Shown here: in pieces, positions 1 through 64,000 of the stretch
How the letters are laid out: the number at the start of each line of letters is the position of its first letter
Position numbering within the stretch: position 1 is the stretch's first letter
Source: Escherichia coli
Lineage (GTDB): Bacteria; Pseudomonadota; Gammaproteobacteria; Enterobacterales; Enterobacteriaceae
NCBI RefSeq assembly: GCF_024223415.1
Contig: NZ_CP100500.1
Strand: one strand, 5' to 3'
DNA: 64,000 bases
Program-made: the position numbers and the translations under genes
The notes under the pieces: model-generated
What the model saw: only the letters and a program-made list of their open reading frames with translations
Databases searched by the model: none
What the model was told of the DNA's origin: nothing

Positions 1-845
1 CGCTTACCCAGACGTTTGGCAAAATATCCGGCAATCAACATGGTCGGGATTTCCAGCCCGGCGGCGGTCCCCATCATCACACCGGCCAGTTTCTCAGGAA
101 GATGCAGTTCGTTGATAATAAATAGCGGCATGTTGATGATGTACAGGCTGTTCGAGCCCCACATCAATGTACAAATGACAAACAGCAGCAGCGTATCGCG
201 ACGGTTACGGCGCGGCGCTTCAACCGTGCCGGTCGCCAGCGGAAGCTCTTTTTGCATCGACGGTAAAAACAGCCACACCATCACGCCGCAAACAATAAAC
301 GCTACCGCTGCGCTCAGATACATTACCGTAAAGCTGAAACCCATCGCTAAGGCATAAGCCAGCGGTGGGCCAATGACCCATGCCAGTGAAACCTGAGCGC
401 GTAAAAAAGAGCTGAACATCACCGCCTCACGTCCGGTTTTGTCGGCATGTTCACGGGCAAGGGCAAACATTTGCGGGTTAGCGGTCGAGCCAAAGCTGCT
501 AAGAAAGACGCCAACGAATAGCAAAACAAAGTAGTTGCGATTCCAGGCAAAAAGGGTGCAGGTCAGCACGCCTAACAGGCAGCAAAAGACAATCAGCGAT
601 TTGCGATCGCCGCGCTTATCAGAGCGCCCGGCGAGAAACTGACTCACCAGAATCCCAATGACAGCGCTGCCGGTAAAGAAGAATCCCACCATCGCCGGAC
701 GGGCATGTACTTCATCGGTAAGAAAAATACTGAGTGTCGGGGTTTGCAGAGCGCCCGCAATACCGGTGAGAAAGGCAACGATTAAAAACGCCGTCGAGGT
801 CAGGTCAAACGATTTCGCGCTGGAGACTGCGGGGGAGTTATGCAT
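1..845 (-). CDS. setB: Sugar efflux transporter SetB (MFS), 5' portion; 3' end runs off the window
   Basis: Minus-strand translation from ATG at ~845 gives MHNSPAVSSAKSFDLTSTAFLIVAFLTGIAGALQTPTLSIFLTDEVH..., matching the recalled SetB N-terminus; the + strand track ORFs here are antisense artefacts. Confidence 0.85.
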   Translation of the reverse strand, partial: MHNSPAVSSAKSFDLTSTAFLIVAFLTGIAGALQTPTLSIFLTDEVHARPAMVGFFFTGSAVIGILVSQFLAGRSDKRGDRKSLIVFCCLLGVLTCTLFAWNRNYFVLLFVGVFLSSFGSTANPQMFALAREHADKTGREAVMFSSFLRAQVSLAWVIGPPLAYALAMGFSFTVMYLSAAVAFIVCGVMVWLFLPSMQKELPLATGTVEAPRRNRRDTLLLFVICTLMWGSNSLYIINMPLFIINELHLPEKLAGVMMGTAAGLEIPTMLIAGYFAKRLGK

Positions 846-1110
846 GCTGGTCGATCATTGGAAGAGGAAGACGCGGAGTTTACGCTGCTTGTCAGAAAAT
901 AAACAGACAGCGAAATCAAAAGCGCCACGAATAATCAAAATGCCATTTCACTGTTGCTGATTGGCTGCTGACGCTGCTGAAATGAAATTGCTGATAACGG
1001 ATTTTCCCATCAGCAATTAGGAAAAATGACAAAAAATTGTGCAGCACATCAAACTTTTGCTCATAACTTTACGGCTTTCCTTGCGTGCTGAAACAGAAGT
1101 ACTATGCTTT

Positions 1111-1126
1111 CTTGAAACGTTTCAGC
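1111..1126. promoter_or_regulatory. Cra (FruR) operator 1 upstream of fruB
   Basis: cTTGAAACGTTTCAGC, near-perfect palindrome matching the Cra consensus GCTGAAACGTTTCAGC. Confidence 0.8.
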
Positions 1127-1177
1127 GCGATCTTGTCTTTAACCCTAAGCCAGGTTGGCGCTTTTTTTCTCATAGAA

Positions 1178-1198
1178 GCTGAATCGTTTCAATTCAGC
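1178..1198. promoter_or_regulatory. Cra (FruR) operator 2 upstream of fruB
   Basis: GCTGAATCGTTTCAATTCAGC palindrome just upstream of the fruB RBS (AGAGGAGAA) and ATG. Confidence 0.75.
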
Positions 1199-1212
1199 AA
1201 GAGAGGAGAACT

Positions 1213-2343
1213 ATGTTCCAGTTATCCGTACAGGACATCCATCCGGGCGAAAAGGCCGGAGACAAAGAAGAGGCGATTCGCCAGGTCGCTGCGGCGCTGG
1301 TGCAGGCCGGTAATGTAGCAGAAGGCTACGTCAATGGCATGCTGGCGCGCGAACAGCAAACCTCAACGTTCCTCGGCAATGGTATTGCTATTCCACACGG
1401 CACTACCGACACCCGCGATCAGGTGCTGAAAACCGGCGTTCAGGTATTTCAGTTCCCGGAAGGCGTCACCTGGGGTGACGGTCAGGTAGCGTACGTAGCG
1501 ATCGGTATTGCTGCCAGCTCGGATGAGCATCTGGGCCTGCTACGCCAGCTGACCCACGTACTGAGCGATGATTCCGTTGCTGAACAACTGAAGTCAGCAA
1601 CAACAGCAGAAGAACTTCGCGCATTGCTGATGGGCGAAAAGCAGAGTGAGCAGCTGAAGCTCGACAACGAAATGCTGACGCTGGATATCGTCGCCAGCGA
1701 TCTGCTGACTCTTCAGGCGCTGAACGCTGCGCGTCTGAAAGAAGCGGGGGCAGTTGACGCCACTTTCGTCACCAAAGCCATCAATGAACAACCGCTGAAC
1801 CTCGGACAGGGCATCTGGCTGAGCGATAGCGCCGAAGGCAATTTGCGTAGCGCGATTGCTGTAAGCCGTGCGGCAAATGCTTTTGATGTGGACGGCGAAA
1901 CGGCAGCCATGCTGGTGAGTGTGGCGATGAATGACGATCAGCCCATTGCGGTTCTTAAGCGTCTCGCTGATTTGTTGCTCGACAATAAAGCTGACCGCTT
2001 GCTGAAAGCGGATGCGGCAACGTTGCTGGCGCTGCTGACCAGCGATGATGCGCCGACCGACGACGTGTTAAGCGCGGAGTTTGTGGTGCGCAATGAACAC
2101 GGCCTGCATGCTCGTCCAGGTACCATGCTGGTCAACACCATTAAACAATTTAACAGTGATATTACCGTGACAAACCTTGATGGCACCGGCAAACCGGCAA
2201 ACGGACGTAGTCTGATGAAAGTTGTGGCACTTGGCGTTAAGAAAGGTCATCGCCTACGCTTTACCGCCCAGGGTGCAGATGCTGAACAGGCGCTGAAAGC
2301 AATCGGCGACGCTATCGCTGCTGGTCTTGGGGAGGGCGCATAA
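1213..2343 (+). CDS. fruB: Fructose PTS diphosphoryl-transfer protein FPr (EIIA-M-HPr-like)
   Basis: 376-aa [23 protein letters not shown]...; first gene of the fruBKA operon. Confidence 0.95.
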
Positions 2344-3281
2344 TGAGCAGACGTGTTGCTACTATCACCCTTAATCCGGCTTATGACCTTGTTGGTTTCT
2401 GCCCGGAAATTGAACGCGGCGAAGTGAACCTGGTGAAAACCACCGGTCTGCATGCGGCGGGTAAAGGCATCAACGTGGCCAAAGTATTAAAAGACCTGGG
2501 AATTGATGTCACCGTTGGCGGCTTCCTCGGTAAAGACAATCAGGATGGTTTTCAGCAACTGTTCAGCGAGCTGGGCATTGCCAACCGTTTCCAGGTTGTA
2601 CAGGGGCGCACCCGAATTAACGTTAAGCTGACGGAAAAAGACGGCGAAGTGACCGACTTCAACTTCTCGGGTTTTGAAGTCACTCCCGCCGACTGGGAAC
2701 GCTTTGTGACTGATTCTCTGAGCTGGCTCGGTCAGTTCGATATGGTCTGTGTCAGCGGAAGCTTACCGTCAGGCGTCAGCCCGGAAGCGTTCACCGACTG
2801 GATGACTCGCCTGCGTAGTCAGTGCCCTTGCATTATCTTTGATAGTAGCCGTGAAGCGTTAGTAGCAGGTTTGAAAGCGGCACCGTGGCTGGTGAAACCT
2901 AACCGCCGCGAGCTGGAAATCTGGGCAGGCCGTAAACTGCCTGAAATGAAAGATGTGATTGAAGCTGCGCATGCGCTGCGTGAACAAGGTATTGCGCATG
3001 TCGTTATTTCACTGGGTGCCGAAGGCGCGCTTTGGGTTAATGCCTCCGGCGAATGGATCGCCAAACCACCGTCAGTCGATGTCGTAAGCACCGTTGGCGC
3101 AGGGGATTCTATGGTTGGTGGCCTGATTTATGGCTTGCTAATGCGTGAATCCAGTGAACACACACTGCGTCTGGCGACTGCTGTTGCAGCCCTGGCGGTA
3201 AGTCAAAGCAATGTGGGTATTACCGATCGTCCGCAGTTGGCCGCAATGATGGCGCGCGTCGACTTACAACCTTTTAACTGA
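2343..3281 (+). CDS. fruK: 1-phosphofructokinase (PfkB family)
   Basis: 312-aa ORF; ATGA overlap with the fruB stop; ribokinase-like GAGD motif. Confidence 0.95.
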   Translation: MSRRVATITLNPAYDLVGFCPEIERGEVNLVKTTGLHAAGKGINVAKVLKDLGIDVTVGGFLGKDNQDGFQQLFSELGIANRFQVVQGRTRINVKLTEKDGEVTDFNFSGFEVTPADWERFVTDSLSWLGQFDMVCVSGSLPSGVSPEAFTDWMTRLRSQCPCIIFDSSREALVAGLKAAPWLVKPNRRELEIWAGRKLPEMKDVIEAAHALREQGIAHVVISLGAEGALWVNASGEWIAKPPSVDVVSTVGAGDSMVGGLIYGLLMRESSEHTLRLATAVAALAVSQSNVGITDRPQLAAMMARVDLQPFN

Positions 3282-3297
3282 CAGCAGGAGAGGCATA

Positions 3298-4989
3298 ATG
3301 AAAACGCTGCTGATTATTGACGCTAATCTCGGTCAGGCACGCGCCTATATGGCGAAGACCCTGCTGGGCGCGGCGGCGCGAAAAGCAAAACTGGAAATCA
3401 TCGACAATCCGAACGACGCAGAAATGGCGATTGTTCTCGGTGATTCCATCCCGAATGACAGCGCGCTGAACGGTAAAAATGTCTGGCTGGGCGATATTTC
3501 CCGGGCAGTTGCGCACCCTGAGCTGTTCCTGAGTGAAGCCAAAGGCCATGCGAAACCTTACACTGCGCCGGTCGCTGCGACAGCACCGGTTGCCGCCAGC
3601 GGTCCGAAACGCGTAGTTGCGGTGACTGCTTGCCCGACTGGCGTAGCACACACCTTTATGGCGGCTGAAGCCATTGAAACCGAAGCGAAAAAACGTGGCT
3701 GGTGGGTGAAAGTTGAAACCTGTGGTTCTGTTGGTGCGGGTAATGCAATCACCCCCGAAGAAGTAGCCGCAGCGGATCTGGTGATTGTGGCGGCAGATAT
3801 CGAAGTGGATCTGGCGAAATTTGCTGGTAAACCGATGTATCGTACCTCTACTGGTCTGGCGCTGAAGAAAACCGCGCAGGAACTGGATAAAGCGGTTGCT
3901 GAAGCAACGCCGTATGAACCGGCGGGCAAAGCTCAAACGGCGACCTCTGAAGGTAAGAAAGAGAGTGCAGGCGCATACCGTCACTTGCTGACGGGTGTCT
4001 CTTACATGCTGCCGATGGTCGTTGCAGGTGGTCTGTGTATCGCGCTTTCTTTTGCTTTTGGTATCGAAGCGTTTAAAGAGCCGGGTACGTTGGCAGCGGC
4101 GCTGATGCAGATTGGTGGTGGTTCAGCCTTTGCGCTGATGGTGCCGGTACTGGCAGGTTATATTGCCTTCTCCATTGCCGATCGTCCGGGTCTCACGCCG
4201 GGTCTGATTGGCGGTATGCTGGCGGTCAGCACCGGTTCTGGCTTCATTGGCGGTATTATTGCGGGCTTCCTGGCTGGTTACATTGCGAAGTTAATCAGTA
4301 CGCAACTGAAACTGCCACAGAGTATGGAGGCGCTGAAACCGATCCTGATCATTCCGCTAATTTCCAGTCTGGTGGTCGGTCTGGCGATGATCTACCTGAT
4401 CGGTAAACCGGTTGCTGGCATTCTCGAAGGGTTGACTCACTGGCTGCAGACCATGGGGACTGCGAATGCGGTTCTGCTGGGGGCGATCCTCGGTGGCATG
4501 ATGTGTACTGACATGGGCGGTCCGGTAAATAAAGCAGCGTACGCATTCGGTGTGGGTCTGCTGAGTACTCAAACCTATGGCCCGATGGCGGCGATTATGG
4601 CGGCAGGTATGGTGCCACCGCTGGCAATGGGTCTGGCAACAATGGTGGCGCGTCGCAAATTTGACAAAGCGCAGCAGGAAGGTGGCAAAGCCGCTCTGGT
4701 TCTTGGTCTGTGCTTTATTTCGGAAGGTGCAATTCCGTTTGCTGCTCGTGATCCGATGCGTGTGCTGCCGTGCTGTATCGTGGGTGGGGCGCTGACTGGC
4801 GCAATCTCAATGGCGATTGGTGCGAAACTGATGGCACCGCACGGTGGTCTGTTTGTTCTGCTGATCCCTGGCGCTATTACGCCGGTACTGGGTTACCTGG
4901 TAGCAATTATTGCCGGTACGCTGGTGGCGGGTTTGGCCTATGCCTTCCTGAAACGTCCGGAAGTGGACGCAGTAGCGAAAGCCGCGTAA
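3298..4989 (+). CDS. fruA: Fructose-specific PTS EIIB'BC component
   Basis: 563-aa ORF with N-terminal IIB-like domains and a C-terminal polytopic IIC domain. Confidence 0.95.
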   Translation: MKTLLIIDANLGQARAYMAKTLLGAAARKAKLEIIDNPNDAEMAIVLGDSIPNDSALNGKNVWLGDISRAVAHPELFLSEAKGHAKPYTAPVAATAPVAASGPKRVVAVTACPTGVAHTFMAAEAIETEAKKRGWWVKVETCGSVGAGNAITPEEVAAADLVIVAADIEVDLAKFAGKPMYRTSTGLALKKTAQELDKAVAEATPYEPAGKAQTATSEGKKESAGAYRHLLTGVSYMLPMVVAGGLCIALSFAFGIEAFKEPGTLAAALMQIGGGSAFALMVPVLAGYIAFSIADRPGLTPGLIGGMLAVSTGSGFIGGIIAGFLAGYIAKLISTQLKLPQSMEALKPILIIPLISSLVVGLAMIYLIGKPVAGILEGLTHWLQTMGTANAVLLGAILGGMMCTDMGGPVNKAAYAFGVGLLSTQTYGPMAAIMAAGMVPPLAMGLATMVARRKFDKAQQEGGKAALVLGLCFISEGAIPFAARDPMRVLPCCIVGGALTGAISMAIGAKLMAPHGGLFVLLIPGAITPVLGYLVAIIAGTLVAGLAYAFLKRPEVDAVAKAA

Positions 4990-5144
4990 TAAAAGGTGTG
5001 TTACAGGGCAGAAATTTACTGCCCTGTATCATTGGATGAGCGCAAAGAGAATGACCGGTTTGTGAATGTAATTTTATGAATTTAAATGGTTTTATCTTTC
5101 AGTAGAAACCTGAAACGTTCATCAAACACTAAGGTTATTTCCTC

Positions 5145-5172
5145 AAGGGCAGATTCTTTTCTGCCCTTTTTT
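5145..5172 (+). terminator. Intrinsic terminator downstream of fruA
   Basis: AAGGGCAGA-ttctttt-CTGCCCTT stem followed by a T-run; a second perfect 9-bp hairpin lies at ~5003-5027. Confidence 0.7.
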
Positions 5173-5412
5173 AGTGTTCATGTTCTGTGCATCCCGTCAC
5201 AAATTCCTCGCTTTTGTAATTCAGGCATTTAATCGCATTTTGTGAGCCTGCTCAAATCTGCCCGCTTTGCCTCTCTGGCGGCAATTTACTTTACGTAAAA
5301 CATGCATACTATGAGCACATGTTTAAATATGAACACATGTTTAAACCGTCTTTGCAGTATCTATATCCTTGTGGATTGACAGGGTTGGTAATTTTTTACC
5401 AGAGGACGTGCT

Positions 5413-6354
5413 ATGCGCGAAAAGGATTATGTCGTAATTATAGGTTCGGCGAATATTGATGTCGCCGGATATTCACATGAATCATTAAATTATGCGGATT
5501 CAAATCCAGGTAAAATAAAATTTACACCTGGTGGAGTAGGGCGAAATATTGCACAAAACCTGGCGTTGCTGGGTAACAAAGCCTGGCTACTGAGCGCAGT
5601 AGGTAGTGATTTTTATGGTCAATCGCTGCTAACGCAAACCAATCAATCTGGCGTTTATGTCGATAAATGCCTGATTGTGCTGGGAGAAAATACGTCGAGT
5701 TATTTATCATTACTCGATAATACCGGTGAAATGCTGGTTGCTATAAATGACATGAATATTAGCAACGCTATTACAGCTGAATATCTCGCACAACACCGTG
5801 AATTTATTCAGAGGGCAAAGGTCATTGTCGCGGACTGTAATATCAGTGAAGAGGCACTGGCATGGATTCTGGATAATGCCGCCAACGTACCCGTATTTGT
5901 CGATCCGGTTTCAGCGTGGAAATGTGTCAAAGTGCACGACCGTCTAAATCAGATCCACACTCTGAAGCCAAACCGCCTTGAAGCGGAAACCCTGAGTGGG
6001 ATAGCGCTGTCAGGGCGTGAAGATGTGGCAAAGGTTGCCGCCTGGTTCCATCAACATGGCCTGAACCGACTGGTATTGAGCATGGGCGGCGATGGCGTTT
6101 ATTACAGTGAAATCAGCGGTGAAAGTGGCTGGTCTGCCTCGATCAAAACCAATGTTATTAATGTTACCGGAGCGGGCGATGCCATGATGGCGGGACTTGC
6201 TTCGTGTTGGGTAGACGGAATGCCGTTTGCCGAATCTGTTCGTTTCGCACAGGGATGTTCGTCAATGGCGCTCTCCTGTGAATACACCAATAACCCCGAT
6301 TTATCGATTGCCAACGTTATATCGTTAGTGGAGAACGCAGAATGTCTGAATTAA
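5413..6354 (+). CDS. psuK: Pseudouridine kinase (PfkB family)
   Basis: 313-aa ORF, MREKDYVVIIGSANIDV...; matches recalled PsuK/YeiC. Confidence 0.9.
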   Translation: MREKDYVVIIGSANIDVAGYSHESLNYADSNPGKIKFTPGGVGRNIAQNLALLGNKAWLLSAVGSDFYGQSLLTQTNQSGVYVDKCLIVLGENTSSYLSLLDNTGEMLVAINDMNISNAITAEYLAQHREFIQRAKVIVADCNISEEALAWILDNAANVPVFVDPVSAWKCVKVHDRLNQIHTLKPNRLEAETLSGIALSGREDVAKVAAWFHQHGLNRLVLSMGGDGVYYSEISGESGWSASIKTNVINVTGAGDAMMAGLASCWVDGMPFAESVRFAQGCSSMALSCEYTNNPDLSIANVISLVENAECLN

Positions 6355-7280
6355 AAATTTCCCCTGAATTATTACAAATTTCCCCGGAAGTGCAGGACGC
6401 TTTAAAAAACAAAAAACCGGTTGTGGCGCTGGAATCGACCATTATTTCTCACGGGATGCCGTTCCCACAAAATGCCCAGACCGCAATTGAAGTTGAAGAA
6501 ACTATTCGTAAACAGGGCGCAGTACCTGCCACTATCGCCATTATTGGTGGCGTGATGAAAGTGGGTTTAAGCAAAGATGAAATTGAATTACTGGGTCGTG
6601 AAGGGCATAACGTGACCAAAGTTAGTCGTCGCGATTTACCTTTTGTTGTTGCCGCCGGAAAAAATGGCGCAACCACTGTGGCTTCAACGATGATTATTGC
6701 GGCGCTTGCCGGAATTAAAGTATTTGCCACCGGGGGAATTGGTGGTGTTCATCGCGGGGCGGAACATACCTTCGATATTTCTGCCGATTTGCAAGAACTG
6801 GCAAATACTAATGTCACCGTTGTTTGTGCCGGGGCGAAATCTATTCTCGATTTAGGATTAACCACTGAGTATTTAGAAACCTTCGGTGTGCCGTTAATTG
6901 GCTATCAGACTAAAGCGCTGCCTGCGTTTTTCTGCCGCACCAGCCCATTTGAAGTCAGTATTCGCCTTGATAGTGCCACGGAAATCGCTCGTGCAATGGC
7001 AGTGAAATGGCAAACCGGTTTGAACGGTGGTCTGGTAGTGGCGAATCCGATCCCGGAACAGTTTGCGATGCCGGAGGAATCTATCAATGCAGCCATAGAT
7101 CAAGCCGTCGCCGAAGCCGAAGAGCAGGGCGTTATTGGTAAAGAAAGTACACCGTTCCTGCTGGCGCGTGTTGCTGAACTGACCGGCGGTGACAGCCTGA
7201 AATCCAACATCCAACTGGTGTTCAACAACGCCATTCTGGCGAGCGAAATTGCCAAAGAATACCAGCGTCTCGCGGGTTAA
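6342..7280 (+). CDS. psuG: Pseudouridine-5'-phosphate glycosidase
   Basis: 312-aa ORF overlapping the psuK 3' end; matches recalled PsuG/YeiN. Confidence 0.9.
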   Translation: MSELKISPELLQISPEVQDALKNKKPVVALESTIISHGMPFPQNAQTAIEVEETIRKQGAVPATIAIIGGVMKVGLSKDEIELLGREGHNVTKVSRRDLPFVVAAGKNGATTVASTMIIAALAGIKVFATGGIGGVHRGAEHTFDISADLQELANTNVTVVCAGAKSILDLGLTTEYLETFGVPLIGYQTKALPAFFCRTSPFEVSIRLDSATEIARAMAVKWQTGLNGGLVVANPIPEQFAMPEESINAAIDQAVAEAEEQGVIGKESTPFLLARVAELTGGDSLKSNIQLVFNNAILASEIAKEYQRLAG

Positions 7281-7373
7281 TTTCTGACGGGCAGAAAGCC
7301 GTCGCCCGTACTGATCATACATACCGAAACCTGGCGCTGACGCCGGGTTTACTGGCATGAAGGGAAAATCATT

Positions 7374-8624
7374 ATGGATATAATGAGAAGTGTTGTGGGG
7401 ATGGTGGTGTTACTGGCAATAGCATTTCTGTTGTCGGTAAATAAAAAGAGCATCAGTTTGCGCACGGTTGGAGCCGCACTGCTGCTGCAAATCGCTATTG
7501 GTGGCATCATGCTCTATTTTCCGCCGGGAAAATGGGCAGTAGAACAGGCGGCATTAGGCGTTCATAAAGTGATGTCTTACAGTGATGCCGGTAGCGCCTT
7601 CATTTTTGGTTCGCTGGTCGGGCCGAAAATGGATGTCTTGTTCGACGGTGCAGGCTTTATCTTCGCCTTTCGCGTACTTCCGGCGATTATCTTCGTCACT
7701 GCGCTTATCAGCCTGCTGTACTACATTGGCGTAATGGGACTGCTAATTCGTATTCTTGGCAGCATTTTCCAGAAAGCTCTTAACATCAGCAAAATCGAGT
7801 CTTTTGTTGCGGTTACCACTATTTTCCTCGGGCAGAACGAGATCCCGGCGATCGTTAAACCGTTTATCGATCGCATGAATCGCAACGAGCTGTTTACCGC
7901 AATTTGTAGCGGGATGGCATCCATTGCCGGTTCGATGATGATTGGTTACGCCGGAATGGGCGTGCCGATTGACTACCTGTTAGCGGCATCGCTGATGGCT
8001 ATCCCAGGCGGTATTTTGTTTGCACGTATTCTTAGCCCAGCAACCGAGCCTTCGCAGGTCACGTTTGAAAATCTGTCGTTCAGCGAAATGCCGCCAAAAA
8101 GCTTTATCGAAGCAGCGGCGAGCGGTGCGATGACCGGGCTGAAAATCGCCGCCGGTGTGGCGACGGTGGTCATGGCGTTTGTCGCAATTATTGCGCTGAT
8201 TAATGGCATTATTGGCGGAATTGGCGGCTGGTTTGGTTTTGCCAATGCCTCTCTGGAAAGTATTTTTGGCTATGTGCTGGCACCGCTGGCGTGGATCATG
8301 GGTGTGGACTGGAGTGATGCCAACCTTGCGGGTAGCCTGATTGGGCAGAAACTGGCGATTAACGAATTCGTCGCTTACCTGAGTTTCTCCCCATACCTGC
8401 AAACGGGCGGCACGCTGGAAGTGAAAACCATTGCGATTATCTCCTTTGCGCTTTGTGGTTTTGCTAACTTTGGTTCTATCGGTGTTGTCGTTGGGGCATT
8501 TTCGGCTATTTCGCCAAAACGTGCTCCGGAAATCGCCCAGCTTGGTTTACGGGCGCTGGCAGCAGCAACGCTTTCCAACCTGATGAGCGCGACCATTGCC
8601 GGGTTCTTTATTGGTTTAGCTTGA
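7374..8624 (+). CDS. psuT: NupC-family nucleoside transporter (putative pseudouridine transporter)
   Basis: 416-aa polytopic ORF, MDIMRSVVGMVVLLAIAFLLSVNKK...; paralogue of nupX in this window. Confidence 0.9.
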   Translation: MDIMRSVVGMVVLLAIAFLLSVNKKSISLRTVGAALLLQIAIGGIMLYFPPGKWAVEQAALGVHKVMSYSDAGSAFIFGSLVGPKMDVLFDGAGFIFAFRVLPAIIFVTALISLLYYIGVMGLLIRILGSIFQKALNISKIESFVAVTTIFLGQNEIPAIVKPFIDRMNRNELFTAICSGMASIAGSMMIGYAGMGVPIDYLLAASLMAIPGGILFARILSPATEPSQVTFENLSFSEMPPKSFIEAAASGAMTGLKIAAGVATVVMAFVAIIALINGIIGGIGGWFGFANASLESIFGYVLAPLAWIMGVDWSDANLAGSLIGQKLAINEFVAYLSFSPYLQTGGTLEVKTIAIISFALCGFANFGSIGVVVGAFSAISPKRAPEIAQLGLRALAAATLSNLMSATIAGFFIGLA

Positions 8625-8691
8625 GTTTCATTGCCGGATGTACTCGCTTATTAAGCGTTGCATCCGGCAATCGCGCTATTGCAAATAATTT

Positions 8692-9351
8692 TTACTGCAT
8701 CATCCCGGAGAATTTATTCTCCGGGTCCATCTCCAGCGCCAGTCCTGACAACTGCTTTCTGTTTTTAATGAGATATCCTTTCTTGCTTTTAATTAATAAA
8801 CCGTCGTGAATGAATTGCGCGAGAACATATAAAAGATGTCGATAAGAAACGCCTAAATACTCTGCCGCTTGCGTATGCTTTTCGTGATAAAGATCACCTT
8901 CTTGTGAGAGTAATATAAATGCTGCCAGGCGATTCACTAACGGAAATGATTGATTCTGAGTTAAAGAAACAATATTACGATAATTTTTATGACTTAAGGT
9001 GACGCAAAGTTTTCGTAAAAATAGGGTGTCGTTTAATAACAGCGGACGGTAATGTTTCATAGGGAGCGCAAGGCACCAACACTCTTCAATCGCCTGTACT
9101 GCACGTGGTTCATGGTCTTTATCGATTAACTCAATCTCGCCAATAAAACAGGGGGCGGCAAAGAAATCGATCAGCGACACGCAACCATTAGCTAGCGTGG
9201 CGTAAAGCCTGGCGCGGCCTCGCGTCAGGTAAAACAGCCAGGACGGCTGTTGCCCTTCCTGCACAATGTAGTCACGCGCTAAAAAATGAAACAGCCGCGT
9301 ATCGGCTGAAACATCCGTTAAAAAGCAATCCTTAAACGCGGATTCACTCAT
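8692..9351 (-). CDS. yeiL: CRP/FNR-family transcriptional regulator YeiL
   Basis: Track ORF is 232 aa; start placed at [10 protein letters not shown]... (219 aa) from recalled YeiL; C-terminal HTH. Confidence 0.85.
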
Positions 9352-9519
9352 CAATTGCTGCTTAAGATCATTATTGTGGATTTCTTTCACGATGTTTATC
9401 CGCTATGAGATTTCTCATATTTAGCATACGTACGCTGTTGTTAAGATTCAATCATCGGCCCGGTCGAATTTTCTTTGCTGTAGAAAAAATAACGCAACTG
9501 GAAACAGAGGAAATAAACA

Positions 9520-10461
9520 ATGGAAAAGAGAAAAATTATTCTGGATTGTGATCCGGGTCATGATGATGCTATTGCAATGATGATGGCAGCGAAACATCCG
9601 GCAATAGATTTATTAGGCATCACTATTGTAGCGGGTAATCAGACGCTTGATAAAACATTAATTAATGGCCTGAATGTTTGCCAGAAACTGGAGATTAATG
9701 TTCCGGTTTATGCGGGGATGCCGCAACCCATTATGCGTCAACAAATCGTTGCCGATAATATTCACGGTGAAACCGGACTGGATGGCCCGGTATTCGAGCC
9801 GCTGACCCGCCAGGCAGAAAGTACCCACGCGGTGAAATACATCATTGATACCCTGATGGCAAGCGATGGCGATATCACTCTGGTGCCGGTTGGTCCGTTG
9901 TCAAATATCGCGGTGGCAATGCGTATGCAACCCGCAATCCTGCCCAAAATCCGTGAAATTGTGCTAATGGGCGGCGCTTACGGTACAGGCAACTTCACGC
10001 CATCTGCCGAGTTCAACATCTTTGCTGACCCGGAAGCCGCACGCGTGGTGTTCACCTCCGGCGTTCCATTAGTGATGATGGGCCTCGATCTTACCAACCA
10101 GACCGTTTGCACCCCGGACGTAATTGCTCGGATGGAAAGGGCAGGCGGCCCTGCCGGAGAGCTATTCAGCGACATCATGAACTTCACTCTCAAAACGCAG
10201 TTCGAAAACTACGGCCTGGCTGGCGGCCCGGTGCACGACGCCACCTGCATCGGTTATCTGATTAACCCTGATGGCATTAAAACCCAGGAGATGTACGTCG
10301 AAGTGGACGTCAACAGTGGCCCTTGTTATGGGCGTACCGTCTGCGACGAGCTGGGCGTTCTTGGCAAGCCCGCTAATACCAAAGTCGGCATCACTATTGA
10401 TACCGACTGGTTCTGGGGCTTAGTCGAAGAGTGCGTGCGCGGCTACATCAAAACCCATTAA
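9520..10461 (+). CDS. rihB: Pyrimidine-specific ribonucleoside hydrolase
   Basis: 313-aa ORF with the N-terminal DCDPGHDD nucleoside-hydrolase motif. Confidence 0.92.
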
Positions 10462-10560
10462 GTGTTGATAACAAGCCGGGCCGGTATCGCAAGATGCAGG
10501 CCTGGCTATTTCTGAGGGGCAGAAAGCCGTCGCCCAATATGACATGAAGAGATAATAACT

Positions 10561-11808
10561 ATGGATGTCATGAGAAGTGTTCTGGGAATGGTGGTATTGC
10601 TGACGATTGCGTTTTTACTGTCAGTAAACAAGAAGAAGATCAGCCTGCGTACCGTTGGCGCGGCGTTAGTGTTACAGGTCGTGATCGGCGGGATTATGCT
10701 TTGGTTACCGCCAGGGCGTTGGGTCGCTGAAAAAGTCGCTTTTGGCGTGCATAAAGTGATGGCGTACAGCGATGCAGGTAGCGCATTTATCTTCGGTTCG
10801 CTGGTCGGGCCGAAAATGGACACGCTGTTTGATGGCGCAGGATTTATCTTTGGTTTCAGGGTGTTACCGGCAATTATCTTCGTCACCGCGCTGGTGAGTA
10901 TTCTCTACTACATCGGTGTGATGGGGATCTTAATTCGCATTCTCGGCGGTATCTTCCAGAAAGCGTTAAATATCAGCAAGATCGAGTCATTCGTCGCGGT
11001 CACTACCATTTTCCTCGGGCAAAACGAAATTCCGGCAATCGTCAAACCCTTTATCGATCGGCTGAATCGCAATGAGTTATTTACAGCGATTTGTAGTGGC
11101 ATGGCCTCAATTGCCGGTTCGACAATGATTGGTTACGCCGCGCTGGGCGTGCCTGTGGAATATCTGCTGGCGGCATCATTAATGGCGATCCCCGGCGGGA
11201 TCTTGTTTGCCCGCCTGTTAAGCCCGGCTACGGAATCTTCGCAGGTTTCCTTTAATAACCTCTCTTTCACCGAAACACCGCCAAAAAGCATTATTGAAGC
11301 GGCAGCGACAGGGGCGATGACCGGGCTGAAAATCGCTGCGGGTGTGGCAACAGTGGTGATGGCATTTGTTGCCATCATTGCGTTAATTAACGGTATTATC
11401 GGCGGCGTTGGCGGCTGGTTTGGTTTTGAACATGCCTCGCTGGAGTCCATTTTAGGTTATCTGCTGGCCCCACTGGCGTGGGTAATGGGTGTTGACTGGA
11501 CTGATGCGAATCTTGCCGGGAGTTTGATTGGACAGAAACTGGCAATAAATGAATTTGTCGCTTATCTCAATTTCTCACCCTATCTGCAAACGGCTGGCAC
11601 TCTGGATGCTAAAACCGTGGCGATTATTTCCTTCGCGTTGTGCGGTTTCGCTAACTTTGGTTCTATCGGGGTGGTGGGGGCGTTTTCTGCGGTTGCGCCA
11701 CACCGTGCGCCGGAAATCGCCCAACTTGGTTTACGCGCGCTGGCGGCGGCGACACTTTCTAATCTGATGAGTGCCACCATTGCCGGGTTCTTTATTGGTT
11801 TAGCGTAG
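10561..11808 (+). CDS. nupX: NupC-family nucleoside permease
   Basis: 415-aa ORF, MDVMRSVLGMVVLLTIAFLLSVNKKK...; close paralogue of psuT. Confidence 0.9.
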   Translation: MDVMRSVLGMVVLLTIAFLLSVNKKKISLRTVGAALVLQVVIGGIMLWLPPGRWVAEKVAFGVHKVMAYSDAGSAFIFGSLVGPKMDTLFDGAGFIFGFRVLPAIIFVTALVSILYYIGVMGILIRILGGIFQKALNISKIESFVAVTTIFLGQNEIPAIVKPFIDRLNRNELFTAICSGMASIAGSTMIGYAALGVPVEYLLAASLMAIPGGILFARLLSPATESSQVSFNNLSFTETPPKSIIEAAATGAMTGLKIAAGVATVVMAFVAIIALINGIIGGVGGWFGFEHASLESILGYLLAPLAWVMGVDWTDANLAGSLIGQKLAINEFVAYLNFSPYLQTAGTLDAKTVAIISFALCGFANFGSIGVVGAFSAVAPHRAPEIAQLGLRALAAATLSNLMSATIAGFFIGLA

Positions 11809-11863
11809 TGTGCGATTTATGAGCCGGATTAGATGCGGTCAAGCGTCGAATCCGGCAACATTG

Positions 11864-12952
11864 TTACACCATTGGCACTAATGACAGCGCGTTATCGGCA
11901 GACAGGGTAGGGTTGTTTAAGCTGCCGCTGGCGCGTGAAATTGCCGCGCAGGCCATCGCAAAACGGGCGCTGTCACGGAAATTGTTTCCCTCCAGAAAGC
12001 TATATACCAGACCCGCCATAAAACCATCGTCAGCACCAAAACTGTCTACCGTCGTATGCGCTGGCACAGTCAGCAAAAATTGTTCACCATCCTTTTCGCT
12101 GCAATAAACTGACTCATCGGGCAAATAAACAAACAGTTGCTGAACACCTTGCTGATGCAATGCATTCACTGCGGCATTACGGTCAGCATCGCTGGTGATC
12201 GCCTGTCCCCATAAAATTTCCAGCTCCGGTAAAGTGGGTTTCAGGGTGTGAACATGCGCCAGCCAGTGTTTGATTTTGCCCGCTTTGAATTCTGAAACGG
12301 TATCGACAAACACCGGGATCTCACCAGCGAGGGTAAAGACCCATTCCAGCGCCTCGGCTGTCAGGTTGCAATCAGCCAGTACCACGCCCGCATGACGAAG
12401 TAAATCGCGCGACCCGTTCAATAATTGCGGCGATAACTGTTCCAGCAGATGGGTATCGTTAATCGCCAGCACGGTTTGATCGTCTCGATTGGCAATTGCC
12501 AGATACGTCGATGTGCTTTGACCATGTAAACGAACGCAGCCGGAGACATTCACGCCGGCGCGGCGCGTTTCTTCCAGGAGCATTTCGCCATAAAAGTCAT
12601 CGCCAATCACTGAAAGCAAATGGACGTCACGGCCTAACAGCGCCAGATTGTGGGCGATGTTGCGTCCCACGCCGCCCGCCGAGCAATGAATCGTACCGGG
12701 ATGAGAAGCCGCTTGCGGGTAACGGATATCCGCCATCCCGCGAATATCCATATTGATTGTCCCCACCACTACGCAGTATTCCTGCTCGGTGAGAATGTAA
12801 CCTTTGCCTTTAATCCGCCCTTTGCGCATTAAATCCATAATATGCGCCGCAACGCGCGAACGACTGATTTGCAGCATGTCCGCAATTTCGTTCTGCTGAA
12901 TCAGCGGGTTACGCCGTAAAATTGCAAGGATCTCCTTTTCCCGGTTATTCAT
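11864..12952 (-). CDS. yeiI: PfkB-family sugar/nucleoside kinase with N-terminal HTH domain
   Basis: 362-aa ORF; N-terminal HTH (NNREKEILAILRRNP...) fused to a ribokinase-like domain paralogous to psuK. Confidence 0.88.
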   Translation of the reverse strand: MNNREKEILAILRRNPLIQQNEIADMLQISRSRVAAHIMDLMRKGRIKGKGYILTEQEYCVVVGTINMDIRGMADIRYPQAASHPGTIHCSAGGVGRNIAHNLALLGRDVHLLSVIGDDFYGEMLLEETRRAGVNVSGCVRLHGQSTSTYLAIANRDDQTVLAINDTHLLEQLSPQLLNGSRDLLRHAGVVLADCNLTAEALEWVFTLAGEIPVFVDTVSEFKAGKIKHWLAHVHTLKPTLPELEILWGQAITSDADRNAAVNALHQQGVQQLFVYLPDESVYCSEKDGEQFLLTVPAHTTVDSFGADDGFMAGLVYSFLEGNNFRDSARFAMACAAISRASGSLNNPTLSADNALSLVPMV

Positions 12953-12954
12953 CT

Positions 12955-13812
12955 TCAGGCTACCGCTTTTTCAGTTTGTTGCGCTTTCAGCCAGGCGATC
13001 TCTTCTGCCCAGATATCCGGGTTGATGGTTTCGAGGATCAGCGGAATGCCGTCGAAACGGTCGTCCTGCATGATCCAGCGGAACGCATCATGACCGATAT
13101 TGCCTTCACCGAGGCTATGATGGCGGTCAACGCGGCTGCCAAAGGTGCTTTTCGCATCGTTAAGGTGCATCCCGCGCAGATACTTAAAGCCGACAATACG
13201 GGCAAAATCCGCGAACGTTTTCTCGCATTCGGCTGGAGTACGCAAATCATACCCGGCAGCGAAAGCATGGCAGGTATCAATGCAGACGCCTACACGGGAT
13301 TTATCTTCCACGCCGTCGATAATCGCCGCGAGATGTTCGAATTTAAACCCTAAGTTACTGCCCTGACCGGCGGTGTTTTCAATCACCGCGGTCACACCTT
13401 GAGTTTTATCCAGCGCAATGTTGATGGATTCGGCAATACGCGCAAGGCAATCCTCTTCTGAAATCTGCATCAGATGGCTGCCAGGGTGGAAATTGAGCAA
13501 AGAAAGCCCCAGTTGTTCGCAACGCTGCATTTCATCTATAAAGGCATCGCGCGATTTTTCCAGAGCTTCAGCGACCGGATGTCCGAGGTTAATCAGATAG
13601 CTGTCGTGGGGAAGAATTTGCGCCGATGTGTAGTGATATTTTTCACAGGCGGCTTTGAATTCATCGATGGTTTGCGTCGTGAGCGGTGCGGCACGCCACT
13701 GACGTTGGTTTTTGGTGAACAAGGCAAACGCGGTTGCGTCGATTTCGGCGGCGCGAATTGCGGCATTTGCCAGACCGCCAGCAGCACTAACGTGCGCTCC
13801 AATGTATTTCAT
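12955..13812 (-). CDS. nfo: Endonuclease IV (AP endonuclease)
   Basis: 285-aa [17 protein letters not shown]...; matches recalled Nfo. Confidence 0.95.
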
Positions 13813-13885
13813 GCGAGGACTCCTGTTAAACCCGCTGGAGGAAAACGGTAATGATAGCGGGTTAACAGGAGCAAGATGTAGTGGT

Positions 13886-14935
13886 TTATGCGATGACGCT
13901 TTGAATCACATAGTTAATCGCACCACCACCAACAATCAGCCAGGCAAACAGTACCAGTGCCATCAGCAGAGGTTTCGCCCCGGCTTTTTTCAGCGCGCTG
14001 ACGTGAGTGGTCAGACCCAGCGCCGCCATCGCCATTGCCAGCAGGAAGGTATCCAGCGTTACCAGCATGTTCACCACGCTCTGCGGTAACAGGTGGAACG
14101 AGTTAAAGATGGCAACTACGATGAACAAGATGGCAAACCACGGAATAGTGATTTTGCTTTTCTCGCCGCTGTTCGCCCCAGACAGCTGTTTAACACGCGC
14201 CGCCAGCAGGATGAGGAACGGAGCCAGCATCATCACGCGCAGCATTTTGGAAATAACTGCTGCGTTTTCCGCATCCGGGCTGATGGCATGACCTGCCGCC
14301 ACCACCTGCGCCACTTCGTGCACAGTAGAACCAATGTAGATACCGAAAGTTTCCGGACTAAACCATTGAGACATCAGCGGATATATCGCCGGGTAGAGGA
14401 AAATCGCGACGGTCCCGAAGATAACAACGGTTGCAACAGCCACGGTTACTTTACTGGCTTCCGCTTTCACTACCGGCTCAGTCGCCAGTACCGCGGCAGC
14501 ACCACAGATACTGCTACCGGCACCGATCAACCAGCTGGTGTGCTTATCCAGACCAAACACTTTCTGCCCCAGGAAGCAAGCCAGCAGGAAGGTACTGGAC
14601 AGCGTCAACACGTCAATGATGATCCCACTGATACCGACATCGGCAATTTGCGAGAACGTCAGACGGAAGCCATAAAGAATGATACCCAGACGTAATAAAT
14701 ATTGCTTGGCAAACAGCACACCACCGTCACAGCTTTTCCAGATGTGCGGATAGATGGTGTTGCCTAAAACCATCCCCAACAAGATTGCGAGGGTGAGGGC
14801 ACTAAACCCGGCACCCGCAACCGCGGGAATGGAACCACCCCACAGGGCGACCCCGGTGATAACTGCACTCAGGGCTAACCCCGGAATAAAATGCCACAGT
14901 GTACGATGTTGTTTCTGTAAGGTGATATTCGTCAT
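13886..14935 (-). CDS. yeiH: UPF0324-family inner membrane protein
   Basis: 349-aa polytopic ORF divergent from the LysR regulator yeiE. Confidence 0.88.
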
Positions 14936-15033
14936 AACCCTCTCCTTTAACCGGGCATAAGGTTACGACTAACTGGTTTAAAAATAAAATTGATTATATA
15001 TTTATAATTAATCTTTATAAGTGGTAAGCGACT

Positions 15034-15915
15034 ATGCACATCACCCTCCGGCAGTTGGAAGTTTTTGCAGAAGTATTGAAAAGTGGATCAACCACCCAGG
15101 CGTCGGTGATGCTGGCGTTGTCGCAATCAGCAGTGAGCGCAGCCTTGACCGACCTGGAAGGGCAGCTTGGCGTGCAACTGTTTGATCGCGTGGGGAAAAG
15201 ACTGGTTGTTAATGAACACGGGCGGCTGCTCTATCCGCGTGCGTTGGCACTGCTTGAACAGGCGGTTGAAATCGAACAACTGTTTCGCGAAGACAACGGC
15301 GCGATTCGTATCTATGCCAGTAGTACCATCGGTAACTACATTCTGCCTGCAGTTATCGCCCGTTATCGCCATGATTATCCGCAGTTGCCGATTGAACTTA
15401 GCGTTGGGAACAGCCAGGACGTGATGCAAGCGGTGCTGGATTTCCGCGTTGATATTGGCTTTATTGAAGGACCGTGCCACAGCACTGAAATCATTTCTGA
15501 ACCGTGGCTGGAAGACGAGCTGGTGGTTTTCGCCGCGCCGACTTCGCCGTTGGCCCGTGGTCCGGTCACCTTAGAACAGCTGGCCGCTGCGCCGTGGATC
15601 CTGCGTGAACGCGGTTCCGGCACGCGGGAGATTGTCGATTATCTGTTGCTGTCACATTTACCGAAGTTTGAGATGGCGATGGAATTAGGTAACTCCGAGG
15701 CAATCAAACATGCGGTGCGTCATGGGTTGGGAATTAGTTGCCTGTCGCGACGGGTGATTGAAGATCAATTGCAGGCAGGCACATTAAGTGAAGTTGCGGT
15801 CCCTCTGCCGCGCCTGATGCGTACGTTGTGGCGTATACATCATCGGCAAAAACACCTTTCCAACGCGCTACGGCGCTTTCTGGACTATTGCGATCCCGCG
15901 AATGTACCGCGTTAA
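15034..15915 (+). CDS. yeiE: LysR-family transcriptional regulator
   Basis: 293-aa ORF with N-terminal LysR HTH ([24 protein letters not shown]...). Confidence 0.9.
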
Positions 15916-16119
15916 GTTGCTGTACAAGAACATGCTGGTGCTGTGTCGATTTCGTGACGCAGCGCCCTCAGCATGCATTCGCCAGAAAAGAGATTGGCTG
16001 CTTTACTTATAATCCCTGGGCGATCATGAAGGTGTCTTATAACCGTGTATTTCTGCCGGAAGGATTGCCAATCGTCTGCTACAATCGCGCCTCATTTTTT
16101 AGATGGATAGCATTTTTGT

Positions 16120-17589
16120 ATGGTTTCCGAAACTAAAACCACAGAAGCGCCGGGCTTACGCCGTGAATTAAAGGCGCGTCACCTGACGATGATTGCCATT
16201 GGTGGTTCCATCGGTACAGGTCTTTTTGTTGCCTCTGGCGCAACGATTTCTCAGGCAGGTCCGGGCGGGGCATTGCTCTCGTATATGCTGATTGGCCTGA
16301 TGGTTTACTTCCTGATGACCAGTCTCGGTGAACTGGCTGCATATATGCCGGTTTCCGGTTCGTTTGCCACTTACGGTCAGAACTATGTTGAAGAAGGCTT
16401 TGGCTTCGCGCTGGGCTGGAACTACTGGTACAACTGGGCGGTGACTATTGCCGTTGACCTGGTTGCAGCTCAGCTGGTCATGAGCTGGTGGTTCCCGGAT
16501 ACACCGGGCTGGATCTGGAGTGCGTTGTTCCTCGGCGTTATCTTCCTGCTGAACTACATCTCTGTTCGCGGCTTTGGTGAAGCGGAATACTGGTTCTCAC
16601 TGATCAAAGTCACGACAGTTATTGTCTTTATCATCGTTGGCGTGCTGATGATTATCGGTATCTTCAAAGGCGCGCAGCCTGCGGGCTGGAGCAACTGGAC
16701 AATCGGCGAAGCGCCGTTTGCTGGTGGTTTTGCGGCGATGATCGGCGTAGCTATGATTGTCGGCTTCTCTTTCCAGGGAACCGAGCTGATCGGTATTGCT
16801 GCAGGCGAGTCCGAAGATCCGGGGAAAAACATTCCACGCGCGGTACGTCAGGTGTTCTGGCGAATCCTGTTGTTCTATGTGTTCGCGATCCTGATTATCA
16901 GCCTGATTATTCCGTACACCGATCCGAGCCTGCTGCGTAACGATGTTAAAGACATCAGCGTTAGTCCGTTCACCCTGGTGTTCCAGCACGCGGGTCTGCT
17001 CTCTGCGGCGGCGGTGATGAACGCAGTTATTCTGACGGCGGTGCTGTCAGCCGGTAACTCCGGTATGTATGCGTCTACTCGTATGCTGTACACCCTGGCG
17101 TGTGACGGTAAAGCGCCGCGCATTTTCGCTAAACTGTCGCGTGGTGGCGTGCCGCGTAATGCGCTGTATGCGACGACGGTGATTGCCGGTCTGTGCTTCC
17201 TGACCTCCATGTTTGGCAACCAGACGGTATACCTGTGGCTGCTGAACACCTCCGGGATGACCGGTTTTATCGCCTGGCTGGGGATTGCCATTAGCCACTA
17301 CCGCTTCCGTCGCGGTTACGTATTGCAGGGACACGACATTAACGATCTGCCGTACCGTTCAGGTTTCTTCCCACTGGGTCCGATCTTCGCATTCATTCTG
17401 TGTCTGATTATCACTTTGGGCCAGAACTACGAAGCATTCCTGAAAGATACCATTGACTGGGGCGGCGTAGCGGCAACGTATATTGGTATCCCGCTGTTCC
17501 TGATTATTTGGTTCGGCTACAAGCTGATTAAAGGAACCCACTTCGTACGCTACAGCGAAATGAAGTTCCCGCAGAACGATAAGAAATAA
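16120..17589 (+). CDS. lysP: Lysine-specific permease (APC family)
   Basis: 489-aa ORF, MVSETKTTEAPGLRRELKARHLTMIAIGG... Confidence 0.95.
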   Translation: MVSETKTTEAPGLRRELKARHLTMIAIGGSIGTGLFVASGATISQAGPGGALLSYMLIGLMVYFLMTSLGELAAYMPVSGSFATYGQNYVEEGFGFALGWNYWYNWAVTIAVDLVAAQLVMSWWFPDTPGWIWSALFLGVIFLLNYISVRGFGEAEYWFSLIKVTTVIVFIIVGVLMIIGIFKGAQPAGWSNWTIGEAPFAGGFAAMIGVAMIVGFSFQGTELIGIAAGESEDPGKNIPRAVRQVFWRILLFYVFAILIISLIIPYTDPSLLRNDVKDISVSPFTLVFQHAGLLSAAAVMNAVILTAVLSAGNSGMYASTRMLYTLACDGKAPRIFAKLSRGGVPRNALYATTVIAGLCFLTSMFGNQTVYLWLLNTSGMTGFIAWLGIAISHYRFRRGYVLQGHDINDLPYRSGFFPLGPIFAFILCLIITLGQNYEAFLKDTIDWGGVAATYIGIPLFLIIWFGYKLIKGTHFVRYSEMKFPQNDKK

Positions 17590-17609
17590 GTTTCTCCCTT
17601 CCTTGCTAA

Positions 17610-17635
17610 GCCCTCTCAACCGAGAGGGCTTTTTC
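17610..17635 (+). terminator. Intrinsic terminator downstream of lysP
   Basis: CCCTCTC-aacc-GAGAGGG stem followed by CTTTTT. Confidence 0.8.
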
Positions 17636-17684
17636 AATTCCATTTCCCTGACAAATCATGCGGATATAAAATTTAACATTTGGA

Positions 17685-17712
17685 TTGATAATTGTTATCG
17701 TTTGCATTATCG
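17685..17712. promoter_or_regulatory. Fur box in the cirA promoter
   Basis: TTGATAATTGTTATCGTTTGCATTATCG, overlapping GATAAT-type hexamers typical of Fur operators, ~170 bp upstream of the cirA ATG. Confidence 0.7.
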
Positions 17713-17880
17713 TTACGCCGCAATCAAAAAAGGCTGACAAATCAGAGGCTGGTCCGGCTTGCTGGGATGATCACCTGCATACAAATAAGTCCACCGCGAT
17801 GCTGCCGTACGCAAGGGGACGTGAAGAAGATGTGAGCGATAACCCATTTTATTTTCGTAGTTACCTCATGGAGATATGGA

Positions 17881-19860
17881 ATGTTTAGGTTGAACCCTTT
17901 CGTACGGGTCGGGCTGTGTTTGTCCGCTATTTCTTGTGCATGGCCTGTGTTAGCGGTCGATGATGATGGCGAAACGATGGTTGTCACTGCATCTTCCGTT
18001 GAACAAAACCTTAAAGATGCACCCGCCAGTATCAGCGTCATTACCCAGGAAGACCTGCAGCGAAAACCGGTACAGAATCTGAAGGATGTCCTCAAAGAAG
18101 TGCCTGGCGTACAACTGACGAACGAAGGGGATAACCGTAAGGGCGTTAGTATTCGTGGTCTGGACAGCAGCTACACCCTGATTCTTGTCGACGGTAAACG
18201 CGTTAACTCCCGCAATGCCGTCTTCCGCCACAATGATTTCGATCTGAACTGGATCCCGGTCGATTCCATCGAACGTATTGAAGTGGTCCGTGGCCCGATG
18301 TCGTCGCTGTACGGTTCCGATGCGCTCGGCGGTGTAGTGAATATCATCACCAAAAAAATCGGTCAGAAATGGTCGGGTACCGTTACCGTCGATACCACCA
18401 TTCAGGAACATCGCGATCGCGGTGATACCTATAACGGTCAGTTCTTTACCAGTGGACCATTAATTGATGGTGTGCTGGGAATGAAAGCTTACGGCAGCCT
18501 GGCAAAACGTGAAAAGGATGACCCGCAAAACTCAACGACCACCGATACCGGAGAAACGCCGCGTATTGAAGGATTCTCCAGCCGCGACGGCAATGTCGAA
18601 TTTGCCTGGACACCGAATCAAAATCACGATTTTACTGCCGGATATGGTTTCGACCGTCAGGATCGTGATTCCGACTCGCTGGACAAAAACCGCCTGGAAC
18701 GCCAGAACTACTCCGTCAGCCATAATGGGCGTTGGGATTACGGCACCAGCGAACTGAAATACTACGGTGAGAAAGTCGAGAACAAAAACCCTGGCAACAG
18801 CAGCCCGATAACTTCCGAAAGCAATACGGTCGACGGCAAATACACGTTGCCGCTGACGGCGATTAATCAGTTTCTCACGGTTGGCGGTGAATGGCGTCAC
18901 GACAAACTTAGCGATGCGGTGAACCTGACCGGGGGAACCAGCTCCAAAACGTCTGCCAGCCAGTACGCGCTGTTTGTGGAAGATGAATAGCGAATCTTCG
19001 AGCCGCTGGCGCTGACGACCGGCGTACGTATGGACGATCATGAAACCTACGGTGAACACTGGAGTCCGCGTGCCTACCTGGTTTATAACGCCACCGACAC
19101 CGTAACGGTGAAAGGGGGCTGGGCGACGGCATTTAAAGCGCCTTCTCTGTTGCAACTTAGCCCTGACTGGACGAGCAATTCCTGCCGTGGCGCATGTAAG
19201 ATTGTGGGTAGCCCGGATCTGAAACCAGAAACCAGCGAAAGTTGGGAGCTGGGGCTTTACTACATGGGTGAAGAAGGCTGGCTGGAAGGGGTTGAATCCA
19301 GCGTTACCGTTTTCCGTAACGATGTGAAAGATCGTATCAGCATCAGCCGTACGTCTGACGTCAATGCTGCACCGGGCTACCAAAACTTTGTTGGTTTTAC
19401 AGCGAACGGTGTGCCGGTATTTAGCTACTACAACGTTAACAAAGCACGTATTCAGGGCGTGGAAACCGAACTGAAAATTCCGTTCAACGATGAATGGAAA
19501 CTGTCACTCAACTACACCTACAACGATGGTCGTGATGTCAGCAACGGCGAAAACAAACCGCTATCCGATCTGCCGTTCCATACCGCTAACGGTACGCTGG
19601 ACTGGAAACCGCTGGCACTGGAAGACTGGTCATTCTATGTTTCTGGTCACTATACCGGGCAGAAACGAGCCGACAGCGCGACGGCTAAAACACCGGGCGG
19701 TTATACCATCTGGAATACCGGCGCGGCCTGGCAGGTGACTAAAGACGTCAAACTGCGCGCAGGCGTGCTGAACCTTGGCGACAAGGATCTCAGTCGTGAC
19801 GACTACAGCTATAACGAAGACGGACGTCGTTACTTTATGGCAGTGGATTATCGCTTCTGA
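17881..19860 (+). pseudogene. cirA: Catecholate siderophore / colicin Ia-Ib receptor CirA, interrupted by an in-frame amber codon
   Basis: Track ORFs 17881..18990 and 19030..19860 share a reading frame and are separated only by TAG at 18988-18990 (...[26 protein letters not shown]...); wild-type CirA has Trp here (EDEWRIFEP) by recollection. Confidence 0.85.
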
Positions 19861-19891
19861 TAAGAAGATGCCCGGCGAACCGGGCGGACTT

Positions 19892-20761
<870 letters not shown>

Positions 20762-20985
20762 TCATCATACCGTTTATTCAATGTGCTGTGAGTAACTTTC
20801 ACTTCCGTATTTGCATAACGATGTTTTAACATCTGCTGATGAAAGGCAGCGGCAATTACAATAATTATCGCTGTGAATACTGGATTATGTGCGCCGCCTC
20901 ACGCACAATAATCAGGCTGTAAATCAGCTTAATAACTTTGCCCCCACGCAGGGCGGAGGCGTCACACCTGCAGGAGAAATCATAA

Positions 20986-21654
20986 ATGCCATCACTCAGT
21001 AAAGAAGCGGCCCTGGTTCATGAAGCGTTAGTTGCGCGAGGACTGGAAACACCGCTGCGCCCGCCCGTGCATGAAATGGATAACGAAACGCGCAAAAGCC
21101 TTATTGCTGGTCATATGACCGAAATTATGCAGCTGCTGAATCTCGACCTGGCTGATGACAGTTTGATGGAAACGCCGCATCGCATCGCTAAAATGTATGT
21201 CGATGAAATTTTCTCCGGTCTGGATTACGCCAACTTCCCGAAAATCACCCTCATTGAAAACAAAATGAAGGTCGATGAAATGGTCACCGTGCGCGATATC
21301 ACTCTGACCAGTACCTGTGAACACCATTTTGTTACCATCGATGGCAAAGCGACGGTGGCTTATATCCCGAAAGATTCGGTGATCGGTCTGTCAAAAATTA
21401 ACCGTATCGTGCAGTTCTTTGCCCAGCGTCCGCAGGTGCAGGAACGTCTGACGCAGCAAATTCTCATTGCGCTACAAACGCTGCTGGGCACCAATAACGT
21501 GGCTGTCTCTATCGACGCGGTGCATTACTGCGTGAAGGCGCGTGGCATCCGCGATGCAACCAGTGCCACGACAACGACCTCTCTTGGTGGATTGTTCAAA
21601 TCCAGTCAGAATACGCGCCACGAGTTTCTGCGCGCTGTGCGTCATCACAACTGA
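20986..21654 (+). CDS. folE: GTP cyclohydrolase I
   Basis: 222-aa [27 protein letters not shown]... Confidence 0.95.
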
Positions 21655-21670
21655 TTAAAAGGCAGGAACC

Positions 21671-22828
21671 ATGGAGCGCAACGTCACGCTCGATTTTGTT
21701 CGCGGCGTCGCCATTCTGGGGATCCTGCTATTAAACATCAGCGCCTTTGGGCTACCAAAGGCGGCTTATCTTAATCCCGCCTGGTACGGCGCTATTACGC
21801 CGCAGGATGCATGGACCTGGGCATTTCTCGATCTCATCGGCCAGGTGAAATTCCTCACGCTTTTTGCGCTGCTGTTTGGTGCTGGCCTGCAAATGTTGCT
21901 GCCCCGTGGCAGACGATGGATCCAGTCGCGGTTAACGCTGTTAGTCTTGTTGGGCTTTATTCACGGTTTATTGTTCTGGGACGGCGATATTCTGCTGGCT
22001 TACGGGCTGGTGGGCTTAATCTGCTGGCGGCTGGTGCGCGATGCGCCATCGGTAAAAAGCCTGTTTAATACAGGCGTCATGCTTTATCTGGTGGGGCTTG
22101 GCGTTTTGCTGTTATTGGGGTTGATTTCCGACAGCCAGACCAGCCGCGCTTGGACGCCGGATGCATCGGCTATTTTGTATGAAAAATACTGGAAGCTTCA
22201 CGGCGGCGTTGAAGCGATCAGTAATCGTGCCGATGGTGTTGGCAACAGTTTACTGGCACTGGGCGCACAGTATGGCTGGCAACTGGCAGGGATGATGCTC
22301 ATTGGTGCGGCGCTGATGCGCAGCGGCTGGCTGAAAGGGCAGTTCAGCTTACGTCACTATCGTCGTACTGGTTTTGTGCTGGTGGCGATTGGGGTGACCA
22401 TTAACCTTCCAGCCATCGCCCTGCAATGGCAGCTGGACTGGGCGTATCGCTGGTGTGCCTTCTTACTTCAAATGCCGCGGGAACTGAGTGCGCCGTTTCA
22501 GGCGATTGGCTATGCGTCGCTGTTTTATGGCTTCTGGCCGCAATTGAGCCGCTTTAAGCTGGTGCTTGCGATCGCCTGCGTCGGACGGATGGCGCTGACC
22601 AACTATCTATTGCAAACGCTGATTTGTACCACGCTTTTTTACCACCTCGGTTTGTTTATGCATTTTGACCGCCTGGAGCTGCTGGCGTTTGTTATTCCGG
22701 TATGGCTGGCGAATATCCTCTTCTCTGTTATCTGGCTGCGTTACTTCCGCCAGGGGCCGGTGGAATGGCTCTGGCGTCAGTTAACTTTGCGTGCTGCCGG
22801 ACCGGCAATATCTAAAACATCAAGATAA
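21671..22828 (+). CDS. yeiB: DUF418-family inner membrane protein
   Basis: 385-aa hydrophobic ORF immediately after folE. Confidence 0.85.
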   Translation: MERNVTLDFVRGVAILGILLLNISAFGLPKAAYLNPAWYGAITPQDAWTWAFLDLIGQVKFLTLFALLFGAGLQMLLPRGRRWIQSRLTLLVLLGFIHGLLFWDGDILLAYGLVGLICWRLVRDAPSVKSLFNTGVMLYLVGLGVLLLLGLISDSQTSRAWTPDASAILYEKYWKLHGGVEAISNRADGVGNSLLALGAQYGWQLAGMMLIGAALMRSGWLKGQFSLRHYRRTGFVLVAIGVTINLPAIALQWQLDWAYRWCAFLLQMPRELSAPFQAIGYASLFYGFWPQLSRFKLVLAIACVGRMALTNYLLQTLICTTLFYHLGLFMHFDRLELLAFVIPVWLANILFSVIWLRYFRQGPVEWLWRQLTLRAAGPAISKTSR

Positions 22829-22969
22829 CGATCTGGATCACATTCGTTAACAAAACGGCTGTAACCGTTTCCATTGCTGTGACTCGATTCACGAAGTCCT
22901 GTATTCAGTGCTGACAAAATAGCCGCCAGCAAGCAGTCATTTACTGCAATCTCATAACAGGTAGTGAAT

Positions 22970-24010
22970 ATGATCACCATTCGTGATGTAGCGCGTCAGG
23001 CTGGCGTCTCTGTGGCAACGGTTTCCCGGGTGCTCAATAACAGCACGCTGGTCAGTGCCGACACGCGTGAAGCAGTAATGAAAGCCGTGAGTGAGCTGGA
23101 TTATCGGCCAAACGCCAATGCCCAGGCGCTGGCAACTCAGGTTAGCGATACCATTGGCGTGGTGGTGATGGACGTTTCTGATGCTTTTTTCGGCGCGCTG
23201 GTAAAAGCGGTGGATCTGGTCGCCCAGCAGCATCAGAAATACGTGCTAATCGGCAATAGCTATCATGAAGCGGAAAAAGAGCGTCACGCCATTGAGGTGT
23301 TAATTCGCCAGCGTTGTAATGCGTTGATTGTTCACTCAAAAGCATTGAGTGACGATGAACTGGCGCAATTTATGGATAACATTCCCGGTATGGTGTTAAT
23401 CAACCGCGTTGTGCCGGGGTACGCCCATCGTTGCGTTTGCCTGGATAATCTCAGCGGTGCCCGAATGGCGACGCGCATGTTGCTGAATAACGGTCATCAA
23501 CGTATTGGTTATCTTTCTTCCAGCCACGGCATTGAAGATGACGCCATGCGTAAAGCAGGCTGGATGAGTGCGTTGAAAGAGCAGGATATTATTCCGCCAG
23601 AAAGCTGGATTGGCACTGGTACGCCGGACATGCCGGGCGGTGAGGCGGCGATGGTTGAACTGCTGGGGCGCAATCTACAACTTACCGCTGTATTTGCTTA
23701 TAACGACAATATGGCCGCTGGCGCACTGACAGCATTAAAAGATAATGGCATTGCGATTCCGTTACATCTCTCAATCATCGGTTTCGATGATATTCCCATC
23801 GCCCGTTACACCGACCCGCAATTAACGACCGTGCGTTATCCCATTGCTTCAATGGCTAAATTAGCCACCGAACTGGCCTTGCAGGGGGCAGCAGGCAATA
23901 TTGATCCTCGTGCCAGCCACTGTTTTATGCCGACGTTAGTGCGTCGCCATTCTGTCGCAACGCGCCAGAATGCGGCGGCGATCACTAACTCAACAAATCA
24001 GGCGATGTAA
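22970..24010 (+). CDS. galS: LacI/GalR-family repressor GalS (mgl repressor / galactose isorepressor)
   Basis: Track ORF starts 6 nt upstream; start placed at [25 protein letters not shown] (HTH). Confidence 0.92.
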
Positions 24011-24022
24011 CCGCTTTCAATC

Positions 24023-24038
24023 TGTGAGTGATTTCACA
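24023..24038. promoter_or_regulatory. CRP binding site in the mglB promoter, with adjacent GalS/GalR operator-like sequence
   Basis: TGTGAgtgatTTCACA matches the CRP consensus TGTGA-N6-TCACA; the adjacent ATGTAACCGCTTTCAAT resembles a gal-type operator. Confidence 0.7.
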
Positions 24039-24289
24039 GTATCTTAACAATGTGATGGCTATGATTGCACCGTTTTAACGTTGTAACCCGTATGTAACAG
24101 TGAATAATCACTTTCACCGAGGTAATAGCGTCATAACAACAATTAAAGCCGTTTTCTGGAGCGTTACCGGGCATGGAAGAACGAATTTTAAAAAGTGAGC
24201 TTCGGCGTTCAGTAACACTTCATTAACTCTACTGCCCCGCCGAGCATTTATCTCAAGCACTACCCTGCATAAGAAAAACCGGAGATACC

Positions 24290-25288
24290 ATGAATAAGAA
24301 GGTGTTAACCCTGTCTGCTGTGATGGCCAGCATGTTATTCGGTGCCGCTGCACACGCTGCTGATACTCGCATTGGTGTAACAATCTATAAGTACGACGAT
24401 AACTTTATGTCTGTAGTGCGCAAGGCTATTGAGCAAGATGCGAAAGCCGCGCCAGATGTTCAGCTGCTGATGAATGATTCTCAGAATGACCAGTCCAAGC
24501 AGAACGATCAGATCGACGTATTGCTGGCGAAAGGGGTGAAGGCACTGGCAATCAACCTGGTTGACCCGGCAGCTGCGGGTACGGTGATTGAGAAAGCGCG
24601 TGGGCAAAACGTGCCGGTGGTTTTCTTCAACAAAGAACCGTCTCGTAAGGCGCTGGATAGCTACGACAAAGCCTACTACGTTGGCACTGATTCCAAAGAG
24701 TCCGGCATTATTCAGGGCGATTTGATTGCTAAACACTGGGCGGCGAATCAGGGTTGGGATCTGAACAAAGACGGTCAGATTCAATTCGTATTGCTGAAAG
24801 GTGAACCGGGCCATCCGGATGCAGAAGCACGTACCACTTACGTGATTAAAGAGCTGAACGACAAAGGCATTAAAACTGAACAGTTACAGTTAGATACCGC
24901 TATGTGGGATACCGCTCAGGCGAAAGATAAGATGGACGCCTGGCTGTCTGGCCCGAACGCCAACAAAATCGAAGTGGTTATCGCCAACAACGATGCGATG
25001 GCAATGGGCGCGGTAGAAGCACTGAAAGCACACAACAAGTCCAGCATTCCGGTGTTTGGCGTCGATGCGCTGCCAGAAGCGCTGGCGCTGGTGAAATCCG
25101 GTGCACTGGCGGGCACCGTACTGAACGATGCTAACAACCAGGCGAAAGCGACCTTTGATCTGGCGAAAAACCTGGCCGATGGCAAAGGTGCGGCTGATGG
25201 CACCAACTGGAAAATCGACAACAAAGTGGTCCGCGTACCTTATGTTGGCGTAGATAAAGACAACCTGGCTGAATTCAGCAAGAAATAA
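24290..25288 (+). CDS. mglB: Periplasmic galactose/glucose-binding protein
   Basis: 332-aa ORF with signal peptide ([23 protein letters not shown]). Confidence 0.95.
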
Positions 25289-25296
25289 GACTGATT

Positions 25297-25325
25297 GGGC
25301 GCAGTCTATTACTGCGCCCTTATTG
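25297..25325 (+). terminator. Hairpin / attenuating terminator between mglB and mglA
   Basis: GGGCGCAGT-ctatt-ACTGCGCCC perfect 9-bp stem followed by a T-rich stretch. Confidence 0.65.
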
Positions 25326-25348
25326 TATGACCAACAAGGTAAAATTAT

Positions 25349-26869
25349 ATGGTCAGCTCAACGACTCCGTCCTCCGGGGAATACTTGTTGGAAATGAGCG
25401 GTATCAACAAGTCCTTTCCTGGTGTTAAGGCACTTGATAACGTTAATTTAAAAGTCCGGCCACATTCTATCCATGCATTAATGGGGGAAAACGGTGCAGG
25501 AAAATCGACATTATTAAAATGCCTGTTTGGTATTTATCAAAAAGACTCCGGCACCATTTTATTCCAGGGTAAAGAGATCGATTTCCATTCTGCAAAAGAA
25601 GCCCTGGAAAATGGTATTTCGATGGTACACCAGGAGTTAAACCTGGTATTACAACGTTCGGTGATGGATAACATGTGGCTGGGGCGATACCCCACCAAAG
25701 GCATGTTTGTCGATCAGGACAAAATGTACCGCGAAACCAAAGCGATTTTTGATGAACTGGATATTGATATCGATCCGCGTGCGCGCGTCGGCACATTATC
25801 TGTTTCGCAAATGCAGATGATCGAAATCGCCAAAGCGTTTTCCTATAACGCGAAAATTGTGATTATGGATGAACCGACTTCTTCGTTAACCGAAAAAGAG
25901 GTCAATCATCTGTTCACTATTATTCGTAAATTAAAAGAGCGCGGCTGCGGTATTGTTTATATCTCGCATAAAATGGAAGAAATCTTCCAGTTATGTGATG
26001 AAGTTACCGTATTGCGCGACGGTCAGTGGATCGCCACTGAACCGCTGGCAGGACTGACGATGGACAAGATCATCGCCATGATGGTTGGGCGTTCTCTTAA
26101 CCAGCGTTTCCCTGACAAAGAAAACAAGCCGGGCGAAGTCATCCTCGAGGTGCGTAACCTGACGTCACTGCGCCAGCCGTCGATTCGCGATGTCTCGTTT
26201 GATCTGCATAAAGGGGAGATCCTCGGTATTGCCGGTCTGGTGGGGGCGAAACGTACCGATATTGTTGAGACGTTATTTGGTATTCGCGAGAAATCGGCTG
26301 GCACCATAACGTTGCACGGCAAACAGATCAATAACCATAATGCCAACGAAGCCATAAACCACGGATTTGCACTGGTAACTGAGGAGCGCCGCTCAACGGG
26401 AATTTATGCCTATCTGGATATCGGTTTTAACTCGTTAATTTCCAATATTCGCAACTACAAAAATAAAGTTGGTTTACTGGATAACTCGCGGATGAAAAGC
26501 GATACCCAGTGGGTGATTGATTCGATGCGGGTGAAAACGCCGGGTCATCGGACGCAAATTGGTTCGCTCTCAGGTGGTAATCAGCAAAAGGTGATTATTG
26601 GTCGCTGGCTGTTAACGCAACCAGAAATATTAATGCTCGATGAACCGACGCGCGGTATTGATGTCGGGGCGAAGTTTGAAATTTATCAGTTAATTGCCGA
26701 ACTGGCGAAGAAAGGCAAGGGGATTATTATTATCTCCTCTGAAATGCCTGAGTTGTTAGGGATAACAGACCGTATTCTGGTCATGAGCAATGGTCTCGTT
26801 TCCGGAATTGTCGACACAAAAACAACAACGCAAAACGAAATTCTGCGTCTTGCGTCTTTGCACCTTTAA
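25349..26869 (+). CDS. mglA: Galactose/methyl-galactoside ABC transporter ATP-binding protein
   Basis: 506-aa ORF with duplicated Walker A motifs (GENGAGKST...). Confidence 0.95.
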
Positions 26870-26884
26870 GATTAGGGGCTTCCC

Positions 26885-27895
26885 ATGAGTGCGTTAAATA
26901 AGAAAAGTTTTCTTACTTACCTGAAAGAGGGCGGTATTTACGTCGTTCTTTTAGTTTTGCTGGCGATTATTATTTTCCAGGACCCAACATTTTTAAGTCT
27001 GTTGAACTTAAGTAATATTCTCACCCAGTCATCGGTGCGTATTATTATCGCGCTCGGTGTGGCAGGGTTAATTGTCACCCAGGGGACCGATCTTTCTGCT
27101 GGTCGTCAGGTAGGGCTGGCGGCAGTGGTGGCTGCGACATTATTGCAGTCCATGGATAACGCCAACAAAGTGTTCCCGGAAATGGCGACGATGCCGATTG
27201 CGCTGGTTATTCTGATTGTCTGTGCCATTGGTGCGGTGATCGGTTTGATCAACGGTCTGATTATCGCTTATCTCAACGTGACGCCGTTCATTACCACGCT
27301 CGGCACGATGATCATCGTCTATGGCATCAACTCGCTCTATTACGACTTTGTCGGGGCGTCGCCAATTTCTGGTTTTGACAGTGGCTTCTCTACCTTTGCT
27401 CAGGGCTTTGTCGCGCTGGGGAGTTTCCGTCTCTCTTACATCACCTTCTACGCGTTGATTGCGGTGGCGTTCGTCTGGGTGTTGTGGAACAAAACCCGCT
27501 TCGGTAAGAACATTTTTGCCATTGGCGGTAACCCGGAAGCGGCAAAAGTATCTGGTGTCAACGTCGGCCTGAACCTGCTGATGATCTACGCGTTGTCTGG
27601 TGTGTTCTATGCCTTCGGCGGGATGTTAGAAGCCGGACGTATCGGCTCTGCCACCAACAACCTCGGCTTTATGTATGAGCTGGATGCTATCGCGGCGTGC
27701 GTGGTAGGCGGTGTATCGTTCAGCGGCGGTGTGGGGACGGTGATTGGCGTGGTGACCGGGGTAATTATTTTTACCGTCATCAACTATGGCCTGACGTATA
27801 TCGGCGTAAACCCATACTGGCAGTACATCATCAAAGGGGCGATTATTATCTTCGCCGTAGCGCTGGATTCACTGAAATACGCGCGTAAGAAATGA
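26885..27895 (+). CDS. mglC: Galactose/methyl-galactoside ABC transporter permease
   Basis: 336-aa polytopic ORF. Confidence 0.95.
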   Translation: MSALNKKSFLTYLKEGGIYVVLLVLLAIIIFQDPTFLSLLNLSNILTQSSVRIIIALGVAGLIVTQGTDLSAGRQVGLAAVVAATLLQSMDNANKVFPEMATMPIALVILIVCAIGAVIGLINGLIIAYLNVTPFITTLGTMIIVYGINSLYYDFVGASPISGFDSGFSTFAQGFVALGSFRLSYITFYALIAVAFVWVLWNKTRFGKNIFAIGGNPEAAKVSGVNVGLNLLMIYALSGVFYAFGGMLEAGRIGSATNNLGFMYELDAIAACVVGGVSFSGGVGTVIGVVTGVIIFTVINYGLTYIGVNPYWQYIIKGAIIIFAVALDSLKYARKK

Positions 27896-27953
27896 TGTGA
27901 ATGTGGTCCGCATTCGGTCATAAACGCACATAACATCATGATCTGTGTGGTTT

Positions 27954-28130
27954 TGTAGGCCGGATAAGGCGTTCACGCCGCATCCGGCAACAGGAGCCAA
28001 ATGCCGGATGCAACGCTGGCGCGTTTTATCCGGCCTACAATAAGCTCAACATACTGATTTGTATGGTTTTGTAGGCCGGATAAGGCGTTCAAGCCGCATC
28101 CGGCGACAGGAACCAAATGCCGGATGCGTC
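27954..28130. repeat. REP/BIME cluster (two tandem units of paired REP sequences)
   Basis: Repeated TGTAGGCCGGATAAGGCGTTCACGCCGCATCCGGCA and inverted GCCGGATGC...TATCCGGCCTACA units in the mglC-preA intergenic region. Confidence 0.9.
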
Positions 28131-28137
28131 TCTGGTT

Positions 28138-29373
28138 TTACAACGTTACCGGGTGTTCTTTCTCGCCTTTCTTAAACTTCACTTCCCCGAGCTCAATACA
28201 ACCCACCGGGCAGACGTGACCACAAAGCAGACAACCCACACATTTCTCGGTATTACAATGCGGTGTGCGGGTTTTCTCGCTCCATTCCATCGCCTGGTGA
28301 CCGCCGTCGTAACAGGAAATATAACAGCGTCCACAGCCAACACATTTATCAAGATTGATACGGGGATAGACAATATAACTGCGGTCTAAATCTTCCGCCG
28401 GGACAATATTGTTATTCGCCAGACCTACCATCTCCTGCAACGAATCAAACCCTTGATCGGCGAGATAATGCGACAACCCGCTCGCCATATCTTCCACTAT
28501 CCGATAGCCGTACTGCATAATGCCGGTGGTGACCTGTAACGTTGCTGCGCCGAGCAATAAAAACTCCGCCGCATCTTCCCAGGTTTCAATGCCGCCGATA
28601 CCGCTGATCGGGAAATCGCGCAGTTCTGGATGGGTGCGCATTTGCTGAATAAAGCGCAGGGCGATCGGTTTTACCGCTTTACCGGAATATCCGGAAATAC
28701 TCGATTTACCGTTCACGATCGGCATACCGATTTTCTGATTAAGATCGATATTGGTGATGGATTTAACGGTGTTAATTGCCGCAATGCCATCTGCGCCGCC
28801 GCGCTTCGCCGCCAGCGCCACTTCGCACATATCACCGATATTCGGCGTCATCTTCGCCAGCATTGGCAGCGTGGAACCCCGTTTCACTGCCCGACAATAT
28901 TTTTCTACCAGCTCCGGGCTTTGCCCGACATCGCTACCCATCGCATGAGAAGTCATTTGCGGACAGGAGAAGTTACACTCGATCATATCCGCGCCAGCTT
29001 CTTGCACCAGGCGCGCCAGCTCCTCCCATTGCTGCTCATTTTCCCCCATGATCGAAGCGATCAATACTTTGTCCGGGTAATCTTCCTTCAGCCGACGCAG
29101 GGCGGCCAGATTCTCTTCCAACGGATGTTCAGCAATCTGCTCCATATTTTTGAAGCCGATAAAACCGGTATCTTCTTTCACCAGATGATCAAAACGCGGC
29201 GAGACTTCGTTGGCGATAAAAAAGCCGATCGTTTTAAACACCACACCGCCCCAACCTGTGTCGTAGGCTTTGGCACACATCTCATAGCAGTTGCCTACCG
29301 GCGAAGAAGAGAGGCAGAACGGGTTGGGAAACTTCACGCCGCAAAAAGTAATCGAAAGATCTTTCGTTAACAT
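28138..29373 (-). CDS. preA: NAD-dependent dihydropyrimidine dehydrogenase subunit PreA (DHODH-like barrel plus 2x 4Fe-4S ferredoxin)
   Basis: Track ORF is 413 aa; start placed at [20 protein letters not shown]-terminal CxxCxxCxxxCP clusters. Confidence 0.9.
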
Positions 29374-30605
29374 GAGCAAGCTCCCTCTAAATAGTGATGA
29401 ATCGCCTCGGCGGCTTCTTTCCCGGTTTTCACGGCATAGACCACGGTTTTGTCACCCTCAACAATATCGCCAGCAGCAAAGACTTGCGGGTCGCGGGTCT
29501 GATAATTTTGTGTTTTGATGGTGTTACGCTGCGGCTCTAACTCCGCAAAGGCATCTAGTCTGGCATGCTGACCGACGGCGAGAATAATTTTATCTGCCGC
29601 CATCGTCAGTTCGCCCGATAACCGTACATGCTTAAACGTGACTTTATTGCCTTCCACGGCTACTGGCGTGAATCCATCGATGATCGAAACGCCCAGCTCC
29701 CGGGCGCTGGTAAACTCTTTTTCGCTTGCCGGAAACTCATCTAACTCTTCACGCGCTACGCAAGTTACCGCCTGACAGCCGAGAACTTTCAGCGTGCTGG
29801 CTACGTCCATCGCGACATCACCGCCGCCGATAATTAATGCGCTTTGTGGAATGCTGATATCGCCTTGCGCCTGTCGTGCACGTTGCAAGAAGTCGACGGC
29901 AATCTCAACGTCACTATGCTCAAACAGCGGTAGCCCGGAACCGCTTGATAACCCCACGGTGACCAGTACCGCGCGGTTTTCTGCTTTCAGCTGCTCAAGG
30001 GTGAGTGTGTTACCGACTTCGTTGTTGCACTTAATGGTCACGCCCATTTTTTCAATACGGGCGATCTCTGCATCCAGCACTGATTGCGGTAACCGGAATT
30101 GCGGAATACCGTTACGCAACCAGCCACCGGGGTGCGCTTCTTTCTCATAAATCGTGACGTCATAACCCTGGTTTGTCAGTGTCACACTGGCCTGCAATCC
30201 GGCAGGACCTGCGCCAATAATCGCGACTTTGCCGAGCGTTTTAGTACCGGGCTGATAAATTTCCATTCCGGTTTGTTGTTCAAAATCAGTAACAAAACGC
30301 TGTAAGCGGCTGATATCAATGGGAGCATCAACACCGGCACGGGTACAACCGCTTTGGCATAATTTCTCCGTCGGGCACACTCTGGCACAAACAGCACCGA
30401 GGGCATTATTTTCGCGAATTGTCTCGGCAGCGCCTTTAAAATTACGAAAGTAGATTGAGCGAATAAATTTCCCCGGATCGGTCTGTGCCGGGCAAGCCTG
30501 ACTACAGGGAGCGTCGTGACATAATAAACAGCGAGAGGCTTCTTTAATCGCCAGTAAAGACGTAAAAGCCGGAGTGAGTTCATCCAGATAATTTTGTTGC
30601 GGCAT
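29367..30605 (-). CDS. preT: NAD-dependent dihydropyrimidine dehydrogenase subunit PreT (FAD/NAD-binding, GltD-like)
   Basis: 412-aa ORF; Rossmann motif IIGAGPAGL; overlaps the preA start. Confidence 0.9.
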
Positions 30606-30798
30606 GTGATCTTCCTTAATGCTATAGGTAATTAAGGCGAGCGTTTAGTAAATAATAATGTACTGATATTAAGGCTAAGCGTGCGGGGGAATTTAAACTG
30701 TGAAAAGATTCACAAATAGCTGCGGTTAGGAATGTGATATCCGCAGCTTATCAGGTGAAGTAATAATTATTCTCAATAATTAACTGGAGAGGGGAATA

Positions 30799-32794
<1,996 letters not shown>

Positions 32795-32923
32795 GGCGTT
32801 GCCTCATAATCATGTAATGGGATAACAGTTTACGAACCCGTTATGGCTTTATATGTGATCTGAATCTCATTAATTATGCAACGCGTGAAACATACATCAA
32901 AAATGCGCGACGCATCGCAAATT

Positions 32924-34050
<1,127 letters not shown>

Positions 34051-34252
34051 TTAATTCGTAAAACGTGCTACCGATCACATTAAGAAATCAGCGCTTATTT
34101 TTTCGCTCCCCGGCATTACGCAATGCGCAGCGAACTCAGGCATACATCAAGCATAGAGAGGGATTGCAGTTTGCAGCAATCCCTCTTTGCAGACCTTTAA
34201 TCCGCTGACCATAGGCGCTAACATAGCGCCTCATTTTTTTGCGGGTGATGAT

Positions 34253-35200
34253 ATGCGTGTGTTACTGGCACCGATGGAGGGAGTGCTTGACTCTCTGGTG
34301 CGTGAATTGCTGACCGAAGTTAACGACTACGATCTGTGCATCACCGAGTTTGTCCGCGTGGTGGATCAACTGCTGCCGGTAAAAGTCTTTCATCGCATTT
34401 GCCCTGAGCTACAAAACGCCAGCCGGACACCATCTGGTACGCTGGTGCGCGTGCAGTTGTTAGGTCAGTTCCCACAATGGCTGGCAGAGAACGCCGCCCG
34501 TGCGGTGGAGTTAGGTTCCTGGGGCGTGGATCTCAATTGCGGCTGCCCGTCGAAAACGGTTAACGGTAGCGGCGGCGGGGCGACGTTACTCAAAGATCCT
34601 GAACTCATCTACCAGGGTGCAAAAGCGATGCGTGAAGCTGTACCGGCGCATTTGCCCGTCAGCGTGAAAGTGCGTCTGGGCTGGGACAGCGGTGAGAAGA
34701 AATTTGAAATCGCCGATGCGGTTCAACAGGCTGGCGCTACGGAGCTGGTGGTGCATGGGCGGACGAAAGAGCAGGGTTACCGCGCGGAGCATATTGACTG
34801 GCAGGCGATTGGCGATATTCGCCAGCGGCTGAATATTCCGGTGATTGCCAACGGTGAAATCTGGGACTGGCAGAGCGCGCAACAATGCATGGCGATCAGC
34901 GGCTGCGACGCAGTGATGATTGGTCGCGGGGCGCTCAATATTCCCAACCTGAGCCGGGTGGTAAAATATAACGAACCGCGAATGCCGTGGCCGGAGGTGG
35001 TTGCTTTGCTGCAAAAATATACCCGTCTGGAAAAGCAGGGCGATACCGGGTTATATCACGTTGCGCGGATTAAACAGTGGTTGAGTTATTTGCGTAAAGA
35101 ATACGATGAAGCAACGGAATTATTTCAGCATGTTCGGGTGTTGAATAATTCCCCTGATATTGCAAGGGCTATTCAGGCAATTGATATCGAGAAACTCTAA
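34253..35200 (+). CDS. dusC: tRNA-dihydrouridine(16) synthase
   Basis: Track ORF is 337 aa; start placed at [14 protein letters not shown] (315 aa); Dus catalytic Cys context (NCGCP). Confidence 0.9.
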
Positions 35201-35572
35201 AAAACCATAGTGATGTTTTTTGACAATGTGTTAGCTCTTTATCAATAGGCCGCACGGTTGTTTGGTGGCGTCAAAATTGCCGAGGCGTTCCCTGAAGGCC
35301 GGGGCAGCCCACATGGATGTGGGCTGAGGGCGCGTTTTACAGGGATGTTACCTCGCGCCCGACCCGGTAGCCGTAAGGGATAAGCCGAGGGCACCGCGCA
35401 GCGGCGATTTTGTTCGCCAGAGCCCGGGGGTGCAGGGGGCGGCGGCGATTGGCCGCCCCCTGCGCGCTCCTTGCGCCAGTGATTATATGAAGCAATGCAC
35501 ATGACAGGAGCGCAACAGGATGAGAGACTGAAATATTCTCGTTATTTTCGGACCTGATGACATTAATTAATT

Positions 35573-35656
35573 TTAAAATATCATCTTAAATACGCCAGTC
35601 ACCACCAGTAGCCCAATCAGGAAAATAATCAATACAGCCCAGAGTATAATTTTCAT
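35573..35656 (-). CDS. yohP: Small membrane protein YohP (27 aa)
   Basis: Minus-strand ORF MKIILWAVLIIFLIGLLVVTGVFKMIF, below the ORF-track size cutoff; matches recalled YohP. Confidence 0.7.
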   Translation of the reverse strand: MKIILWAVLIIFLIGLLVVTGVFKMIF

Positions 35657-35879
35657 TGGCGTTCCTTTATTTGTGAGTGCTGAATAAGTATAGGAAAAAA
35701 CGAAGCCCTTTGCCGTTATCCATAAACGATTAAGATAAATCGGAAGATATCATTCACTTAGTGTATATTTTTCTGGATATGTCGTTTTATTGCCACTGAT
35801 GTATTGCCACGCGAAACTAAAAAATATATCGCAACACACGGTAATCTCCGCGCACCTTTTCTTACCTGATTATTCCCCC

Positions 35880-37316
35880 ATGAATCGTGATTCCTTTTAT
35901 CCAGCCATCGCCTGTTTTCCGCTGTTACTGATGCTGGCCGGGTGTGCGCCTATGCATGAAACCCGCCAGGCGTTAAGCCAGCAAACGCCCGCTGCACAAG
36001 TTGACACCGCATTACCCACGGCGCTGAAAAATGGTTGGCCAGACAGCCAATGGTGGCTGGAGTATCACGATAATCAACTCACTTCCTTAATTAACAATGC
36101 ACTACAGAACGCACCGGATATGCAGGTGGCTGAACAGCGCATTCAGCTAGCTGAAGCCCAAGCGAAGGCAGTTGCCACTCAGGATGGTCCGCAGATCGAC
36201 TTTTCGGCGGATATGGAGCGGCAAAAAATGTCGGCAGAAGGCTTAATGGGGCCGTTTGCTCTGAACGATCCGGCCGCAGGTACGACCGGCCCGTGGTACA
36301 CCAACGGTACTTTTGGCTTAACGGCGGGCTGGCATCTCGATATCTGGGGAAAGAATCGGGCGGAGGTTACTGCCCGCCTGGGTACGGTTAAAGCACGGGC
36401 GGCGGAACGCGAGCAAACCCGCCAATTGCTGGCTGGCAGCGTAGCCCGCCTGTACTGGGAGTGGCAAACCCAGGCGGCGTTAAACACGGTCTTGCAGCAA
36501 ATAGAAAAAGAGCAGAACACCATTATCGCGACCGATCGCCAGCTATATCAGAACGGGATTACTTCTTCAGTTGAAGGTGTGGAAACCGATATTAATGCCA
36601 GCAAAACCCGGCAGCAGCTCAACGATGTCGCGGGGAAAATGAAAATTATTGAGGCACGGTTAAGCGCACTTACAAATAACCAGACAAAGTCATTGAAGCT
36701 TAAACCGGTCGCGTTGCCGAAAGTGGCAAGCCAGCTTCCTGATGAACTGGGGTACTCCTTACTGGCCCGGCGGGCAGATTTGCAGGCGGCGCACTGGTAC
36801 GTTGAGTCATCGCTAAGCACCATTGATGCGGCAAAAGCGGCATTTTATCCTGACATCAACCTGATGGCCTTCCTGCAACAGGATGCGTTGCACTTAAGCG
36901 ATCTGTTCCGTCATTCCGCGCAGCAAATGGGCGTTACGGCAGGCCTGACGCTACCCATTTTCGATAGTGGTCGTCTTAACGCCAATCTCGATATCGCAAA
37001 AGCCGAAAGCAACTTGTCTATCGCCAGCTACAACAAAGCGGTGGTTGAAGCGGTGAATGACGTGGCGCGGGCAGCCAGTCAGGTTCAGACACTGGCGGAG
37101 AAAAACCAGCATCAGGCGCAAATTGAGCGCGATGCCTTGCGTGTGGTAGGTCTTGCGCAGGCGCGCTTTAACGCGGGCATCATTGCTGGTTCCCGCGTCA
37201 GCGAAGCCAGAATCCCCGCGCTGCGTGAGCGGGCCAATGGCCTGTTATTGCAAGGGCAGTGGCTGGATGCCTCCATTCAACTCACTGGTGCGTTGGGCGG
37301 GGGTTACAAACGCTGA
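35880..37316 (+). CDS. mdtQ: Outer-membrane efflux lipoprotein (OMF / NodT family), intact
   Basis: Start placed at MNRDSFYPAIACFPLLLMLAGC (lipobox LAGC), giving a continuous 478-aa ORF. Confidence 0.85.
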   Translation: MNRDSFYPAIACFPLLLMLAGCAPMHETRQALSQQTPAAQVDTALPTALKNGWPDSQWWLEYHDNQLTSLINNALQNAPDMQVAEQRIQLAEAQAKAVATQDGPQIDFSADMERQKMSAEGLMGPFALNDPAAGTTGPWYTNGTFGLTAGWHLDIWGKNRAEVTARLGTVKARAAEREQTRQLLAGSVARLYWEWQTQAALNTVLQQIEKEQNTIIATDRQLYQNGITSSVEGVETDINASKTRQQLNDVAGKMKIIEARLSALTNNQTKSLKLKPVALPKVASQLPDELGYSLLARRADLQAAHWYVESSLSTIDAAKAAFYPDINLMAFLQQDALHLSDLFRHSAQQMGVTAGLTLPIFDSGRLNANLDIAKAESNLSIASYNKAVVEAVNDVARAASQVQTLAEKNQHQAQIERDALRVVGLAQARFNAGIIAGSRVSEARIPALRERANGLLLQGQWLDASIQLTGALGGGYKR

Positions 37317-37368
37317 TGATATGCGCCTTCTATACTTAACGTTTATTCAGCGTTAAGTGGAGAACTCG

Positions 37369-38130
37369 ATGGCACAGGTTGCGATTATTACCGCCTCCGA
37401 TTCGGGGATCGGCAAAGAGTGCGCGTTATTACTGGCGCAGCAGGGGTTTGATATTGGTATTACCTGGAACTCAGATGAAGAAGGGGCAAAAGATACCGCG
37501 CGTGAGGTAGTTAGCCACGGCGTACGTGCGGAGATCGTGCAGCTGGATCTCGGTAAACTGCCAGAAGGTGCGCAGGCGCTGGAGAAACTCATTCAACGGC
37601 TGGGGCGTATTGATGTGCTGGTGAATAATGCGGGCGCAATGACCAAAGCGCCGTTTCTTGATATGGCTTTCGATGAGTGGCGCAAGATTTTTACCGTTGA
37701 TGTCGATGGTGCATTTTTATGCTCACAAATTGCGGCCCGCCAGATGGTGAAACAAGGGCAGGGCGGTCGCATCATCAACATTACGTCGGTACATGAACAT
37801 ACGCCGCTGCCGGATGCCAGCGCCTACACAGCCGCTAAACATGCGCTCGGTGGGTTAACCAAAGCGATGGCGCTGGAGCTGGTCAGGCATAAGATTTTGG
37901 TGAACGCAGTCGCGCCTGGGGCGATCGCCACGCCAATGAATGGCATGGATGACAGCGACGTGAAGCCCGACGCGGAGCCTTCGATTCCTCTGCGGCGTTT
38001 TGGCGCAACGCATGAGATTGCCAGCCTGGTAGCGTGGCTGTGCTCAGAGGGCGCAAATTACACCACCGGGCAGTCGTTGATAGTGGATGGCGGCTTTATG
38101 TTGGCGAATCCGCAGTTCAACCCAGAATAG
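37369..38130 (+). CDS. yohF: Short-chain dehydrogenase/reductase (acetoin-reductase-like)
   Basis: 253-aa ORF from MAQVAIITASDSGIGKE (SDR TGxxxGxG-like motif). Confidence 0.9.
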   Translation: MAQVAIITASDSGIGKECALLLAQQGFDIGITWNSDEEGAKDTAREVVSHGVRAEIVQLDLGKLPEGAQALEKLIQRLGRIDVLVNNAGAMTKAPFLDMAFDEWRKIFTVDVDGAFLCSQIAARQMVKQGQGGRIINITSVHEHTPLPDASAYTAAKHALGGLTKAMALELVRHKILVNAVAPGAIATPMNGMDDSDVKPDAEPSIPLRRFGATHEIASLVAWLCSEGANYTTGQSLIVDGGFMLANPQFNPE

Positions 38131-38170
38131 CGCAGTGAGGTGCGTGGTTATTTCAATGGGTAAAATTTTG

Positions 38171-38250
38171 GTAGGCATGATAAGACGCACAAGCGTCGCA
38201 TCAGGCATGGTGCACCGGATGTCGGATGCGGCGCGAACGCCTTACCCAGG
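38171..38250. repeat. REP-like palindromic element
   Basis: GCATCAGGC... / ...CCGGATGTCGGATGCGGCGCGAACGCCTTACC REP-type sequences between yohF and yohD. Confidence 0.6.
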
Positions 38251-38259
38251 GCAATGGTT

Positions 38260-38838
38260 TTACGCCTGATGATCCGGCTTTTTCTTCCCGCGCCGTTTCA
38301 GCCACCAGCGCACGCCTACCACCAGAACCACGACCAGAATCAACCAGACCCAGTGCTTCAAATGCTGGTCGAGAGTGTGCAACCACGGCGCAATCACCTG
38401 ACCACCAGCGTAACCGATAGTGGTAAAAATCAACGCCCAGGCAAATGCGCCGAGAATATTAAGCGGCAGAAAGATTTTCGGCGGCAGCTGGCTGGCACCA
38501 ATCAGCGTCGGGCCAATCACCCGAAAGCCATACATAAAGCGCGTACCAATGACAAACAGATACGGATGGCGTTGGATAAGTTTCTGCGCCCGCTCAATTT
38601 TATCCTGATGTTTCGAGAAACGGCGTAACAGCTTGCCGCCAAACCGCCGCCCGCACAGATAAAGCACCTGGTCGCCAATCATGCCGCCAAGCGCCACAGA
38701 AAGTACCACCAGCGGGAACTTTAATAGCCCCTGATGTGCCGCAACGCCTCCCAGCAAAGTCACGGTTTCACCTTCCGCCAGGCTACCGATCACCAGCGCG
38801 GCATAACCATATTGTGAGATGAGTGTATTGAGATCCAT
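38260..38838 (-). CDS. yohD: DedA-family inner membrane protein
   Basis: Start placed at MDLNTLISQYGYAAL (192 aa). Confidence 0.88.
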   Translation of the reverse strand: MDLNTLISQYGYAALVIGSLAEGETVTLLGGVAAHQGLLKFPLVVLSVALGGMIGDQVLYLCGRRFGGKLLRRFSKHQDKIERAQKLIQRHPYLFVIGTRFMYGFRVIGPTLIGASQLPPKIFLPLNILGAFAWALIFTTIGYAGGQVIAPWLHTLDQHLKHWVWLILVVVLVVGVRWWLKRRGKKKPDHQA

Positions 38839-39007
38839 AGGCCAGTCTGTCTCCCTTTGGTTGCCTTTAAGCATACACCCTGGAAATCATTCACGCTGAA
38901 AAAGGACGTACATCAGACGGTGCAAATTACATGAGCGAACAAAAAATAATCACAAGCTGAATTATACTTGAACTGTCAGGTTCATGAACTCACAACAAGG
39001 GGGCGGT

Positions 39008-39595
39008 ATGAGCCATGTCTGGGGACTGTTTTCCCATCCCGATCGTGAAATGCAGGTGATTAATCGCGAAAACGAAACGATTTCTCACCATTACACCCAC
39101 CACGTTTTGCTGATGGCGGCGATTCCGGTGATTTGCGCCTTCATTGGCACTACACAGATTGGCTGGAATTTTGGCGATGGCACTATCCTGAAGTTATCCT
39201 GGTTTACCGGACTGGCGCTGGCTGTCCTGTTTTATGGCGTTATGCTGGCTGGGGTTGCGGTAATGGGGCGGGTCATCTGGTGGATGGCGCGTAATTATCC
39301 GCAGCGTCCGTCACTTGCGCACTGCATGGTCTTCGCGGGCTACGTTGCAACTCCGCTGTTTTTAAGCGGTCTGGTGGCGCTTTATCCACTGGTCTGGTTG
39401 TGTGCGCTGGTCGGCACGGTGGCGCTGTTTTACACCGGCTACCTGCTTTACCTTGGTATTCCGAGCTTCCTGAATATCAACAAAGAGGAAGGCCTTAGCT
39501 TCTCTAGTTCGACGCTGGCGATTGGCGTGCTGGTACTGGAAGTGCTGCTCGCCCTAACCGTTATACTATGGGGCTACGGTTATCGTTTGTTCTAG
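39008..39595 (+). CDS. yohC: Yip1-family inner membrane protein
   Basis: Start placed at MSHVWGLFSHPDREMQ (195 aa); hydrophobic. Confidence 0.85.
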   Translation: MSHVWGLFSHPDREMQVINRENETISHHYTHHVLLMAAIPVICAFIGTTQIGWNFGDGTILKLSWFTGLALAVLFYGVMLAGVAVMGRVIWWMARNYPQRPSLAHCMVFAGYVATPLFLSGLVALYPLVWLCALVGTVALFYTGYLLYLGIPSFLNINKEEGLSFSSSTLAIGVLVLEVLLALTVILWGYGYRLF

Positions 39596-39768
39596 AAAGT
39601 TCTTTGACGTTGCATTGCTGGCGTAAATGTCAGCAATGCAGCATTTCCTCACGATTCTCCTTTGACGATCGCACTTTTTGCTCGTTATGATGGCGTCGCT
39701 AGCCTCAGTAAATCCTTACTCCGGCGGTGCGCAACCCGTGCGCGTGAACCACTATCTGAATGCTCATC

Positions 39769-40701
39769 ATGCCGAAATTTCGAGTTTCTTTATTTAGCCT
39801 GGCCCTGATGCTGGCTGTGCCTTTGGCACCGCAGGCCGTTGCGAAAACGGCAGCCGCTACCACCGCTTCACAACCGGAAATTGCCTCCGGTAGCGCGATG
39901 ATTGTTGATCTGAATACCAACAAAGTGATCTATTCGAACCACCCGGATCTGGTGCGTCCGATTGCGTCTATCAGCAAATTAATGACCGCGATGGTTGTGC
40001 TGGATGCACGACTGCCGCTGGATGAAAAACTAAAAGTGGATATCAGCCAGACGCCGGAGATGAAAGGGGTCTATTCGCGCGTACGACTGAATAGCGAAAT
40101 CAGCCGTAAAGATATGCTGTTGCTGGCGCTGATGTCTTCAGAAAACCGCGCGGCGGCAAGCCTTGCGCACCATTATCCCGGTGGTTACAAAGCCTTTATT
40201 AAGGCAATGAATGCGAAAGCGAAATCGCTCGGAATGAACAACACGCGCTTTGTTGAACCTACCGGATTGTCGGTGCATAACGTTTCAACTGCCCGTGACT
40301 TAACCAAACTGCTCATTGCCAGCAAACAATATCCGTTGATCGGGCAGTTAAGTACTACCCGGGAAGATATGGCAACCTTCTCTAATCCGACGTATACGCT
40401 GCCGTTCCGCAATACTAATCATCTGGTGTATCGCGATAACTGGAATATTCAGTTAACCAAAACCGGCTTTACCAATGCGGCGGGCCATTGTCTGGTGATG
40501 CGTACGGTTATCAATAATAAACCGGTGGCGCTGGTAGTGATGGACGCGTTTGGCAAATATACCCATTTTGCCGATGCCAGCCGCCTGCGTACCTGGATTG
40601 AAACCGGTAAAGTGATGCCTGTGCCGGCAGCAGCGTTGAGCTATAAAAAACAAAAAGCCGCCCAAATGGCGGCGGCGGGGCAGACGGCACAGAACGATTA
40701 A
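39769..40701 (+). CDS. pbpG: D-alanyl-D-alanine endopeptidase (PBP7)
   Basis: Start placed at [18 protein letters not shown]; SxxK active-site motif (SISK). Confidence 0.92.
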
Positions 40702-40738
40702 GTGAATTCGGATGGCGATACTCTGCCATCCGTAATTT

Positions 40739-42454
40739 TTACTCCACTTCCTGCCAGTTTTTCCGTTTACTGGTTTTACCGATCCCCGGATTCATGCTGT
40801 TGGTCGGATCGTTCTCGCGATAGAACTTCTGCAACGTCTCCGGTGCTTTATACAAATGACCGACGTTATGCTCGGCAGGGTACTGCGCGCCGCGCTGCTG
40901 TAGCAGTTCCAGCATCTGTTCTTTTAACGCATGCACATCCACGCCTTTTTTCACTATGTAATCCTGATGGAAGACATAGCACATAAAATGGCCGTAATAG
41001 AGCTTGTGCACCAGCTGGCTGTCGATCTCCGGCGGTAAATGCTCATACCACTCGGTGTCGTTACGCCGCAGAGCGATATCCAACGCCAGAATGTCTTCGA
41101 CTTCATCGGAATGCACCGCCTGATAACGAATTGCTGCGCCCGCAGCGGCGAAACGGTGTAAAAACGCTTTGCTGCCTTCCTCCGGCGTACAGACAAAGAA
41201 ATCGCCTTCGGCCTGTTTGAAATAATCCACCAGCCACGATTTGGCTTCGCCCACGCCATCGCCCGCCATTTTTAACAGCAGATGATGCTCGTATTTATCG
41301 CGCCAGTTTTTCATGCGCGGCGGTAAATGGCTGGGGAACAGGTGACCGAATTTTTGCATCGCACGGTCAGTAAAATGCGGACGGAAGAATTTCACTTTCT
41401 CCAGCATCGCATCGGTGCGTCCCTTGAGATTAAAGAAGAACGGCATCTTGTCGGTGCCTAACTTATCAATCATCAGGAAGGTGTCTTTGCCGTATTTTTC
41501 CGCAATATCGTAGATATCCCGGTGCATATATTCCCCGGCAACCGGCAGATTTTCGAAGTTAGCCAGAATATGACGGCGGATTTCGGTCAGCACTTCCGGC
41601 TGGTTGGTGCCGATATAAAACACCTGCTGATTTTTTTCCGCTTCGAAGGTATCAAGACGTACTGCAAAGACCGCCAGCTTCCCGGCGCAACCAGAAGATT
41701 CAAATAACCGATCAGGATCGGCGTTATAACGTGCGGGCGTGTCGGCTTCAATATCACGAACGCGGTGGACATAGTCATAATCGTGGGCGTGACGACCATC
41801 GTGACGCACATCGTCATCTTTGATGCGATCATCATCCAGCTTGCTAAGGATCTGCTCCGGCGTTTCGCCCAGATCAATCCCCAGATGGTTCACCAGCGTC
41901 AGTTTGCCGTCTTCATTTATACGCGCGAATAACGACATTTCGGTATACGCCGGGCCACGTTGCACCAGCGAGCCGCCGGAGTTGTTACAAATACCGCCGA
42001 TGACCGATGCGCCTATACACGATGATCCAATCACTGAGTGCGGTTCGCGTCCCAGCGGTTTGAGGGCTTTTTCCAGCGAATAGAGCGTGGTGCCCGGATA
42101 GGCCAGCACCTGTTCGCCCTTGCCAAGAACGTGCAGCTTGTCGAGACGCAGGGTGCTGATGATCACGATATCGCGATCATAGCCGTTACCGTTTGGCGTC
42201 GATCCTTCGGTCAGGCCTGTATTGGCAGCCTGCATCAGAATAATTTTGTCGGCGGTGACGCAGGCTTTCAGCACCCGCCACAATTCCAGTAGTGAGCCAG
42301 GGAAAACGACAGCCAGCGCGTCGCCCTGACCAGAACGGAAGCCCTTGCGATAGCGGGCCGTTTTTGCGGGATCGGTGAGCAGGTGTGAATGACCGACCAG
42401 ACGGGCAAGTTCATTCAAAAAGGCTTTATTATCAGTTGTTGTCATGGAAGACAT
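40739..42454 (-). CDS. dld: FAD-dependent respiratory D-lactate dehydrogenase
   Basis: Start placed at MSSMTTTDNKAFLNELARLVG (571 aa). Confidence 0.92.
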   Translation of the reverse strand: MSSMTTTDNKAFLNELARLVGHSHLLTDPAKTARYRKGFRSGQGDALAVVFPGSLLELWRVLKACVTADKIILMQAANTGLTEGSTPNGNGYDRDIVIISTLRLDKLHVLGKGEQVLAYPGTTLYSLEKALKPLGREPHSVIGSSCIGASVIGGICNNSGGSLVQRGPAYTEMSLFARINEDGKLTLVNHLGIDLGETPEQILSKLDDDRIKDDDVRHDGRHAHDYDYVHRVRDIEADTPARYNADPDRLFESSGCAGKLAVFAVRLDTFEAEKNQQVFYIGTNQPEVLTEIRRHILANFENLPVAGEYMHRDIYDIAEKYGKDTFLMIDKLGTDKMPFFFNLKGRTDAMLEKVKFFRPHFTDRAMQKFGHLFPSHLPPRMKNWRDKYEHHLLLKMAGDGVGEAKSWLVDYFKQAEGDFFVCTPEEGSKAFLHRFAAAGAAIRYQAVHSDEVEDILALDIALRRNDTEWYEHLPPEIDSQLVHKLYYGHFMCYVFHQDYIVKKGVDVHALKEQMLELLQQRGAQYPAEHNVGHLYKAPETLQKFYRENDPTNSMNPGIGKTSKRKNWQEVE

Positions 42455-42649
42455 TTTCCACTCCTTGTGGTGGCGAAAAAATATCACAAACTAGAATAGC
42501 GCCTTGTATGACAATTCAGCGAGTGAATATTTTGAAAATTCAGACAATAAACTGAGCATTCTTTTTCTCTCTCCATCATGCTTATGGCAAACTACGGTTT
42601 TTGCACCATTTTCGCTGCCTCGTCGGGCAACAGAGGAAGAAAAATCCAT

Positions 42650-44947
42650 ATGAAATGGCTATGTTCAGTAGGAATCGCGGTGAGTCTGGCCCTGCAGCCA
42701 GCACTGGCGGATGATTTATTCGGCAACCATCCATTAACGCCCGAAGCGCGGGATGCGTTCGTCACCGAACTGCTTAAGAAAATGACAGTTGATGAGAAAA
42801 TTGGTCAGCTGCGCTTAATCAGCGTCGGCCCGGATAACCCGAAAGAGGCGATCCGCGAGATGATCAAAGACGGTCAGGTTGGGGCGATTTTCAACACCGT
42901 AACCCGTCAGGATATCCGCGCCATGCAGGATCAGGTGATGGAATTAAGCCGCCTGAAAATTCCTCTTTTCTTTGCTTACGACGTGCTGCACGGTCAGCGC
43001 ACGGTGTTCCCGATTAGCCTCGGTCTGGCCTCGTCTTTTAACCTCGATGCAGTGAAAACGGTCGGACGTGTCTCTGCTTATGAAGCGGCAGATGATGGCC
43101 TGAATATGACCTGGGCACCGATGGTCGATGTCTCGCGCGATCCGCGCTGGGGACGTGCTTCCGAAGGTTTTGGCGAAGATACGTATCTCACCTCAACAAT
43201 GGGTAAAACCATGGTGGAAGCGATGCAGGGTAAAAGCCCGGCAGATCGCTACTCGGTGATGACCAGCGTCAAACACTTTGCCGCATACGGCGCGGTAGAA
43301 GGCGGTAAAGAGTACAACACCGTCGATATGAGTCCGCAGCGCCTGTTTAATGATTATATGCCGCCGTACAAAGCGGGGCTGGACGCAGGCAGCGGCGCGG
43401 TGATGGTGGCGCTGAACTCGCTGAACGGCACGCCAGCCACCTCCGATTCCTGGCTGCTGAAAGATGTTCTGCGCGACCAGTGGGGCTTTAAAGGCATCAC
43501 CGTTTCCGATCACGGTGCAATCAAAGAGCTGATTAAACATGGCACGGCGGCAGACCCGGAAGATGCGGTGCGCGTGGCGCTGAAATCCGGAATCAACATG
43601 AGCATGAGCGACGAGTACTACTCGAAGTATCTGCCTGGGTTGATTAAATCCGGCAAAGTGACGATGGCAGAGCTGGACGATGCTGCCCGCCATGTACTGA
43701 ACGTTAAATATGATATGGGGTTGTTTAACGACCCATACAGCCATTTGGGGCCGAAAGAGTCTGACCCGGTGGATACCAATGCCGAAAGCCGCCTGCACCG
43801 TAAAGAAGCGCGTGAAGTGGCGCGCGAAAGCTTGGTGTTGCTGAAAAACCGTCTCGAAACGTTACCGCTGAAAAAATCGGCCACCATTGCGGTGGTTGGG
43901 CCACTGGCGGACAGTAAACGTGACGTGATGGGCAGCTGGTCCGCAGCCGGTGTTGCCGATCAATCCGTGACCGTACTGACCGGGATTAAAAATGCCGTCG
44001 GTGAAAACGGTAAAGTGCTGTATGCCAAAGGGGCGAACGTTACCAGTGACAAAGGCATTATCGATTTCCTGAATCAGTATGAAGAAGCGGTCAAAGTCGA
44101 TCCGCGTTCGCCGCAAGAGATGATTGATGAAGCGGTGCAGACGGCGAAACAATCTGATGTGGTGGTGGCTGTAGTCGGTGAAGCACAGGGGATGGCGCAC
44201 GAAGCCTCCAGCCGGACCGATATCACTATTCCGCAAAGCCAACGTGACTTGATTGCGGCGCTGAAAGCCACCGGTAAACCGCTGGTGCTGGTGCTTATGA
44301 ACGGGCGTCCGCTGGCGCTGGTGAAAGAAGATCAGCAGGCTGATGCGATTCTGGAAACCTGGTTTGCGGGGACTGAAGGCGGTAATGCAATTGCCGATGT
44401 GTTGTTTGGCGATTACAACCCGTCCGGCAAGCTGCCGATGTCCTTCCCGCGTTCTGTCGGGCAGATCCCGGTGTACTACAGCCATCTGAACACCGGTCGT
44501 CCGTATAATGCCGACAAGCCGAACAAATACACTTCGCGTTATTTTGATGAAGCTAACGGGGCGCTTTATCCGTTCGGCTATGGTCTGAGCTATACCACTT
44601 TCACCGTCTCTGATGTGAAACTTTCTGCGCCGACCATGAAGCGTGACGGCAAAGTGACGGCCAGCGTGCAGGTGACGAACACCGGTAAGCGCGAGGGTGC
44701 CACGGTAGTGCAGATGTACTTGCAGGATGTGACGGCTTCCATGAGTCGCCCTGTGAAACAGCTGAAAGGCTTTGAGAAAATCACCCTGAAGCCGGGCGAA
44801 ACTCAGACCGTCAGCTTCCCGATTGATATTGAGGCGCTGAAGTTCTGGAATCAACAGATGAAATATGACGCCGAGCCTGGCAAGTTCAATGTCTTTATCG
44901 GCACTGATTCCGCACGCGTTAAGAAAGGCGAGTTTGAGTTGCTGTAA
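42650..44947 (+). CDS. bglX: Periplasmic beta-glucosidase (GH3)
   Basis: Start placed at MKWLCSVGIAVSLALQPALA (signal peptide), 765 aa. Confidence 0.92.
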   Translation: MKWLCSVGIAVSLALQPALADDLFGNHPLTPEARDAFVTELLKKMTVDEKIGQLRLISVGPDNPKEAIREMIKDGQVGAIFNTVTRQDIRAMQDQVMELSRLKIPLFFAYDVLHGQRTVFPISLGLASSFNLDAVKTVGRVSAYEAADDGLNMTWAPMVDVSRDPRWGRASEGFGEDTYLTSTMGKTMVEAMQGKSPADRYSVMTSVKHFAAYGAVEGGKEYNTVDMSPQRLFNDYMPPYKAGLDAGSGAVMVALNSLNGTPATSDSWLLKDVLRDQWGFKGITVSDHGAIKELIKHGTAADPEDAVRVALKSGINMSMSDEYYSKYLPGLIKSGKVTMAELDDAARHVLNVKYDMGLFNDPYSHLGPKESDPVDTNAESRLHRKEAREVARESLVLLKNRLETLPLKKSATIAVVGPLADSKRDVMGSWSAAGVADQSVTVLTGIKNAVGENGKVLYAKGANVTSDKGIIDFLNQYEEAVKVDPRSPQEMIDEAVQTAKQSDVVVAVVGEAQGMAHEASSRTDITIPQSQRDLIAALKATGKPLVLVLMNGRPLALVKEDQQADAILETWFAGTEGGNAIADVLFGDYNPSGKLPMSFPRSVGQIPVYYSHLNTGRPYNADKPNKYTSRYFDEANGALYPFGYGLSYTTFTVSDVKLSAPTMKRDGKVTASVQVTNTGKREGATVVQMYLQDVTASMSRPVKQLKGFEKITLKPGETQTVSFPIDIEALKFWNQQMKYDAEPGKFNVFIGTDSARVKKGEFELL

Positions 44948-44956
44948 TGCTTTTGT

Positions 44957-44981
44957 AAGGGCGCGACGTTTGCGCCCTTTG
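44957..44981 (+). terminator. Intrinsic terminator downstream of bglX
   Basis: GC-rich hairpin GGGCGCG-acgtt-TGCGCCC followed by TTT. Confidence 0.7.
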
Positions 44982-45020
44982 CCTGATGTTCATATCTTAA
45001 CTTGCTGAATTTTCGCCCTT

Positions 45021-45056
45021 TGTAGGCCGGATAAGGCGCTCGCGCCGCATCCGGCA
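45021..45056. repeat. REP element
   Basis: TGTAGGCCGGATAAGGCGCTCGCGCCGCATCCGGCA. Confidence 0.85.
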
Positions 45057-45198
45057 GGAAACGCCGGACCGAATATGCCTCTTAAGTATTTATCTGATTC
45101 TGCAACTGAATCCTTCCGCTCAAGCTAACCCCGCCATTATCAACTATGCTTTTCTCTTAATTCGCTGAAAACAACAGTAAAAGAATGAGGAAAGCATC

Positions 45199-46116
45199 AT
45201 GCCACTCTTAAAGCTCTGGGCAGGTTCACTGGTTATGTTGGCAGCCGTGAGCCTGCCGCTACAGGCGGCTTCCCCCGTTAAAGTCGGTTCAAAAATCGAT
45301 ACCGAAGGTGCGCTACTCGGCAATATCATTTTGCAGGTGCTGGAAAGCCACGGCGTACCGACGGTGAATAAAGTGCAACTCGGAACGACTCCTGTGGTGC
45401 GCGGGGCGATTACTTCCGGTGAACTGGATATCTATCCGGAATATACCGGCAATGGCGCTTTCTTCTTTAAAGATGAAAACGATGCAGCGTGGAAAAACGC
45501 GCAGCAAGGTTACGAGAAAGTCAAAAAGCTCGATTCGGAGCACAACAAGTTAATCTGGCTGACGCCCGCGCCTGCAAATAACACCTGGACTATCGCCGTG
45601 CGTCAGGATGTGGCAGAGAAAAATAAACTCACTTCGCTTGCCGACCTGAGTCGTTATCTGCAAGAGGGCGGCACCTTCAAACTGGCAGCCTCGGCAGAGT
45701 TTATCGAACGCGCCGATGCGTTACCCGCGTTTGAAAAAGCCTATGGCTTTAAGCTCGGTCAGGATCAGTTGCTGTCACTGGCTGGTGGCGACACGGCGGT
45801 GACGATCAAAGCCGCTGCCCAGCAAACCTCTGGCGTTAATGCTGCAATGGCTTACGGCACTGACGGCCCGGTAGCGGCGCTGGGGCTGCAAACCTTAAGC
45901 GATCCGCAAGGTGTGCAACCTATCTACGCGCCTGCACCAGTGGTGCGTGAGTCGGTGTTGAGGGAGTATCCGCAAATGGCACAGTGGCTACAGCCAGTCT
46001 TCGCCAGCCTCGATGCAAAAACATTGCAGCAACTGAATGCCAGCATTGCTGTGGAAGGACTGGATGCCAAAAAAGTGGCTGCCGACTACCTGAAACAAAA
46101 AGGGTGGACGAAGTAA
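45199..46116 (+). CDS. osmF: Glycine-betaine-type ABC transporter periplasmic binding protein
   Basis: 305-aa ORF with signal peptide; first gene of the osmF-yehYXW operon. Confidence 0.92.
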   Translation: MPLLKLWAGSLVMLAAVSLPLQAASPVKVGSKIDTEGALLGNIILQVLESHGVPTVNKVQLGTTPVVRGAITSGELDIYPEYTGNGAFFFKDENDAAWKNAQQGYEKVKKLDSEHNKLIWLTPAPANNTWTIAVRQDVAEKNKLTSLADLSRYLQEGGTFKLAASAEFIERADALPAFEKAYGFKLGQDQLLSLAGGDTAVTIKAAAQQTSGVNAAMAYGTDGPVAALGLQTLSDPQGVQPIYAPAPVVRESVLREYPQMAQWLQPVFASLDAKTLQQLNASIAVEGLDAKKVAADYLKQKGWTK

Positions 46117-46122
46117 TTTCCC

Positions 46123-47280
46123 GTGACTTATTTCCGTATTAATCCTGTTCTGGCGCTGCTGCTGTTGCTGACGGCAATCGCAGCGGCGCTGCCGTTTATC
46201 AGTTACGCGCCTAATCGTTTAGTTTCGGGTGAGGGGCGTCATCTCTGGCAGCTGTGGCCGCAAACGATCTGGATGCTGGTGGGCGTTGGTTGCGCCTGGC
46301 TGACGGCCTGTTTTATTCCCGGTAAAAAAGGCAGCATTTGTGCACTCATTCTGGCGCAATTCGTCTTCGTATTGCTGGTGTGGGGAGCTGGAAAGGCGGC
46401 GACCCAACTGGCGCAAAATGGCAGTGCGCTGGCGCGTACCAGCCTCGGCAGTGGTTTCTGGCTGGCTGCGGCGCTGGCATTGCTGGCCTGTAGCGATGCC
46501 ATCCGCCGAATCTCCACGCATCCGCTGTGGCGCTGGTTGTTGCATATGCAGATTGCCATTATTCCGCTGTGGTTGCTGTACTCCGGCACGCTTAACGATC
46601 TCTCACTAATGAAAGAATACGCCAACCGTCAGGATGTGTTTGACGACGCGCTGGCACAACATCTGACGTTGCTGTTTGGTGCGGTGCTGCCTGCGTTAGT
46701 GATTGGTGTGCCGTTGGGCATCTGGTGCTACTTTTCCACTGCTCGGCAGGGGGCAATTTTTTCTCTGCTCAATGTCATTCAGACCGTGCCTTCGGTGGCG
46801 CTCTTTGGCCTGTTGATTGCGCCGCTTGCCGCGCTGGTGACGGCCTTTCCGTGGCTGGGGAAGCTCGGCATAGCAGGAACCGGAATGACACCCGCACTGA
46901 TTGCGCTGGTGCTCTATGCCTTGCTGCCGCTGGTGCGCGGCGTGGTAGTCGGCTTGAACCAGATCCCGCGCGATGTGCTGGAGAGCGCCAGAGCGATGGG
47001 CATGAGCGGGGCGCGGCGATTCCTGCATGTTCAGTTACCACTGGCGTTACCGGTATTTCTGCGCAGCCTGCGGGTGGTGATGGTGCAAACTGTAGGTATG
47101 GCGGTGATTGCGGCGTTAATCGGCGCAGGCGGTTTTGGTGCGCTGGTTTTCCAGGGGCTGCTAAGCAGCGCCATTGATTTAGTGTTGCTGGGGGTGATCC
47201 CGGTAATTGTTCTGGCGGTGCTTACCGACGCGCTGTTCGATTTGCTTATCGCACTGCTGAAGGTGAAACGTAATGATTGA
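46123..47280 (+). CDS. yehY: ABC transporter permease
   Basis: 385-aa polytopic ORF, GTG start in the track. Confidence 0.9.
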
Positions 47281-48199
47281 ATTTAGCCATGTCAGCAAAC
47301 TGTTCGGCGCACAAAAAGCCGTTAACGATCTCAATCTCAATTTTCAGGAAGGGAGTTTTTCGGTGCTGATTGGCACATCTGGCTCCGGCAAATCCACCAC
47401 CCTGAAAATGATTAACCGCCTGGTGGAGCATGACAGCGGAGTGATCCGCTTTGCCGGAGAAGAAATTCGCTCGCTGCCAGTACTGGAGTTGCGCCGCCGG
47501 ATGGGCTATGCCATTCAATCTATTGGCCTGTTCCCCCACTGGAGCGTGGCGCAAAACATCGCTACCGTGCCGCAATTACAAAAATGGTCGCGGGCGCGGA
47601 TTGACGATCGTATCGACGAATTAATGGCGCTACTGGGGCTGGAGTCAAATTTGCGTGAGCGTTATCCGCATCAGCTTTCCGGTGGTCAGCAGCAACGTGT
47701 GGGAGTGGCGCGTGCACTGGCTGCCGATCCGCAAGTCTTACTAATGGATGAACCTTTTGGCGCACTGGACCCGGTAACGCGCGGCGCGTTGCAACAAGAG
47801 ATGACGCGCATTCACCGTTTGCTGGGGCGTACCATTGTGCTGGTCACTCATGATATTGATGAGGCGCTACGGCTGGCAGAACATCTGGTATTGATGGATC
47901 ACGGTGAAGTAGTGCAGCAGGGCAATCCGCTGACGATGCTGACTCGTCCGGCGAATGATTTTGTCCGCCAGTTTTTTGGACGTAGTGAACTGGGTGTGCG
48001 CCTGCTTTCGTTACGTAGTGTGGCGGATTACGTGCGTCGCGAAGAACGAGCAGATGGTGAGGCACTGGCAGAAGAGATGACGCTACGCGATGCGCTCTCT
48101 CTGTTTGTTGCGCGGGGATGCGAGGTGCTGCCGGTGGTGAACATGCAGGGCCAGCCTTGCGGCACGCTGCATTTTCAGGATCTGCTGGTGGAGGCGTAA
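47273..48199 (+). CDS. yehX: ABC transporter ATP-binding protein with C-terminal CBS-like domain
   Basis: 308-aa ORF with Walker A (GTSGSGKST) and ABC signature (LSGGQQQR). Confidence 0.92.
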
Positions 48200-48203
48200 G
48201 CGT

Positions 48204-48935
48204 ATGAAGATGTTGCGCGATCCGCTGTTCTGGCTCATTGCTCTGTTTGTGGCGCTGATTTTCTGGCTGCCTTACAGCCAGCCGCTGTTTGCTGCCTTGT
48301 TCCCACAACTGCCACGACCCGTTTATCAGCAAGAAAGTTTTGCAGCTCTGGCACTGGCTCATTTCTGGCTGGTGGGAATTTCGAGTTTGTTTGCGGTGAT
48401 CATTGGCACTGGTGCCGGAATTGCTGTCACTCGCCCGTGGGGCGCGGAATTTCGCCCACTGGTGGAAACTATTGCCGCCGTTGGACAGACTTTTCCGCCC
48501 GTCGCAGTGCTGGCGATCGCCGTTCCGGTGATCGGCTTTGGTCTGCAACCAGCGATTATCGCCTTGATCCTTTACGGTGTGCTGCCCGTCCTGCAGGCGA
48601 CACTTGCCGGGCTGGGAGCGATTGATGCCAGCGTGACAGAAGTTGCGAAAGGTATGGGAATGAGTCGTGGTCAGCGACTGCGTAAGGTCGAGCTACCGCT
48701 GGCGGCTCCGGTGATTCTGGCGGGCGTGCGAACTTCGGTGATTATCAACATTGGTACGGCGACGATCGCCTCAACGGTAGGGGCCAGCACGCTGGGTACG
48801 CCCATCATCATCGGGCTTAGCGGATTTAATACCGCGTATGTGATCCAGGGGGCGTTACTGGTGGCACTGGCGGCGATCATCGCAGACCGCCTGTTTGAAA
48901 GGCTGGTGCAGGCGCTTAGCCAGCACGCAAAATAA
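48204..48935 (+). CDS. yehW: ABC transporter permease
   Basis: 243-aa polytopic ORF. Confidence 0.9.
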
Positions 48936-49023
48936 AGGTATAACCTGCGAGCATGACGCCACCAATTCCGCCTAACGCCATAAACAGGAACAGGGCGATG
49001 ACCCCAATTTTAGCTATGCGCAT
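48916..49023 (-). CDS. yohO: Small membrane protein YohO (35 aa)
   Basis: Minus-strand [38 protein letters not shown] overlapping the yehW 3' end; matches recalled YohO. Confidence 0.75.
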
Positions 49024-49082
49024 AATGCACTCCTTATGTTAACGAAAGGATTGTACAGTAAAGCGCATTTGTTAACGAATCA

Positions 49083-49767
49083 TTAAATGCCGAGTGGGAA
49101 AATATCATGGCCTTGTTCTTGCCAACTGGTGAGTTGCTGCTGTTGGGCGGAGGTTCGATTTTCACCGCACCACACCAGCAATGTACGGCCTTCGAATAGT
49201 TCAGGGCGTAGTTGATTGAGCGAGTGGGCGAGGACATCAATGCGCCATCCTTGTTGACTGGCAATCCAGCCCTCCAGCCACAGACGGGTGGTATCCTGAA
49301 TATTCCAGCCAACCACCAGCGCATCTTTACCCTGTTTTTTACGTGCCGAAGCCAGACAAATGGCGATGTAGTTGATCAGTACGCCGTCGAGGATCGCCAG
49401 CAGCGCCTGGAGAGTCGGTTGTTGGCACTGAAGCCGTCGGCGCAGAGGAATAAACAGATGTGTGGTGAGTGTCTGGGCGGGGTAATCCTGACCGCGCTCT
49501 TTGATCCACGTTCGCAGGCTATGTAGATTGCCGCTTTGCAGGTAAGTCAGTAATGTTTCTTGCTGATCGCGCCAGCCGTTCTGCACATCAACATTTTCAT
49601 TACTGAGCAGCATTTTAACTTTGCTGACCTGCACGCCGTTGTCGATCCAGCGTTTGATCTCGCGGATCCGGTCAATATCGGCATCGTTGAACAGCCGATG
49701 ACCGCCGTCTGTCCGTTGCGGTTTCAGCAATCCGTAACGCCTCTGCCACGCGCGTAACGTGACAGGG
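49083..49767 (-). pseudogene. mlrA: MerR-family curli regulator MlrA (YehV), 5'-truncated by prophage insertion
   Basis: Minus-strand translation matches MlrA from ...PVTLRAWQRRYGLLKPQRTDGGHRLFNDADIDRIREIKRW... to the native C-terminus; the first ~16 codons (MALYTIGEVALLCDIN, part of the HTH) are replaced by phage DNA. Confidence 0.85.
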
Positions 49768-49804
49768 ATTAAGGGTAAACTAACTGATTTTACAAGTTTT
49801 TATT

Positions 49805-51091
49805 TTACCCCACTTTCTTATGGGGCATACATGGGACACTTTCAGATAGTCTTTTGTTAAGGAGTTCTATCTGTTCGTGATTGTTGTCTTTCATCCATGC
49901 TCCGTAAACATTGAATACCATTTGTGCGTTTGTGTGGCCCATCTGGCTTGCGATAAAACTAGGATTAGCTCCAGCGGCAAGTGACCAGCATGCATAAGTA
50001 TGCCTGGATTGGTACGATTTTCTGTGTCTCAGACCTGCGCGTTTTAAGATACTTGTCCATGACTCCCTGATGGAGTCAACCTTATAGTGCGGTCCGGAAA
50101 ACTGCCGCTGTTTTATTACCTGAGGACTAAAAACAAAAGTGCATTTATGCACAGTACTTCTCCCATATTCCCTCTGCTTTACCTCTACAGAATGTTGCTT
50201 TCCAAGCATGGTCATTTCCGCCTGACTTTTAAGAGCATCAATAGCTGGTTGAACCAGATGAATTGTCCTTCCGGTGCCAGCATCGGTTTTTGGTGGAGTG
50301 AATTCGCCAAGTTTTGTATAATTCCTACGGATGGTTATAGTCCTTGCTTTAAGGTCTATATCTTCCCATGCCAGCGATACCAACTCCCCGTGACGAATAC
50401 CCGTGTATACAGCGAGAATCCACAGGTTTTTTGTTTGTTGATGACGGCAAGCCTCAATAAAACGAATAAATTCGTCACGGGTGAGAGGATCTGGTTTTAC
50501 CTTGGACTTTTTTAAGGGAGCCAGACCGTTAAATGGGTTTCCTGAGGTATAACCATTATCTGTTGCAAATTGAAACATTCCAGCTATGGTTGTCATATAG
50601 TAGTTTACCGTGACCACTGAGCGCCCTTTTATGGAAGAAGTCTTTCCATTAGAAAGCTTTTGGTAACCGGTCAACAAATCTCTCCTTACGAAAAGTAAAT
50701 CCTCTTTTGTTATGGATGAAACCAGTTTTTTTTCACCTAACATTGGTAACATGTTTTTAATTACTGACTGGTAACGGTTAAGTGCATTCGCACAAATCTC
50801 AATTTTCTTAAGGTCCAACCATTTTTCCGAAAGTGCCTTAACGGTTATCTCTCTTTTTCCCAGACCAAAGTGTTTCAGGTTAGGGGAATTAGGGAACTGC
50901 GCGGCGTAGTCGAAACTCCCCATTCTGATTGCAAAACAAACGGAAGTGCGAAGTTCACCTGCGATCTTCCGGTTTTTGGCGGTGTCAGGAACACCGAGGT
51001 TTTCTCTGACACGTTTGCCATTATAGTGAAACCATATACGGAGTGATCCTCCATGGTTTTCAACGCCTGTCGGGTATGATACGTTACTCAT
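49805..51091 (-). CDS. int: Phage tyrosine integrase
   Basis: 428-aa ORF; C-terminal catalytic-domain residues (RHTYACW, GHTNAQMVFNVY); transcribed toward the att junction. Confidence 0.9.
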   Translation of the reverse strand: MSNVSYPTGVENHGGSLRIWFHYNGKRVRENLGVPDTAKNRKIAGELRTSVCFAIRMGSFDYAAQFPNSPNLKHFGLGKREITVKALSEKWLDLKKIEICANALNRYQSVIKNMLPMLGEKKLVSSITKEDLLFVRRDLLTGYQKLSNGKTSSIKGRSVVTVNYYMTTIAGMFQFATDNGYTSGNPFNGLAPLKKSKVKPDPLTRDEFIRFIEACRHQQTKNLWILAVYTGIRHGELVSLAWEDIDLKARTITIRRNYTKLGEFTPPKTDAGTGRTIHLVQPAIDALKSQAEMTMLGKQHSVEVKQREYGRSTVHKCTFVFSPQVIKQRQFSGPHYKVDSIRESWTSILKRAGLRHRKSYQSRHTYACWSLAAGANPSFIASQMGHTNAQMVFNVYGAWMKDNNHEQIELLNKRLSESVPCMPHKKVG

Positions 51092-51124
51092 TAAACCTCC
51101 CAGACGTCCAGGAGCATTAACAGG

Positions 51125-51379
51125 TTAACCGGAACTTGCATTTTTGGCACCTGGTTGTTTCTGGTTTTCGATCCATCGCATAATTTCTTCGATGTTGTAC
51201 AGGCATTCACTGTAGTGCCCCGGATCACCTTCTACAGCGTAATGGCGGTATTCTTTTCCCTGCATCCATGACTTTCTTCTTGCCCGCTCAATGGTGCCAG
51301 GCTTTAGCCCTGTTGATGCAATGAGGACTCTCTCCGTACACCATTTGCTGGGGGTTATCTGATAGATGATTGTTTGCAT
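51125..51379 (-). CDS. Putative excisionase / small DNA-binding protein
   Basis: 84-aa ORF immediately upstream of int in the same orientation; assigned by position and size only. Confidence 0.5.
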   Translation of the reverse strand: MQTIIYQITPSKWCTERVLIASTGLKPGTIERARRKSWMQGKEYRHYAVEGDPGHYSECLYNIEEIMRWIENQKQPGAKNASSG

Positions 51380-51535
51380 GCCAACCTCATAAAATTTTCA
51401 TCCACGGCAGTGGCACCACACATCAAACATTCGCTTCACAACTTCACGACAGTAGAAGCCGTCAACATCTCGCGTCAGGTCATAGCGATTGCCATAACGC
51501 TGGCGCACCCATAGTTCAAATGCTTTATTCATTCT

Positions 51536-51778
51536 TTACTTCCTTTTCATGGCCCGTAATTTTTTCAGATGAGCTTCCTGCTCTGTTTCTGCCAGAATTT
51601 GTCGGTATTCCTGGTGATCGAGCCGTTCAAACAGTTCATTAAAATCGTTTATTTTTACCGACTGTGTTCTCCCATCCATTCTTCTGTACAACACAGTGTT
51701 GTTTATGCAGCGAATAATTTTTACCGGGTAGCCAGCACTATCGGTGTATATCTGACCACGTTGAATCAGAGCGAACAT
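51536..51778 (-). CDS. Hypothetical phage protein
   Basis: 80-aa ORF in the leftward early operon. Confidence 0.45.
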   Translation of the reverse strand: MFALIQRGQIYTDSAGYPVKIIRCINNTVLYRRMDGRTQSVKINDFNELFERLDHQEYRQILAETEQEAHLKKLRAMKRK

Positions 51779-51865
51779 TCCTTTATCCCCAGCGGAAAAG
51801 CGAATACAGAATAAATGCCACCGCTATTGCAACTCCTACTGCGGTGAATGCTTCAGGCCAATTCA

Positions 51866-52495
51866 TCATTTCACCTCCACGCCGATCCCGGCAATAACAC
51901 AATCCCGTTTGATAGCTTCTTTCACCCAGCGTTTATAGGTTTCCGGATGGAATTTTGCGTTTTTTCCGGTACCGCTCCAGAATGCCTTTGATGTGATATC
52001 GGGCAGGGTGATGGTCAGGCCTTTCTTCTTGCTGCCTTCAGAACTTTTGCAAAAAGTTAATGCGTCGCGTAGTTCTTTAACACACGCATAGTTTTCTGCT
52101 TTCTCTGGGTCGCCGGTACGGTGTTCAGCTTCTTGTCTGCACCATTTGATGACTTTCTCTGCGGCTGCGTGGAGACGCTGACGTTGCCAGTCGTATGTGT
52201 CGACCAGCCCATATGCGTGATTCTTTGCTTTGCTTAATTCAGCGACGAGGCATTCGGAATCAATCAAATTATTTTCCGCAGCGGACAGCGCTTGTTTAAG
52301 TCGCTCGATTTCTTGAGCCATGTAGTAGCCGGTTTTACTCCAGGTATCGACATCATCGTCACTCATATCCAGTTCCATCGACGCCATCAGAACGGCGTCG
52401 TGATAGTTCTGGCTACCGCAGGTGATTGCAACGACGTAGGAGTCACTATTTTCTCGTTTATGGATAAGTACAACTGGGTTTTTGATCTTGCTCAT
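51866..52495 (-). CDS. Hypothetical phage protein
   Basis: 209-aa ORF; no motif I can recognise. Confidence 0.55.
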   Translation of the reverse strand: MSKIKNPVVLIHKRENSDSYVVAITCGSQNYHDAVLMASMELDMSDDDVDTWSKTGYYMAQEIERLKQALSAAENNLIDSECLVAELSKAKNHAYGLVDTYDWQRQRLHAAAEKVIKWCRQEAEHRTGDPEKAENYACVKELRDALTFCKSSEGSKKKGLTITLPDITSKAFWSGTGKNAKFHPETYKRWVKEAIKRDCVIAGIGVEVK

Positions 52496-52595
52496 TCCGC
52501 ACCTCAGTAATTCATTAAAAATTTATATTCAATCAGCGCACCGAAAACGACGGACGCCAGCAGCAGACCAAACAGCATGGACAGGAGGAATGACT

Positions 52596-52820
52596 TCATC
52601 GCTTTGCCTCCCGCTGTACGATTTTGTAGGCGCGCAGGATGTCGCGTGTTTTTCCTGACAACGATGACTTAACCCAGAAAAAGCCGCTGCGGTTTTCATA
52701 GATCCCCTGTACATTAAACAGCACCGCATCAACAACGCGGTTATGCTTTTGCAATGTCAGGCAGGAACTGGTGATCACGATGTTCGCTACGGCGCCATAG
52801 TCCTGGTATTGGATTTTCAT
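52596..52820 (-). CDS. Hypothetical phage protein
   Basis: 74-aa ORF abutting the next ORF; a 31-aa hydrophobic peptide ORF (MKSFLLSMLFGLLLASVVFGALIEYKFLMNY, ~52504-52599) overlaps its stop by ATGA. Confidence 0.45.
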   Translation of the reverse strand: MKIQYQDYGAVANIVITSSCLTLQKHNRVVDAVLFNVQGIYENRSGFFWVKSSLSGKTRDILRAYKIVQREAKR

Positions 52821-53159
52821 TTACATGTTCCCCATAACGGTATCGCTCATGTCGTTAACCATGCTCTGCCAGATTTCTTTGCCGCTTTGCGTCAGCTCGT
52901 TTCCACGAACGCATTTGCTTAACAGCTGAATACCAACGGCTTCCCATTGGGGGTAATTTTCTTTGATAGCCTTCAGAGCATAACCATCGATTAAATCCCT
53001 GATACCTTTAACCCCACCGATGATGTTTACTCGTATGGATTGCCCATTGACATTAATCATGAAATGATCTCCGTTGGTGGCGGATATGTGGTTGTGCAGT
53101 GCAGCCGCATACTGATTTGCCAGCGCATTGAGGCGGAAATTTTGTGTAATGAGTGGCAT
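52821..53159 (-). CDS. Hypothetical phage protein
   Basis: 112-aa ORF, stop/start abutting neighbours. Confidence 0.5.
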   Translation of the reverse strand: MPLITQNFRLNALANQYAAALHNHISATNGDHFMINVNGQSIRVNIIGGVKGIRDLIDGYALKAIKENYPQWEAVGIQLLSKCVRGNELTQSGKEIWQSMVNDMSDTVMGNM

Positions 53160-53905
53160 TATTTACCCTCCCAACCAATCACCTGAAACAGCCCCATTTT
53201 CGGGTGATACCAGCGGGTACCGCGTGGCTCTGCCTCTGACATCATCTGATGAAATGCTTTCATGAACGGCTCAAGCTCCACGATAGCCCGGCGAGAAAGA
53301 AGACCATCTGGCGTCATAAATTCGTGCGTATCGGTTGGGATGCTGTAGGCATTGACCAGATTGCGGCACTTGGCATCAGTCATTCCGCTTTTGGCGACCA
53401 CCTGGCGATAACCGACATATCCGGCGCGCATATTTCCGCGTTTGATGTTCTCCACAGCTTTGGTGACCGTTTCGATCTTCTCTTCAACATGACTCAGGCG
53501 CTTCTGCTGGCGAACGGCATCGGCGGCCATTGCAGCGATCATCTCCATTTCCGTCAGCGGCGCGTGAGTTCGGAAATAGCTGTTAACCAGTTCGCGCTGA
53601 ACCTGCCATGCAAGAGTATCGTTAAAAGGCTTCGTCAACATCAGGTAACCAGACTCGAAAAGAATGATCCCTTTGGCAGTTCGCGCGGCAAAGGCATCAG
53701 AAAGTGACTCCGTACGTATTACGTCCGCAGTCATTTCAAGAAAATCCACCCCTTCGATAAAGTGAGAACGGTTGCGGTTAAACGCAGCACGGGCGGTACC
53801 TTCCGGGCGCTGGTGGACGTCATCAATCATTGCAAATGTCACAACACGCTGACCGCGATATTCGATTACCGGAAACTGTTTGTTGTTGATGGTTACAGTA
53901 TTCAT
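53159..53905 (-). CDS. Hypothetical phage protein, possibly antirepressor/regulatory-like
   Basis: Start placed at MNTVTINNKQFPVIEYRGQRVVTF (RBS GGAGAT upstream); domain assignment is from memory and uncertain. Confidence 0.5.
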   Translation of the reverse strand: MNTVTINNKQFPVIEYRGQRVVTFAMIDDVHQRPEGTARAAFNRNRSHFIEGVDFLEMTADVIRTESLSDAFAARTAKGIILFESGYLMLTKPFNDTLAWQVQRELVNSYFRTHAPLTEMEMIAAMAADAVRQQKRLSHVEEKIETVTKAVENIKRGNMRAGYVGYRQVVAKSGMTDAKCRNLVNAYSIPTDTHEFMTPDGLLSRRAIVELEPFMKAFHQMMSEAEPRGTRWYHPKMGLFQVIGWEGK

Positions 53906-53948
53906 TTTTATCTCCAGACAGCCCGGCGTGTAATACCGGGCATATGTA

Positions 53949-54776
53949 TTACTTAACCTGAATAAATGGTGTGTTGGCACCGCTGGTCATGTATTGCGGC
54001 AGTGTACCGTTCCACTTGTTGATGGCTTCCAGCTCCATAACGTTTGGGTTCTGGCGCAGAGCTTCACCGCGTAAACGAATAGCATCGGCTTCGGCCTGGG
54101 CTTTTGTGCGAATCGCATCTGCCTGTCCGGCAGCTTCCGCGCGCAACATGTTGGCTTCCGCTTCGCGCTGTTTTACTTCCTGCTCGCGTTGCAGGGTTTT
54201 CTGGTTGGCCGTGACTTTGGCATTAATGCTGTCGATAACGGTTGGCGGGTACTCCGGCTTACCCACATATGAGAGGCTCATTACCTGAATACCGATAGGT
54301 GTCATCTCTGCCTGAATGTCTTTAAGAGCTTCATCCAGCAGCTCAGACTTGCCGCCGTCGATAAATTTGTCAGTGGTCATTTTGCTGGCCAGTCGGTTGA
54401 GTGCGTCGGCGATCTTCTGGCGCAGGTCAGTGTCGGTAATGTCATCCACGCCTTTGCGGTAGGTCTGAAACACCGTGGTAACTTTGGATGGATCAACTTT
54501 GTAGGCCACGCCAATGTGATAGCCGATGGTTGTACCGTCACTCATCTGGAAACTGAACGGTTCATCGTAGGTCTTCATTTGTTTGAAGGTGGGGAAGATA
54601 TAAACTTCAGTATTCCAGCCAGTCCAGTAGCGACCAACACCGACCACCTCACCGACGCCTTTGTCGTCGCCCAGTTTATTTACCTTGATGCCAACATTAC
54701 CTGGTTCAACGCGATCGCAACCGACAAGGCCAATAGTCGGCAGAACAATGGCTAAAGCAAAAATAATTTTTTTCAT
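53949..54776 (-). CDS. SPFH/band-7 (prohibitin/flotillin-like) domain lipoprotein
   Basis: 275-aa ORF; lipoprotein signal MKKIIFALAIVLPTIGLVGC; SPFH-like core followed by an Ala/Glu/Arg/Gln-rich coiled-coil tail (EQEVKQREAEANMLRAEAAGQADAIRTKAQAEADAIRLRGEALRQ). Confidence 0.7.
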   Translation of the reverse strand: MKKIIFALAIVLPTIGLVGCDRVEPGNVGIKVNKLGDDKGVGEVVGVGRYWTGWNTEVYIFPTFKQMKTYDEPFSFQMSDGTTIGYHIGVAYKVDPSKVTTVFQTYRKGVDDITDTDLRQKIADALNRLASKMTTDKFIDGGKSELLDEALKDIQAEMTPIGIQVMSLSYVGKPEYPPTVIDSINAKVTANQKTLQREQEVKQREAEANMLRAEAAGQADAIRTKAQAEADAIRLRGEALRQNPNVMELEAINKWNGTLPQYMTSGANTPFIQVK

Positions 54777-54961
54777 CTTTTATCCTTAGTGAAAGAAAGA
54801 CCCTTGTAAATGGCATAAATGCAGGGCGGGGTCAGAAACGCCAGTGCAAAGCCAGAAATAACTGCTATCGTATCCTTCATGGATATAAGGAACGGAACGA
54901 TTAATCCGTAAATACATGTGATAATTGCCAGTGATATAACTATTCTGAAATAAATGTTCAT
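54773..54961 (-). CDS. Small membrane protein, translationally coupled to the SPFH lipoprotein
   Basis: 62-aa ORF with two hydrophobic helices; stop overlaps the SPFH start by 4 nt. Confidence 0.55.
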   Translation of the reverse strand: MNIYFRIVISLAIITCIYGLIVPFLISMKDTIAVISGFALAFLTPPCIYAIYKGLSFTKDKR

Positions 54962-55021
54962 GGTCCTCCTGATGTATTCGGCTTGCCTTATTTAATTGCG
55001 TCATAGTTAATTTCGTTTACG

Positions 55022-55412
55022 TCAGAATGGTTTTGTTGCCATCAGTTCGTAATATCCGGCGCTCCATGTGTCATATTTTCTGAACCATTTTTCTGTATAC
55101 TGTTTCCTGGCGATGAGTCTGCGCAGTCGTCTGATTGTTCGCTGGTGTGCGCGGGTATACTCTGTGGTTGATTCTCCACGTTTCCATATCTCATTCCTGT
55201 TGAAGATAAAACGCTTGTCAGGATAGCGTTGTCGGAATCCTGAACGTTCAAAAGCGCGGGTGGTCATAAAGAATGCCAGGTAACGAATTGCCGTTTTTCG
55301 AGTGAGGCATTTTTTTTGTTCTTCCGTGGCGTGTTACAAAAAATAACGGGCCGACGGGTGTATCATGTTTCTGTAATGCCTGGTCAATGGCGCTGGCGGT
55401 GCGGTTGTCGAT
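55022..55412 (-). pseudogene. Hypothetical phage gene split by a frameshift at a T8/A8 homopolymer
   Basis: A 57-aa ORF (MIDNRTASAIDQALQKHDTPVGPLFFVTRHGRTKK...) and the 81-aa track ORF 55022..55267 become one ~130-aa ORF if the A8 run (plus-strand T8 at ~55309-55316) is shortened by 1 nt. Confidence 0.4.
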
Positions 55413-55601
55413 CATTTCTTTATTTCTCCCGAATAACGTTCATGACTCATTACTTCCCAGTTCCGGCCGTCGTCTTTCGATAACAGCCGCCAGCGACGGT
55501 TAACCTTCAGACTGAGATATCCGGTGCGCTGTATCCGATGCGGAAATATCCGTCGGCATCGGTACAACAACAGGACCTGCAATGCCTGCCGGTGGATCCG
55601 C

Positions 55602-55817
55602 TCAGGAATGCGTGTTGCTGTTAATGCCACCGGTTTCCTCCTGAGCAGGTGCTGTTATCTGATACCCCGCTCTTTCTGCCAGCCGTATGAATGTATCCAT
55701 GCTGGCAATCAGCTCGCCATCGCGGACTTTGCAGACACCTGTGACTTGGCCATTTTCAATTGTCATAACGATCTGCACTTTTTCGCGCACAACAGATACA
55801 GGGGATAAATTAGCCAT
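55602..55817 (-). CDS. Hypothetical phage protein
   Basis: 71-aa ORF, 1-nt overlap with the upstream ORF. Confidence 0.45.
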   Translation of the reverse strand: MANLSPVSVVREKVQIVMTIENGQVTGVCKVRDGELIASMDTFIRLAERAGYQITAPAQEETGGINSNTHS

Positions 55818-56176
55818 CAGTTAATTCCTCCACTGGTATATTTTTCTTTTTCGTAATCAACAACCTCTTTTAAAAGGTTGTCTACAATTAACTTCCCCGA
55901 TTCAGTTAGATACTCAGTGTGTTGATTAATATTGATGGCATTGCGGTATGCGGCAAGTATTGCGGTCTCGCCATCCGTCCGTCCAAATTCAACACGGGTA
56001 AGACCTTCAAATCGTAATAACAGTTGTGTCATGAAGTGTTCCGTAATTTCGATGGTAGTTAACCCTCCGTCAGGAAGATTTACGATGAGAAGATTTCCTC
56101 CTGTTTTACGTTGCATCCGCTGTAATGCTGTTGTGACTATGCGGTGACGATATTTACCAATGATTTCATATGCCAT
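55817..56176 (-). CDS. Hypothetical phage protein
   Basis: 119-aa ORF. Confidence 0.5.
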   Translation of the reverse strand: MAYEIIGKYRHRIVTTALQRMQRKTGGNLLIVNLPDGGLTTIEITEHFMTQLLLRFEGLTRVEFGRTDGETAILAAYRNAININQHTEYLTESGKLIVDNLLKEVVDYEKEKYTSGGIN

Positions 56177-56360
56177 TTGTTATTTCCCGTATGCTTTCCT
56201 AAGAAACAGTATTGCAACTGACCAGTATCCTGCATTAGCCATTAATAAGGCGGTTTTATAAGCGCTTCTATTTTTCATGTATCACCATTATTTTCTGGTT
56301 GTGAAAACTCCCGACCAGAGGCCGTCATGTTTTTATGTGTGATTTTTTATTGAGTATTCT

Positions 56361-56552
56361 TTATTCGTTACGTAGTGTTTCTATATACTCGTAAGCCATT
56401 TCACAGGTCTTATTCATGGACCTGATGAGACAACATAAATAATCGTCTAACTCTCCTGAGTCGGGCGAATTCTTAAATATAAATTCAAGCATTGATGTAT
56501 TCTCTTTTATTTGTGCCGCCACTTCCTCAAGAATATTTAATGGAGTTTTCAT
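56361..56552 (-). CDS. Hypothetical phage protein
   Basis: 63-aa ORF overlapping the upstream ORF by 4 nt. Confidence 0.4.
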   Translation of the reverse strand: MKTPLNILEEVAAQIKENTSMLEFIFKNSPDSGELDDYLCCLIRSMNKTCEMAYEYIETLRNE

Positions 56553-56773
56553 GTTCTTTGCTCCTTTAATGTGTCTCTGGCGCTTCTGGCGTATTGTTGT
56601 GCAAGTAAAAAGATGTCATCCGAAAGTTCATCACATTCTTCATCACCTGAAGCCGAAATGATTAACCCCGCTTCAAGCAGTACGGCAATGTGATGAAAAG
56701 CTGTTTCCGGTTCGTTGGTGAGGCCTTTGAACATTTTCATTTTATGCTTCCTCCTGATTTTGTTTATAAGCAC
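56549..56773 (-). CDS. Hypothetical phage protein with basic N-terminus
   Basis: 74-aa ORF, N-terminus KIRRKHKMKMFK. Confidence 0.4.
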   Translation of the reverse strand: MLINKIRRKHKMKMFKGLTNEPETAFHHIAVLLEAGLIISASGDEECDELSDDIFLLAQQYARSARDTLKEQRT

Positions 56774-57161
56774 CAGTCAGTAACCACATCGGATCACAGC
56801 CAAGAACATTAGCCAGAGGAATAATCTGGCTTGCCAGAGGCTCCCTCTTGCCACTTTCCCACTGGATGATAATTTCTTCATCGAGATTGAGCAGCCTGGC
56901 GAGTTCGGCGGTTGTTAAGCCGCAGTCTTCGCGTTGGGTGCGAATCCGATTCTGGGAATTAATAGCTAAATTTTGTTTGCATAAACGTGACGCGGTGAGG
57001 CTATATTTTTGAGTTACAGCCAGGATGGAGCTGGCAAGTTCAATTAACTCAGGGTTATTGCTGCTATACAGTAGTGCACCAGCCCCTACTAAGAGCTGAA
57101 TATTCTCAAGAGCATCGTGCTGATTTGTTGGTAACCCCATATACGATGACATTTTTCTCAT
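56742..57161 (-). CDS. HTH (XRE-like) domain protein, first gene of the leftward early operon
   Basis: 139-aa ORF with a C-terminal helix-turn-helix (GLTTAELARLLNLDEEIIIQWESGKREP). Confidence 0.55.
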   Translation of the reverse strand: MRKMSSYMGLPTNQHDALENIQLLVGAGALLYSSNNPELIELASSILAVTQKYSLTASRLCKQNLAINSQNRIRTQREDCGLTTAELARLLNLDEEIIIQWESGKREPLASQIIPLANVLGCDPMWLLTGAYKQNQEEA

Positions 57162-57212
57162 CCTCTATAATTGCTTTGGTGAGTTCGATACCTATGTCAA
57201 GATAATAGGTTT

Positions 57213-57244
57213 ACCGATTTCACCTGTCAATCGGTTTATCGATT
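57213..57244. promoter_or_regulatory. Putative OL operator palindromes
   Basis: ACCGATT-N9-AATCGGT and AATCG-N6-CGATT inverted repeats, sharing half-sites with the cI-cro palindrome. Confidence 0.5.
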
Positions 57245-57250
57245 TTTTCC

Positions 57251-57276
57251 AAAAAAAAGCCCACTTAAGAGTGGGC
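57251..57276 (-). terminator. Intrinsic terminator downstream of cI
   Basis: On the minus strand, GCCCACT-cttaa-GTGGGC followed by T8. Confidence 0.75.
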
Positions 57277-57294
57277 GGGTTAAATGATTTTTGC

Positions 57295-57987
57295 TTATGC
57301 AAAACGGTGTAGTGTCATAGGCCAACTGACAATTACTTTTCCGTCAATGTGAAGTTGTTCGAAGTCTTCCGGTTCGATAGCCCAATCCTTGTAAGCTGGG
57401 TTGTCAGATATCACCGTTAGAGTATCTTTGATTTTTTGAAGTCTTTTGATGTGCGATGTTCCAGAGTATGTAAAGGCGTATATACCATCACCATTAAATG
57501 TGCGAACTGATACATCTACAAATACCAAGTCTTCAGGGTCTATTGTGCCTTTCATACTGTCGCCGTGGGCGTTTATTGCTTTGATTGCTGATGCTGGTCT
57601 GCCGCCAAAAACTCTTGATGCGTATCCTGGCTCTATCGCTATAGATCTGACAATGTCAGGAAAATCAGAGTTATAACTACCAGGTCCGCAACTATATCTG
57701 ATGTCTAAAACATCCACGACATACGAATCAGTAACCCAATCTTCAGAAATGTTACGTATTTGGTGTGAGTCTGCAGAGGTCACGATTTCCATTGGGCCAA
57801 CACCCGATGCGAGCCATTCCGGGTTAACGCCCAAAACTTTTGCTATTTCGACTGTTTTTCTGGAACCGTTGGCTTTGTTAAGTAGTTGGTTAACACTGGA
57901 CTGAGCCATACCCACTTCTTTGGCCAGCCTACCTTGCGTAAATTTTGCGTTGCGCATAGCTAAATCAAGTCGTTCTGAAAATGTCAT
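57295..57987 (-). CDS. cI: Phage CI-type repressor (N-terminal HTH, C-terminal S24 LexA-like peptidase)
   Basis: 230-aa ORF; HTH (FTQGRLAKEVGMAQSSVNQL) and C-terminal autocleavage-domain motifs (GDSM...K); divergent from cro. Confidence 0.85.
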   Translation of the reverse strand: MTFSERLDLAMRNAKFTQGRLAKEVGMAQSSVNQLLNKANGSRKTVEIAKVLGVNPEWLASGVGPMEIVTSADSHQIRNISEDWVTDSYVVDVLDIRYSCGPGSYNSDFPDIVRSIAIEPGYASRVFGGRPASAIKAINAHGDSMKGTIDPEDLVFVDVSVRTFNGDGIYAFTYSGTSHIKRLQKIKDTLTVISDNPAYKDWAIEPEDFEQLHIDGKVIVSWPMTLHRFA

Positions 57988-58020
57988 TGCGATTTTCCTC
58001 CCCTCTCTATCTTGGCTAGT

Positions 58021-58038
58021 TTATCGGCTTTCCGATAA
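58021..58038. promoter_or_regulatory. Putative OR operator
   Basis: TTATCGG-cttt-CCGATAA perfect palindrome between cI and cro. Confidence 0.6.
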
Positions 58039-58106
58039 ATATTCTAGGTTTAACGTTGAATATCGCTTTTCCTGTTGTTATTATGCGTTCAATAGGAGAT
58101 GCGATT

Positions 58107-58394
58107 ATGAAACATAAAGCCATAGAGAAAGCTATTGAGATTCTTGGAAGTCAGCAAGCCTTAGCCAAGCGATGCGGAAAGGCCCAGTCAACAGTCTGCG
58201 ATTGGTTGAACTGCAAGAACAAGATTTCACCAGAATTTGTGCCGTTATTGGTTGCAGCTGTCGACGGAAAGATCCAAGCGTATGAATTTCGTCCAGACCT
58301 ACCAGAGCTTTTTCCACATCCAAGCTTAGCGCGCACGGGGGAGGTGAAGGGCTTGTATGTCCCAGAATTACGTTCAGACAGAGATGCCATCTAG
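58107..58394 (+). CDS. cro: Cro-like HTH regulator
   Basis: ATG at 58107 with RBS AGGAGA; MKHKAIEKAIEILGSQQALAKRCGKAQSTVCDWLN (HTH); track ORF begins at an upstream TTG. Confidence 0.7.
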   Translation: MKHKAIEKAIEILGSQQALAKRCGKAQSTVCDWLNCKNKISPEFVPLLVAAVDGKIQAYEFRPDLPELFPHPSLARTGEVKGLYVPELRSDRDAI

Positions 58395-58650
58395 GTACTG
58401 CCAGGCAGACGAAGAGTGGATTCAGCAGCAGTTACAGAGGCTGCCTCCGTCACTGAGACGGAAGGTCGCCCTGAAATATGCGGAGGTATACGAAATCACT
58501 TTTGACGCTGAGCCTGTTTCATTCCGCAAGGAGAACAGAGCAAGGCACGAAGCAAACACAAGGCTCCGCCTGTTCGTGAGAAATCAGGGCAGAGCTTTAC
58601 AGGGGTATACAACTCAGCCGCCCCTGGCAGGAACGCAATCGCGCTCCTGA
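58357..58650 (+). CDS. Hypothetical phage early protein (cII position)
   Basis: 97-aa ORF with RBS GGAGGTGAAGG; overlaps the cro 3' end. Confidence 0.5.
   Translation: MSQNYVQTEMPSRYCQADEEWIQQQLQRLPPSLRRKVALKYAEVYEITFDAEPVSFRKENRARHEANTRLRLFVRNQGRALQGYTTQPPLAGTQSRS

Positions 58651-64000: not shown

Follow-up and report, generated by a model that had tools for sequence, protein, structure and literature searches.

NagC and Mlc, repressors of the ROK family, carry an N-terminal HTH and a domain of sugar-kinase fold that has lost kinase activity and senses metabolites, and they repress the matching catabolic and transport genes via paired operators, with GlcNAc-6-P and PtsG sequestration as the effectors. 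In BirA and NadR, the HTH is joined to an enzyme that is active in the regulated pathway, and the plant proteins FLN1 and FLN2 are PfkB pseudokinases with degenerate motifs and a non-catalytic role linked to transcription. Pseudouridine kinases are marked by the residues S30, N143, and K170, and the conformational change of the PsuK dimer is driven by pseudouridine, not by ATP (PMC9061257); N187 belongs to the Mg site, and the GxxG motif forms the small ATP loop (PMC9247573). YeiI, encoded nearby in Escherichia coli, has been described as uncharacterised (PMC9061257; PMC12506659). Our analysis suggests that YeiI, which resembles a former pseudouridine kinase without its ATP-handling motifs, probably now acts as a DNA-binding switch of the psu operon.

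We analysed a stretch of 64,000 nucleotides of the E. coli chromosome (NZ_CP100500.1), referred to as the window, in which the following genes and intergenic elements were located.

5145..5172, plus strand: intrinsic terminator-like hairpin (9-bp stem, T-run) at the end of the upstream fruBKA operon
5413..6354, plus strand: psuK (yeiC), pseudouridine kinase without an HTH (NF007355 equivalog)
6342..7280, plus strand: psuG (yeiN), pseudouridine-5'-phosphate glycosidase (PF04227, E=1e-132, and annotation)
7374..8624, plus strand: psuT (yeiM), CNT/NupC-family transporter (TIGR00804, 516 bits)
8633..8668, no strand assigned: REP-like palindrome between the convergent psuT and yeiL, as read from the sequence
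8692..9390, minus strand: yeiL, CRP/FNR-family regulator (NF007707, 415 bits; PF00027 and PF13545)
9520..10461, plus strand: rihB (yeiK), pyrimidine ribonucleoside hydrolase (NF007417, 728 bits)
10561..11808, plus strand: nupX (yeiJ), CNT transporter of 415 aa
11823..11856, no strand assigned: REP-like palindrome between the convergent nupX and yeiI
11864..12952, minus strand: yeiI, HTH_24 (aa 1-48) and PfkB (aa 58-348)
12955..13812, minus strand: nfo (endonuclease IV), adjoining yeiI

The ORFs of psuK, psuG, psuT, yeiL, rihB, nupX, and yeiI have exactly these limits, with psuG overlapping psuK by 13 nt, and the best-matching E. coli records in RefSeq carry the same gene names, the sole difference being a 3-bp indel in nupX, which here encodes 415 aa owing to a GGT-repeat deletion at 11668-11682. 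The families were confirmed by Pfam and NCBIfam with E values of 1e-13 to 1e-244, except for the weaker HTH sub-domains of YeiL and YeiI, and 5,425 of the 5,426 complete E. coli genomes contain psuK-psuG-psuT, yeiL, rihB-nupX, and yeiI. This block is the known cluster with which E. coli utilizes pseudouridine (psuK-psuG-psuT) and pyrimidine ribonucleosides (rihB-nupX), and it includes two regulator-type genes. [quoted passage not shown] The stop codon of nfo is separated from the ATG of yeiI by only 2 nt, so that the pair is likely to form a transcription unit; the junction is also tight in Citrobacter, Enterobacter, and Leclercia.

YeiI consists of two domains, as listed below.

12809..12952, minus strand: winged-HTH domain, aa 1-48 (PF13412, HTH_24, E=1.2e-10)
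11909..12781, minus strand: PfkB-fold kinase-like domain, aa 58-348 (PF00294, E=2e-68), the proposed ligand sensor

The AF2 model of YeiI (pLDDT 87.9) shows three helices plus a wing in the former domain and a PfkB fold in the latter, overlaying PsuK and ribokinases, with a target-normalised TM-score of 0.94-0.95 and an rmsd of about 1.9 Å on E. coli PsuK at 38% identity. Both domains are under purifying selection, with a dN/dS of about 0.02-0.04 for the winged HTH and about 0.07-0.08 for the kinase-like domain. Fusions of a winged HTH with a PfkB domain are widespread, and we examined 80 genome loci. All of the 73 fusions outside the core Enterobacteriaceae retain the full set of catalytic motifs (DSNPG, KPNxxE, and TG[ACG]GD); N187, G228, and G255 (PsuK numbering) are invariant in them, and 71 have the G of position 225 and 63 the T of position 252, these residues representing the ancestral state. 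In YeiI, by contrast, NxxE reads T-L-P-E, N187T being present in 8/8 orthologues and N in 73/73 fusions; the GxxG loop is changed from GGDG to PDES, with G228S in 8/8 and P, Q, K, or E at G225 in 8/8; and the anion hole is changed from GAGD to GADD, with G255D and T252F in 8/8, while the catalytic Asp is retained (D309, corresponding to D256). YeiI scored 256 bits on the PsuK equivalog NF007355, for which the cut-off is 540, whereas PsuK scored 704 bits.

The nucleoside pocket has been kept. YeiI retains N14, D16, S30, Y97, N112, N143, K170, K185, and D256, and the pseudouridine kinase hallmarks Ser/Thr30, Asn143, and Lys170 are present in 8/8 YeiI proteins. The hydrogen-bonding contacts to pseudouridine are all retained, and one hydrophobic contact, M114, is altered, the changes in the pocket being M114T and D29A. 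From the conservation of the pocket, we infer that the effector would be pseudouridine, its 5'-phosphate, or another nucleoside. Because K185, E190, and D164 are kept alongside the catalytic base D256, YeiI may have residual or altered kinase activity. It is nevertheless unlikely that YeiI is a fully active nucleoside kinase and a transcription regulator at once, in the style of BirA and NadR, as the first-pass annotation had proposed. The intact PfkB fold, the four retained residues, and the purifying selection on the kinase-like domain would be compatible with such a bifunctional protein, and homologues of the same architecture look like true kinases; but the three phosphoryl-transfer and ATP motifs that are replaced in 8/8 YeiI proteins are invariant or nearly so in the 73 psuG-adjoining fusions, a dedicated PsuK is encoded in the same cluster, and the related protein of another locus, L087, lacks even the catalytic Asp. 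Furthermore, YeiI does not substitute for PsuK, as a psuK mutant is unable to use pseudouridine (PMC12506659). The idea of a kinase doubling as a regulator fits the homologues elsewhere, which have intact motifs and lie upstream of psuG, but not E. coli YeiI, in which the motifs are replaced.

Evidence for a regulatory role came from the DNA upstream of the fusion genes. The fusion lies directly 5' of psuG in nearly all of those among the 73 loci that have enough flanking DNA, and a tandem palindrome, AAACAnnTGTTT, occurs upstream of the fusions at a spacing of 18-19 bp. With one mismatch or less allowed, it was present within 120 nt upstream of the fusion in 37/73 loci, whereas shuffles gave 0.8 on average and 4 at most; its density was 4.95 per kb in the upstream 120 nt and 0.053 per kb in the rest of the loci, and neighbouring sites were 18-19 bp apart in 29/48 pairs. 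In cross-phylum validation, the site was the top match of the locus in 14/36 and 21/26 cases, against a chance expectation of 0.0075 per locus. The DNA-binding domain is strongly conserved as well: the mean identity of YeiI to the 73 distant fusions is 59% in the HTH versus 39% in the kinase-like domain, and the recognition helix ISRSxVAxHI is nearly invariant across phyla. The wHTH-kinase fusion heading psuG operons most likely represses its own operon via two AAACAnnTGTTT palindromes, and the regulatory part of the earlier proposal for the HTH-PfkB protein gains support from the conserved operator and HTH.

The relationship of PsuK and YeiI was consistent with a common origin from such fusions. 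HTH-less PsuK nests in an HTH-bearing Enterobacterales clade with 99% bootstrap; no HTH relic was detectable upstream of psuK, where in-frame stops are present. YeiI lies on a long stem branch, the placement of which may be wrong, with 77% support in a tree made by neighbour-joining only. Among representatives of the whole family, the loss of G255 or D256 is confined to HTH-bearing proteins. L087 encodes a more degenerate HTH-PfkB protein (K185I, D256N) beside an HTH-less psuK-psuG-CNT operon, and it has two operator matches 18 bp apart upstream of the HTH-less psuK. Two HTH-less psuK-psuG loci without such a nearby regulator had no site, the best score being 3.9 bits.

We then scanned the window with an operator matrix built without any Enterobacteriaceae site, with attention to the region upstream of psuK, which contains the following elements.

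5186..5201, no strand assigned: CRP-like site 1, TGTGCATCCCGTCACA, a consensus match, its core kept in an 8-species alignment of psuK upstream regions
5241..5256, no strand assigned: CRP-like site 2, TGTGAGCCTGCTCAAA, proposed from the consensus, centred at about -71 relative to the guessed psuK transcription start
5285..5312, plus strand: putative psuK promoter, in conserved blocks of the alignment; -35 TTTACT (5285-5290), 16-nt spacer, -10 TACTAT (5307-5312)
5313..5324, no strand assigned: candidate operator O1, GAGCACATGTTT, abutting the -10 element
5331..5342, no strand assigned: candidate operator O2, GAACACATGTTT, 18 bp from O1

The 20-mer containing O2 (5327-5346) was the best match in the 64-kb window with 17.2 bits, and that containing O1 (5309-5328) was the second best with 12.8 bits (13.5 bits with a Firmicutes-only matrix), the third-ranking match reaching 10.3 bits. 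The two best matches thus lie at the psuK promoter (5309-5346), even though PsuK of E. coli lacks an HTH; these tandem palindromes, located computationally with a matrix from other taxa, are the predicted cognate operator of the YeiI HTH. O2 is the single palindrome match with one mismatch or less in the psuK promoter region. Across the whole window, palindrome matches were not above chance (4 found and 3.4 expected), so that the significance of the operators rests on their position, pairing, and conservation. The equivalent of O2 was the top match, 65-100 nt 5' of psuK, in 10/11 yeiI-bearing Enterobacteriaceae loci; the psuK-upstream sites of Enterobacter asburiae score poorly (4.0 bits). O1 and O2 are conserved in the footprint alignment right after the -35/-10 pair. 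Because the psuK transcription start is only predicted, the overlap of the operators with the promoter is a guess.

It is quite improbable that YeiI is instead a kinase for another substrate, such as a modified nucleoside, that plays no part at the psuK promoter, with the psuK palindromes bound by another factor or by none. The palindrome tracks the HTH-bearing gene across phyla; YeiI, with its nearly invariant recognition helix, is the only protein of the locus with that HTH; and the layout of regulator and operator recurs in L087. The half-sites are similar to those of the KdgR box, but the centre is 2 nt here and 1 nt in the KdgR box. What speaks for another substrate is the pocket altered by M114T and D29A, the predicted cotranscription of yeiI with nfo and not with the psu genes, and the criticism of the machine-learning label "second pseudouridine kinase" (PMC12506659).

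The remainder of the block concerns YeiL and the two transporters, for which the following elements were found.

7287..7309, plus strand: hairpin 1 of the psuT leader, its loop AGAAAGCCGTC conserved, shared with the nupX leader, one compensatory pair in the alignment
7327..7350, plus strand: psuT leader hairpin 2 (A-tract, GC stem, U-tract), terminator- or attenuator-like
9404..9419, no strand assigned: candidate YeiL box between the divergent yeiL and rihB, a perfect palindrome, TATGAGATTTCTCATA
10516..10535, plus strand: nupX leader copy of hairpin 1, from the leader comparison

YeiL has the domains of the CRP/FNR family (cNMP_binding, PF00027, E=8e-13; HTH_Crp_2, PF13545, E=2.8e-06) and scored 415 bits on NF007707, for which the cut-off is 180. 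Its similarity to CRP or FNR is about 20% (PMC3590769, which cites Anjum, Green and Guest 2000), and the autoregulation of yeiL is its sole recorded target (PMC9308461). The palindrome TATGAGATTTCTCATA is unique in the window even with 3 mismatches allowed, and it recurs in C. amalonaticus and Hafnia alvei, with TATGAGAATTCTCACA in Enterococcus malodoratus; in C. amalonaticus, Hafnia, and Enterococcus, yeiL and a rihB-type hydrolase operon are arranged divergently. The target of YeiL would most simply be the divergent rihB-nupX operon and not the psu genes. The yeiL/rihB-CNT unit is free-standing elsewhere in Hafnia, and E. albertii, three Citrobacter, Enterobacter, and Leclercia lack yeiL/rihB-nupX, yeiI adjoining psuT there. 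The unit is separately mobile, and the block does not consist of two duplicated modules.

PsuT and NupX both belong to the CNT/NupC family (516 and 492 bits on TIGR00804, with a cut-off of 442) and contain the Nucleos_tra2_N, Gate, and Nucleos_tra2_C domains. They are 88% identical in amino acids and 78% in nucleotides, about half of the third codon positions differing, and the DNA homology covers the transporter and leader only, from the psuG stop codon onwards. The two leaders share a 28-nt element with 96% identity; a hairpin of the psuT hairpin 2 type is absent from the E. coli nupX leader. Transport of uridine, cytidine, and xanthosine by PsuT was not detected, and NupX transported uridine and cytidine weakly (PMC11241209). 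About 18% of E. coli lack nupX. The high mutual identity claimed earlier for both pairs of paralogues holds for the transporters and not for the PfkB kinases, E. coli PsuK and YeiI being 38% identical over 306 aa. The picture of duplicated kinase and transporter modules was not upheld, as only the transporter gene with its leader is duplicated, the kinases are old paralogues, and the psu module contains nothing equivalent to rihB or yeiL. Nor do the gene pairs show the collinearity and similar divergence of a segmental duplication (38% aa identity in the kinases versus 88% in the transporters; orientation and architecture differ as well). A tandem duplication of one kinase and transporter module with YeiL coordinating both halves, to which two PfkB and two CNT genes within 7.5 kb and the homology reaching into the leader might point, is very improbable given the differing architecture of the kinases, the heavily diverged third positions of the transporters, the independent occurrence of yeiL/rihB-CNT in Hafnia and its absence from the species and genera named above, and a YeiL box that occurs only once in the window.

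On balance, we favour a scheme in which each module has its own local regulator, YeiI repressing psuKGT in trans and YeiL controlling rihB-nupX. The ancestor of YeiI would have been the widespread fusion of a winged HTH and a pseudouridine kinase at the head of psuG operons, and the fusion gene may have been duplicated in the ancestor of Escherichia, Citrobacter, Enterobacter, and Leclercia. One duplicate would have shed the HTH and stayed an enzyme as PsuK, and the other, YeiI, would have retained the HTH and the nucleoside pocket and lost the ATP, Mg, and anion-hole motifs. YeiI, expressed from the nfo-yeiI unit, would bind O1 and O2, overlapping the start of the CRP-type psuK promoter, and pseudouridine could close the YeiI dimer and cause its release from DNA, as with the ligand-driven quaternary change shown for PsuK. 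By binding the palindrome TATGAGAnnTCTCATA in the region between yeiL and rihB, YeiL would control rihB-nupX and itself.

Among the known systems, YeiL resembles CRP and FNR in its cNMP-binding-like domain and Crp-type HTH, and its candidate box is likewise a palindrome with TGA/TCA cores at a divergent promoter, but the half-site is ATGAG and not TGTGA or TTGAT. FLN1 and FLN2 share with YeiI a PfkB fold with degenerate catalytic motifs, although they are eukaryotic plastid proteins of an unrelated pathway without a DNA-binding domain. NagC and Mlc are similar to the proposed YeiI in combining an HTH with a kinase-fold sensor and paired operators, but they have the ROK/actin-like ATPase fold in place of the PfkB ribokinase fold, and the HTH is of another family. 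The intact HTH-PsuK fusions found in Serratia, Shewanella, Clostridia, and other bacteria are best compared with BirA and NadR, whereas YeiI of E. coli seems to have abandoned the enzymatic function; to our knowledge, neither BirA nor NadR shows a parallel to the split into PsuK and YeiI. The closest likeness is with PsuK/PUKI (PDB 7VKP, 7VTD, 7VVA), with which the YeiI model shares the fold, the ribose contacts, and the base contacts of S30, N143, and K170; PsuK lacks an HTH and has intact NxxE, GxxG, and GAGD, whereas YeiI has TxxE, PDES, and GADD together with an N-terminal winged HTH.

The 7,540-bp block (5413-12952) was matched in 5,425 of 5,426 complete E. coli genomes, and the window is E. 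coli chromosome. In the best-matching RefSeq records, from which the window differs solely by a 3-bp indel in nupX, the gene order is fruA, psuK-psuG-psuT, yeiL (opposite strand), rihB-nupX and yeiI-nfo-yeiH (opposite strand). Pfam and NCBIfam assigned PsuK and RihB to the pseudouridine-kinase and ribosylpyrimidine nucleosidase equivalogs, PsuG to Indigoidine_A, PsuT and NupX to the CNT/NupC transporters, YeiL to cNMP_binding plus HTH_Crp_2, and YeiI to HTH_24 (aa 1-48) plus PfkB (aa 58-348). Thus, the gene content described in the first-pass annotation was correct, with each family being confirmed and the open reading frames lying exactly at the limits it had set, and this content is textbook and unremarkable by itself. 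The high mutual identity it had asserted applied to the transporters, PsuT and NupX being 88% identical, but was overstated for the kinases, PsuK and YeiI being 38% identical, and its idea of a block built from duplicated modules was wrong, as the halves share DNA homology in the transporter gene and its leader only. Horizontal acquisition of the island was also considered on the basis of composition; the GC content was 0.41-0.47 at psuK and yeiL compared with 0.53-0.55 in the flanks, and these mild dips were not decisive.

YeiI has been called uncharacterized (PMC9061257; PMC12506659) and listed among hypothetical transcription factors (PMC6055005). We lean toward the view that it is a pseudouridine-sensing repressor derived from a kinase, which acts in trans on psuKGT and stems from a widespread HTH-PsuK enzyme-repressor family with a conserved tandem operator. 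Residues were compared, in E. coli PsuK numbering, between eight YeiI orthologues (from Escherichia, Citrobacter, Enterobacter and Leclercia) and 73 fusions of a winged HTH (wHTH) to a PfkB kinase from outside the core Enterobacteriaceae. All eight YeiI proteins retain the ribose contacts N14 and D16 and the pseudouridine hallmarks S30, N143 and K170, together with Y97, N112, K185, E190, D164 and the catalytic base D256, the D256A substitution of which decreases the kcat of PsuK 3,280-fold (PMC9061257). The same eight all carry N187T, G228S, T252F, G255D, M114T, D29A/S and a change of G225 to P, Q, K or E; N187, G228, G255, M114 and D29 are invariant in the 73 fusions, G225 is Gly in 71/73 and T252 is Thr in 63/73. 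Structures of PsuK place N187 in the Mg site and identify GxxG as the small ATP-binding loop (PMC9247573), and the quaternary change of the PsuK dimer is Ser30-dependent and triggered by pseudouridine, not by ATP (PMC9061257).

The YeiI kinase-like domain had a dN similar to that of PsuK and a dN/dS of ~0.07-0.08, compared with 0.02-0.04 for the YeiI HTH, these ratios being rough with dS saturated, indicating that the domain is not decaying. The AlphaFold2 model of YeiI (pLDDT 87.9) overlaid on E. coli PsuK with a TM-score of 0.94-0.95 and predicts a winged HTH of three helices, joined by a flexible linker; a search of solved structures yielded none with HTH and PfkB domains together. The mean identity to the 73 fusions was 59% for the YeiI HTH and 39% for the kinase-like domain, the HTH value being the higher in 73/73 comparisons, and the recognition helix was nearly invariant.

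A homologue search with a scan of 100,044 species genomes showed that the wHTH-PfkB fusion is widespread, occurring in Gamma- and Betaproteobacteria, Clostridia/Oscillospiraceae, one spirochaete and one Lutibacter genome. The canonical motifs DSNPG, KPNxxE and TG[ACG]GD were present in all 73 fusions, and in nearly all loci with enough flanking DNA psuG is the next gene downstream of the fusion, in the same orientation; the fusions are evidently the pathway's own kinases bearing a DNA-binding domain. In a search of 1.84 billion representatives, family members without the anion-hole Gly or without the catalytic Asp were all HTH-bearing, and none of ~30 HTH-less representatives had lost either residue. 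In a neighbour-joining tree of the kinase domains, the only tree method applied, HTH-less PsuK nested in an HTH-bearing Enterobacterales clade with 99% bootstrap support, and YeiI was a long-branched sister in the same HTH-bearing group (77%). PsuK is truly without an HTH: upstream of psuK, tblastn with eight HTH domains gave E=0.09 at best, and the reading frame there is interrupted by stop codons. The simplest history would be that an HTH-psuK gene was duplicated, after which one copy lost its HTH and the other its phosphoryl-transfer motifs.

When the sequences upstream of psuK from eight Enterobacteriaceae were aligned, they showed, in order, two CRP-like sites, a -35/-10 pair and two 12-bp palindromes, of which the last two elements were as follows.

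Upstream of psuK: putative psuK -35/-10 pair, TTTACT, 16 nt, TACTAT, proposed from conservation in the eight-species alignment only
5313-5324: O1, candidate operator, GAGCACATGTTT, immediately after the -35/-10 pair
5331-5342: O2, candidate operator, GAACACATGTTT, 18 bp from O1

A generic promoter scan scored the proposed psuK promoter below its threshold. The two conserved CRP-like sites lie at 5186-5201 and 5241-5256; among the CRP sites given in the main text of an in vitro footprint study, a site inside yeiL is present and the psuK sites are missing (PMC12871828).

The palindrome core, AAACAnnTGTTT, was also found upstream of HTH-psuK genes in other taxa. With up to 1 mismatch and within 120 nt upstream, it occurred in 37/73 loci (shuffles: mean 0.8, maximum 4), at a density of 4.95 per kb upstream of the fusion compared with 0.053 per kb in the remainder of each locus; with up to 2 mismatches, it occurred in 63/73 loci compared with 7.8 expected. 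Neighbouring operator-like sites were 18-19 bp apart in 29 of 48 pairs. A weight matrix was built from 42 sites of other taxa, none from an Enterobacteriaceae psuK promoter, and its top matches in the 64-kb window were 5327-5346 (17.2 bits) and 5309-5328 (12.8 bits), the third scoring 10.3 bits; a Firmicutes-only matrix gave the same top two. Cross-phylum validation, which asked whether the best 20-mer of a whole ~21 kb locus is located at most 150 nt upstream of the fusion, succeeded in 14/36 Proteobacteria loci with the Firmicutes-trained matrix and in 21/26 Firmicutes loci with the Proteobacteria-trained one, the chance rate being 0.0075 per locus. Of 11 Enterobacteriaceae loci carrying yeiI, 10 had their top match at a distance of 65-100 nt upstream of psuK; the sites in E. 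asburiae were weak. Because the window-wide count of near-consensus matches was at chance, the operator argument rests on rank, pairing, position and conservation. The conservation of the motif and of the HTH suggests that the fusion-family operator survives at the promoter of the HTH-less psuK; the sole matching HTH in the locus is that of YeiI. Around yeiI, nfo, yeiH, rihB and nupX, the best score was only 7.6 bits, inside the yeiI coding sequence, so there was no sign of YeiI autoregulation through a AAACAnnTGTTT-type motif.

A KdgR box was rejected as an identity for the palindrome on the centre spacing, which is 1 nt in KdgR boxes and 2 nt here, and on the association with the fusion gene in Firmicutes. 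As a separate observation, Photorhabdus, Serratia, Xenorhabdus and 'Klebsiella sp.' (compared loci L010, L012, L015, L016, L017 and L020) have a further strong operator-like site of up to 23.7 bits, ~280 nt upstream of the fusion gene and ~250 nt beyond the proximal pair, which may be an auxiliary operator for DNA looping.

A similar arrangement was found around other degenerate HTH-bearing proteins. P0103 carries K185I, N187S, G255D and D256N, and its gene is convergent to an operon of a CNT gene, psuG and an HTH-less psuK, the last preceded at 35-75 nt by two operator sites 18 bp apart. After the P0302 gene come two sites spaced 20 bp apart, located in front of an operon with a nucleoside hydrolase gene. 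No site (best 3.9 bits) was found in the two HTH-less psuK-psuG loci without such a regulator nearby (n=2). P0268 (locus L088) and P0302 (locus L089) are HTH-PfkB proteins without the catalytic Asp that adjoin nucleoside ABC-transporter permease genes or a hydrolase operon, and this loss beside transporter or hydrolase genes suggests that kinase-to-regulator conversion may have occurred several times. We give about an even chance to the broader proposal that the wHTH-PsuK fusions are a widespread, undescribed class of enzyme-repressors for pseudouridine salvage with a tandem AAACAnnTGTTT operator from Clostridia to Gammaproteobacteria, and that their bifunctional gene was duplicated and split into a pure enzyme, PsuK, and a pure sensor-repressor, the pseudokinase YeiI, in Enterobacteriaceae, and independently elsewhere.

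From the observed gene identities, motif statistics, residue pattern and synteny, we infer the mechanism as follows. YeiI would be translated from an nfo-yeiI unit, 2 nt separating the nfo stop codon from the yeiI start codon; a SELEX study lists a signal of the RpoD holoenzyme at nfo>yeiI (PMC3946193). A YeiI dimer would bind O1 and O2 across the predicted psuK transcription start, and pseudouridine may close its beta-clasp dimer, by analogy with PsuK, leading to release from DNA, with CRP possibly adding catabolite control of psuK. The catalytic Asp and Lys are both still present in E. coli YeiI. We speculate that a sensor split from the enzyme could not consume its own inducer. A repressed psu operon would fit the mutants that Breitman reportedly described in 1970, in which the use of pseudouridine by pyrimidine auxotrophs required mutations that raised enzyme levels. 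The repressor model for YeiI is new with respect to the literature searched, in which no published regulon or operator for HTH-PsuK or YeiI was found, RegPrecise lying outside the scope of that search.

The DNA homology between psuT and nupX extends from the last base of the psuG stop codon to the transporter end with 78% identity, and about half of the third codon positions differ, suggesting that the duplication is old or that one copy was imported. NupX transports uridine and cytidine weakly and PsuT neither (PMC11241209), which is consistent with functional divergence. The psuT and nupX leaders (7281-7350; 10509-10535) share a 28-nt element, TTTCTGAnGGGCAGAAAGCCGTCGCCC, at 96% identity, compared with 78% for the coding regions; the element folds as a hairpin whose 11-nt loop is conserved and which has some compensatory changes across genera. 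A terminator-like hairpin composed of an A-tract, a GC stem and a U-tract (7327-7350) comes after the element in the psuT leader and is lacking in that of nupX. Rfam at permissive thresholds gave three chance-level matches in the region, none at either leader; the element may be an attenuator or a protein-binding RNA. REP-like palindromes are located 3' of both transporter genes (8633-8668; 11823-11856), and the nupX-yeiI spacer is longer in K-12 (L082, the K-12 locus, 7903-8008; 106 nt compared with 55 nt), with an additional REP-like unit.

Three genes, yeiL, rihB and nupX, are absent in E. albertii, three Citrobacter species, Enterobacter asburiae and Leclercia, where yeiH-nfo-yeiI is followed by convergent psuT-psuG-psuK; the full E. 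coli arrangement recurs in C. amalonaticus, Hafnia alvei has a free-standing yeiL | rihB-CNT at a different locus, and in Enterococcus malodoratus, yeiL is divergent from a hydrolase-ribokinase-ABC-transporter operon. By these gene orders, the three genes yeiL|rihB-nupX form a unit that is mobile on its own and was inserted between psuT and yeiI. Among complete E. coli genomes, 4,440 of 5,426 carry nupX (~18% are without it), and strain KE48 has an internal deletion of ~1.1 kb that joins a 66-nt 5' stub to the 3' end (L083 6648-6815; window nupX 10561-11808). The window nupX has one GGT fewer in the GGTGGTGGT run (11668-11682), which removes one Val of GVVVGAF in a transmembrane segment (415 aa compared with 416) and is common to only ~4 of the 4,440 genomes having that part of nupX; the deletion reflects either slippage that produced a rare allele or an error in sequencing. 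For psuK (5413-6354) and yeiI (11864-12952), E. coli has two strongly divergent allele classes, ~80% identical in nucleotides and 84-87% in amino acids (window compared with loci L083 and L003), the minority class being E. albertii-like. In the strains of this comparison, nfo, yeiL and rihB are 96-98% identical and psuG and psuT about 89-90%, and the psuK promoter and operators diverge in step with the classes, which may represent an ancient haplotype, introgression or co-evolution.

In three distant genomes, yeiL lies divergent from an operon with a hydrolase of the rihB type, and one palindrome accompanies it.

9404-9419: candidate YeiL box, TATGAGAnnTCTCATA, palindrome unique in the window

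The palindrome is the same in E. coli, C. amalonaticus and Hafnia, with near-perfect conservation in Enterococcus, and no second box was found in the window with up to 3 mismatches allowed. The conserved divergent position and palindrome point to YeiL as a local regulator of rihB-nupX and of itself, which refines an idea from 2000 (cited in PMC3590769); the RegulonDB record for YeiL has autoregulation only (PMC9308461). The Enterococcus orthologues, with the same palindrome and divergent hydrolase operon (L086, the E. malodoratus locus, 7001-7672), are 57-59% identical to E. coli YeiL, an unusually high value between Gram-positive and Gram-negative bacteria that suggests that regulator and operon were transferred horizontally as a unit. 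In the annotation, yeiL begins with a GTG at 9390 (232 aa), and a promoter-like -35/-10 pair at 9398-9370 puts the predicted transcription start downstream of that codon, favouring an internal ATG at 9351. That ATG would give the 219-aa form of UniProt and would place the box ~40-50 nt upstream of both divergent starts.

The model for YeiI is concrete and cheap to test, both for an uncharacterized K-12 gene and for the switch-on of pseudouridine catabolism, as it names a regulator, a probable ligand and a target of 34 bp (5309-5342, the K-12 sequence being identical over the whole of 5270-5360), and it accounts for the second 'kinase' in the cluster. If true, it would assign a function and a name to one of the E. 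coli y-genes, provide a clean natural case of enzyme/regulator subfunctionalization and correct the automatic annotation of YeiI as a sugar kinase or second pseudouridine kinase; in pseudouridine production strains, where engineering now centres on psuT and psuG, YeiI control could be exploited or removed. The HTH-PsuK family would be of the same kind as BirA and NadR, although on a PfkB scaffold. Likewise, the proposed YeiI would be a kinase-derived repressor of the same kind as the ROK repressors, to which it would add a PfkB-fold counterpart.

Follow-up and report, generated by a model that had tools for sequence, protein, structure and literature searches.

The leaders of psuT and nupX, two paralogous transporter genes of Escherichia coli, share a short stem-loop element (hereinafter HP1) that is under selection, preserves its base pairing, is strand-specific and is tied to a single clade of transporters. 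Probably, HP1 is a cis-acting stem-loop of the plus-strand RNA that resides in the transporter leader and acts after transcription, a general reading in which we place moderate confidence. A more specific version of it, in which HP1 forms a structural boundary, so that the enzyme and transporter segments of the mRNA meet separate fates, and possibly is read by a factor, is put forward tentatively, as one possibility. The element is fairly ordinary in kind and restricted to one transporter clade of Enterobacteriaceae; the units in which it is found, psuKGT and rihB-nupX, are poorly understood nucleoside-salvage units of E. coli. In the literature, we found no study of the regulation of these two operons and, in that on YeiL, YeiI, psuT or nupX regulation, no study that describes HP1.

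Two copies of the element in the E. coli chromosome

The window, that is, the whole 64-kb stretch of E. coli chromosome that was analysed, includes the gene order fruA, psuK, psuG, psuT (plus strand), yeiL (minus), rihB, nupX (plus), yeiI (minus), nfo (minus), in which psuT, nupX and the other gene names were confirmed via the annotation of identical E. coli genomes. The original prediction, made from the letters of this stretch, that an identical 19-nt motif lies upstream of both transporter genes, is borne out: the 19-mer GGGCAGAAAGCCGTCGCCC occurs at exactly two sites in the window, 7289-7307 and 10517-10535, both on the plus strand, with no further site in the 64 kb even when 3 mismatches are allowed, and none of 100 dinucleotide shuffles yielded two matches. 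The stretch common to both sites extends to 27 of 28 positions (7280-7307 versus 10508-10535, the preceding A included) and contains the heptamer TTTCTGA (7281-7287 and 10509-10515, plus strand), which had been said to precede each copy; it is indeed present at both sites, but one non-matching base (C7288 and G10516, respectively) parts it from the 19-mer. The first site lies 66 nt upstream of the psuT ATG (7374) and the second one 25 nt upstream of the nupX ATG (10561). It also holds, as had been claimed, that the coding regions have diverged and that the preceding genes are unrelated. PsuT and NupX are 88% identical at the protein level and their genes 78% identical at the DNA level, with only 47% identity at fourfold-degenerate sites, so the noncoding match is far from neutral, and by Pfam PsuG belongs to Indigoidine_A and RihB to IU_nuc_hydro. 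The motif is found approximately twice per genome in 5424 of the 5426 complete E. coli genomes (median 2 places, maximum 3), the psuT and nupX leaders being its locations in every record inspected.

At psuT, HP1 spans positions 7287-7309 of the plus strand and comprises a 6-bp stem, ACGGGC / GCCCGU, closed around an 11-nt loop, AGAAAGCCGUC; it folds at -11.1 kcal/mol and scores 43.6 bits, on the plus strand, against a covariance model that was built from 16 sequences. HP1 is followed by a single-stranded, A/C-rich, G-poor linker (7310-7326, plus strand; consensus aTATCA-NN-CATACC-R in the alignment), by a second hairpin, HP2 (7327-7350, plus strand; AAACCUGGCG-CUGA-CGCCGGGUUU, a 10-bp stem with a conserved U·G wobble), and, 10 nt past the end of HP2, by the Shine-Dalgarno sequence AAGGGA and the ATG (7360-7376, plus strand), with TCATTATG invariant, where the 7374-8624 coding sequence starts. 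The 3-4 U that come after HP2 are themselves paired with an upstream run of A.

The nupX spacer is organized differently in that a long hairpin, HP0 (10474-10507, plus strand; AGCCGGGCC...GGCCUGGCU, with an inner GNRA-capped stem), stands directly 3' of the rihB stop; a hairpin occupies the same place in all nupX-type spacers examined, with differing sequence. Downstream of HP0, HP1 (10517-10535, plus strand) consists of GGGC / GCCC around the same 11-nt loop as at psuT and scores 37.0 bits. What remains of the leader beyond it is a short remnant (10536-10563, plus strand), from which the linker and HP2 have been deleted and which holds an SD-like GAAGAGA and the ATG at 10561, the start of the 10561-11808 coding sequence. 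The whole 117-nt nupX leader folds at -40.4 kcal/mol; the z-scores of the E. coli leader folds are about -3.4, and across loci the folding energies range from -4 to -15 kcal/mol for HP1 and from -15 to -25 kcal/mol for HP2. The TTTCTG that precedes the motif can pair with CAGAAA (7292-7297) into an alternative 6-bp stem, which is broken in the nupX leader of E2348/69.

There is also variation among E. coli strains at nupX. The closing position of HP1 in the window strain is a G·A mismatch (10516/10536), and in K-12 and most strains it is a U-A pair. Two alleles of the leader were seen, a short one (the window, K-12, E2348/69) and one that is 14 nt longer (the GTDB representative strain), of which the longer retains more of the ancestral linker (window 10536-10560 versus positions 6165-6203 of locus L002).

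Conservation and pairing across Enterobacteriaceae

Transporter loci were collected from reference genomes, from contigs encoding named homologs and from a metagenome scan that was anchored on the Shine-Dalgarno sequence and the start codon, not on the motif. The orthologous loci of related species were checked for absence of the motif, and it was present in at least nine genera: Escherichia, Citrobacter, Enterobacter, Leclercia, Klebsiella, Kluyvera, Buttiauxella, Superficieibacter and Entomohabitans, as well as several metagenomic lineages. The 35 distinct sequences from these genera yield the consensus (N)(C)GGGC-[A/C/U]G-NNN-GC-N-GU-N-GCCC(G)(N). In each case, the element follows an enzyme gene of the same orientation, psuG at psuT-type genes and rihB at nupX-type genes, and is placed 25-70 nt before the ATG of the transporter gene. 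The distance from HP1 to the stop codon of that enzyme gene (6 to ~80 nt) is more variable than the distance to the ATG, and the homology between the psuT and nupX leaders begins at HP1, so the element belongs to the transporter unit. The covariance model matches only upstream of genes of the PsuT/NupX clade (at least 87% protein identity). Co-occurrence with NupC-family genes, which had been suggested for examination, accordingly stands for this clade but not for the family at large, given that the element is absent at E. coli nupC and that a model search upstream of ~70 more distant CNT genes gave no match.

Of the 19 positions of the element, 10 are invariant in 16 loci from nine genera; at fourfold-degenerate sites of adjacent genes in those genomes, the mean pairwise identity is 0.415, with none of the 35 columns invariant, and the 7 nt immediately upstream of the element in the same 16 loci show identities of 0.28-0.48. 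The upstream TTTCTGA is limited to Escherichia and lacks conservation in Citrobacter, Enterobacter, Leclercia, Klebsiella and Kluyvera, and the free loop bases AAA and C likewise are specific to Escherichia.

The pattern of substitutions within the element is that of a paired stem. Over the 35 distinct sequences, 92.9% of the cells of the six-pair stem are standard pairs; none of 500 shuffles reached the observed paired fraction or covariation score, and slid-partner controls were 34-55% paired. The closing pair is C-G in 25 sequences, U-A in five and U·G in three, the first pair of the GGGC arm is G-C in 33 and A-U in two, and the outermost pair is G-C in 11, A-U in 10 and G·U in two. The inner GGC/GCC pairs are essentially invariant, a single G·U and a single A·C being the exceptions in the 35 sequences. 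In the loop, G6, G10 and U14 never vary and G13 changes once. The sequences are related and the independent compensatory events are few (~2-4), and it is on these that the covariation rests. Wobble pairs are found in E. albertii, E2348/69, the nupX leader of Kluyvera and locus L120, in addition to the conserved U·G of HP2, and all these would be C·A mismatches if read on the opposite strand; in line with this asymmetry, the model scores 33-44 bits on the plus strand and about 12 bits on the minus strand. The conserved interior of the loop is asymmetric as well, with G6, G10, C11, G13 and U14 lacking symmetric partners. Thus, of the two options that had been raised for the motif, a protein operator and an RNA hairpin (GGGC...GCCC), the compensatory and wobble changes across genera support the second one. 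A transcribed stem-loop is favoured over a double-stranded protein site because the pairing is kept, because the wobbles fit the plus strand only, and because in the psuT leader of Entomohabitans an unrelated 14-bp hairpin is located exactly at the HP1 position.

Replacement and loss are more extensive further downstream. The HP2 position is taken by unrelated hairpins in the L091 lineage and in Entomohabitans psuT, and HP2 together with most of the linker is deleted in the nupX leaders of E. coli, Buttiauxella and Kluyvera. The consensus fold recovers the HP1 stem alone. Two inner helices of the loop, one with the pairs 5-12 and 6-11 and the other with 6-15 and 7-14, were considered; both are compatible with the sequences and neither covaries.

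Several features of the broader neighbourhood also vary between genera. In Hafnia paralvei (locus L009, 815-4272) and Serratia plymuthica (L010), the operon consists of a YeiI-like kinase gene, psuG and the transporter gene, where the YeiI-like protein at the head of the operon is a 372-aa fusion of a winged HTH and a PfkB kinase, and the spacer between psuG and the transporter gene contains one long hairpin (CCTGAAAGG...CCTTTCAGG) in place of HP1 and HP2. This hairpin was considered as a homolog of HP1 and set aside: it gave no model match, and it resembles the HP2 of the L091 lineage, with that homology not established. The genes yeiL (minus) and rihB-nupX (plus) make up a three-gene module (window 8692-11808; loci L082, L084, L085, L087) that is found in at least three genomic contexts, namely the interval between psuT and yeiI, the interval between fruA and nfo (Buttiauxella) and a place next to an MFS gene and efp (K. 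spallanzanii); the module is missing from Enterobacter, Leclercia and K. michiganensis, where psuT adjoins yeiI.

Protein site, gene conversion, RNA switch or 3' end

So could the conserved element be something other than a leader stem-loop that acts on the transporter message? According to the operator option, HP1 would be a DNA site for YeiL, YeiI or another factor at an internal promoter of the transporter gene. The outer arms do form an inverted repeat, GGGC-N11-GCCC, both YeiL (cNMP-binding and Crp-type HTH domains) and YeiI (winged HTH and PfkB) are encoded nearby in E. coli, and a genomic-SELEX peak of the RpoS holoenzyme lies inside psuG, upstream of psuT (PMC5493296). However, only the outer 4-6 bp are symmetric, unlike a palindromic operator, the half-sites would stand ~15 bp apart, and the G·U-type changes keep the RNA pairing while breaking the DNA symmetry. 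Furthermore, the site lies between cistrons, and neither spacer contains a promoter-like consensus: a scan for sigma-70, sigma-S, sigma-E and sigma-54 hexamers around the motif, complemented by eye, gave no acceptable or conserved match, and motif, model and regional searches gave no HP1 copy in the fruA-psuK or yeiL-rihB promoter regions. Finally, HP1 is independent of yeiL or yeiI in its neighbourhood, with co-occurrence judged at the level of the locus: it is kept in loci without yeiL in Enterobacter, Leclercia and K. michiganensis (L005, L008, L083, L088, where psuKGT and yeiI are present) and in loci without yeiI in Buttiauxella and K. spallanzanii (L082, L085, where yeiL-rihB-nupX is present). 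The tempting reading of the motif as a YeiL/YeiI operator is corrected by these observations, and an operator of any kind appears very unlikely. Even less credence can be given to the proposal that the two E. coli copies are identical merely as a side effect of conversion between the paralogous genes and that the element has no function of its own. It is compatible with this proposal that the Escherichia copies also share four otherwise variable loop bases and the 7 nt upstream and that in Kluyvera four loop positions distinguish the two copies, but the element is no less conserved in Enterobacter, Leclercia, K. michiganensis and Buttiauxella, which carry a single copy, and no conversion tract is visible: over their first 150 nt, the E. 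coli coding sequences are 72% identical, below cross-genome psuT/nupX pairs. The single-copy genera and the lack of a tract in the coding sequence rule out conversion as the full explanation; at most, it explains the extra identity at ~11 Escherichia positions. Selection accounts for ~15 of the 19 identical positions of the E. coli copies, and the extra identity in Escherichia (four loop and seven upstream bases) may reflect micro-conversion, lineage-specific constraint or chance. A different kind of challenge comes from the sensory readings. Were HP1 to serve as the recognition hairpin in a dedicated sensing system, whether as a tiny metabolite-binding RNA (for a modified or pyrimidine nucleoside, for example) or as the target of an RNA-binding regulator, PsuT and NupX would be switched on without regard to the enzyme genes of their operons, and the frozen stem sequence and 4-5 loop bases would therefore be explained while neutral sites are saturated; we regard this as unlikely. 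The stricter form, in which HP1 is a very small RNA switch that senses a ligand (e.g. a nucleoside) or a protein and thereby governs how the transporter message is translated or processed, seems still more doubtful and, indeed, improbable. The conservation of loop G6, G10, C11, G13 and U14 and of the exact stem far beyond pairing needs, the confinement to one transporter clade and the lack of an Rfam 15 match for the leader, which would make it a new family, all speak for such a switch. Against it stand the makeup of the element, which is one short hairpin and lacks a conserved expression platform, and the dispensability of the linker and HP2 in several nupX lineages and of HP1 itself in Entomohabitans psuT, where another hairpin has been swapped in. 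Moreover, no candidate binding protein co-occurs with HP1 in the loci examined, and no alternative pairing of HP1 with HP2 or with the Shine-Dalgarno sequence is conserved, only 3-4 bp being possible. With a consensus fold that is the HP1 stem only, no conserved helix that would sequester the Shine-Dalgarno sequence and the lineage-specific loss of linker and HP2, HP1 does not fit the definition of a riboswitch.

The main rival, and at the same time the closest precedent, is the class of protective stem-loops at mRNA 3' ends, and the question is which side HP1 serves, the upstream genes or the transporter gene. In E. coli, the 3' ends of Rho-terminated transcripts are commonly guarded by stable stem-loops that lack a U-tract and have rut sites right behind them (Dar and Sorek 2018, PMC6061677). 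Under this scenario, HP1 would be a 3'-end protective stem-loop or an operon-internal stop that serves the upstream genes: Rho would often stop transcripts of psuKG or rihB within the leader or near the start of the transporter gene, exonucleases would trim the message back to HP1, and any effect on the transporter would be simple polarity rather than regulation. HP1 resembles the described class (PMC6061677) in that it is a stable, GC-rich stem-loop without a U-tract that in psuT-type loci begins only 6-11 nt after the psuG stop and, in most psuT-type leaders, is directly followed by a C-rich, G-poor stretch, the linker composition over 39 leaders being A 283, C 199, G 101 and T 123 (C/G = 1.97). 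However, the linker is only ~17 nt long and is missing or not C-rich in E. coli nupX, so that reading it as a rut site is not general. Unlike the stem-loops of that class (PMC6061677), HP1 moved with the transporter gene in the duplication, not with the upstream gene, and it is conserved in the sequence of both loop and stem, the former being something that a protective role does not need; in nupX-type spacers, where HP0 already follows rihB, HP1 is the second hairpin after the stop. The distance constraint, too, is tighter towards the ATG than towards the stop. As for intrinsic terminators, HP1 resembles them as a GC-rich coding-strand stem-loop 3' of a gene (4-7 bp, mostly G-C), but it is followed by GUACUGAU at psuT and AAUAUGAC at nupX, with no U-tract; a U run after the HP1 stem is found in none of the 35 variants, and a scan of both spacers for terminator-like sites returned none, with neither HP1 nor HP2 passing. 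On balance, we consider it rather unlikely that HP1 serves the upstream genes.

Several further candidates were tried and rejected. Among Rfam 15 families, the best match was isrJ at 16.2 bits (gathering threshold 37), a generic one that aligned HP2 and a few flanking bases; nothing was found for the nupX leader and nothing at threshold in an 8-kb scan. Mimicry of a stable RNA, with HP1 as an rRNA- or tRNA-like decoy for a modification enzyme or a ribosomal protein, was examined by a model search of an rrn operon and five tRNAs, which gave only the rrn terminator stem at 13.5 bits, the rrn operon containing no HP1 match. The antisense open reading frames 6894-7358 and 10506-10886 (minus strand) both translate the motif in one frame (GRRLSA), but the positions that vary do not fall on third codon positions, interspecies indels in the leader break the frame and there is no conserved start. 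A short upstream open reading frame from the ATG in GGCATGAAGG is not conserved, being absent in Klebsiella, Leclercia and K. spallanzanii, and a REP/BIME dispersed repeat is at odds with only ~2 copies per E. coli genome.

A better candidate than HP1 for a protein operator of the psu operon is a conserved palindromic repeat of the ACATGTTTA type, which is found upstream of psuK in five genera. The fruA-psuK intergenic region of the window (5311-5346) contains ACATGTTTAAA repeats, tandem and in part palindromic, ~70-100 nt before psuK, and ACATGTTTA-like copies, often as inverted pairs, are located at the equivalent position in Citrobacter, Leclercia, Enterobacter and K. michiganensis.

A possible boundary between enzyme and transporter messages

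What, then, might a leader stem-loop of this kind do? We infer that HP1 is transcribed within the operon mRNA; it would thus be located inside the psuK-psuG-psuT and rihB-nupX messages, between the enzyme and transporter cistrons. Under the scenario that we favour, HP1 was copied along with the transporter gene in the duplication that gave psuT and nupX, and purifying selection would have kept it in both lineages ever since. Most psuT-type leaders present, in this order, HP1, the A/C-rich linker, HP2 and the ribosome-binding site. HP1 might set the expression of the transporter cistron apart from that of the upstream enzyme genes, in cis, by blocking exonucleases and by keeping RNA or ribosomes that lie upstream from interfering. 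The molecular effect of HP1 and any partner that it might have are speculative. A purely structural boundary does not explain the frozen loop bases and inner stem pairs; the conserved loop bases suggest that HP1 could also be a recognition site for a putative factor. The RpoS-holoenzyme peak inside psuG is a weak hint that psuT may also have a transcript of its own, and HP1 would then be part of the 5' UTR. Two datasets of transcript ends contain no entry for the psuG-psuT and rihB-nupX spacers, and these genes are poorly expressed in the laboratory.

Two groups of known hairpins bear comparison with HP1. Intercistronic hairpins, such as the REP hairpins between malE and malF and those of the puf operon, give operon segments different stabilities. 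Like these, HP1 is located between cytoplasmic-protein and membrane-protein cistrons of one operon, and HP1 and HP2 are replaceable by an unrelated hairpin, as seen in Entomohabitans psuT and the L091 lineage; unlike REP elements, HP1 is present in two copies per genome and has a different sequence, and its conserved loop bases are unexplained by a stability role. The second group includes the protein-recognised leader hairpins, namely lambda boxB, the BglG/SacY RAT element and the PyrR binding loop. HP1 shares with them a short GC-closed stem, conserved loop bases and a position in the leader of a downstream gene, but it has neither an overlapping terminator or antiterminator nor a co-occurring gene for an RNA-binding protein, and its loop is larger (11 nt) and only partly conserved.

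The element is a concrete, mutable handle on the uncoupling of transporter output from that of the enzymes, and a candidate new RNA motif for curation. If the conserved loop does bind a ligand or a protein, the importance of HP1 would be much higher. HP1 may also be useful for pseudouridine-producing strains, psuT being a target in strains engineered for the production of pseudouridine (PMC13090712). Uptake of uridine, cytidine, xanthosine or gemcitabine by PsuT was not detected (PMC11241209), and mutations in the psuK/fruA intergenic region, the psuK promoter, have been repeatedly fixed in long-term stationary-phase cultures (PMC7858067).

A few additional features of the region deserve mention. 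REP-like hairpins (GCCGGAT...ATCCGGC) follow both psuT (~8630-8672) and nupX (~11822-11870), the latter with a weak, sub-threshold match to Rfam naRNA4. The 9-mer GGGCAGAAA that opens the motif also opens a hairpin past fruA, CAGGGCAGAAATTTACTGCCCTG (5005-5026), probably by coincidence; beyond that hairpin, GGGCAGA...TCTGCCC followed by six T (5148-5172) is terminator-like. Inside nupX, at ~11678, the window has one GTG/GGT unit fewer in a GGTGGTGGTGGGGG run than the otherwise identical NCTC10444, an in-frame slippage variant that leaves NupX with 415 aa, compared to 416 in NCTC10444. Across complete E. coli genomes, the identity of the 8-kb region 5000-13000 is unusually spread, with 31 records at 99% or above, 2560 at 95-99%, 1800 at 90-95% and 1040 at 80-90%, which suggests divergent alleles or recombination at this locus.

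What the first reader, a model, noticed from the sequence alone, without database searches (positions are those of the whole stretch)
18988..18990. In-frame amber codon interrupts cirA
The cirA reading frame is continuous across 17881..19860 except for a single TAG at 18988-18990, where a Trp codon (TGG, EDEWRIFEP) is expected. CirA is the receptor for colicins Ia/Ib and microcins, takes up catecholate siderophores and siderophore-conjugated antibiotics, and is used by some phages, so loss would confer resistance at an iron-uptake cost. The alternative is that the strain carries an amber suppressor.
Basis: partly seen in the sequence, partly recalled or inferred. Interest (0 to 1): 0.6.

Follow-up and report, generated by a model that had tools for sequence, protein, structure and literature searches.

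The report
Nonsense-inactivated cirA receptor gene
A single G-to-A change turns tryptophan 370 of the E. coli outer-membrane receptor CirA into a stop codon; this is a real but ordinary knock-out of a gene that is broken repeatedly in nature because it is the entry door for colicins, microcin V and the antibiotic cefiderocol.

Summary
Window 18988-18990 is TAG, codon 370 of an otherwise intact cirA frame (17881-19860). The closest intact allele has TGG, and the only other difference in the gene is synonymous. The TAG is a real mutation, not an assembly error: two independent assemblies (GCA_900482235.1 and run SRR19977217) carry the identical haplotype. The product ends after the plug and about 36% of the barrel domain, upstream of the loop 7/8 residues that bind colicin Ia and microcin V, so it is almost certainly a null allele. 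It is not unusual. The same W370* occurs on at least 7 different cirA haplotypes, in 8 of 5,426 complete genomes, and its 369-aa product is on 633 public contigs. Products of nine other nonsense sites tested all exist too. Among the 40 complete genomes with the most similar cirA, at least 28 are disrupted, through seven further independent lesions, against 4 of 60 in a species-wide sample. Published work shows that cirA truncation gives colicin Ib resistance and reduced cefiderocol susceptibility. The amber-suppressor alternative cannot be tested in this window, which has no tRNA genes, and is unlikely. Verdict: known kind of loss-of-function allele, low interest.

The parts
17881..19860 (+). 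cirA pseudogene: full reading frame including the natural TGA stop at 19858-19860, interrupted once
   Evidence: NCBIfam NF007478 CirA equivalog, 1,445 bits for the repaired protein. PDB 2HDF/2HDI/9NN6. Synteny lysP-cirA-yeiG.
18988..18990 (+). Premature amber codon TAG (W370*), caused by G-to-A at 18989; the next base is C (TAG-C)
   Evidence: The same haplotype is present in L011 and L012.
17881..18987 (+). Translated N-terminal product, 369 aa: signal peptide (residues 1-25), TonB box ETMVVTA (residues 31-37), Pfam Plug (residues 44-152, nt 18010-18336) and the first 149 residues of the Pfam barrel match (221-369)
   Evidence: Pfam coordinates. The signal-peptide boundary is taken from the start of the solved chain at V26. 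The TonB box is read from the sequence and named from established knowledge. The exact product is on 633 public contigs.
18991..19860 (+). Untranslated 3' remnant of cirA: barrel residues 371-659, including R436 and R490 of loops 7 and 8. An ORF from ATG 19030 (276 aa) has no signal peptide and no obvious Shine-Dalgarno sequence.
   Evidence: profile positions 384-663. Residue positions from the alignment. Ligand contacts from PMC12511343.
17673..17713 (+). Promoter-like hexamers overlapping an AT-rich Fur-box-like sequence (GATAATTGTTATCGTTTGCATTATC). Unchanged relative to most relatives, so the gene is probably still transcribed.
   Evidence: Promoter scan. Identical in L001-L008, with KV7 the outlier at 17709. 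The Fur-box assignment is from established knowledge and was not tested.
19221..19234 (+). Tandem heptamer GAAACCA x2 inside cirA, intact in the window. Loss of one copy (-7, frameshift) is the commonest cirA lesion in related genomes.
   Evidence: The exact deletion junction is in 28 complete genomes.

Best explanation
This is a genuine, recent loss-of-function allele of cirA. A G-to-A transition at 18989 changed TGG (Trp370) to TAG. The promoter region is unchanged, so the gene is probably still transcribed under iron limitation (inferred). Translation stops after 369 residues. The product keeps the signal peptide, TonB box, plug and roughly the first 10 of 22 barrel strands. The strand count is interpolated from published loop positions, not measured. 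The product lacks the rest of the barrel, including loops 7 and 8, whose residues R436 and R490 form the pocket for colicin Ia and microcin V. Such a fragment cannot close a barrel or be inserted into the outer membrane, so the cell has no Cir receptor (inferred). Predicted phenotype: resistance to colicins Ia/Ib and microcin V, loss of uptake of linear catecholates (dihydroxybenzoylserine), and reduced cefiderocol uptake. Enterobactin uptake through FepA and Fiu is retained. The allele most likely rose under killing pressure from Cir-targeting bacteriocins. That is inferred from repeated parallel inactivation of the gene in the same lineage and across E. coli. It was not shown for this strain.
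For: Shown here:
- The stop codon and single-base cause.
- The same haplotype in independent assemblies.
- A clean surrounding assembly.
- An unchanged upstream region.
- The stop falls inside the Pfam barrel match 221-632, after Plug 44-152. The N-terminal fragment covers profile positions 1-369 of 663 in the CirA equivalog.
- R436 and R490 lie downstream of the stop (alignment; roles from PMC12511343).

Parallel evolution:
- W370* sits on at least 7 cirA haplotypes that differ at 10-56 sites.
- It is in 8 of 5,426 complete genomes, and RefSeq annotates it as 'internal stop' in the four of these genomes whose annotation I read.
- The products of nine other single-step nonsense sites are all present in public assemblies, on 44 to over 1,000 contigs.
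- The window's own allele family carries eight independent lesions: W370* plus Q56*, W243*, R371*, -1 at codon 181, -1 at codon 293, -7 at the heptamer, and a +8 duplication.
- At least 28 of the 40 closest complete genomes are disrupted, against 4 of 60 in an evenly spread species sample.

Literature:
- Truncated CirA in Salmonella Reading abolished the colicin Ib zone and cut the cefiderocol zone from about 27 to about 18 mm (PMC10830755).
- Colicin Ib co-culture selected a cirA frameshift in E. coli within 24 h (PMC11896792).
- cirA premature stops plus NDM-5 and PBP3 insertions give high cefiderocol MICs, reversed 8-16-fold by wild-type cirA (PMC9241927).
Against: - There is no phenotype for this strain.
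- The rest of the genome is not available, so a suppressor tRNA cannot be excluded.
- The window clade is tiny: five contigs, nearly identical, at least one from a culture-collection assembly. The mutation could therefore have arisen during laboratory storage rather than in nature.
- The enrichment among the 40 nearest genomes is dominated by one clone (19 genomes with the -7 lesion). The count of independent events, eight lesions against at least five intact lineages, is the fairer measure, and it does not by itself separate positive selection from relaxed constraint.
- A K. pneumoniae cirA-null mutant was outcompeted by its parent in vitro (abstract of PMC8579844). The authors of PMC11896792 expected such mutants not to persist.
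Confidence: 0.9

Rival explanations
1. The strain carries an amber suppressor tRNA (supE- or supF-type), or reads through UAG, so that full-length, functional CirA is still made.
For: UAG is the stop codon most often suppressed in E. coli laboratory genetics (established knowledge). The frame downstream of the TAG is still perfectly intact, with no amino-acid difference from the intact allele. That is what suppression would predict, but it is equally what a recent mutation predicts.
Against: There is no tRNA gene in the 64-kb window. The nearest relatives have TGG, so the TAG is new and not a conserved recoding site. Relatives inactivate the same gene by frameshifts that no suppressor could rescue. 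From established knowledge, a C following UAG is a poor context for suppression, and suppressors are rare in natural isolates. supE would insert Gln in place of a buried barrel Trp, at partial efficiency.
Confidence: 0.03
2. The TAG is a sequencing or assembly error and the strain really has TGG.
For: None of the 5,426 complete RefSeq genomes has the window's exact 63-mer.
Against: The identical TAG-CGA haplotype, including the private synonymous T at 18645, is present in an NCBI assembly and in an independent sequencing run. The surrounding 22 kb shows no error signature. The same substitution is annotated as an internal stop in other genomes.
Confidence: 0.02
3. The allele is a true null but was not selected. 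cirA is dispensable because FepA, Fiu and, in many such strains, IroN cover catecholate uptake. It decays by drift, or the mutation arose during long-term culture-collection storage.
For: CirA transports breakdown products rather than the primary siderophore, and cirA mutants still use enterobactin and salmochelin (PMC10830755). The window clade is very small and nearly identical, and one member is a culture-collection-style assembly. About 7% of a species-wide sample shows out-of-frame or split cirA, which fits weak constraint.
Against: Eight independent lesions in one allele family that otherwise differs at only a few sites, with no accompanying missense decay, point to recent, repeated hits rather than slow drift. 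Colicin Ib selects such mutants within 24 h in experiments. Convergent cirA loss accompanied clonal expansion in turkey-associated Salmonella. Many carriers come from poultry, where the cited authors describe IncI1 plasmids, which commonly carry colicin Ib, as ubiquitous among commercial-turkey Enterobacteriaceae.
Confidence: 0.25
4. The null allele was selected by cefiderocol or another catechol-conjugated antibiotic, or by a Cir-dependent phage, rather than by bacteriocins.
For: cirA premature stops are the main chromosomal contributor to high cefiderocol MICs in NDM-5 E. coli (PMC9241927).
Against: In ATCC 25922, cirA deletion alone left the listed MICs unchanged (PMC9241927 table fragment), so the benefit needs a carbapenemase and PBP3 background that cannot be seen in this window. 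Many carriers of cirA lesions are poultry, pig and wastewater isolates with no plausible cefiderocol exposure. No evidence for a Cir-dependent phage was retrieved.
Confidence: 0.07

Closest known systems
cirA premature-stop and frameshift alleles in carbapenem-resistant E. coli (ST167, ST405, ST617) associated with cefiderocol resistance (PMC9241927)
   Same: Same gene and species, and the same class of lesion: truncations at 109, 389 and 621 aa there, 369 aa here. The predicted loss of the catecholate and cefiderocol entry route is also the same.
   Different: A different codon and lineage. The window shows no NDM-5 or PBP3 context, and by that paper a cirA deletion alone left the listed MICs unchanged in a susceptible background.
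Convergent cirA truncations in turkey-associated Salmonella enterica serovar Reading (PMC7160679, PMC10830755)
   Same: Independent disruptions of cirA within one lineage, including slippage at a tandem heptamer near codon 447. Phenotype was shown there: no colicin Ib zone and a smaller cefiderocol zone. There is a poultry association, as for many E. coli carriers seen here.
   Different: A different species, and those lesions were frameshifts or deletions rather than a nonsense substitution. No phenotype or host data exist for the window strain.
Colicin Ib-selected cirA(tr) mutant of E. coli in co-culture with S. Typhimurium SL1344 (PMC11896792)
   Same: Truncation of CirA (to 269 aa there) as the route to colicin resistance, selected within 24 h.
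   Different: That was a laboratory-selected frameshift, and its authors predicted such alleles would not persist in nature. The W370* product is on 633 public contigs, and a -7 allele is fixed in 28 complete genomes.
Colicin I receptor Cir, structures 2HDF/2HDI and Cir-MccV complex 9NN6 (PMC12511343)
   Same: The repaired window protein aligns over its whole mature length. It has the plug, the 22-strand barrel, and R116/R436/R490 at the same positions.
   Different: The window allele has a shorter surface loop (FTANGVPVF in place of FETGANGRRIPVF), a common natural variant. It also stops at residue 370, so the solved architecture is not made.
Amber suppression by supE/supF tRNA alleles in E. 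coli K-12 laboratory strains
   Same: The interrupting codon is UAG.
   Different: No suppressor gene is visible. The strain is not K-12-like: its cirA is 98.2% identical to MG1655 but 99.9% identical to SCU-316, KV7 and the O78 strains. The TAG is not conserved in relatives.

Membership tests
CirA / colicin I receptor (TonB-dependent catecholate siderophore receptor) | Sequence match to the curated CirA equivalog model above its cut-off | tested here: met
   The repaired protein scores 1,445.3 bits on NF007478.2 (cut-off 745) over profile positions 1-663. It also aligns end to end with PDB 2HDF/2HDI/9NN6, 'Colicin I receptor'.
CirA / colicin I receptor (TonB-dependent catecholate siderophore receptor) | Conserved chromosomal position between lysP and yeiG | tested here: met
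   The same order yeiE-lysP-cirA-yeiG-folE is annotated in SCU-316 and KV7, and the regions are collinear with the window.
CirA / colicin I receptor (TonB-dependent catecholate siderophore receptor) | Complete plug plus 22-strand barrel encoded as one translatable product | tested here: not met
   TAG at codon 370 lies inside the Pfam barrel match 221-632. The product covers only profile positions 1-369 of 663. The locus is a cirA pseudogene, not a functional member.
CirA / colicin I receptor (TonB-dependent catecholate siderophore receptor) | Ligand pocket residues R116, R436 and R490 for colicin Ia and microcin V | tested here: not met
   R116 is in the product. R436 and R490 are encoded downstream of the stop (alignment; roles from PMC12511343).
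CirA / colicin I receptor (TonB-dependent catecholate siderophore receptor) | Iron- and Fur-regulated expression | not testable with these tools
   The upstream sequence is identical to that of most relatives and contains promoter-like hexamers over an AT-rich Fur-box-like stretch. Regulation itself was not measured.
Pseudogene by recent nonsense mutation | In-frame stop where orthologues have a sense codon, with the rest of the frame intact | tested here: met
   TGG in SCU-316, KV7 and nearly all complete genomes. There are no other stops or frameshifts, and no amino-acid difference from the intact allele.
Pseudogene by recent nonsense mutation | Reproducible in independent sequence data | tested here: met
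   L011 (GCA_900482235.1) and L012 (SRR19977217) carry the identical cirA sequence.
Programmed recoding or suppressed amber codon | A suppressor tRNA (CUA anticodon) in the same genome | not testable with these tools
   There are no tRNA genes in the window, and the rest of the genome is not available.
Programmed recoding or suppressed amber codon | Conservation of the in-frame stop among close relatives | tested here: not met
   The closest relatives have TGG. TAG appears sporadically on unrelated haplotypes.

The most novel reading that the evidence does not exclude
cirA behaves as a recurrently sacrificed gene in natural E. coli, with strong lineage-specific enrichment. In the window's allele family there are eight independent lesions, and at least 28 of the 40 closest complete genomes are disrupted, against about 7% in a species-wide sample. 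One lesion is slippage at a heptamer repeat that acts as a ready-made off switch. If this reflects sustained selection by Cir-targeting bacteriocins (colicin Ia/Ib, microcin V) in animal-gut and especially poultry niches, then cirA-null clones persist and spread in nature, contrary to a published expectation. They would form a standing reservoir of reduced cefiderocol susceptibility unrelated to drug exposure.
Probability: 0.45. Interest if true: 0.45.

Novelty: already known. Interest (0 to 1): 0.2.

Why it matters
For this strain, the allele predicts resistance to colicins Ia/Ib and microcin V and a reduced entry route for catechol-conjugated antibiotics such as cefiderocol. The cost is one of several catecholate uptake routes. 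For annotation, the locus should be called a cirA pseudogene (internal stop), not two genes. More broadly, the survey done here suggests that cirA inactivation is common, recurrent and clonally successful in some E. coli lineages. That is relevant to genomic prediction of cefiderocol susceptibility and to bacteriocin-based interventions. The single allele in this window adds nothing new to that picture.

Tried and rejected
1. Suppressor tRNA in the window: ARAGORN found no tRNA genes at all, so the question cannot be settled here.
2. W370 as a special mutational hotspot: rejected as unsupported. Products of all nine other single-step nonsense sites tested are also in public assemblies, on 44 to over 1,000 contigs. 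The site is not in a Dcm (CCWGG) context (read from the sequence). 160 codons of cirA are one step from a stop, 38 of them by transition.
3. One clone explaining all W370* records: rejected, since there are at least 7 haplotypes. One poultry clone probably does dominate the 633 contigs (20 of the 24 longest contigs resemble L005).
4. Sequencing error: rejected.
5. A second lesion in the promoter or Fur box at 17709: rejected. The window has the majority base and KV7 is the outlier.
6. Re-initiation at ATG 19030 giving a functional C-terminal piece: rejected. There is no signal peptide and no Shine-Dalgarno-like sequence upstream (read).
7. Literature search for 'W370' with cirA found only irrelevant papers. 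The Cir crystal-structure paper PMC1868905 is not held. No paper on a Cir-dependent phage was retrieved.
8. The first 63-mer count misleadingly suggested the TAG was unique, because neighbouring polymorphisms hid the other TAG haplotypes. This was corrected with haplotype-specific queries.
9. The source strain's name could not be established.

Full report
**Observation.** The window reads GTG GAA GAT GAA TAG CGA ATC TTC GAG at 18976-19002. Translation of 17881-19863 gives a 659-residue frame with a single internal stop at codon 370, followed by the natural TGA and TAA. ORF listing splits the gene into 17881..18990 (369 aa) and 19030..19860 (276 aa).

**What the gene is.**
- With TGG restored, the protein scores 1,445 bits on the NCBIfam CirA equivalog NF007478 (cut-off 745), across the whole profile.
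- It aligns over the full mature length with the solved colicin I receptor, 2HDF/2HDI, and with the Cir-microcin V complex 9NN6.
- Pfam places the Plug domain at residues 44-152 and the TonB-dependent barrel at 221-632.
- The gene lies between lysP and yeiG, as in annotated E. coli chromosomes.

**What changed.**
- Against the closest intact allele (strain SCU-316), the gene differs at two positions. One is a synonymous T/C at 18645. The other is G-to-A at 18989, turning TGG into TAG.
- Over window 1-21,900 there are only seven differences from strain KV7: five other substitutions, one in-frame 3-bp indel in nupX, and the TAG. None is a homopolymer indel. The assembly is therefore clean and the lesion is young.
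- The upstream region, with promoter-like hexamers over an AT-rich Fur-box-like stretch, matches the majority of relatives. The one difference from KV7 there is private to KV7.

**Is it real?**
- None of 5,426 complete RefSeq E. coli genomes has the window's exact 63-mer.
- I used the window-specific 415-residue NupX variant as a handle. It retrieved five contigs, from at least an NCBI assembly (GCA_900482235.1), an independent run (SRR19977217) and a contig over 1 Mb.
- The two loci returned have a cirA identical to the window's, including TAG-CGA and the private T at 18645. They differ from the window by one substitution in 21 kb and one indel in 15 kb.
- The mutation is therefore heritable and reproducible, in a very small clade.

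**Consequence.**
- The product ends inside the barrel domain. It retains the signal peptide, the TonB box, the plug and 149 of the 412 residues of the barrel match.
- The Cir-MccV paper states that loop 2 is residues 210-231, that R436 and R490 sit at the base of loops 7 and 8, and that these two residues with R116 form the pocket used by both microcin V and colicin Ia (PMC12511343). The alignment shows that this numbering is the precursor numbering used here.
- Interpolating between those loops puts residue 370 at about the end of strand 10 of 22. This is an inference.
- Everything from loop 6 onward is missing.
- The downstream ORF from ATG 19030 has no signal peptide and no Shine-Dalgarno-like sequence, so it cannot supply the missing half.
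- I conclude the cell makes no functional Cir. This is inferred, not measured.

**How ordinary is it?**
- The exact 369-residue product is on 633 public contigs.
- The same TGG-to-TAG change is present on at least seven cirA haplotypes that differ from each other at 10-56 sites. They also differ in the length of a surface loop and in the bases 12 nt before and 5 nt after the codon. Repeated mutation, not spread of one allele, is the economical reading.
- Eight complete genomes carry it: WP7-S18-ESBL-09, CU37RT-2 and EA7, plus five poultry isolates of one haplotype. RefSeq flags it as an internal stop in the four of these whose annotation I read.
- As a control for a hotspot, I looked up the products expected from nine other one-step nonsense sites. 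All exist, on 44 to over 1,000 contigs. W370* is a common instance, not a special one.

**The window's own lineage.** Among the 40 complete genomes with the most similar cirA, I found seven further independent lesions.

| Lesion | Carriers |
|---|---|
| Q56* | EC1515 |
| -1 at codon 181 | CS18F, STE15, FY10, E06 |
| 8-bp duplication after nt 496 | MDR_56 |
| W243* | O78 strain 3 |
| -1 at codon 293 | GPEC1446 |
| R371*, the adjacent codon | NCTC10444 |
| Loss of one copy of the tandem heptamer GAAACCA (window 19221-19234) | 19 of the 40; 28 complete genomes in all |

- At least 28 of the 40 are disrupted. Five are intact: SCU-316, KV7, EC416, Combat11I9 and FCI1, the last with an in-frame 3-bp deletion. 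Seven were not checked.
- In an evenly spread sample of 60 genomes across the species, four have an out-of-frame length or a split gene. That test cannot see nonsense mutations.
- The enrichment is real but is inflated by one successful clone. The count of independent events is the more robust figure.

**Why it happens.** Published experiments give the mechanism.
- Truncated CirA in Salmonella Reading abolished the colicin Ib inhibition zone and reduced the cefiderocol zone from about 27 to about 18 mm. Independent cirA lesions arose convergently in turkey-associated clones, one by slippage at the equivalent heptamer repeat (PMC7160679 and PMC10830755).
- In co-culture with a colicin Ib producer, over 90% of an E. 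coli population became resistant in 24 h, and a sequenced clone had a cirA frameshift (PMC11896792).
- In NDM-5 E. coli, cirA premature stops contribute to high cefiderocol MICs, and wild-type cirA lowers them 8-16-fold. In ATCC 25922, deletion alone left the listed MICs unchanged (PMC9241927).
- Many of the E. coli carriers found here are from poultry. The cited authors note that IncI1 plasmids, which commonly carry colicin Ib, are ubiquitous among Enterobacteriaceae in commercial turkeys.
- I therefore favour bacteriocin pressure as the selective agent. For this strain that is an inference, and drift under weak constraint or a storage-acquired mutation remains possible.

**The amber-suppressor alternative.** The window holds no tRNA gene and the rest of the genome is unavailable, so this is formally untested. 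Several points count against it.
- The TAG is not conserved in relatives.
- Relatives break the same gene with frameshifts that cannot be suppressed.
- From established knowledge, a C after UAG is a poor suppression context, and suppressors are rare outside laboratory strains.

**Verdict.** This is a known kind of loss-of-function allele in a well-studied gene, and other carriers are already present, and annotated as a pseudogene, in public records. Interest is low. The only aspect worth a second thought is the population-level pattern of repeated, clonally persistent cirA loss. It runs against a published expectation that such mutants do not persist (PMC11896792), and it bears on cefiderocol surveillance.

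Noticed in passing
window 49773-64000 (runs off the end of the window): A lambdoid prophage is integrated at the 5' end of mlrA (yehV). mlrA is on the minus strand, and its ORF is shortened to 49083..49730, since collinearity with KV7 ends at 49772. Genes seen: an intact integrase at 49805..51091(-), a CI-like repressor at 57295..57987(-), HNH endonuclease, helicase, primase, RusA, and antiterminator Q at 63457..63891. The window ends just after Q, so any cargo gene downstream is out of view. Only 12 of 5,426 complete genomes cover at least 80% of window 39001-64000.
   Followed up: partly
window 19221-19234 (inside cirA); L014 (strain 104): The tandem heptamer GAAACCA x2 is a slipped-strand site. 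Loss of one copy (-7, frameshift) is fixed in 28 complete genomes, mostly avian. Strain FCI1 has an in-frame -3 at the same spot. The equivalent repeat gained a copy in a Salmonella Reading isolate (PMC10830755). It could act as an off switch; reversibility is unknown.
   Followed up: partly
related loci L002, L004, L013, L014, L019, L020, L022: There are seven independent cirA lesions besides W370* among the 40 complete genomes whose cirA is most similar to the window's. At least 28 of the 40 are disrupted, against 4 of 60 in an evenly spread species sample. NCTC10444 carries R371* at the codon next to the window's stop.
   Followed up: yes
window about 21900-23000: There is a sharp change in divergence from strain KV7: 7 differences in the first 21.9 kb, then about 1.5-1.8% from about 23 kb to 49.7 kb. 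This suggests a recombination boundary near yeiB/galS.
   Followed up: no
window 11669-11670 (nupX, 10561..11808): An in-frame 3-bp deletion gives a 415-residue NupX instead of 416. This exact protein is on only five public contigs, and it served as a marker for the window's clade.
   Followed up: partly
window 27958-28035: An Rfam naRNA4 (REP-type nucleoid-associated RNA, 88 bits) lies in a roughly 170-bp segment between mglC and preA that is absent from KV7.
   Followed up: no
window 39684-39764: An Rfam Peptidase-S11 RNA motif (72.8 bits) lies upstream of pbpG and overlaps the start of the ORF listed at 39760.
   Followed up: no
window 35262-35532: A roughly 270-bp segment between dusC and yohP aligns to KV7 only in inverted orientation (88% identity). 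It is a dispersed small repeat (median 3 places per genome), and the window's version is the common one at this locus (at least 99% identical in 2,691 genomes).
   Followed up: partly
L009 (KV7) position equivalent to window 17709: KV7 alone has G instead of A inside the Fur-box-like sequence upstream of its intact cirA. The effect on regulation is unknown.
   Followed up: no

Follow-up and report, generated by a model that had tools for sequence, protein, structure and literature searches.

In the window (the whole 64,000-nt stretch of Escherichia coli DNA analysed), dusC (yohI) ends with its stop codon at position 35200 on the + strand and the 27-codon yohP gene occupies 35573-35656 on the - strand. 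Between them lies a GC-rich element whose conservation among copies spans from about 35244 to about 35520, slightly wider than the 35270-35520 delimited in the initial annotation. Its G+C content is 0.64 over 35244-35520 against 0.51 in the 1-kb flanks, and in 100-nt windows over 35250-35499 it reaches 0.61-0.72 against 0.35-0.45 just outside. Comparison with MG1655 gave 100% identity over the 306 nt of 35240-35545 and no mismatch between 32843 and 36161; across 14 kb, 76 substitutions and 1 indel were counted (99.45% identity). The published MG1655 region is TRIP1c (NC_000913.3 2229122-2229394), one of the TRIP1 repeats found by Rudd (1999) and revisited by Li et al. (2024, Genes 15:236, PMC10888264). 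As the window is the reverse complement of this region and 100% identical to it, the repeat, within the limits of both studies, corresponds to 35244-35516, with the + strand as its sense, G-rich strand. TRIP1c therefore starts 43 bp past the dusC stop and faces yohP and mdtQ. Counted from the same stop codon, the segment deleted by Pham et al. (2024) as the core of the replication risk sequence (RRS) at dusC, "58 to 281 bp downstream of dusC", falls at 35258-35481 on the + strand. Judged by sequence and place, the dusC-yohP element is TRIP1c and RRS-dusC, an already described repeat, with a name since 1999 and functional studies from 2023-2026. The initial annotation had listed a different repeat family among its possibilities, and this identification as a known family removes the novelty that it had seen in the element.

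Additionally, two neighbouring features were recorded. The sole indel against MG1655 over the 14 kb, one extra T at 36027, lies in mdtQ (35880-37316, + strand), which is an uninterrupted 478-codon frame in the window strain and an annotated pseudogene in MG1655. The strain of the window is accordingly K-12-like, but distinct from MG1655. A Peptidase-S11 RNA motif (RF03039, 72.8 bits, above the gathering score) was found at 39684-39764 on the + strand, directly upstream of pbpG.

Previous work describes the RRS as two 222-bp repeats, at dusC and lysO, located about 650 kb on either side of dif (Pham et al.). Their predicted G-quadruplex strand, GGGGGTGCAGGGGGCGGCGG, is the lagging-strand template; they stop DNA polymerases in vitro and act at ectopic sites; and the joint deletion of RRS-dusC and RRS-lysO was impossible unless a 200-kb segment was amplified, which makes the pair conditionally essential in K-12 (Pham 2024). 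Single-stranded DNA peaks of RecA and SSB that depend on the RRS correspond to post-replication gaps (Pham et al., NAR), and single-molecule experiments detected a gap at nearly every RRS encounter, and in about two-thirds of the encounters when the complementary strand served as lagging-strand template (Kusi-Appauh et al. bioRxiv 2026). In the window, the GC skew of the + strand is positive (+0.039), as for a lagging-strand template and in agreement with Pham 2024. Since the window reads the K-12 top strand in reverse complement and, by established map positions, falls in the left replichore, we infer that its + strand is the lagging-strand template.

Next, we analysed the predicted fold of the element, which the initial annotation had described as hairpin-dense, with three perfect palindromes. 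All of them were found in place, two as parts of longer perfect stems. The first, GCCCACAT-gg-ATGTGGGC at 35307-35324, belongs to a stem of 10 nt (35305-35314 with 35317-35326, 100% complementary). The second is formed by GGGCGCG at 35328-35334, which pairs with CGCGCCC at 35354-35360, and the third, GGGGGCGGC-ggcgattg-GCCGCCCCC at 35435-35460, extends to a stem of 12 nt (35432-35443 with 35452-35463, 100% complementary). The minimum free energy predicted for the + strand was -143.8 kcal/mol (z = -4.9, with none of 200 dinucleotide shuffles as good) and that for the - strand was -133.1 kcal/mol (z = -5.4 against dinucleotide shuffles), so that the predicted folding of the element exceeds chance.

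The predicted + strand structure comprises two domains. The left one is closed by a long stem, P1, whose 5' arm (35272-35287) pairs with its 3' arm (35397-35412) over 16 nt with 81% complementarity, the minimum free energy helix being 35272-35282 with 35402-35412. P1 encloses an inner stem (35297-35303 with 35363-35372) and two hairpins, hairpin 1 at 35305-35326, with the loop core CAUGGAUG (ACATGGATGT at 35311-35320), and hairpin 2 at 35328-35360, built by the second palindrome around ACAGGGATGT at 35339-35348. The second, G-rich domain carries, at 35426-35445 (+), the only exact match in the window to GGGGGTGCAGGGGGCGGCGG, the motif predicted to form the G-quadruplex of the RRS "G4 strand", and the 12-bp perfect G/C hairpin at 35432-35463 (+), whose 5' arm overlaps this motif. 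It ends with a terminal stem, GCGCTCCT / AGGAGCGC, over 35464-35513 (+; 35464-35471 with 35506-35513). The AGGAG found in this last stem is a stem arm and not a ribosome-binding site. A consensus scan revealed neither a sigma-70-like promoter nor an intrinsic terminator inside the element, and no terminator between dusC and the element.

To see what structure is selected, we aligned 14 copies, 7 from E. coli and E. albertii and 7 from Klebsiella pneumoniae, K. aerogenes and K. variicola, the latter taken from chromosome fragments filed as plasmids and with 83-86% identity. The consensus structure contains 77 pairs in 12 helices, with 97.7% of the cells paired. Compensatory changes on both sides were present in 19 of these 77 pairs, compared with 9.0 +/- 1.6 in shuffles (0/500) and 1-7 in controls with slid partners. 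They include 7 pairs of P1 (helices 2-3), 3 of hairpin 1 (helix 7; for example A-U to G-C in Klebsiella), 4 of the 12-bp hairpin whose 5' arm is the "G4" tract (helix 11) and 3 of the terminal stem (helix 12). The K. aerogenes copies even break the G5 runs, with matching changes in the C-rich arm. The loops of both hairpins are invariant in sequence in the 14 copies while the stems covary, an invariance that a simple polymerase block does not require. The + strand fold was somewhat better than that of the - strand (alifold -112 against -100 kcal/mol), and the minority cells, with 22 G.U against 8 A.C, also favour it.

As read from this alignment, the predicted fold is under purifying selection with compensatory changes, and the selected structure would be the whole set of + strand Watson-Crick helices and not the predicted G-quadruplex alone. 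Sequence evolution therefore supports the hairpin architecture as the conserved feature, and does not settle the formation of a quadruplex in addition. In the searched text of Pham 2024, the G-quadruplex is a prediction whose position was mapped through polymerase stops, and hairpins, cation dependence and circular dichroism of the quadruplex are not mentioned. For those working on the RRS, the interest of this result is that the entire hairpin architecture appears to be selected, including the arm that carries the predicted G-quadruplex.

The presence and copy number of the repeat, for which the initial annotation had proposed a BLASTN comparison, were obtained by megablast of the intergenic region. 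TRIP1 is present in 5425 of 5426 complete E. coli genomes, at a median of 3 places (range 1-8), and the 64-kb window holds one copy only. The relatives named by Li et al. 2024 (PMC10888264) lie at aqpZ-lysO (1a), putP-efeU (1b), alx-sstT (1d) and copA-ybaP (1e); the aqpZ-lysO copy has 93.8% identity and the alx-sstT copy, present in about 1668 of the 5426 genomes, 87.6%. In Klebsiella, up to 13 places were found in one K. pneumoniae chromosome record, at scattered intergenic sites, and the family is therefore not confined to the pair that flanks Ter. Within one genome, the dusC and lysO copies are closer to each other than either is to its ortholog of the other allele class. A TRIP1b copy was also found on the 243-kb plasmid pEC16-AU-EG1 (L012:4001-4086), where it rides on a chromosomal putA-putP-efeUOB segment; its place on a plasmid is no evidence of mobility.

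The genomes differ in the orientation of these copies. At dusC-yohP, the allele of the window, which is that of K-12, was found in 3,308-3,313 of the 5426 genomes, and an inverted allele in 2000 (about 37%). The inverted copy is 88.6% identical and is flanked by unrelated sequences of 46 and 74 bp, and the last dusC codons differ too (IDKLR* in the inverted allele in place of IEKL*). A simple site-specific inversion between the two dusC alleles was rejected in view of this identity and of the unrelated flanks of 40-75 bp. In the inverted allele (L006:795-840), the stop codon lies within a hairpin, GATAAGCTGCGAT-N9-ATCGCAGTTTATC, that the K-12 allele lacks. The record NZ_CP026085.1, labelled "strain DH5alpha" and, at 4.83 Mb, larger than the K-12 genome, carries the inverted O157-type dusC allele, and its strain label looks wrong.

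Both orientations also occur at aqpZ-lysO, where the O157-type allele was found in 895 genomes. Records of O157:H7 and its relatives (e.g., Sakai NC_002695.2) head the lists of O-type alleles at both loci with two places each, and since they have these two places only, both copies are inverted in the O157:H7 lineage and the G-rich strand is the leading-strand template at both loci. Mixed configurations must exist as well, given the different O-type counts (2,000 at dusC and 895 at lysO) and genomes such as GN02050, in which a K-type lysO copy is paired with a diverged dusC copy. Forward and reverse counts had been reported by Li et al. 2024 (PMC10888264), and the RRS papers (Pham et al.) call the sequence and position highly conserved. 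RRS workers may also find it of interest that the two orientations coexist in nature and that O157:H7 has both of its copies inverted.

Taken together, we consider that the element is best explained as TRIP1c/RRS-dusC, whose folding + strand triggers a lagging-strand gap, and we give this reading a probability of roughly 0.8. TRIP1c/RRS-dusC is one of a pair of GC-rich repeats of about 270 bp, the partner of which adjoins lysO, placed symmetrically about 650 kb from dif. Others have shown in K-12 that, as the replication fork unwinds the element, its G-rich strand, here the + strand, folds ahead of its copying by the lagging-strand polymerase; that Okazaki fragment is then abandoned, and SSB and RecA load onto the resulting gap, which can reach about 2 kb. 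At least one RRS is needed unless the 200-kb segment is amplified. The same authors propose that these transient gaps may serve as swivels and so release topological stress close to the Ter macrodomain, and this physiological role is their hypothesis. Against the reading stands the lack of a conserved orientation in nature (the dusC copy is inverted in 2000 of the 5426 genomes, and both copies in O157:H7). In the alignment, the hairpin around the G tract is maintained by compensatory changes and the G5 runs are broken in K. aerogenes, which also counts against it.

The element could also work at the RNA level, a reading that would be compatible with the DNA-level role. For the element, the Rfam scan proposed in the initial annotation gave a sub-threshold match to TwoAYGGAY (RF01731), the whole length of the model being aligned to + strand positions 35258-35409 at a score of 30.9 bits (E = 0.037, gathering score 43); the lysO and sstT copies repeat this match at 30.6 and 29.9 bits, also below 43. 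TwoAYGGAY was described by Weinberg (2010) in gut metagenomes, Clostridiales and gamma-proteobacteria as a closing stem with two hairpins bearing AYGGAY loops, and Gardner and Eldai proposed that it binds CsrA. In TRIP1c, loop 1 is AUGGAU and fits AYGGAY, loop 2 is AGGGAU or AGGGAC, with R at position 2, a variant shared with Psychromonas seed sequences, and P1, which closes both hairpins as in TwoAYGGAY, is present with covariation. The left half of the element may be a TwoAYGGAY-class fold in the dusC 3' UTR and a candidate site for a CsrA dimer, whose loops would titrate CsrA or affect mRNA fate.

For CsrA, a SELEX consensus (RUACARGGAUGU) is available, the dimer bridges sites 10-63 nt apart and the SELEX ligands favour short stems. 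The TRIP1c loops, ACAUGGAUGU and UUACAGGGAUGU, lie 28 nt apart, within this bridging distance, and match the consensus at 9/12 and 11/12 positions, respectively. Their invariance among covarying stems and the lack of a terminator between dusC and the element fit an RNA-level role. The loop match is, on the other side, partly circular, as the pattern used in the scan described below was taken from TRIP1; the stems, of 9-10 bp, are longer than those favoured in SELEX; and the loop-closing ACA/UGU of E. coli is replaced in Klebsiella by GCA/UGC and GCA/CGC. The element has no detected promoter or terminator of its own, its orientation with respect to the neighbouring genes varies by locus and strain, with the K-12 lysO copy antisense to both neighbours, and dusC and ybjE are marked "No"/NS in the gene-level CsrA tables of Potts 2017, which may not list intergenic peaks. 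Two more ACAKGGAYGT matches, which may be CsrA-type sites or chance, were seen at 6249-6258 and 63729-63738 (+), making 4 in the window, with the two of TRIP1c, against 0.44 expected.

We then looked for this two-loop arrangement in other bacteria, scanning one genome per species with the pattern ACATGGATGT-N14-26-ACAKGGAYGT, derived from TRIP1, which returned at least 120 stretches. The matches listed include Vibrio, Psychromonas, Shewanella, Acinetobacter, Firmicutes and others, with several metagenome-assembled genomes (MAGs) carrying 10-25 copies, and a closing stem, of median length 31 bp, is present in most of the two-loop stretches among them. The transition mismatches in this stem were compared in 90 distinct elements from other taxa among the matches listed; read on the loop-bearing strand, they were of the G.U type in 141 cases against 24 of the A.C type (p = 2e-21), and from this excess we conclude that selection on the two-loop family acts on the single-stranded form of one polarity. 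With RF01731, two-loop elements from other genomes, used as calibration, scored 26-68 bits, so that many clear two-loop elements also fall below 43 bits and the TwoAYGGAY score of TRIP1 lies within their range. A nhmmer search with the TRIP1 profile reached no E value below 0.1 among the two-loop elements of other taxa, with matches restricted to the loops, and sequence homology between TRIP1 and these elements was rejected on that result. In the alignment of the two-loop elements, MAFFT left the P1 arms out of register and RNAalifold recovered hairpin 1 only, so the Rfam model was used instead.

The genomic setting of the two-loop elements was also analysed. Their orientation was not clearly biased with respect to local GC skew, where the deviation (34/90, p = 0.03) runs counter to what the RRS would predict, nor with respect to the neighbouring genes (37:24 and 33:39), and they had no recurrent neighbour gene or linked transposase, the apparent clusters being spurious ORFs through the repeat. 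Among viral contigs, 26 matched the two-loop pattern, none of which (0/26) had a closing P1 stem, and they look like coding sequence or tandem repeats.

Some individual matches deserve mention. In Lysinibacillus antri (L036:1138-1205), the match to the two-loop pattern falls on the strand opposite a Bacillaceae-1 RNA (RF01690, 48.9 bits) beside 5S rRNA, which agrees with the observation of Gardner and Eldai that the reverse complement of Bacillaceae-1 has two CsrA-like sites. In Parashewanella curva (L031:6939-7207), a TwoAYGGAY-like element is preceded on its own strand, at a distance of about 60 nt, by the 3' end of a group II intron (RF00029, 63.5 bits), and the intron may have homed beside the stem of the element. 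The gammaproteobacterial MAG 132-544 (L080-L093, L103-L108) and the sponge MAG SB0675_bin_1 (L051-L067) have dozens of copies per genome, whose closing stems differ yet stay paired (e.g., CTGGATTTACAGGG / CCCTGGAAATTCAG and CTGCCTTTCCGGGG / CCCCGGAAAGGCAG), a compensatory variation within one genome.

Weighing the end-to-end RF01731 alignment and its calibration, the paired loops, the CsrA proposal for TwoAYGGAY and the single-strand selection of the wider family against the sub-threshold score and a sequence likeness to other two-loop elements confined to the loops, we regard the RNA-level function as unlikely, and the resemblance to TwoAYGGAY and to CsrA sites as a lead and not a finding. 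Only tentatively, then, would we propose that RRS/TRIP1 is a domesticated enterobacterial member of the TwoAYGGAY class whose GGA loops are recognised by a protein such as CsrA, or that TwoAYGGAY elements elsewhere also act as gap triggers. If this were true, the RRS would have a second function, at the RNA level or in protein recognition, and the inverted and double-inverted (O157:H7) alleles would be natural tests of which function is selected.

The repeat might instead be a selfish or relic MITE-like intergenic sequence without function of its own, acting mainly as a substrate for recombination and large inversions. Its copy number (1-8 places per E. coli genome and 13 in the K. pneumoniae record), its variable presence (as for the alx-sstT copy, in about 1668 of 5426 genomes), both orientations at one locus, the position of the copies just downstream of stop codons, often between convergent genes, and the 156 rearrangements between copies documented by Li 2024 (PMC10888264) would all suit such an origin. 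The copies, however, have neither terminal inverted repeats of the transposon type, their ends not being mutual inverted repeats, nor target-site duplications, and filled and "empty" alleles differ by the replacement of 40-200 bp of flank and not by a clean insertion. A clean insertion with target duplication was rejected at alx-sstT and at aqpZ-lysO, where the flanking DNA is replaced. No recurrent neighbouring transposase was found, none of the viral contigs matching the two-loop pattern has a P1 stem (0/26), and the plasmid matches are all in non-mobilizable records, several of them chromosome-sized. The purifying selection suggested for the fold, the conditional essentiality of the pair in K-12 and the programmed formation of gaps argue against a lack of function, and we find this explanation improbable.

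Finally, that the 86-aa minus-strand ORF (35242-35502) encodes a protein is hardly credible, as the initial annotation had held, for the frame is open and starts with ATG but its Pro-, Gly- and Arg-rich product is what GC-rich non-coding DNA is expected to give, it is not conserved among the copies, in which the longest stop-free frame shifts in frame and length with 1-nt indels between alleles, and the variation follows stem covariation in RNA or DNA and is not codon-like.

Compared with known systems, the window element is a member of the TRIP1 family of E. coli K-12 with the sequence and place of TRIP1c and no difference from it, and it is the same element as the RRS of Pham et al. (NAR 2023, 2024) and Kusi-Appauh et al. 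(bioRxiv 2026), with which it shares the G4 motif and the strand relation to replication. With respect to the RRS papers, the present analysis adds covariation that backs hairpins across the whole element and the finding that E. coli has two diverged alleles of opposite orientation, O157:H7 carrying the inverted one at both loci. These, together with the multi-copy state in Klebsiella and the TwoAYGGAY/CsrA resemblance, are additions of modest interest beyond the published work. The RRS themselves are biologically important; only two kinds of genomic sequence have been described that program single-strand gaps in replication, and the RRS are one of them. The pilE G4 of Neisseria gonorrhoeae is likewise a G-rich structure and reportedly gives rise to a gap or nick in replication, but it is a short single G4 serving antigenic variation, whereas TRIP1 is a 270-bp multi-helix repeat.

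REP/BIME elements are also GC-rich, intergenic palindromic repeats near gene 3' ends; they are unrelated in sequence to TRIP1, whose length is about 8-fold greater and whose copy number is far lower. A REP/BIME identity, which the initial annotation had likewise discounted, was rejected, as no naRNA4 (REP) match was found in 34000-37000 even at E <= 10; the only REP-type Rfam match in the window is a naRNA4/REP-derived element (RF02564, 88.3 bits) at 27958-28035 on the + strand. TwoAYGGAY shares with TRIP1 the long closing stem, the two hairpins with A-Y/R-GGA-Y loops and the condition of a multi-copy, non-coding element of gamma-proteobacteria, but TRIP1 has about 50 extra nt inside the junction and a second, G-rich domain, and no primary-sequence homology was detected between them. 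CsrB, CsrC, RsmY and RsmZ resemble TRIP1c in presenting GGA in hairpin loops, with two sites at bridging distance, and differ in having 9-22 sites, against the two or three putative ones that TRIP1c carries without its own promoter or terminator.

Follow-up and report, generated by a model that had tools for sequence, protein, structure and literature searches.

mdtQ, a gene for an orphan OMF lipoprotein of Escherichia coli: the intact allele, the K-12 lesion and candidate partner pumps

The systems closest to the gene considered here are other copies of mdtQ (formerly yohG) in Escherichia coli. MdtQ (YohG) of this species, including UniProt Q8X659 from O157:H7, belongs to the same equivalog as the present protein and differs from it in nothing of substance, while the protein of strain ATCC 8739 (WP_001078139.1) is 100% identical, with the gene encoding it differing by one synonymous base. 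In K-12, the same locus, once split as yohG/yohH, is a pseudogene (b2139) containing one A fewer. The closest paralogous model is MdtP (YjcP), the OMF of E. coli ytcA-mdtNOP, which shows the same NodT lipoprotein architecture; unlike MdtP, however, MdtQ is encoded alone, with neither adaptor nor pump. Among relatives of solved structure, VceC of Vibrio cholerae (1yc9) is the best match, yet the sequence similarity is only distant. Moreover, VceC is presumably the lipoprotein OMF of VceAB, which we take to be an EmrAB-like MFS pump encoded together with its OMF, whereas MdtQ is an orphan. In contrast to TolC, which lacks lipid modification as a lipoprotein, MdtQ carries a lipobox, and the score of MdtQ against the corresponding model, TIGR01844, falls far below the cut-off of 225. 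The sequences of TolC of E. coli and MdtQ are about 12% identical (PMC11762307).

In a 2025 review, mdtQ was described as conserved in the core genome despite its pseudogene label and as 'encoded independently', with mdtQ null mutants being more susceptible to puromycin, acriflavine and tetraphenylarsonium (PMC11762307). The stretch of E. coli DNA analyzed here, 64,000 nucleotides in length and referred to in the following as the window, includes a copy of mdtQ that was considered in terms of its reading frame, distribution, surroundings and likely partners. The features discussed are collected in Table 1.

Table 1. Positions in the window of mdtQ, its neighbours and ORFs of the adjoining prophage
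Feature	Position	Strand	Basis
yohP, small membrane protein gene, divergent upstream neighbour of mdtQ	35573..35656	-	K-12 coordinate transfer, sequence
yohP-mdtQ divergent intergenic region, 223 bp, presumed mdtQ promoter and leader	35657..35879		sequence
mdtQ (formerly yohG) CDS, intact, 478 aa	35880..37316	+	ORF list, sequence, Pfam, NCBIfam
Lipoprotein signal peptide MNRDSFYPAIACFPLLLMLAG, followed by C	35880..35945	+	translation, ending LLMLAG/C
A5 homopolymer, codons K50-N51, site of the K-12 lesion	36027..36031	+	alignment with b2139 and K-12-like ATCC BAA-196
yohF, SDR-family oxidoreductase	37369..38130	+	ORF list, K-12 and ATCC 8739 annotation
Integrase ORF (prophage)	49805-51091	-	analogy with annotated match in strain Ch1
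LexA-family repressor-like ORF (prophage)	57295-57987	-	analogy with strain Ch1
DEAD/DEAH helicase (prophage)	59500-61155	+	analogy with strain Ch1
Toprim protein (prophage)	61157-62125	+	analogy with strain Ch1
Q-antiterminator-like ORF (prophage)	63457-63891	+	analogy with strain Ch1

Reading frame, family and the K-12 lesion

The mdtQ gene runs from an ATG codon to a TGA stop codon and spans 1437 nt, corresponding to 478 codons and the stop. When the ORF list, the sequence itself and alignments were examined, neither an internal stop nor a frameshift was found within the gene. The claim of the initial annotation that mdtQ is read as a single 478-residue ORF with a proper lipobox was accordingly borne out, as the alignments in which an overlooked frameshift or stop was sought contained none. 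In the mechanically generated ORF list, the same frame opens at a TTG codon at position 35790, giving 508 residues; this start was rejected, as the signal peptide would then be buried. Instead, the genuine start codon is the ATG at 35880, because the NCBIfam model and the orthologues all begin with MNR, an N-terminus retained in alignments with the proteins of E. albertii, Salmonella and Citrobacter.

The lipobox, comprising L19-A20-G21-C22, is encoded at positions 35934-35945 of the window, with the codon of Cys22 at 35943-35945. In the aligned orthologues from E. albertii, Salmonella and Citrobacter, position 19 is occupied by either L or M, whereas A20-G21-C22 is invariant. Cys22 is thus predicted to be the lipidated first residue of mature MdtQ, with an Ala at position +2. 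Because this residue is Ala and not Asp, the Lol sorting rule would predict that MdtQ is directed to the outer membrane.

Assignment to a family was unambiguous in terms of model scores. The NCBIfam equivalog model for MdtQ (NF008524) was matched with 1024.4 bits, relative to a cut-off of 650, with residues 1-478 of the protein corresponding to positions 1-478 of the 478 in the model; an ORF of this length with some 1024 bits against an equivalog model would be far beyond what is expected by chance. In addition, the two tandem repeats expected of an OMF were found as two stretches of the Pfam OEP domain (PF02321; E=1.7e-30), residues 16-475 scored 274 bits against the NodT model TIGR01845 (cut-off 210.05), rendering MdtQ a member of that family, and the lipobox expected of OMF/NodT lipoproteins is present in the sequence, with lipidation being predicted. 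As such, the description of MdtQ as an OMF/NodT-family lipoprotein in the initial annotation holds. By contrast, the score of MdtQ against the MdtP equivalog model (NF007390), namely 356 bits, remained below the cut-off of 597, such that MdtQ appears to be a paralogue of the MdtP family and not one of its members. A search of solved structures with residues 51-477 returned VceC first (1yc9; E=1e-39), followed by OprM, CmeC, SilC and CusC, with the match to OprM reaching an E-value of about 1e-23.

To place the K-12 lesion, the gene in the window was globally aligned with that of MG1655 (b2139; NC_000913.3 2227323..2228758; 1436 bp), which is annotated as a pseudogene. Exactly three differences were seen, with 1434 of 1437 positions being identical. 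One is a 1-bp deletion that leaves MG1655 with A4 where the window presents the A5 run listed in Table 1. As a result of the deletion, the K-12 frame shifts after K50 and continues for 19 aberrant residues to a stop, yielding a 69-residue product; the rest of the K-12 gene remains open in another frame, lacking a signal peptide. The other two differences are SNPs at positions 36161 and 37304, both synonymous, since the +1-frame translation of the K-12 gene past the lesion is the protein encoded in the window. The alignment called for in the initial annotation thus located the lesion and confirmed that the K-12 copy is disrupted. The susceptibility phenotype of the null mutants reportedly originates from Sulavik et al. 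2001, with the strain background said to have been K-12. If this is so, the reported phenotype cannot come from loss of full-length MdtQ.

Distribution of the intact allele, selection and losses

When 5426 complete E. coli genomes were searched, a 1.8-kb region containing mdtQ was found in 5423, always on the chromosome and with a coverage of at least 80% in 5407. An 80-mer containing the K-12 A4 run was matched exactly in 355 of these 5426 genomes; all 60 of the 355 that were listed are laboratory derivatives of K-12, among them MG1655 with its sublines, C600, J53, DH5alpha, DH1, RR1, NCM3722 and AG100. The corresponding 81-mer from the window, containing A5, was matched exactly in 3054 complete E. 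coli genomes. The other genomes differ by SNPs, and in every row sampled the aligned stretch comprised 81 bases, as opposed to the 80 of the K-12 query, a one-base-longer stretch that is consistent with the presence of the extra A. Likewise, the seven non-K-12 alleles that were fetched (from ATCC 8739, O157:H7, Nissle 1917, MS15236, Ecol_732, SCU-116 and E2865) are all 1437 nt long and intact, with a run of A5 or longer. Given that A4 is common to K-12 derivatives and that A5 is found elsewhere, the K-12 frameshift is lineage-specific and the window presents the norm of the species.

As the intact reading and the K-12 state are separated by one base of a homopolymer, a classic site of sequencing error, the intact reading could be thought to reflect an error of run length in the window or, conversely, in the K-12 reference. 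Such an explanation is scarcely credible, with A5 appearing exactly in 3054 complete genomes and in all seven non-K-12 alleles, and A4 being reproduced in 355 independently sequenced assemblies. Both states, each seen in many genomes, are therefore real and lineage-specific.

The most probable reading, to which we assign a probability of roughly 90%, is accordingly that mdtQ in the window is an ordinary wild-type allele of a core-genome E. coli gene encoding an orphan OMF lipoprotein of the NodT/TolC superfamily. This reverses the contrast implied in the initial annotation, where intactness was presented as the distinguishing property of this strain: intact mdtQ is the default in the species and K-12 is the outlier, rendering that framing misleading. 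Indeed, an intact mdtQ outside K-12 is ordinary and already published (PMC11762307).

Sequence divergence among alleles and orthologues was next compared. Pairing the window allele with six protein-divergent alleles gave dN/dS values of 0.035-0.099 (Nei-Gojobori), and the value over all pairs of eight alleles from diverse strains and phylogroups was about 0.08; in natural E. coli, purifying selection on mdtQ is thus strong. Orthologues in E. albertii (94% identity) and in Salmonella and Citrobacter (81-82%) retain the length, the start and the lipobox. The gene also retains its position. The window presents the order dusC-yohP-mdtQ-yohF-yohD and is colinear here with K-12 and ATCC 8739; in Salmonella, the order is dusC-yohP-mdtQ-yohF-yohD-yohC-pbpG-dld-bglX, and in Citrobacter, mdtQ is found at the equivalent site, with yohF being absent. 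A more divergent protein (P0121; 60% identity to MdtQ), whose gene is followed by an SDR gene, looks like an orthologous orphan as well. Considering the dN/dS values together with the conserved start, lipobox and synteny, it is plausible that MdtQ is a functional channel.

At the same time, mdtQ has been lost several times with no obvious penalty. In E. coli MRE162 (NZ_CP119400.1, 6048-6860), IS1B replaces both mdtQ and yohF, and of the region used as query no more than the initial 47 bases is left; this event is an independent loss of mdtQ, be it natural or from the laboratory. Two further E. coli variants carry in-frame deletions, namely, a 435-residue protein found in 43 contigs (P0014), which lacks residues 243-285, and a 420-residue protein (P0025), which lacks about 58 residues after position 277. 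Both represent further lineage-specific damage to mdtQ. In Salmonella, mdtQ of S. Typhi and that of Paratyphi A were truncated independently (PMC9241588).

Expression signals and surroundings

The region upstream of mdtQ offered few signals for expression. The ATG is not preceded by a canonical Shine-Dalgarno sequence (...ACCTGATTATTCCCCC-ATG), and a consensus scan revealed no sigma-70-like site between yohP and mdtQ, the nearest being at 35557-35584; in the region scanned, two promoter-like sites were found, as compared to 3.2 expected from shuffled sequences. Nor did an Rfam scan of positions 35000-38500 return any match at the gathering score, such that no RNA element was detected within or immediately upstream of mdtQ; a tRNA scan of the window was equally negative. 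The expression signals of mdtQ thus appear weak.

On the other side of the gene, yohF begins 52 bp 3' of mdtQ on the same strand, and a terminator scan detected no terminator-like site between the two, such that mdtQ and yohF may be co-transcribed. The pairing is not obligatory, given that yohF is missing in Citrobacter and, in Nissle 1917 (NZ_CM189243.1, 1770-2001), is labelled a pseudogene containing an internal stop, directly 3' of an intact mdtQ. The divergent neighbour yohP is found at the Salmonella locus too.

These observations bear on the possibility that mdtQ, while intact, is effectively cryptic, being barely expressed, redundant with TolC and contributing no measurable gain in efflux. 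The lack of both a Shine-Dalgarno sequence and an upstream promoter-like site would agree with such a gene, as would the tolerance of its repeated loss, seen in the K-12 frameshift, the IS1B replacement in MRE162 and the truncations in typhoidal Salmonella. In the literature, moreover, the promoter is without experimental confirmation and the function of mdtQ is 'not elucidated' (PMC11762307). A cryptic gene is, however, difficult to reconcile with a dN/dS of about 0.08, with retention in at least 5407 of 5426 genomes at a coverage of at least 80%, or with an ORF, lipobox and position kept across Escherichia, Salmonella and Citrobacter. We therefore regard this explanation as rather unlikely overall, while cryptic or redundant behaviour under laboratory conditions is plausible. 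Retention and dN/dS instead indicate that, on the evidence of these sequences, a working MdtQ would be selected for in natural populations under at least some conditions.

Beyond the immediate neighbours, positions 1-49772 of the window are colinear, in reverse orientation, with K-12 positions 2214909-2264707 at 97.4-99.7% identity, and positions 25000-49000 are about 100% identical to strain XYEH3934; the window does not belong to K-12. Identity to K-12 amounts to 97.4% over positions 1-11811 and to 99.1-99.7% over the remainder, which suggests that the first 11.8 kb or so may be a recombined segment; positions 7356-8640 also give a secondary match of 79.5% to an adjacent K-12 paralogue region (nupX/psuT-type transporters). 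The match to K-12 ends at mlrA (yehV), with positions 49772-64000 corresponding to a lambdoid prophage. Only one of the 5426 complete E. coli genomes covers at least 80% of positions 49000-64000. The mlrA ORF at 49083-49730 on the minus strand encodes 215 residues, relative to 243 in K-12, so that its 3' end appears to have been replaced at the attachment site, a change that could affect curli regulation.

Two repeat-like elements were also noted close to mdtQ. In the yohF-yohD intergenic region, positions 38174-38251 on the minus strand scored just short of the Rfam gathering score for naRNA4/CssrE, a nucleoid-associated RNA derived from REP sequences (56.5 bits, relative to 59.5; E=1.4e-8). 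Between the dusC stop codon (35200) and yohP, a G+C-rich repeat occupies approximately positions 35244-35516. A sub-threshold Rfam match to TwoAYGGAY at 35258-35409 (30.9 bits, relative to a gathering score of 43) probably reflects this repeat, which matches in position TRIP1c, a repeat that has been placed 43 bp beyond yohI (dusC) and 363 bp before yohG (mdtQ) (PMC10888264). TRIP1 copies have been reported to mediate chromosomal rearrangements (PMC10888264).

Candidate partner pumps

As an OMF, MdtQ would act together with a pump encoded elsewhere. Following Sec export, lipidation at Cys22 and sorting to the outer membrane, MdtQ would trimerise to form a TolC-like beta-barrel and a periplasmic alpha-helical tunnel, with the latter docking onto an adaptor in the periplasm and a pump in the inner membrane, such that MdtQ would form the exit duct of a tripartite exporter. 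The regions that flank mdtQ in E. coli, in Salmonella and in Citrobacter contain neither an adaptor gene nor a pump gene. Accordingly, the gene neighbourhoods of the closest full-length, non-orthologous relatives of MdtQ were read. Because the initial protein list was filled with orthologues of at least 80% identity, these relatives were retrieved from a library of 1.84 billion representatives.

Six of the nearest non-orthologous relatives (35-42% identity) presented a readable context. In three cases, P0127, P0128 and P0129 (42, 35 and 37% identity to MdtQ, respectively), the neighbourhood comprises genes encoding Ytca, an AaeA-like adaptor, FUSC and the OMF, a layout that we take to be that of E. 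coli ytcA-mdtNOP. In two others, P0125 and P0130 (42 and 36% identity, respectively), the gene lies immediately 3' of a FUSC gene, while that of P0131 (39% identity) is flanked by an MFS gene and one encoding an EmrA-like adaptor. The context of an additional relative, P0126, offered only a TetR-family neighbour. Five of the six contexts are thus of the FUSC/ArAE type and one is of the MFS type, in keeping with MdtP being the best paralogous model and VceC being the best solved relative. No RND gene was found beside any of the six relatives or in the flanks of mdtQ in E. coli, Salmonella or Citrobacter. The initial annotation had proposed that MdtQ may serve an RND or MFS efflux system; the MFS part of this proposal receives some support, with one context of six, whereas the RND part receives none.

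It could nonetheless be proposed that RND pumps use MdtQ as an alternative duct through the outer membrane, with MdtQ taking the place of TolC in AcrAB or systems of the MdtABC type. MdtQ is indeed homologous to the RND-associated proteins OprM, CmeC, CusC, OprN and MtrE, and the NCBIfam matches of the NodT family include the RND-associated AdeK, AdeC and CusC-type proteins. Still, an RND-associated OMF of the OprM/CusC type would be expected to be encoded, or to act, together with an RND transporter and its adaptor, and no RND gene flanks mdtQ in any of the three genera, nor does any of the six nearest relatives with a readable context adjoin one. Moreover, the best paralogous model is MdtP, and the best solved match is VceC (E=1e-39, as compared to about 1e-23 for OprM), the partner of which, VceAB, is presumably of the MFS type. 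Service as an RND duct therefore seems quite improbable. Rather, a partner of the FUSC/ArAE type or an EmrAB/VceAB-like MFS pump, in either case adaptor-dependent, would be more likely than one of the RND type, judging by the contexts of the relatives.

Among E. coli pumps of this FUSC/ArAE- or MFS-type, adaptor-dependent class, those with no OMF of their own presumably include AaeAB and YdhJK. AaeAB is an aromatic-acid efflux system (PMC6561319) and YdhJ is an EmrA/HlyD homologue in the ydhIJK pump operon (bioRxiv 10.1101/369546). One could therefore speculate, as a conjecture of low probability, that MdtQ is the missing outer-membrane duct for OMF-less FUSC/ArAE exporters, such as AaeAB and YdhJK, and was overlooked in K-12 genetics. 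The contexts of the relatives, with five FUSC, one MFS and no RND neighbours, would mildly favour this idea, while a literature search found no proposal linking mdtQ to aaeB, ydhK, ydhJ or mdtO. Were it correct, such a role would have escaped notice, given that efflux in E. coli has been studied genetically almost exclusively in K-12, the one lineage with a frameshifted mdtQ.

Since K-12 is not representative of the species in terms of mdtQ, phenotypes of knock-outs or annotations derived from K-12 can mislead. That mdtQ is intact in the window is, as stated above, the ordinary situation; the one mildly new element of the present analysis is the argument, drawn from gene context, that a FUSC/ArAE or MFS partner is to be preferred over one of the RND class. 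Taken together, this survey of contexts and the K-12 frameshift raise the possibility that genetics centred on K-12 may have masked the role of MdtQ.

Follow-up and report, generated by a model that had tools for sequence, protein, structure and literature searches.

The array of small genes between xis and the repressor gene of an Escherichia coli prophage is best explained, at a probability of about 0.8, as the repressor-controlled early-left (PL-type) operon of a temperate phage of the phi467/phiP27 type inserted in mlrA (yehV). We analysed one stretch of DNA of 64 kb (the window), which ends at nt 64000 and shows only 14 kb of the prophage; the visible part of its right arm encodes a helicase, a primase and RusA-like and Q-like proteins, and mlrA is truncated. 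Judged from the distribution of the genes among related loci, the operon is a mosaic: its small accessory genes, most of them unstudied, are exchangeable as cassettes. The region is not unusual for this type of phage and is ordinary save for one conserved toxin-like cassette. Our analysis supports the preliminary description of the region as largely uncharacterised early-left cargo, which is probably co-transcribed.

Results

A tightly packed array of 18 genes

Between xis and the S24 repressor gene cI (57295–57987) lie 18 co-oriented genes that leave only about 4% of the interval non-coding (~96% coding; Table 1), where at least 14 packed ORFs had been described before. The ORFs singled out earlier (the 209-aa protein, the 31-aa hydrophobic peptide, the antirepressor-like protein, the SPFH pair and the HTH protein beside cI) are all present on the minus strand. 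Junction analysis yielded five 4-nt overlaps of the ATGA type and two 1-nt overlaps; most intergenic gaps range from −29 to +8 nt, only four exceed 40 nt (142, 82, 60 and 43 nt), and GGAG-type Shine-Dalgarno sequences are found at most starts. One gene is a frameshift-split pseudogene, and a 32-aa gene had been overlooked by gene callers. We scanned 19 ORF pieces against PHROG (17 gene products; the split gene was counted twice), and 16 of the 19 matched a family, with whole-protein E values from 2e-13 to 7e-115. The same genes were found again in more than 150 related loci. On these family matches and this recurrence, the ORFs are real genes rather than chance ORFs. At the distal end, the DUF4222 and 44-aa genes are 96% identical to those of JLK-2012, occur also in BP-4795 and YYZ-2008, and are often found beside xis in Stx and lambdoid phages.

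Table 1 Features of the early-left interval and its borders, in order of decreasing coordinate
Feature	Position (nt)	Strand	Remarks
Intrinsic terminator	57259–57276	−	GCCCACT-CTTA-AGTGGGC then T8; directly after cI stop codon
PL-like promoter	57202–57243 (with palindromes)	−	TTGACA 57230–57225, 17-nt spacer, TATTAT 57207–57202
Xre/DicA-like HTH regulator, 136 aa	56742–57152	−	First gene of the operon; phrog_4836, 5e-47
Acidic protein, 63 aa	56549–56740	−	pI 4.6; phrog_4587
Acidic protein, 63 aa	56361–56552	−	pI 4.5; phrog_6882
Basic micro-ORF, 32 aa	56180–56278	−	MKNRSAYKTALLMANAGYWSVAILFLRKAYGK; conserved in related loci
119-aa protein	55817–56176	−	phrog_1737; "Fels-1 prophage protein" in some records
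71-aa protein, mildly acidic	55602–55817	−	phrog_340
ParE_like protein, 72 aa	55412–55630	−	GTG start; Pfam PF24732
130-aa basic protein, pseudogene	55022–55415	−	phrog_1886; split into 55-aa and 81-aa ORFs
2-TM protein, 62 aa	54773–54961	−	phrog_1130 "membrane protein"
SPFH/Band_7 lipoprotein, 275 aa	53949–54776	−	phrog_200, 7e-115; PF01145 recorded for the exact protein
ORF6N antirepressor-like protein, 248 aa	53159–53905	−	phrog_1726, 1.6e-69; PF10543
112-aa protein	52821–53159	−	Rare block
74-aa protein	52596–52820	−	Rare block
Hydrophobic TM peptide, 31 aa	52504–52599	−	Rare block
209-aa coiled-coil protein	51866–52495	−	Rare block
TM peptide, ~28 aa	51783–51869	−	Rare block
DUF4222 protein, 80 aa	51536–51778	−	83/85 related loci
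44-aa protein	51398–51532	−	73/85 related loci
xis, DUF1233	51125–51379	−	Distal end of the same co-oriented array
Tyrosine integrase	49805–51091	−	Distal end of the array; adjoins truncated mlrA

Relatives and mosaicism

The closest phage records are the Stx phages phi467 (LN997803), which covers 69% of the interval at 90.6% identity, and phiP27 (NC_003356, genes L03–L10), for which 28% aligns at 93.9% identity. Both share with the prophage the order repressor, HTH regulator, small genes, SPFH and/or ORF6N, DUF4222, xis and int. Synteny, nucleotide identity and the adjacency of a repressor/cro switch on one side and xis–int on the other thus place the interval, at the sequence level, among the early-left operons of the phi467/phiP27 type. 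The two phages differ from the prophage in content: phi467 lacks the SPFH pair and has no gene annotated at the ParE_like position, and phiP27 has no counterpart of the 119-aa, ParE_like and 130-aa genes, of the 209-aa block or of the pair of 63-aa genes. Whereas phiP27 is a myovirus with a replication module of the DnaB/DnaC type, the prophage has the helicase–primase module of phi467, and its integration site in mlrA sets it apart from both.

We determined the presence and absence of the genes across 85 SPFH-anchored and 84 ParE-anchored loci, sorting the variable slot by size classes. The micro-ORF, the 71-aa gene, each gene of the SPFH pair, the DUF4222 gene and the HTH gene were present in at least 83 of the 85 loci and thus do not belong to variable cargo.

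A strong promoter overlapped by operator-like palindromes

The gap between cI and the HTH gene contains a PL-like sigma-70 promoter that matches 11 of 12 consensus positions and is the best site, and the sole strong match, in 7.4 kb. Two operator-like palindromes (ATCG-N6-CGAT; 57230–57243 and 57205–57218) overlap it, and a third copy lies in the gap between cI and cro (58023–58036). Allowing at most one mismatch, the motif occurs five times in the window, three of them here; the perfect motif is not significantly enriched on its own (four hits against 1.5 expected, with 9 of 100 shuffles reaching four). The terminator that follows cI has a 7-bp stem with five GC pairs and a T-run. Within the operon, only two terminator-like sites were predicted on the minus strand, both weak and both inside coding sequence.

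From these motifs we infer the following course of events. The LexA-like S24 repressor of the lysogen probably occupies the palindromes over the strong promoter, which would switch off all 18 genes, and the terminator would insulate the operon from cI transcription. Once the repressor is lost, transcription would proceed leftward as a single unit across the accessory genes into xis and int, because the genes are co-oriented and tightly coupled and only the two weak intragenic terminator-like sites are predicted along them; the interval is likely one operon. Its cassettes would carry early, non-essential roles.

The arrangement resembles the PL operon of lambda, which is likewise an early operon read leftward under repressor control, has xis and int at its end and holds many non-essential accessory genes. 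Unlike in lambda, the first gene encodes an Xre/DicA-type HTH protein instead of the N antiterminator, no homologues of N, cIII, kil, gam, bet, exo, ral, ea10, ea22 or ea8.5 are found, and the stretch from cI to the promoter contains no rexAB-like genes.

The HTH domain of the promoter-proximal regulator is C-terminal (Pfam HTH_19 and HTH_3); its match to DicA (NF007257, 1e-11) is below the curated cut-off. Its N-terminal ~55 aa resemble, at profile level, the family of the next gene, residues 3–58 matching phrog_4587 at 2.6e-7. The two acidic genes that follow share an ATGA overlap and occur in 22–26 of the 85 related loci.

The SPFH pair, the ORF6N gene and the case for a defence island

The SPFH lipoprotein and its 2-TM partner, whose genes are joined by an ATGA overlap, occur together in 83 of 84 loci. 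Read from its sequence, the lipoprotein has the lipobox LVGC with Asp at +2, and residues 105–239 show weak similarity to HflC/HflK, at 26 bits far short of the 134 bits that NCBIfam sets as cut-off. HflKC faces the periplasm at the inner membrane. The phage protein shares with HflK and HflC the Band_7 domain and, by prediction, a site at the inner membrane that faces the periplasm; it differs from them and from other SPFH proteins in its lipid anchor, which takes the place of an N-terminal TM helix. It is further distinguished from bacterial SPFH proteins in being phage-borne, located in early operons and paired with a 62-aa 2-TM protein that has no NfeD match, no Pfam hit on record and phrog_1130 as its sole PHROG match. 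We suggest, with low confidence, that the pair forms a membrane scaffold for superinfection exclusion or envelope remodelling early in infection. Less likely than the toxin module discussed below for the five-gene cassette is a reading in which the two proteins would act on FtsH as an HflKC mimic and fill the role of lambda CIII.

The ORF6N protein matches PHROG antirepressor families and Pfam ORF6N over its full length, as Ant-like ORF6N/KilA-N antirepressors do; unlike theirs, its gene lies in the left operon and not in a separate immI-type region. It would derepress its own or a co-resident prophage. A GC-rich hairpin without a T-run (53941–53921) precedes the gene.

An alternative reading, which we consider improbable, is that the SPFH pair, the ParE_like cassette and the ORF6N gene are morons with their own promoters, forming a cargo or defence island that is expressed in the lysogen and protects it against phages. 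Prophage regions next to the repressor often bear exclusion genes, such as rexAB of lambda, and in prophage CP-933P the paaR2-paaA2-parE2 module is co-expressed with the repressor (PMC8630535). PHROGs files the 62-aa protein as "moron", the SPFH pair moves among unrelated phages (both genes recur in the P2-like phage P88, and Stx2a phages carry the lipoprotein gene), and a gap lies upstream of both the SPFH pair (60 nt) and the micro-ORF (82 nt). However, a consensus scan revealed no promoter-like site in either gap, although internal promoters below the strength such a scan detects could drive the SPFH pair or further genes in the lysogen. Between cI and the operon stands a terminator, the sole strong promoter overlaps operator-like sites, and in P88 the SPFH pair also lies within the early lytic operon, between cox and a replication gene. 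The expected defence or anti-defence modules were not found: PADLOC-DB 2.0 gave no match for 18 of the 20 proteins that were scanned, the other two, the HTH protein and cI, matched only the HTH portions of the RmrA, capH, HTH_VI and PDC-M64B models, and the PHROG scan returned no family annotated as anti-defence. Because the layout of promoter, operators and terminator, as read from motifs, argues for repression of the genes in the lysogen, early lytic accessory functions fit better than lysogen-expressed defence.

Coding integrity and selection

The 130-aa gene is frameshifted by one extra A near nt 55317, in a run of A8 where about 28 relatives have A7; the frameshift is also found in the related loci L003–L005. 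The 55-aa and 81-aa pieces match the two halves of phrog_1886, and the repaired, very basic protein matches it at 1.6e-59. This broken gene, the disruption of mlrA by what could be a fixed remnant, and the short part of the prophage seen in the window would suit decaying cryptic-prophage DNA with genes out of selection, which we regard as quite improbable. No other gene of the interval is broken, starts and Shine-Dalgarno sites being conserved, int, xis, cI, cro and the helicase, primase, RusA-like and Q-like genes are likewise intact, and identical prophages are found in mlrA in public E. coli drafts from several independent assemblies (24 carrying contigs read). The micro-ORF, absent from the PGAP and draft annotations and without a PHROG match, also argues for selection: in 157 loci it has 47 distinct versions of 32–38 aa, its frame is open in 50 of 50 versions, and among codons that differ, 38% are synonymous in this frame compared with 5–6% in the other frames. 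Across relatives this is, by codon comparison, a strong signature of purifying selection.

Absence of lambda-type recombination genes

We compared the proteins of the array with the 20 lambda proteins from int to cI by BLASTP and phmmer and found similarity between the two integrases only. The best E value against lambda Exo, Bet and Gam was 0.16, and Kil, CIII, Ral and N gave no alignment with E <0.4, the small size of these proteins limiting sensitivity. No gene of the interval belongs to a recombination, kil or cIII family in PHROG, NCBIfam or recorded Pfam; the unassigned ORFs have no Pfam hits on record and no PHROG match annotated as recombination (Exo, Bet/RecT, Gam, Erf or Sak). These profile searches and the lambda comparison bear out the initial impression that exo/bet/gam, kil and cIII-type genes are lacking. 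The full records of phi467 and phiP27 likewise contain no annotated exo/bet/gam, RecT or Erf gene, and the missing Red module is therefore not peculiar to this locus.

Four to five genes next to DUF4222 (51783–53159) form a block shared with phi467, and these genes occur in only 3–9 of the 85 related loci. The 209-aa protein has no Pfam or NCBIfam hit and is modelled as mostly coiled coil (pLDDT 64). Some databases label its relatives Ead/Ea22-like; hhalign of a 37-sequence profile against lambda Ea22 and against the "ead/Ea22-like" protein of P88 gave probabilities of 0.4% and only 0.05%, and we rejected this assignment. That the 209-aa, 130-aa or 119-aa protein hides a divergent recombination function (an annealing protein or nuclease inhibitor), as their position at the place of the lambda Red genes, the several ORFs without a family assignment and the basic character of the 130-aa protein might suggest, is very improbable, since similarity to Exo, Bet and Gam is absent, the PHROG families of the candidates are of unknown function with none annotated as recombination, coiled coil is predicted for most of the 209-aa protein and its block, present in only 4 of the 85 loci, is not a core function, and phi467 and phiP27 annotate no such gene.

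A conserved five-gene cassette around a ParE_like gene

The micro-ORF and the 119-aa, 71-aa, ParE_like and 130-aa genes form a cassette (55022–56278) whose order is kept in 65 of the 84 ParE-anchored loci, all in Enterobacterales prophages, while its flanks recombine freely. The 119-aa gene accompanies the ParE_like gene in 83 of 84 loci and the 130-aa gene in 78 of 84. The 71-aa gene, present in 84 of 85 loci, is a core gene of this operon type; it lies directly upstream of the ParE_like gene in 66 of 84 loci and here overlaps its start by 29 nt. The 119-aa protein is confidently predicted to adopt an orphan fold.

A toxin-like module had been expected in the region, and one toxin-like gene was found. 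Its basic product (pI 11.3) matches Pfam ParE_like at E 3.7e-17 over model positions 2–65 of 67, and 51 of 51 diverse remote relatives also match this family; R48, H63 and Y66 are nearly invariant. The assignment to a ParE/RelE-type domain stands on this one Pfam family: other Pfam matches of the relatives are single and sub-threshold (HigB_toxin 5e-3, HigB-like 2e-2, ParE_toxin 5e-2), and a search of PDB sequences with the protein and its family profile returned no solved ParE, RelE, HigB or other toxin. Its 119-, 71- and 130-aa neighbours matched no Pfam, NCBIfam or PDB family and none could be assigned as an antitoxin; the ParE_like gene is intact, yet the best downstream candidate for a partner, the 130-aa gene, carries the frameshift.

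A known parallel is the paaR2-paaA2-parE2 module of CP-933P from E. coli O157:H7, where a gene for a toxin of the ParE superfamily also lies inside a lambdoid immunity region, with a YdaS-type Cro analogue (PMC8630535); the cro-like gene here belongs to Pfam YdaS_toxin. The toxin–antitoxin pair of CP-933P is co-transcribed with the CI-like repressor PaaR2 (PMC8630535), whereas the ParE_like gene belongs to the putatively repressed early operon, is separated from cI by 1.7 kb and a terminator, and encodes only 72 aa. Family profiles searched against the PDB matched no solved toxin–antitoxin protein, the deposited PaaA2–ParE2 structures included.

The most likely role of the ParE_like protein, tentatively and at less than even odds, is that of a RelE/YoeB-style growth inhibitor restrained by one of its neighbours. 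It is possible, if on balance unlikely, that the five-gene cassette is an undescribed functional unit, in which a toxin of the early operon is accompanied by at least one neutralising or regulatory partner of new fold. If so, the cassette would serve host shut-off or act against competing phages.

Gene map of the early-left interval

Between xis and cI (51380-57161), we counted 18 genes, all on the minus strand, including one frameshifted pseudogene and one 32-aa gene missed by gene callers; the preliminary description, which had listed at least 14 co-oriented, tightly packed ORFs, is thus borne out. Five junctions are ATGA overlaps, two are 1-nt overlaps, and most of the others range from -29 to +8 nt. 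GGAG-type ribosome-binding sites are present at most gene starts, and only ~230 of the 5782 nt are non-coding. Of 19 ORF pieces from the interval that were scanned, 16 matched PHROG families (E 2e-13 to 7e-115), and an Rfam scan of 49500-58500 returned no RNA family. Overall, this is an unremarkable mosaic operon of the early-left kind, from a phage type already known.

The first operon gene encodes a DicA/Xre-type HTH protein, whose N-terminal ~55 residues match the PHROG family of the next small (63-aa) protein. Paralogy of this N-terminus with the two 63-aa proteins was considered and rejected, as pairwise BLASTP was empty and the PHROG profile match is the only link. The ORF6N protein matches antirepressor families over its full length, and DUF4222 and the 44-aa gene are standard xis neighbours in Stx phages. 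At the other end, mlrA (yehV; 49083-49830) has lost its promoter and some 14 codons from its start to the prophage junction, and the native reading frame picks up again at '...PVTLRAWQRRYGLLKPQ'. Insertions at this site have been linked to loss of curli expression.

Features of the early-left operon and its surroundings
Feature	Position	Strand	Remark
mlrA	49083-49769	-	E. coli-type chromosome runs up to here
Prophage start	about 49770
Tyrosine integrase	49805-51091		first prophage gene
Excisionase (DUF1233)	51125-51379
44-aa gene	51398-51532	-
DUF4222 gene	51536-51778	-
Rare cassette	51783-53159	-	includes 112/74/31/209-aa block
209-aa gene	51866-52495	-
ORF6N gene	53159-53905	-
GC-rich hairpin	53921-53941	-
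SPFH lipoprotein gene (275 aa)	53949-54776	-
2-TM gene (62 aa)	54773-54961	-
130-aa gene	55022-55415	-	frameshifted
ParE_like gene	55412-55630	-
71-aa gene	55602-55817	-
119-aa gene	55817-56176	-
Micro-ORF (32 aa)	56180-56278	-
Second 63-aa gene	56361-56552	-
First 63-aa gene	56549-56740	-
HTH gene	56742-57152	-
Predicted promoter	57230-57202	-	TTGACA-17-TATTAT
Palindrome in spacer	57205-57218
Palindrome at -35	57230-57243
Predicted intrinsic terminator	57276-57259	-
S24 LexA-like repressor gene (cI)	57295-57987		faces YdaS-type cro-like gene
Palindrome in cI-cro gap	58023-58036
YdaS-type cro-like gene	58107-58394
HNH/NUMOD4 gene	58868-59500	+
RusA-like resolvase and Q-like antiterminator genes	63162-63891	+	overlapping, at right window edge

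Search for Red, Kil, CIII and defence genes

We compared every ORF with 20 lambda proteins from int to cI by BLASTP and phmmer and obtained only the int-int match. The PHROG, NCBIfam and recorded Pfam hits likewise hold no recombination, Kil, CIII, Ral or N family among the interval ORFs. The absence of recognisable exo/bet/gam, kil and cIII genes that had been noted from the sequence therefore stands, int being the only standard lambdoid gene matched. The full records of phi467 and phiP27 annotate no exo/bet/gam, RecT or Erf gene, so that the missing Red module is common to the two closest sequenced relatives and no local oddity. The earlier designation of the interval as early-left cargo consequently keeps its facts, including the Red/Kil/CIII absence, and loses the lack of Red as a distinguishing mark.

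The expectation of defence or toxin-like modules holds in part: PADLOC, run on 20 proteins (18 from the interval, cI and xis), gave generic HTH matches only and thus no known defence system, whereas one toxin-like gene, ParE_like (PF24732), is present. Some databases name relatives of the 209-aa protein 'Ead/Ea22-like' or 'ATPase'. The first name was rejected, since a profile of the 37-sequence family matches neither lambda Ea22 nor the Ea22-like protein of P88; Pfam and NCBIfam scans of the 209-aa protein were negative, and AlphaFold modelled it poorly (pLDDT 64), largely as coiled coil. Searches of the PDB by sequence and by profile gave no meaningful match for the 209-aa, 112-aa, 119-aa, 130-aa, 71-aa and ParE_like proteins or families.

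Phage type and relatives

Exactly this arrangement, in mlrA, was found in NCBI draft assemblies (24 carrying contigs read). None of 5426 complete E. coli genomes covers at least 80% of the interval and 1088 of them carry parts of it, a distribution that signals mosaicism. The best phage match is Stx phage phi467 (69% coverage, 90.6% identity), followed by phiP27 (28%, 93.9%). The right arm visible in the window encodes phi467-type helicase and primase, an HNH endonuclease, a RusA-like Holliday-junction resolvase and a Q-like antiterminator; apart from this resolvase, the stretch of prophage within the window shows no recombination-related function. The homing-endonuclease-like HNH/NUMOD4 gene lies between the cro region and the helicase gene, where phi467 has a different, 122-aa gene. 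phi467 carries stxA and stxB at 15718-16953; the window here stops short of the late region.

Core and exchangeable genes

Comparison with related prophages, as the preliminary description had proposed, was performed on 85 loci anchored on the SPFH protein and separates near-universal genes from variable cargo. Near-universal are the 2-TM partner (83 loci), the 71-aa gene (84), the micro-ORF (83), an HTH gene (83), DUF4222 (83) and the 44-aa gene (73). Variable are (i) the 119-aa/ParE_like/130-aa set (31-32 loci), (ii) the two 63-aa genes (22-26 loci) and (iii) the 112/74/31/209-aa block, which occurs in 3-9 loci, essentially phi467 and identical prophages. The interval from the SPFH gene to DUF4222 falls into at least six size classes between 0.4 and 2.8 kb, and cargo differs between prophages that have the same integrase (99% identity). 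Related prophages fill the slot between the ORF6N gene and DUF4222 with other cargo; in the E. coli JNEC-KY202 prophage in yecE (locus L001, 3523-4092) it is a 189-aa protein named 'beta clamp domain-containing protein' by PGAP. A clamp-like protein in a phage early operon is possibly worth attention.

A conserved cassette around a ParE_like protein

The 72-aa basic ParE_like protein matches Pfam PF24732 (E 3.7e-17), as do all 51 relatives sampled; among 1.84 billion representative proteins, a profile search picked up no more than 132 relatives, most of them 65-85 aa long. Other toxin hints among the 51 are confined to single sub-threshold matches to HigB and ParE families, sequence-profile searches with the protein and its family found no solved toxin, and the literature gave nothing useful on PF24732. 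Three residues, R48, H63 and Y66, hardly vary between family members. An Arg...His..Tyr set close to the C-terminus is more reminiscent of RNases of the YoeB/RelE type than of gyrase-poisoning ParE, and we take the resemblance as a lead.

We surveyed gene order at 84 loci anchored on the ParE_like protein (53-100% identity). The order micro-ORF, 119-aa, 71-aa, ParE_like, 130-aa is intact in 65 loci, and a further 11 lack only a detectable 71-aa gene, counts that are inflated by shared descent of the prophages. Our argument relies on the persistence of the cassette while its flanks vary: at the same loci neither the repressor allele nor the SPFH pair nor the ORF6N gene is constant. On this basis we regard 55022-56278 as a cassette conserved around a toxin-like protein. 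Distant relatives were also searched for the antitoxin, and none was assigned. The homologue of the 119-aa gene lies upstream of the ParE_like gene in Kosakonia and Yersinia rohdei and abuts it with an ATGA overlap. In two remote metagenomic members a 131-133-aa gene comes next with a 4-nt overlap, for which no homology to the 130-aa family was detectable. In a few family members (P0271, P0288, P0292, P0312), ParE_like forms the C-terminal domain of a protein of 147-226 aa; the N-terminal extensions were examined as an antitoxin clue and dismissed, matching neither the 119-aa nor the 130-aa neighbour family.

The 119-aa protein is modelled with confidence (pLDDT 92), and a fold search found only uncharacterised prophage proteins in AFDB50, nothing in BFVD and no annotated protein with the same fold. 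Neither the 130-aa nor the 71-aa family had a Pfam or PDB match. A single additional A in an A-run (about 55310-55317, minus strand; +1 frameshift near 55317) disrupts the 130-aa gene; the run is A8 in the window and A7 in about 28 relatives. Since the identical draft prophages have it too, the frameshift is either genuine or a systematic error at the homopolymer; slippage during transcription of the run could partially rescue the gene. The 71-aa protein has a conserved C-terminal tail, G-[TI]-[DN]-S-N-[TS]-[HN]-[ST], only where the ParE_like gene follows and overlaps (55602-55630), whereas phiP27-type copies without a ParE_like gene stop before it; the tail may be conserved only through the DNA it has in common with the ParE_like start.

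The basic 32-aa micro-ORF comes after an 82-nt 'gap' past the second 63-aa gene; it is absent from the PGAP and draft gene calls examined and has no PHROG family. Its relatives comprise 47 distinct versions of 32-38 aa, every frame open, with the motif YKTA.L.A..G....IA.L[YF]LRKAYG[KR]. When 50 DNA versions are compared pairwise, synonymous changes make up 38% of the codon differences in frame versus 5-6% in the other two frames, which contain stop codons in 60% and 88% of versions. These patterns indicate that the micro-ORF is a real gene, and it is now added to the operon map.

A portable SPFH lipoprotein pair

A Band_7 domain is present in the 275-aa protein, whose lipoprotein signal ends in LVGC and is followed by Asp at +2. 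By the +2 rule of E. coli lipoprotein sorting, Asp at this position leads to inner-membrane retention, facing the periplasm, and this location is predicted here. Its gene is translationally coupled to that of the 62-aa 2-TM protein, which shows no NfeD match, and the two genes occur together in 83 of 84 loci. The P2-like phage P88 also has the pair in its early operon, and Stx2a phages have the lipoprotein gene in their left arm. No defence model matches the pair, and the literature on phage SPFH proteins gave nothing useful. Our best guess is that the pair acts early in infection, in superinfection exclusion or in remodelling the envelope; an influence on FtsH like that of HflKC is attractive as an alternative but unsupported. 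Between the SPFH stop and the ORF6N start lies a GC-rich hairpin (GCCCGG, 9-nt loop, CCGGGC) without a T-run, which could be an mRNA-stability or processing element.

Predicted regulation

Past the cI stop codon, the minus strand carries in order an intrinsic terminator, a promoter and the HTH gene. The promoter agrees with 11 of 12 consensus positions, and the scan of 7.4 kb gave no other strong sigma-70 match. Two ATCG-N6-CGAT-type palindromes overlie it, one touching the -35 hexamer and the other filling the spacer and overlapping the -10 hexamer, and a third copy lies in the cI-cro gap. The perfect pattern by itself is not significantly enriched in the window; the putative operators are argued from their placement and from near-perfect copies, since only five sites in 64 kb lie within one mismatch of ATCGGTTTNCCGAT and three of them are these palindromes. 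From promoter to xis, a minus-strand scan found only two weak terminator-like sites, both within coding sequence.

These predicted elements are most simply read as a classic PL/OL arrangement, in which the left operon would stay silent in the lysogen and be switched on when the repressor is lost, and its transcript would run on into xis and int. The layout thus points to early lytic expression over lysogen-expressed cargo, which qualifies the cargo designation further.

Discussion

We obtained a correct and complete gene-by-gene map of an early-left operon type common in E. coli, in which near-universal genes are set apart from exchangeable cassettes. The literature yielded nothing useful on phiP27 early genes. 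Two modules alone go beyond routine annotation and are the only parts worth bench work: the ParE_like cassette, which includes the unannotated micro-ORF, and the SPFH lipoprotein pair, which is portable. Should the ParE_like cassette turn out to be a functional toxin system whose partners are new, the toxin-antitoxin catalogue would gain a small family, and the cassette might represent a tool with which phages shut off the host. As the closest phages are Stx-converting, the early genes could also affect induction behaviour in pathogenic strains.
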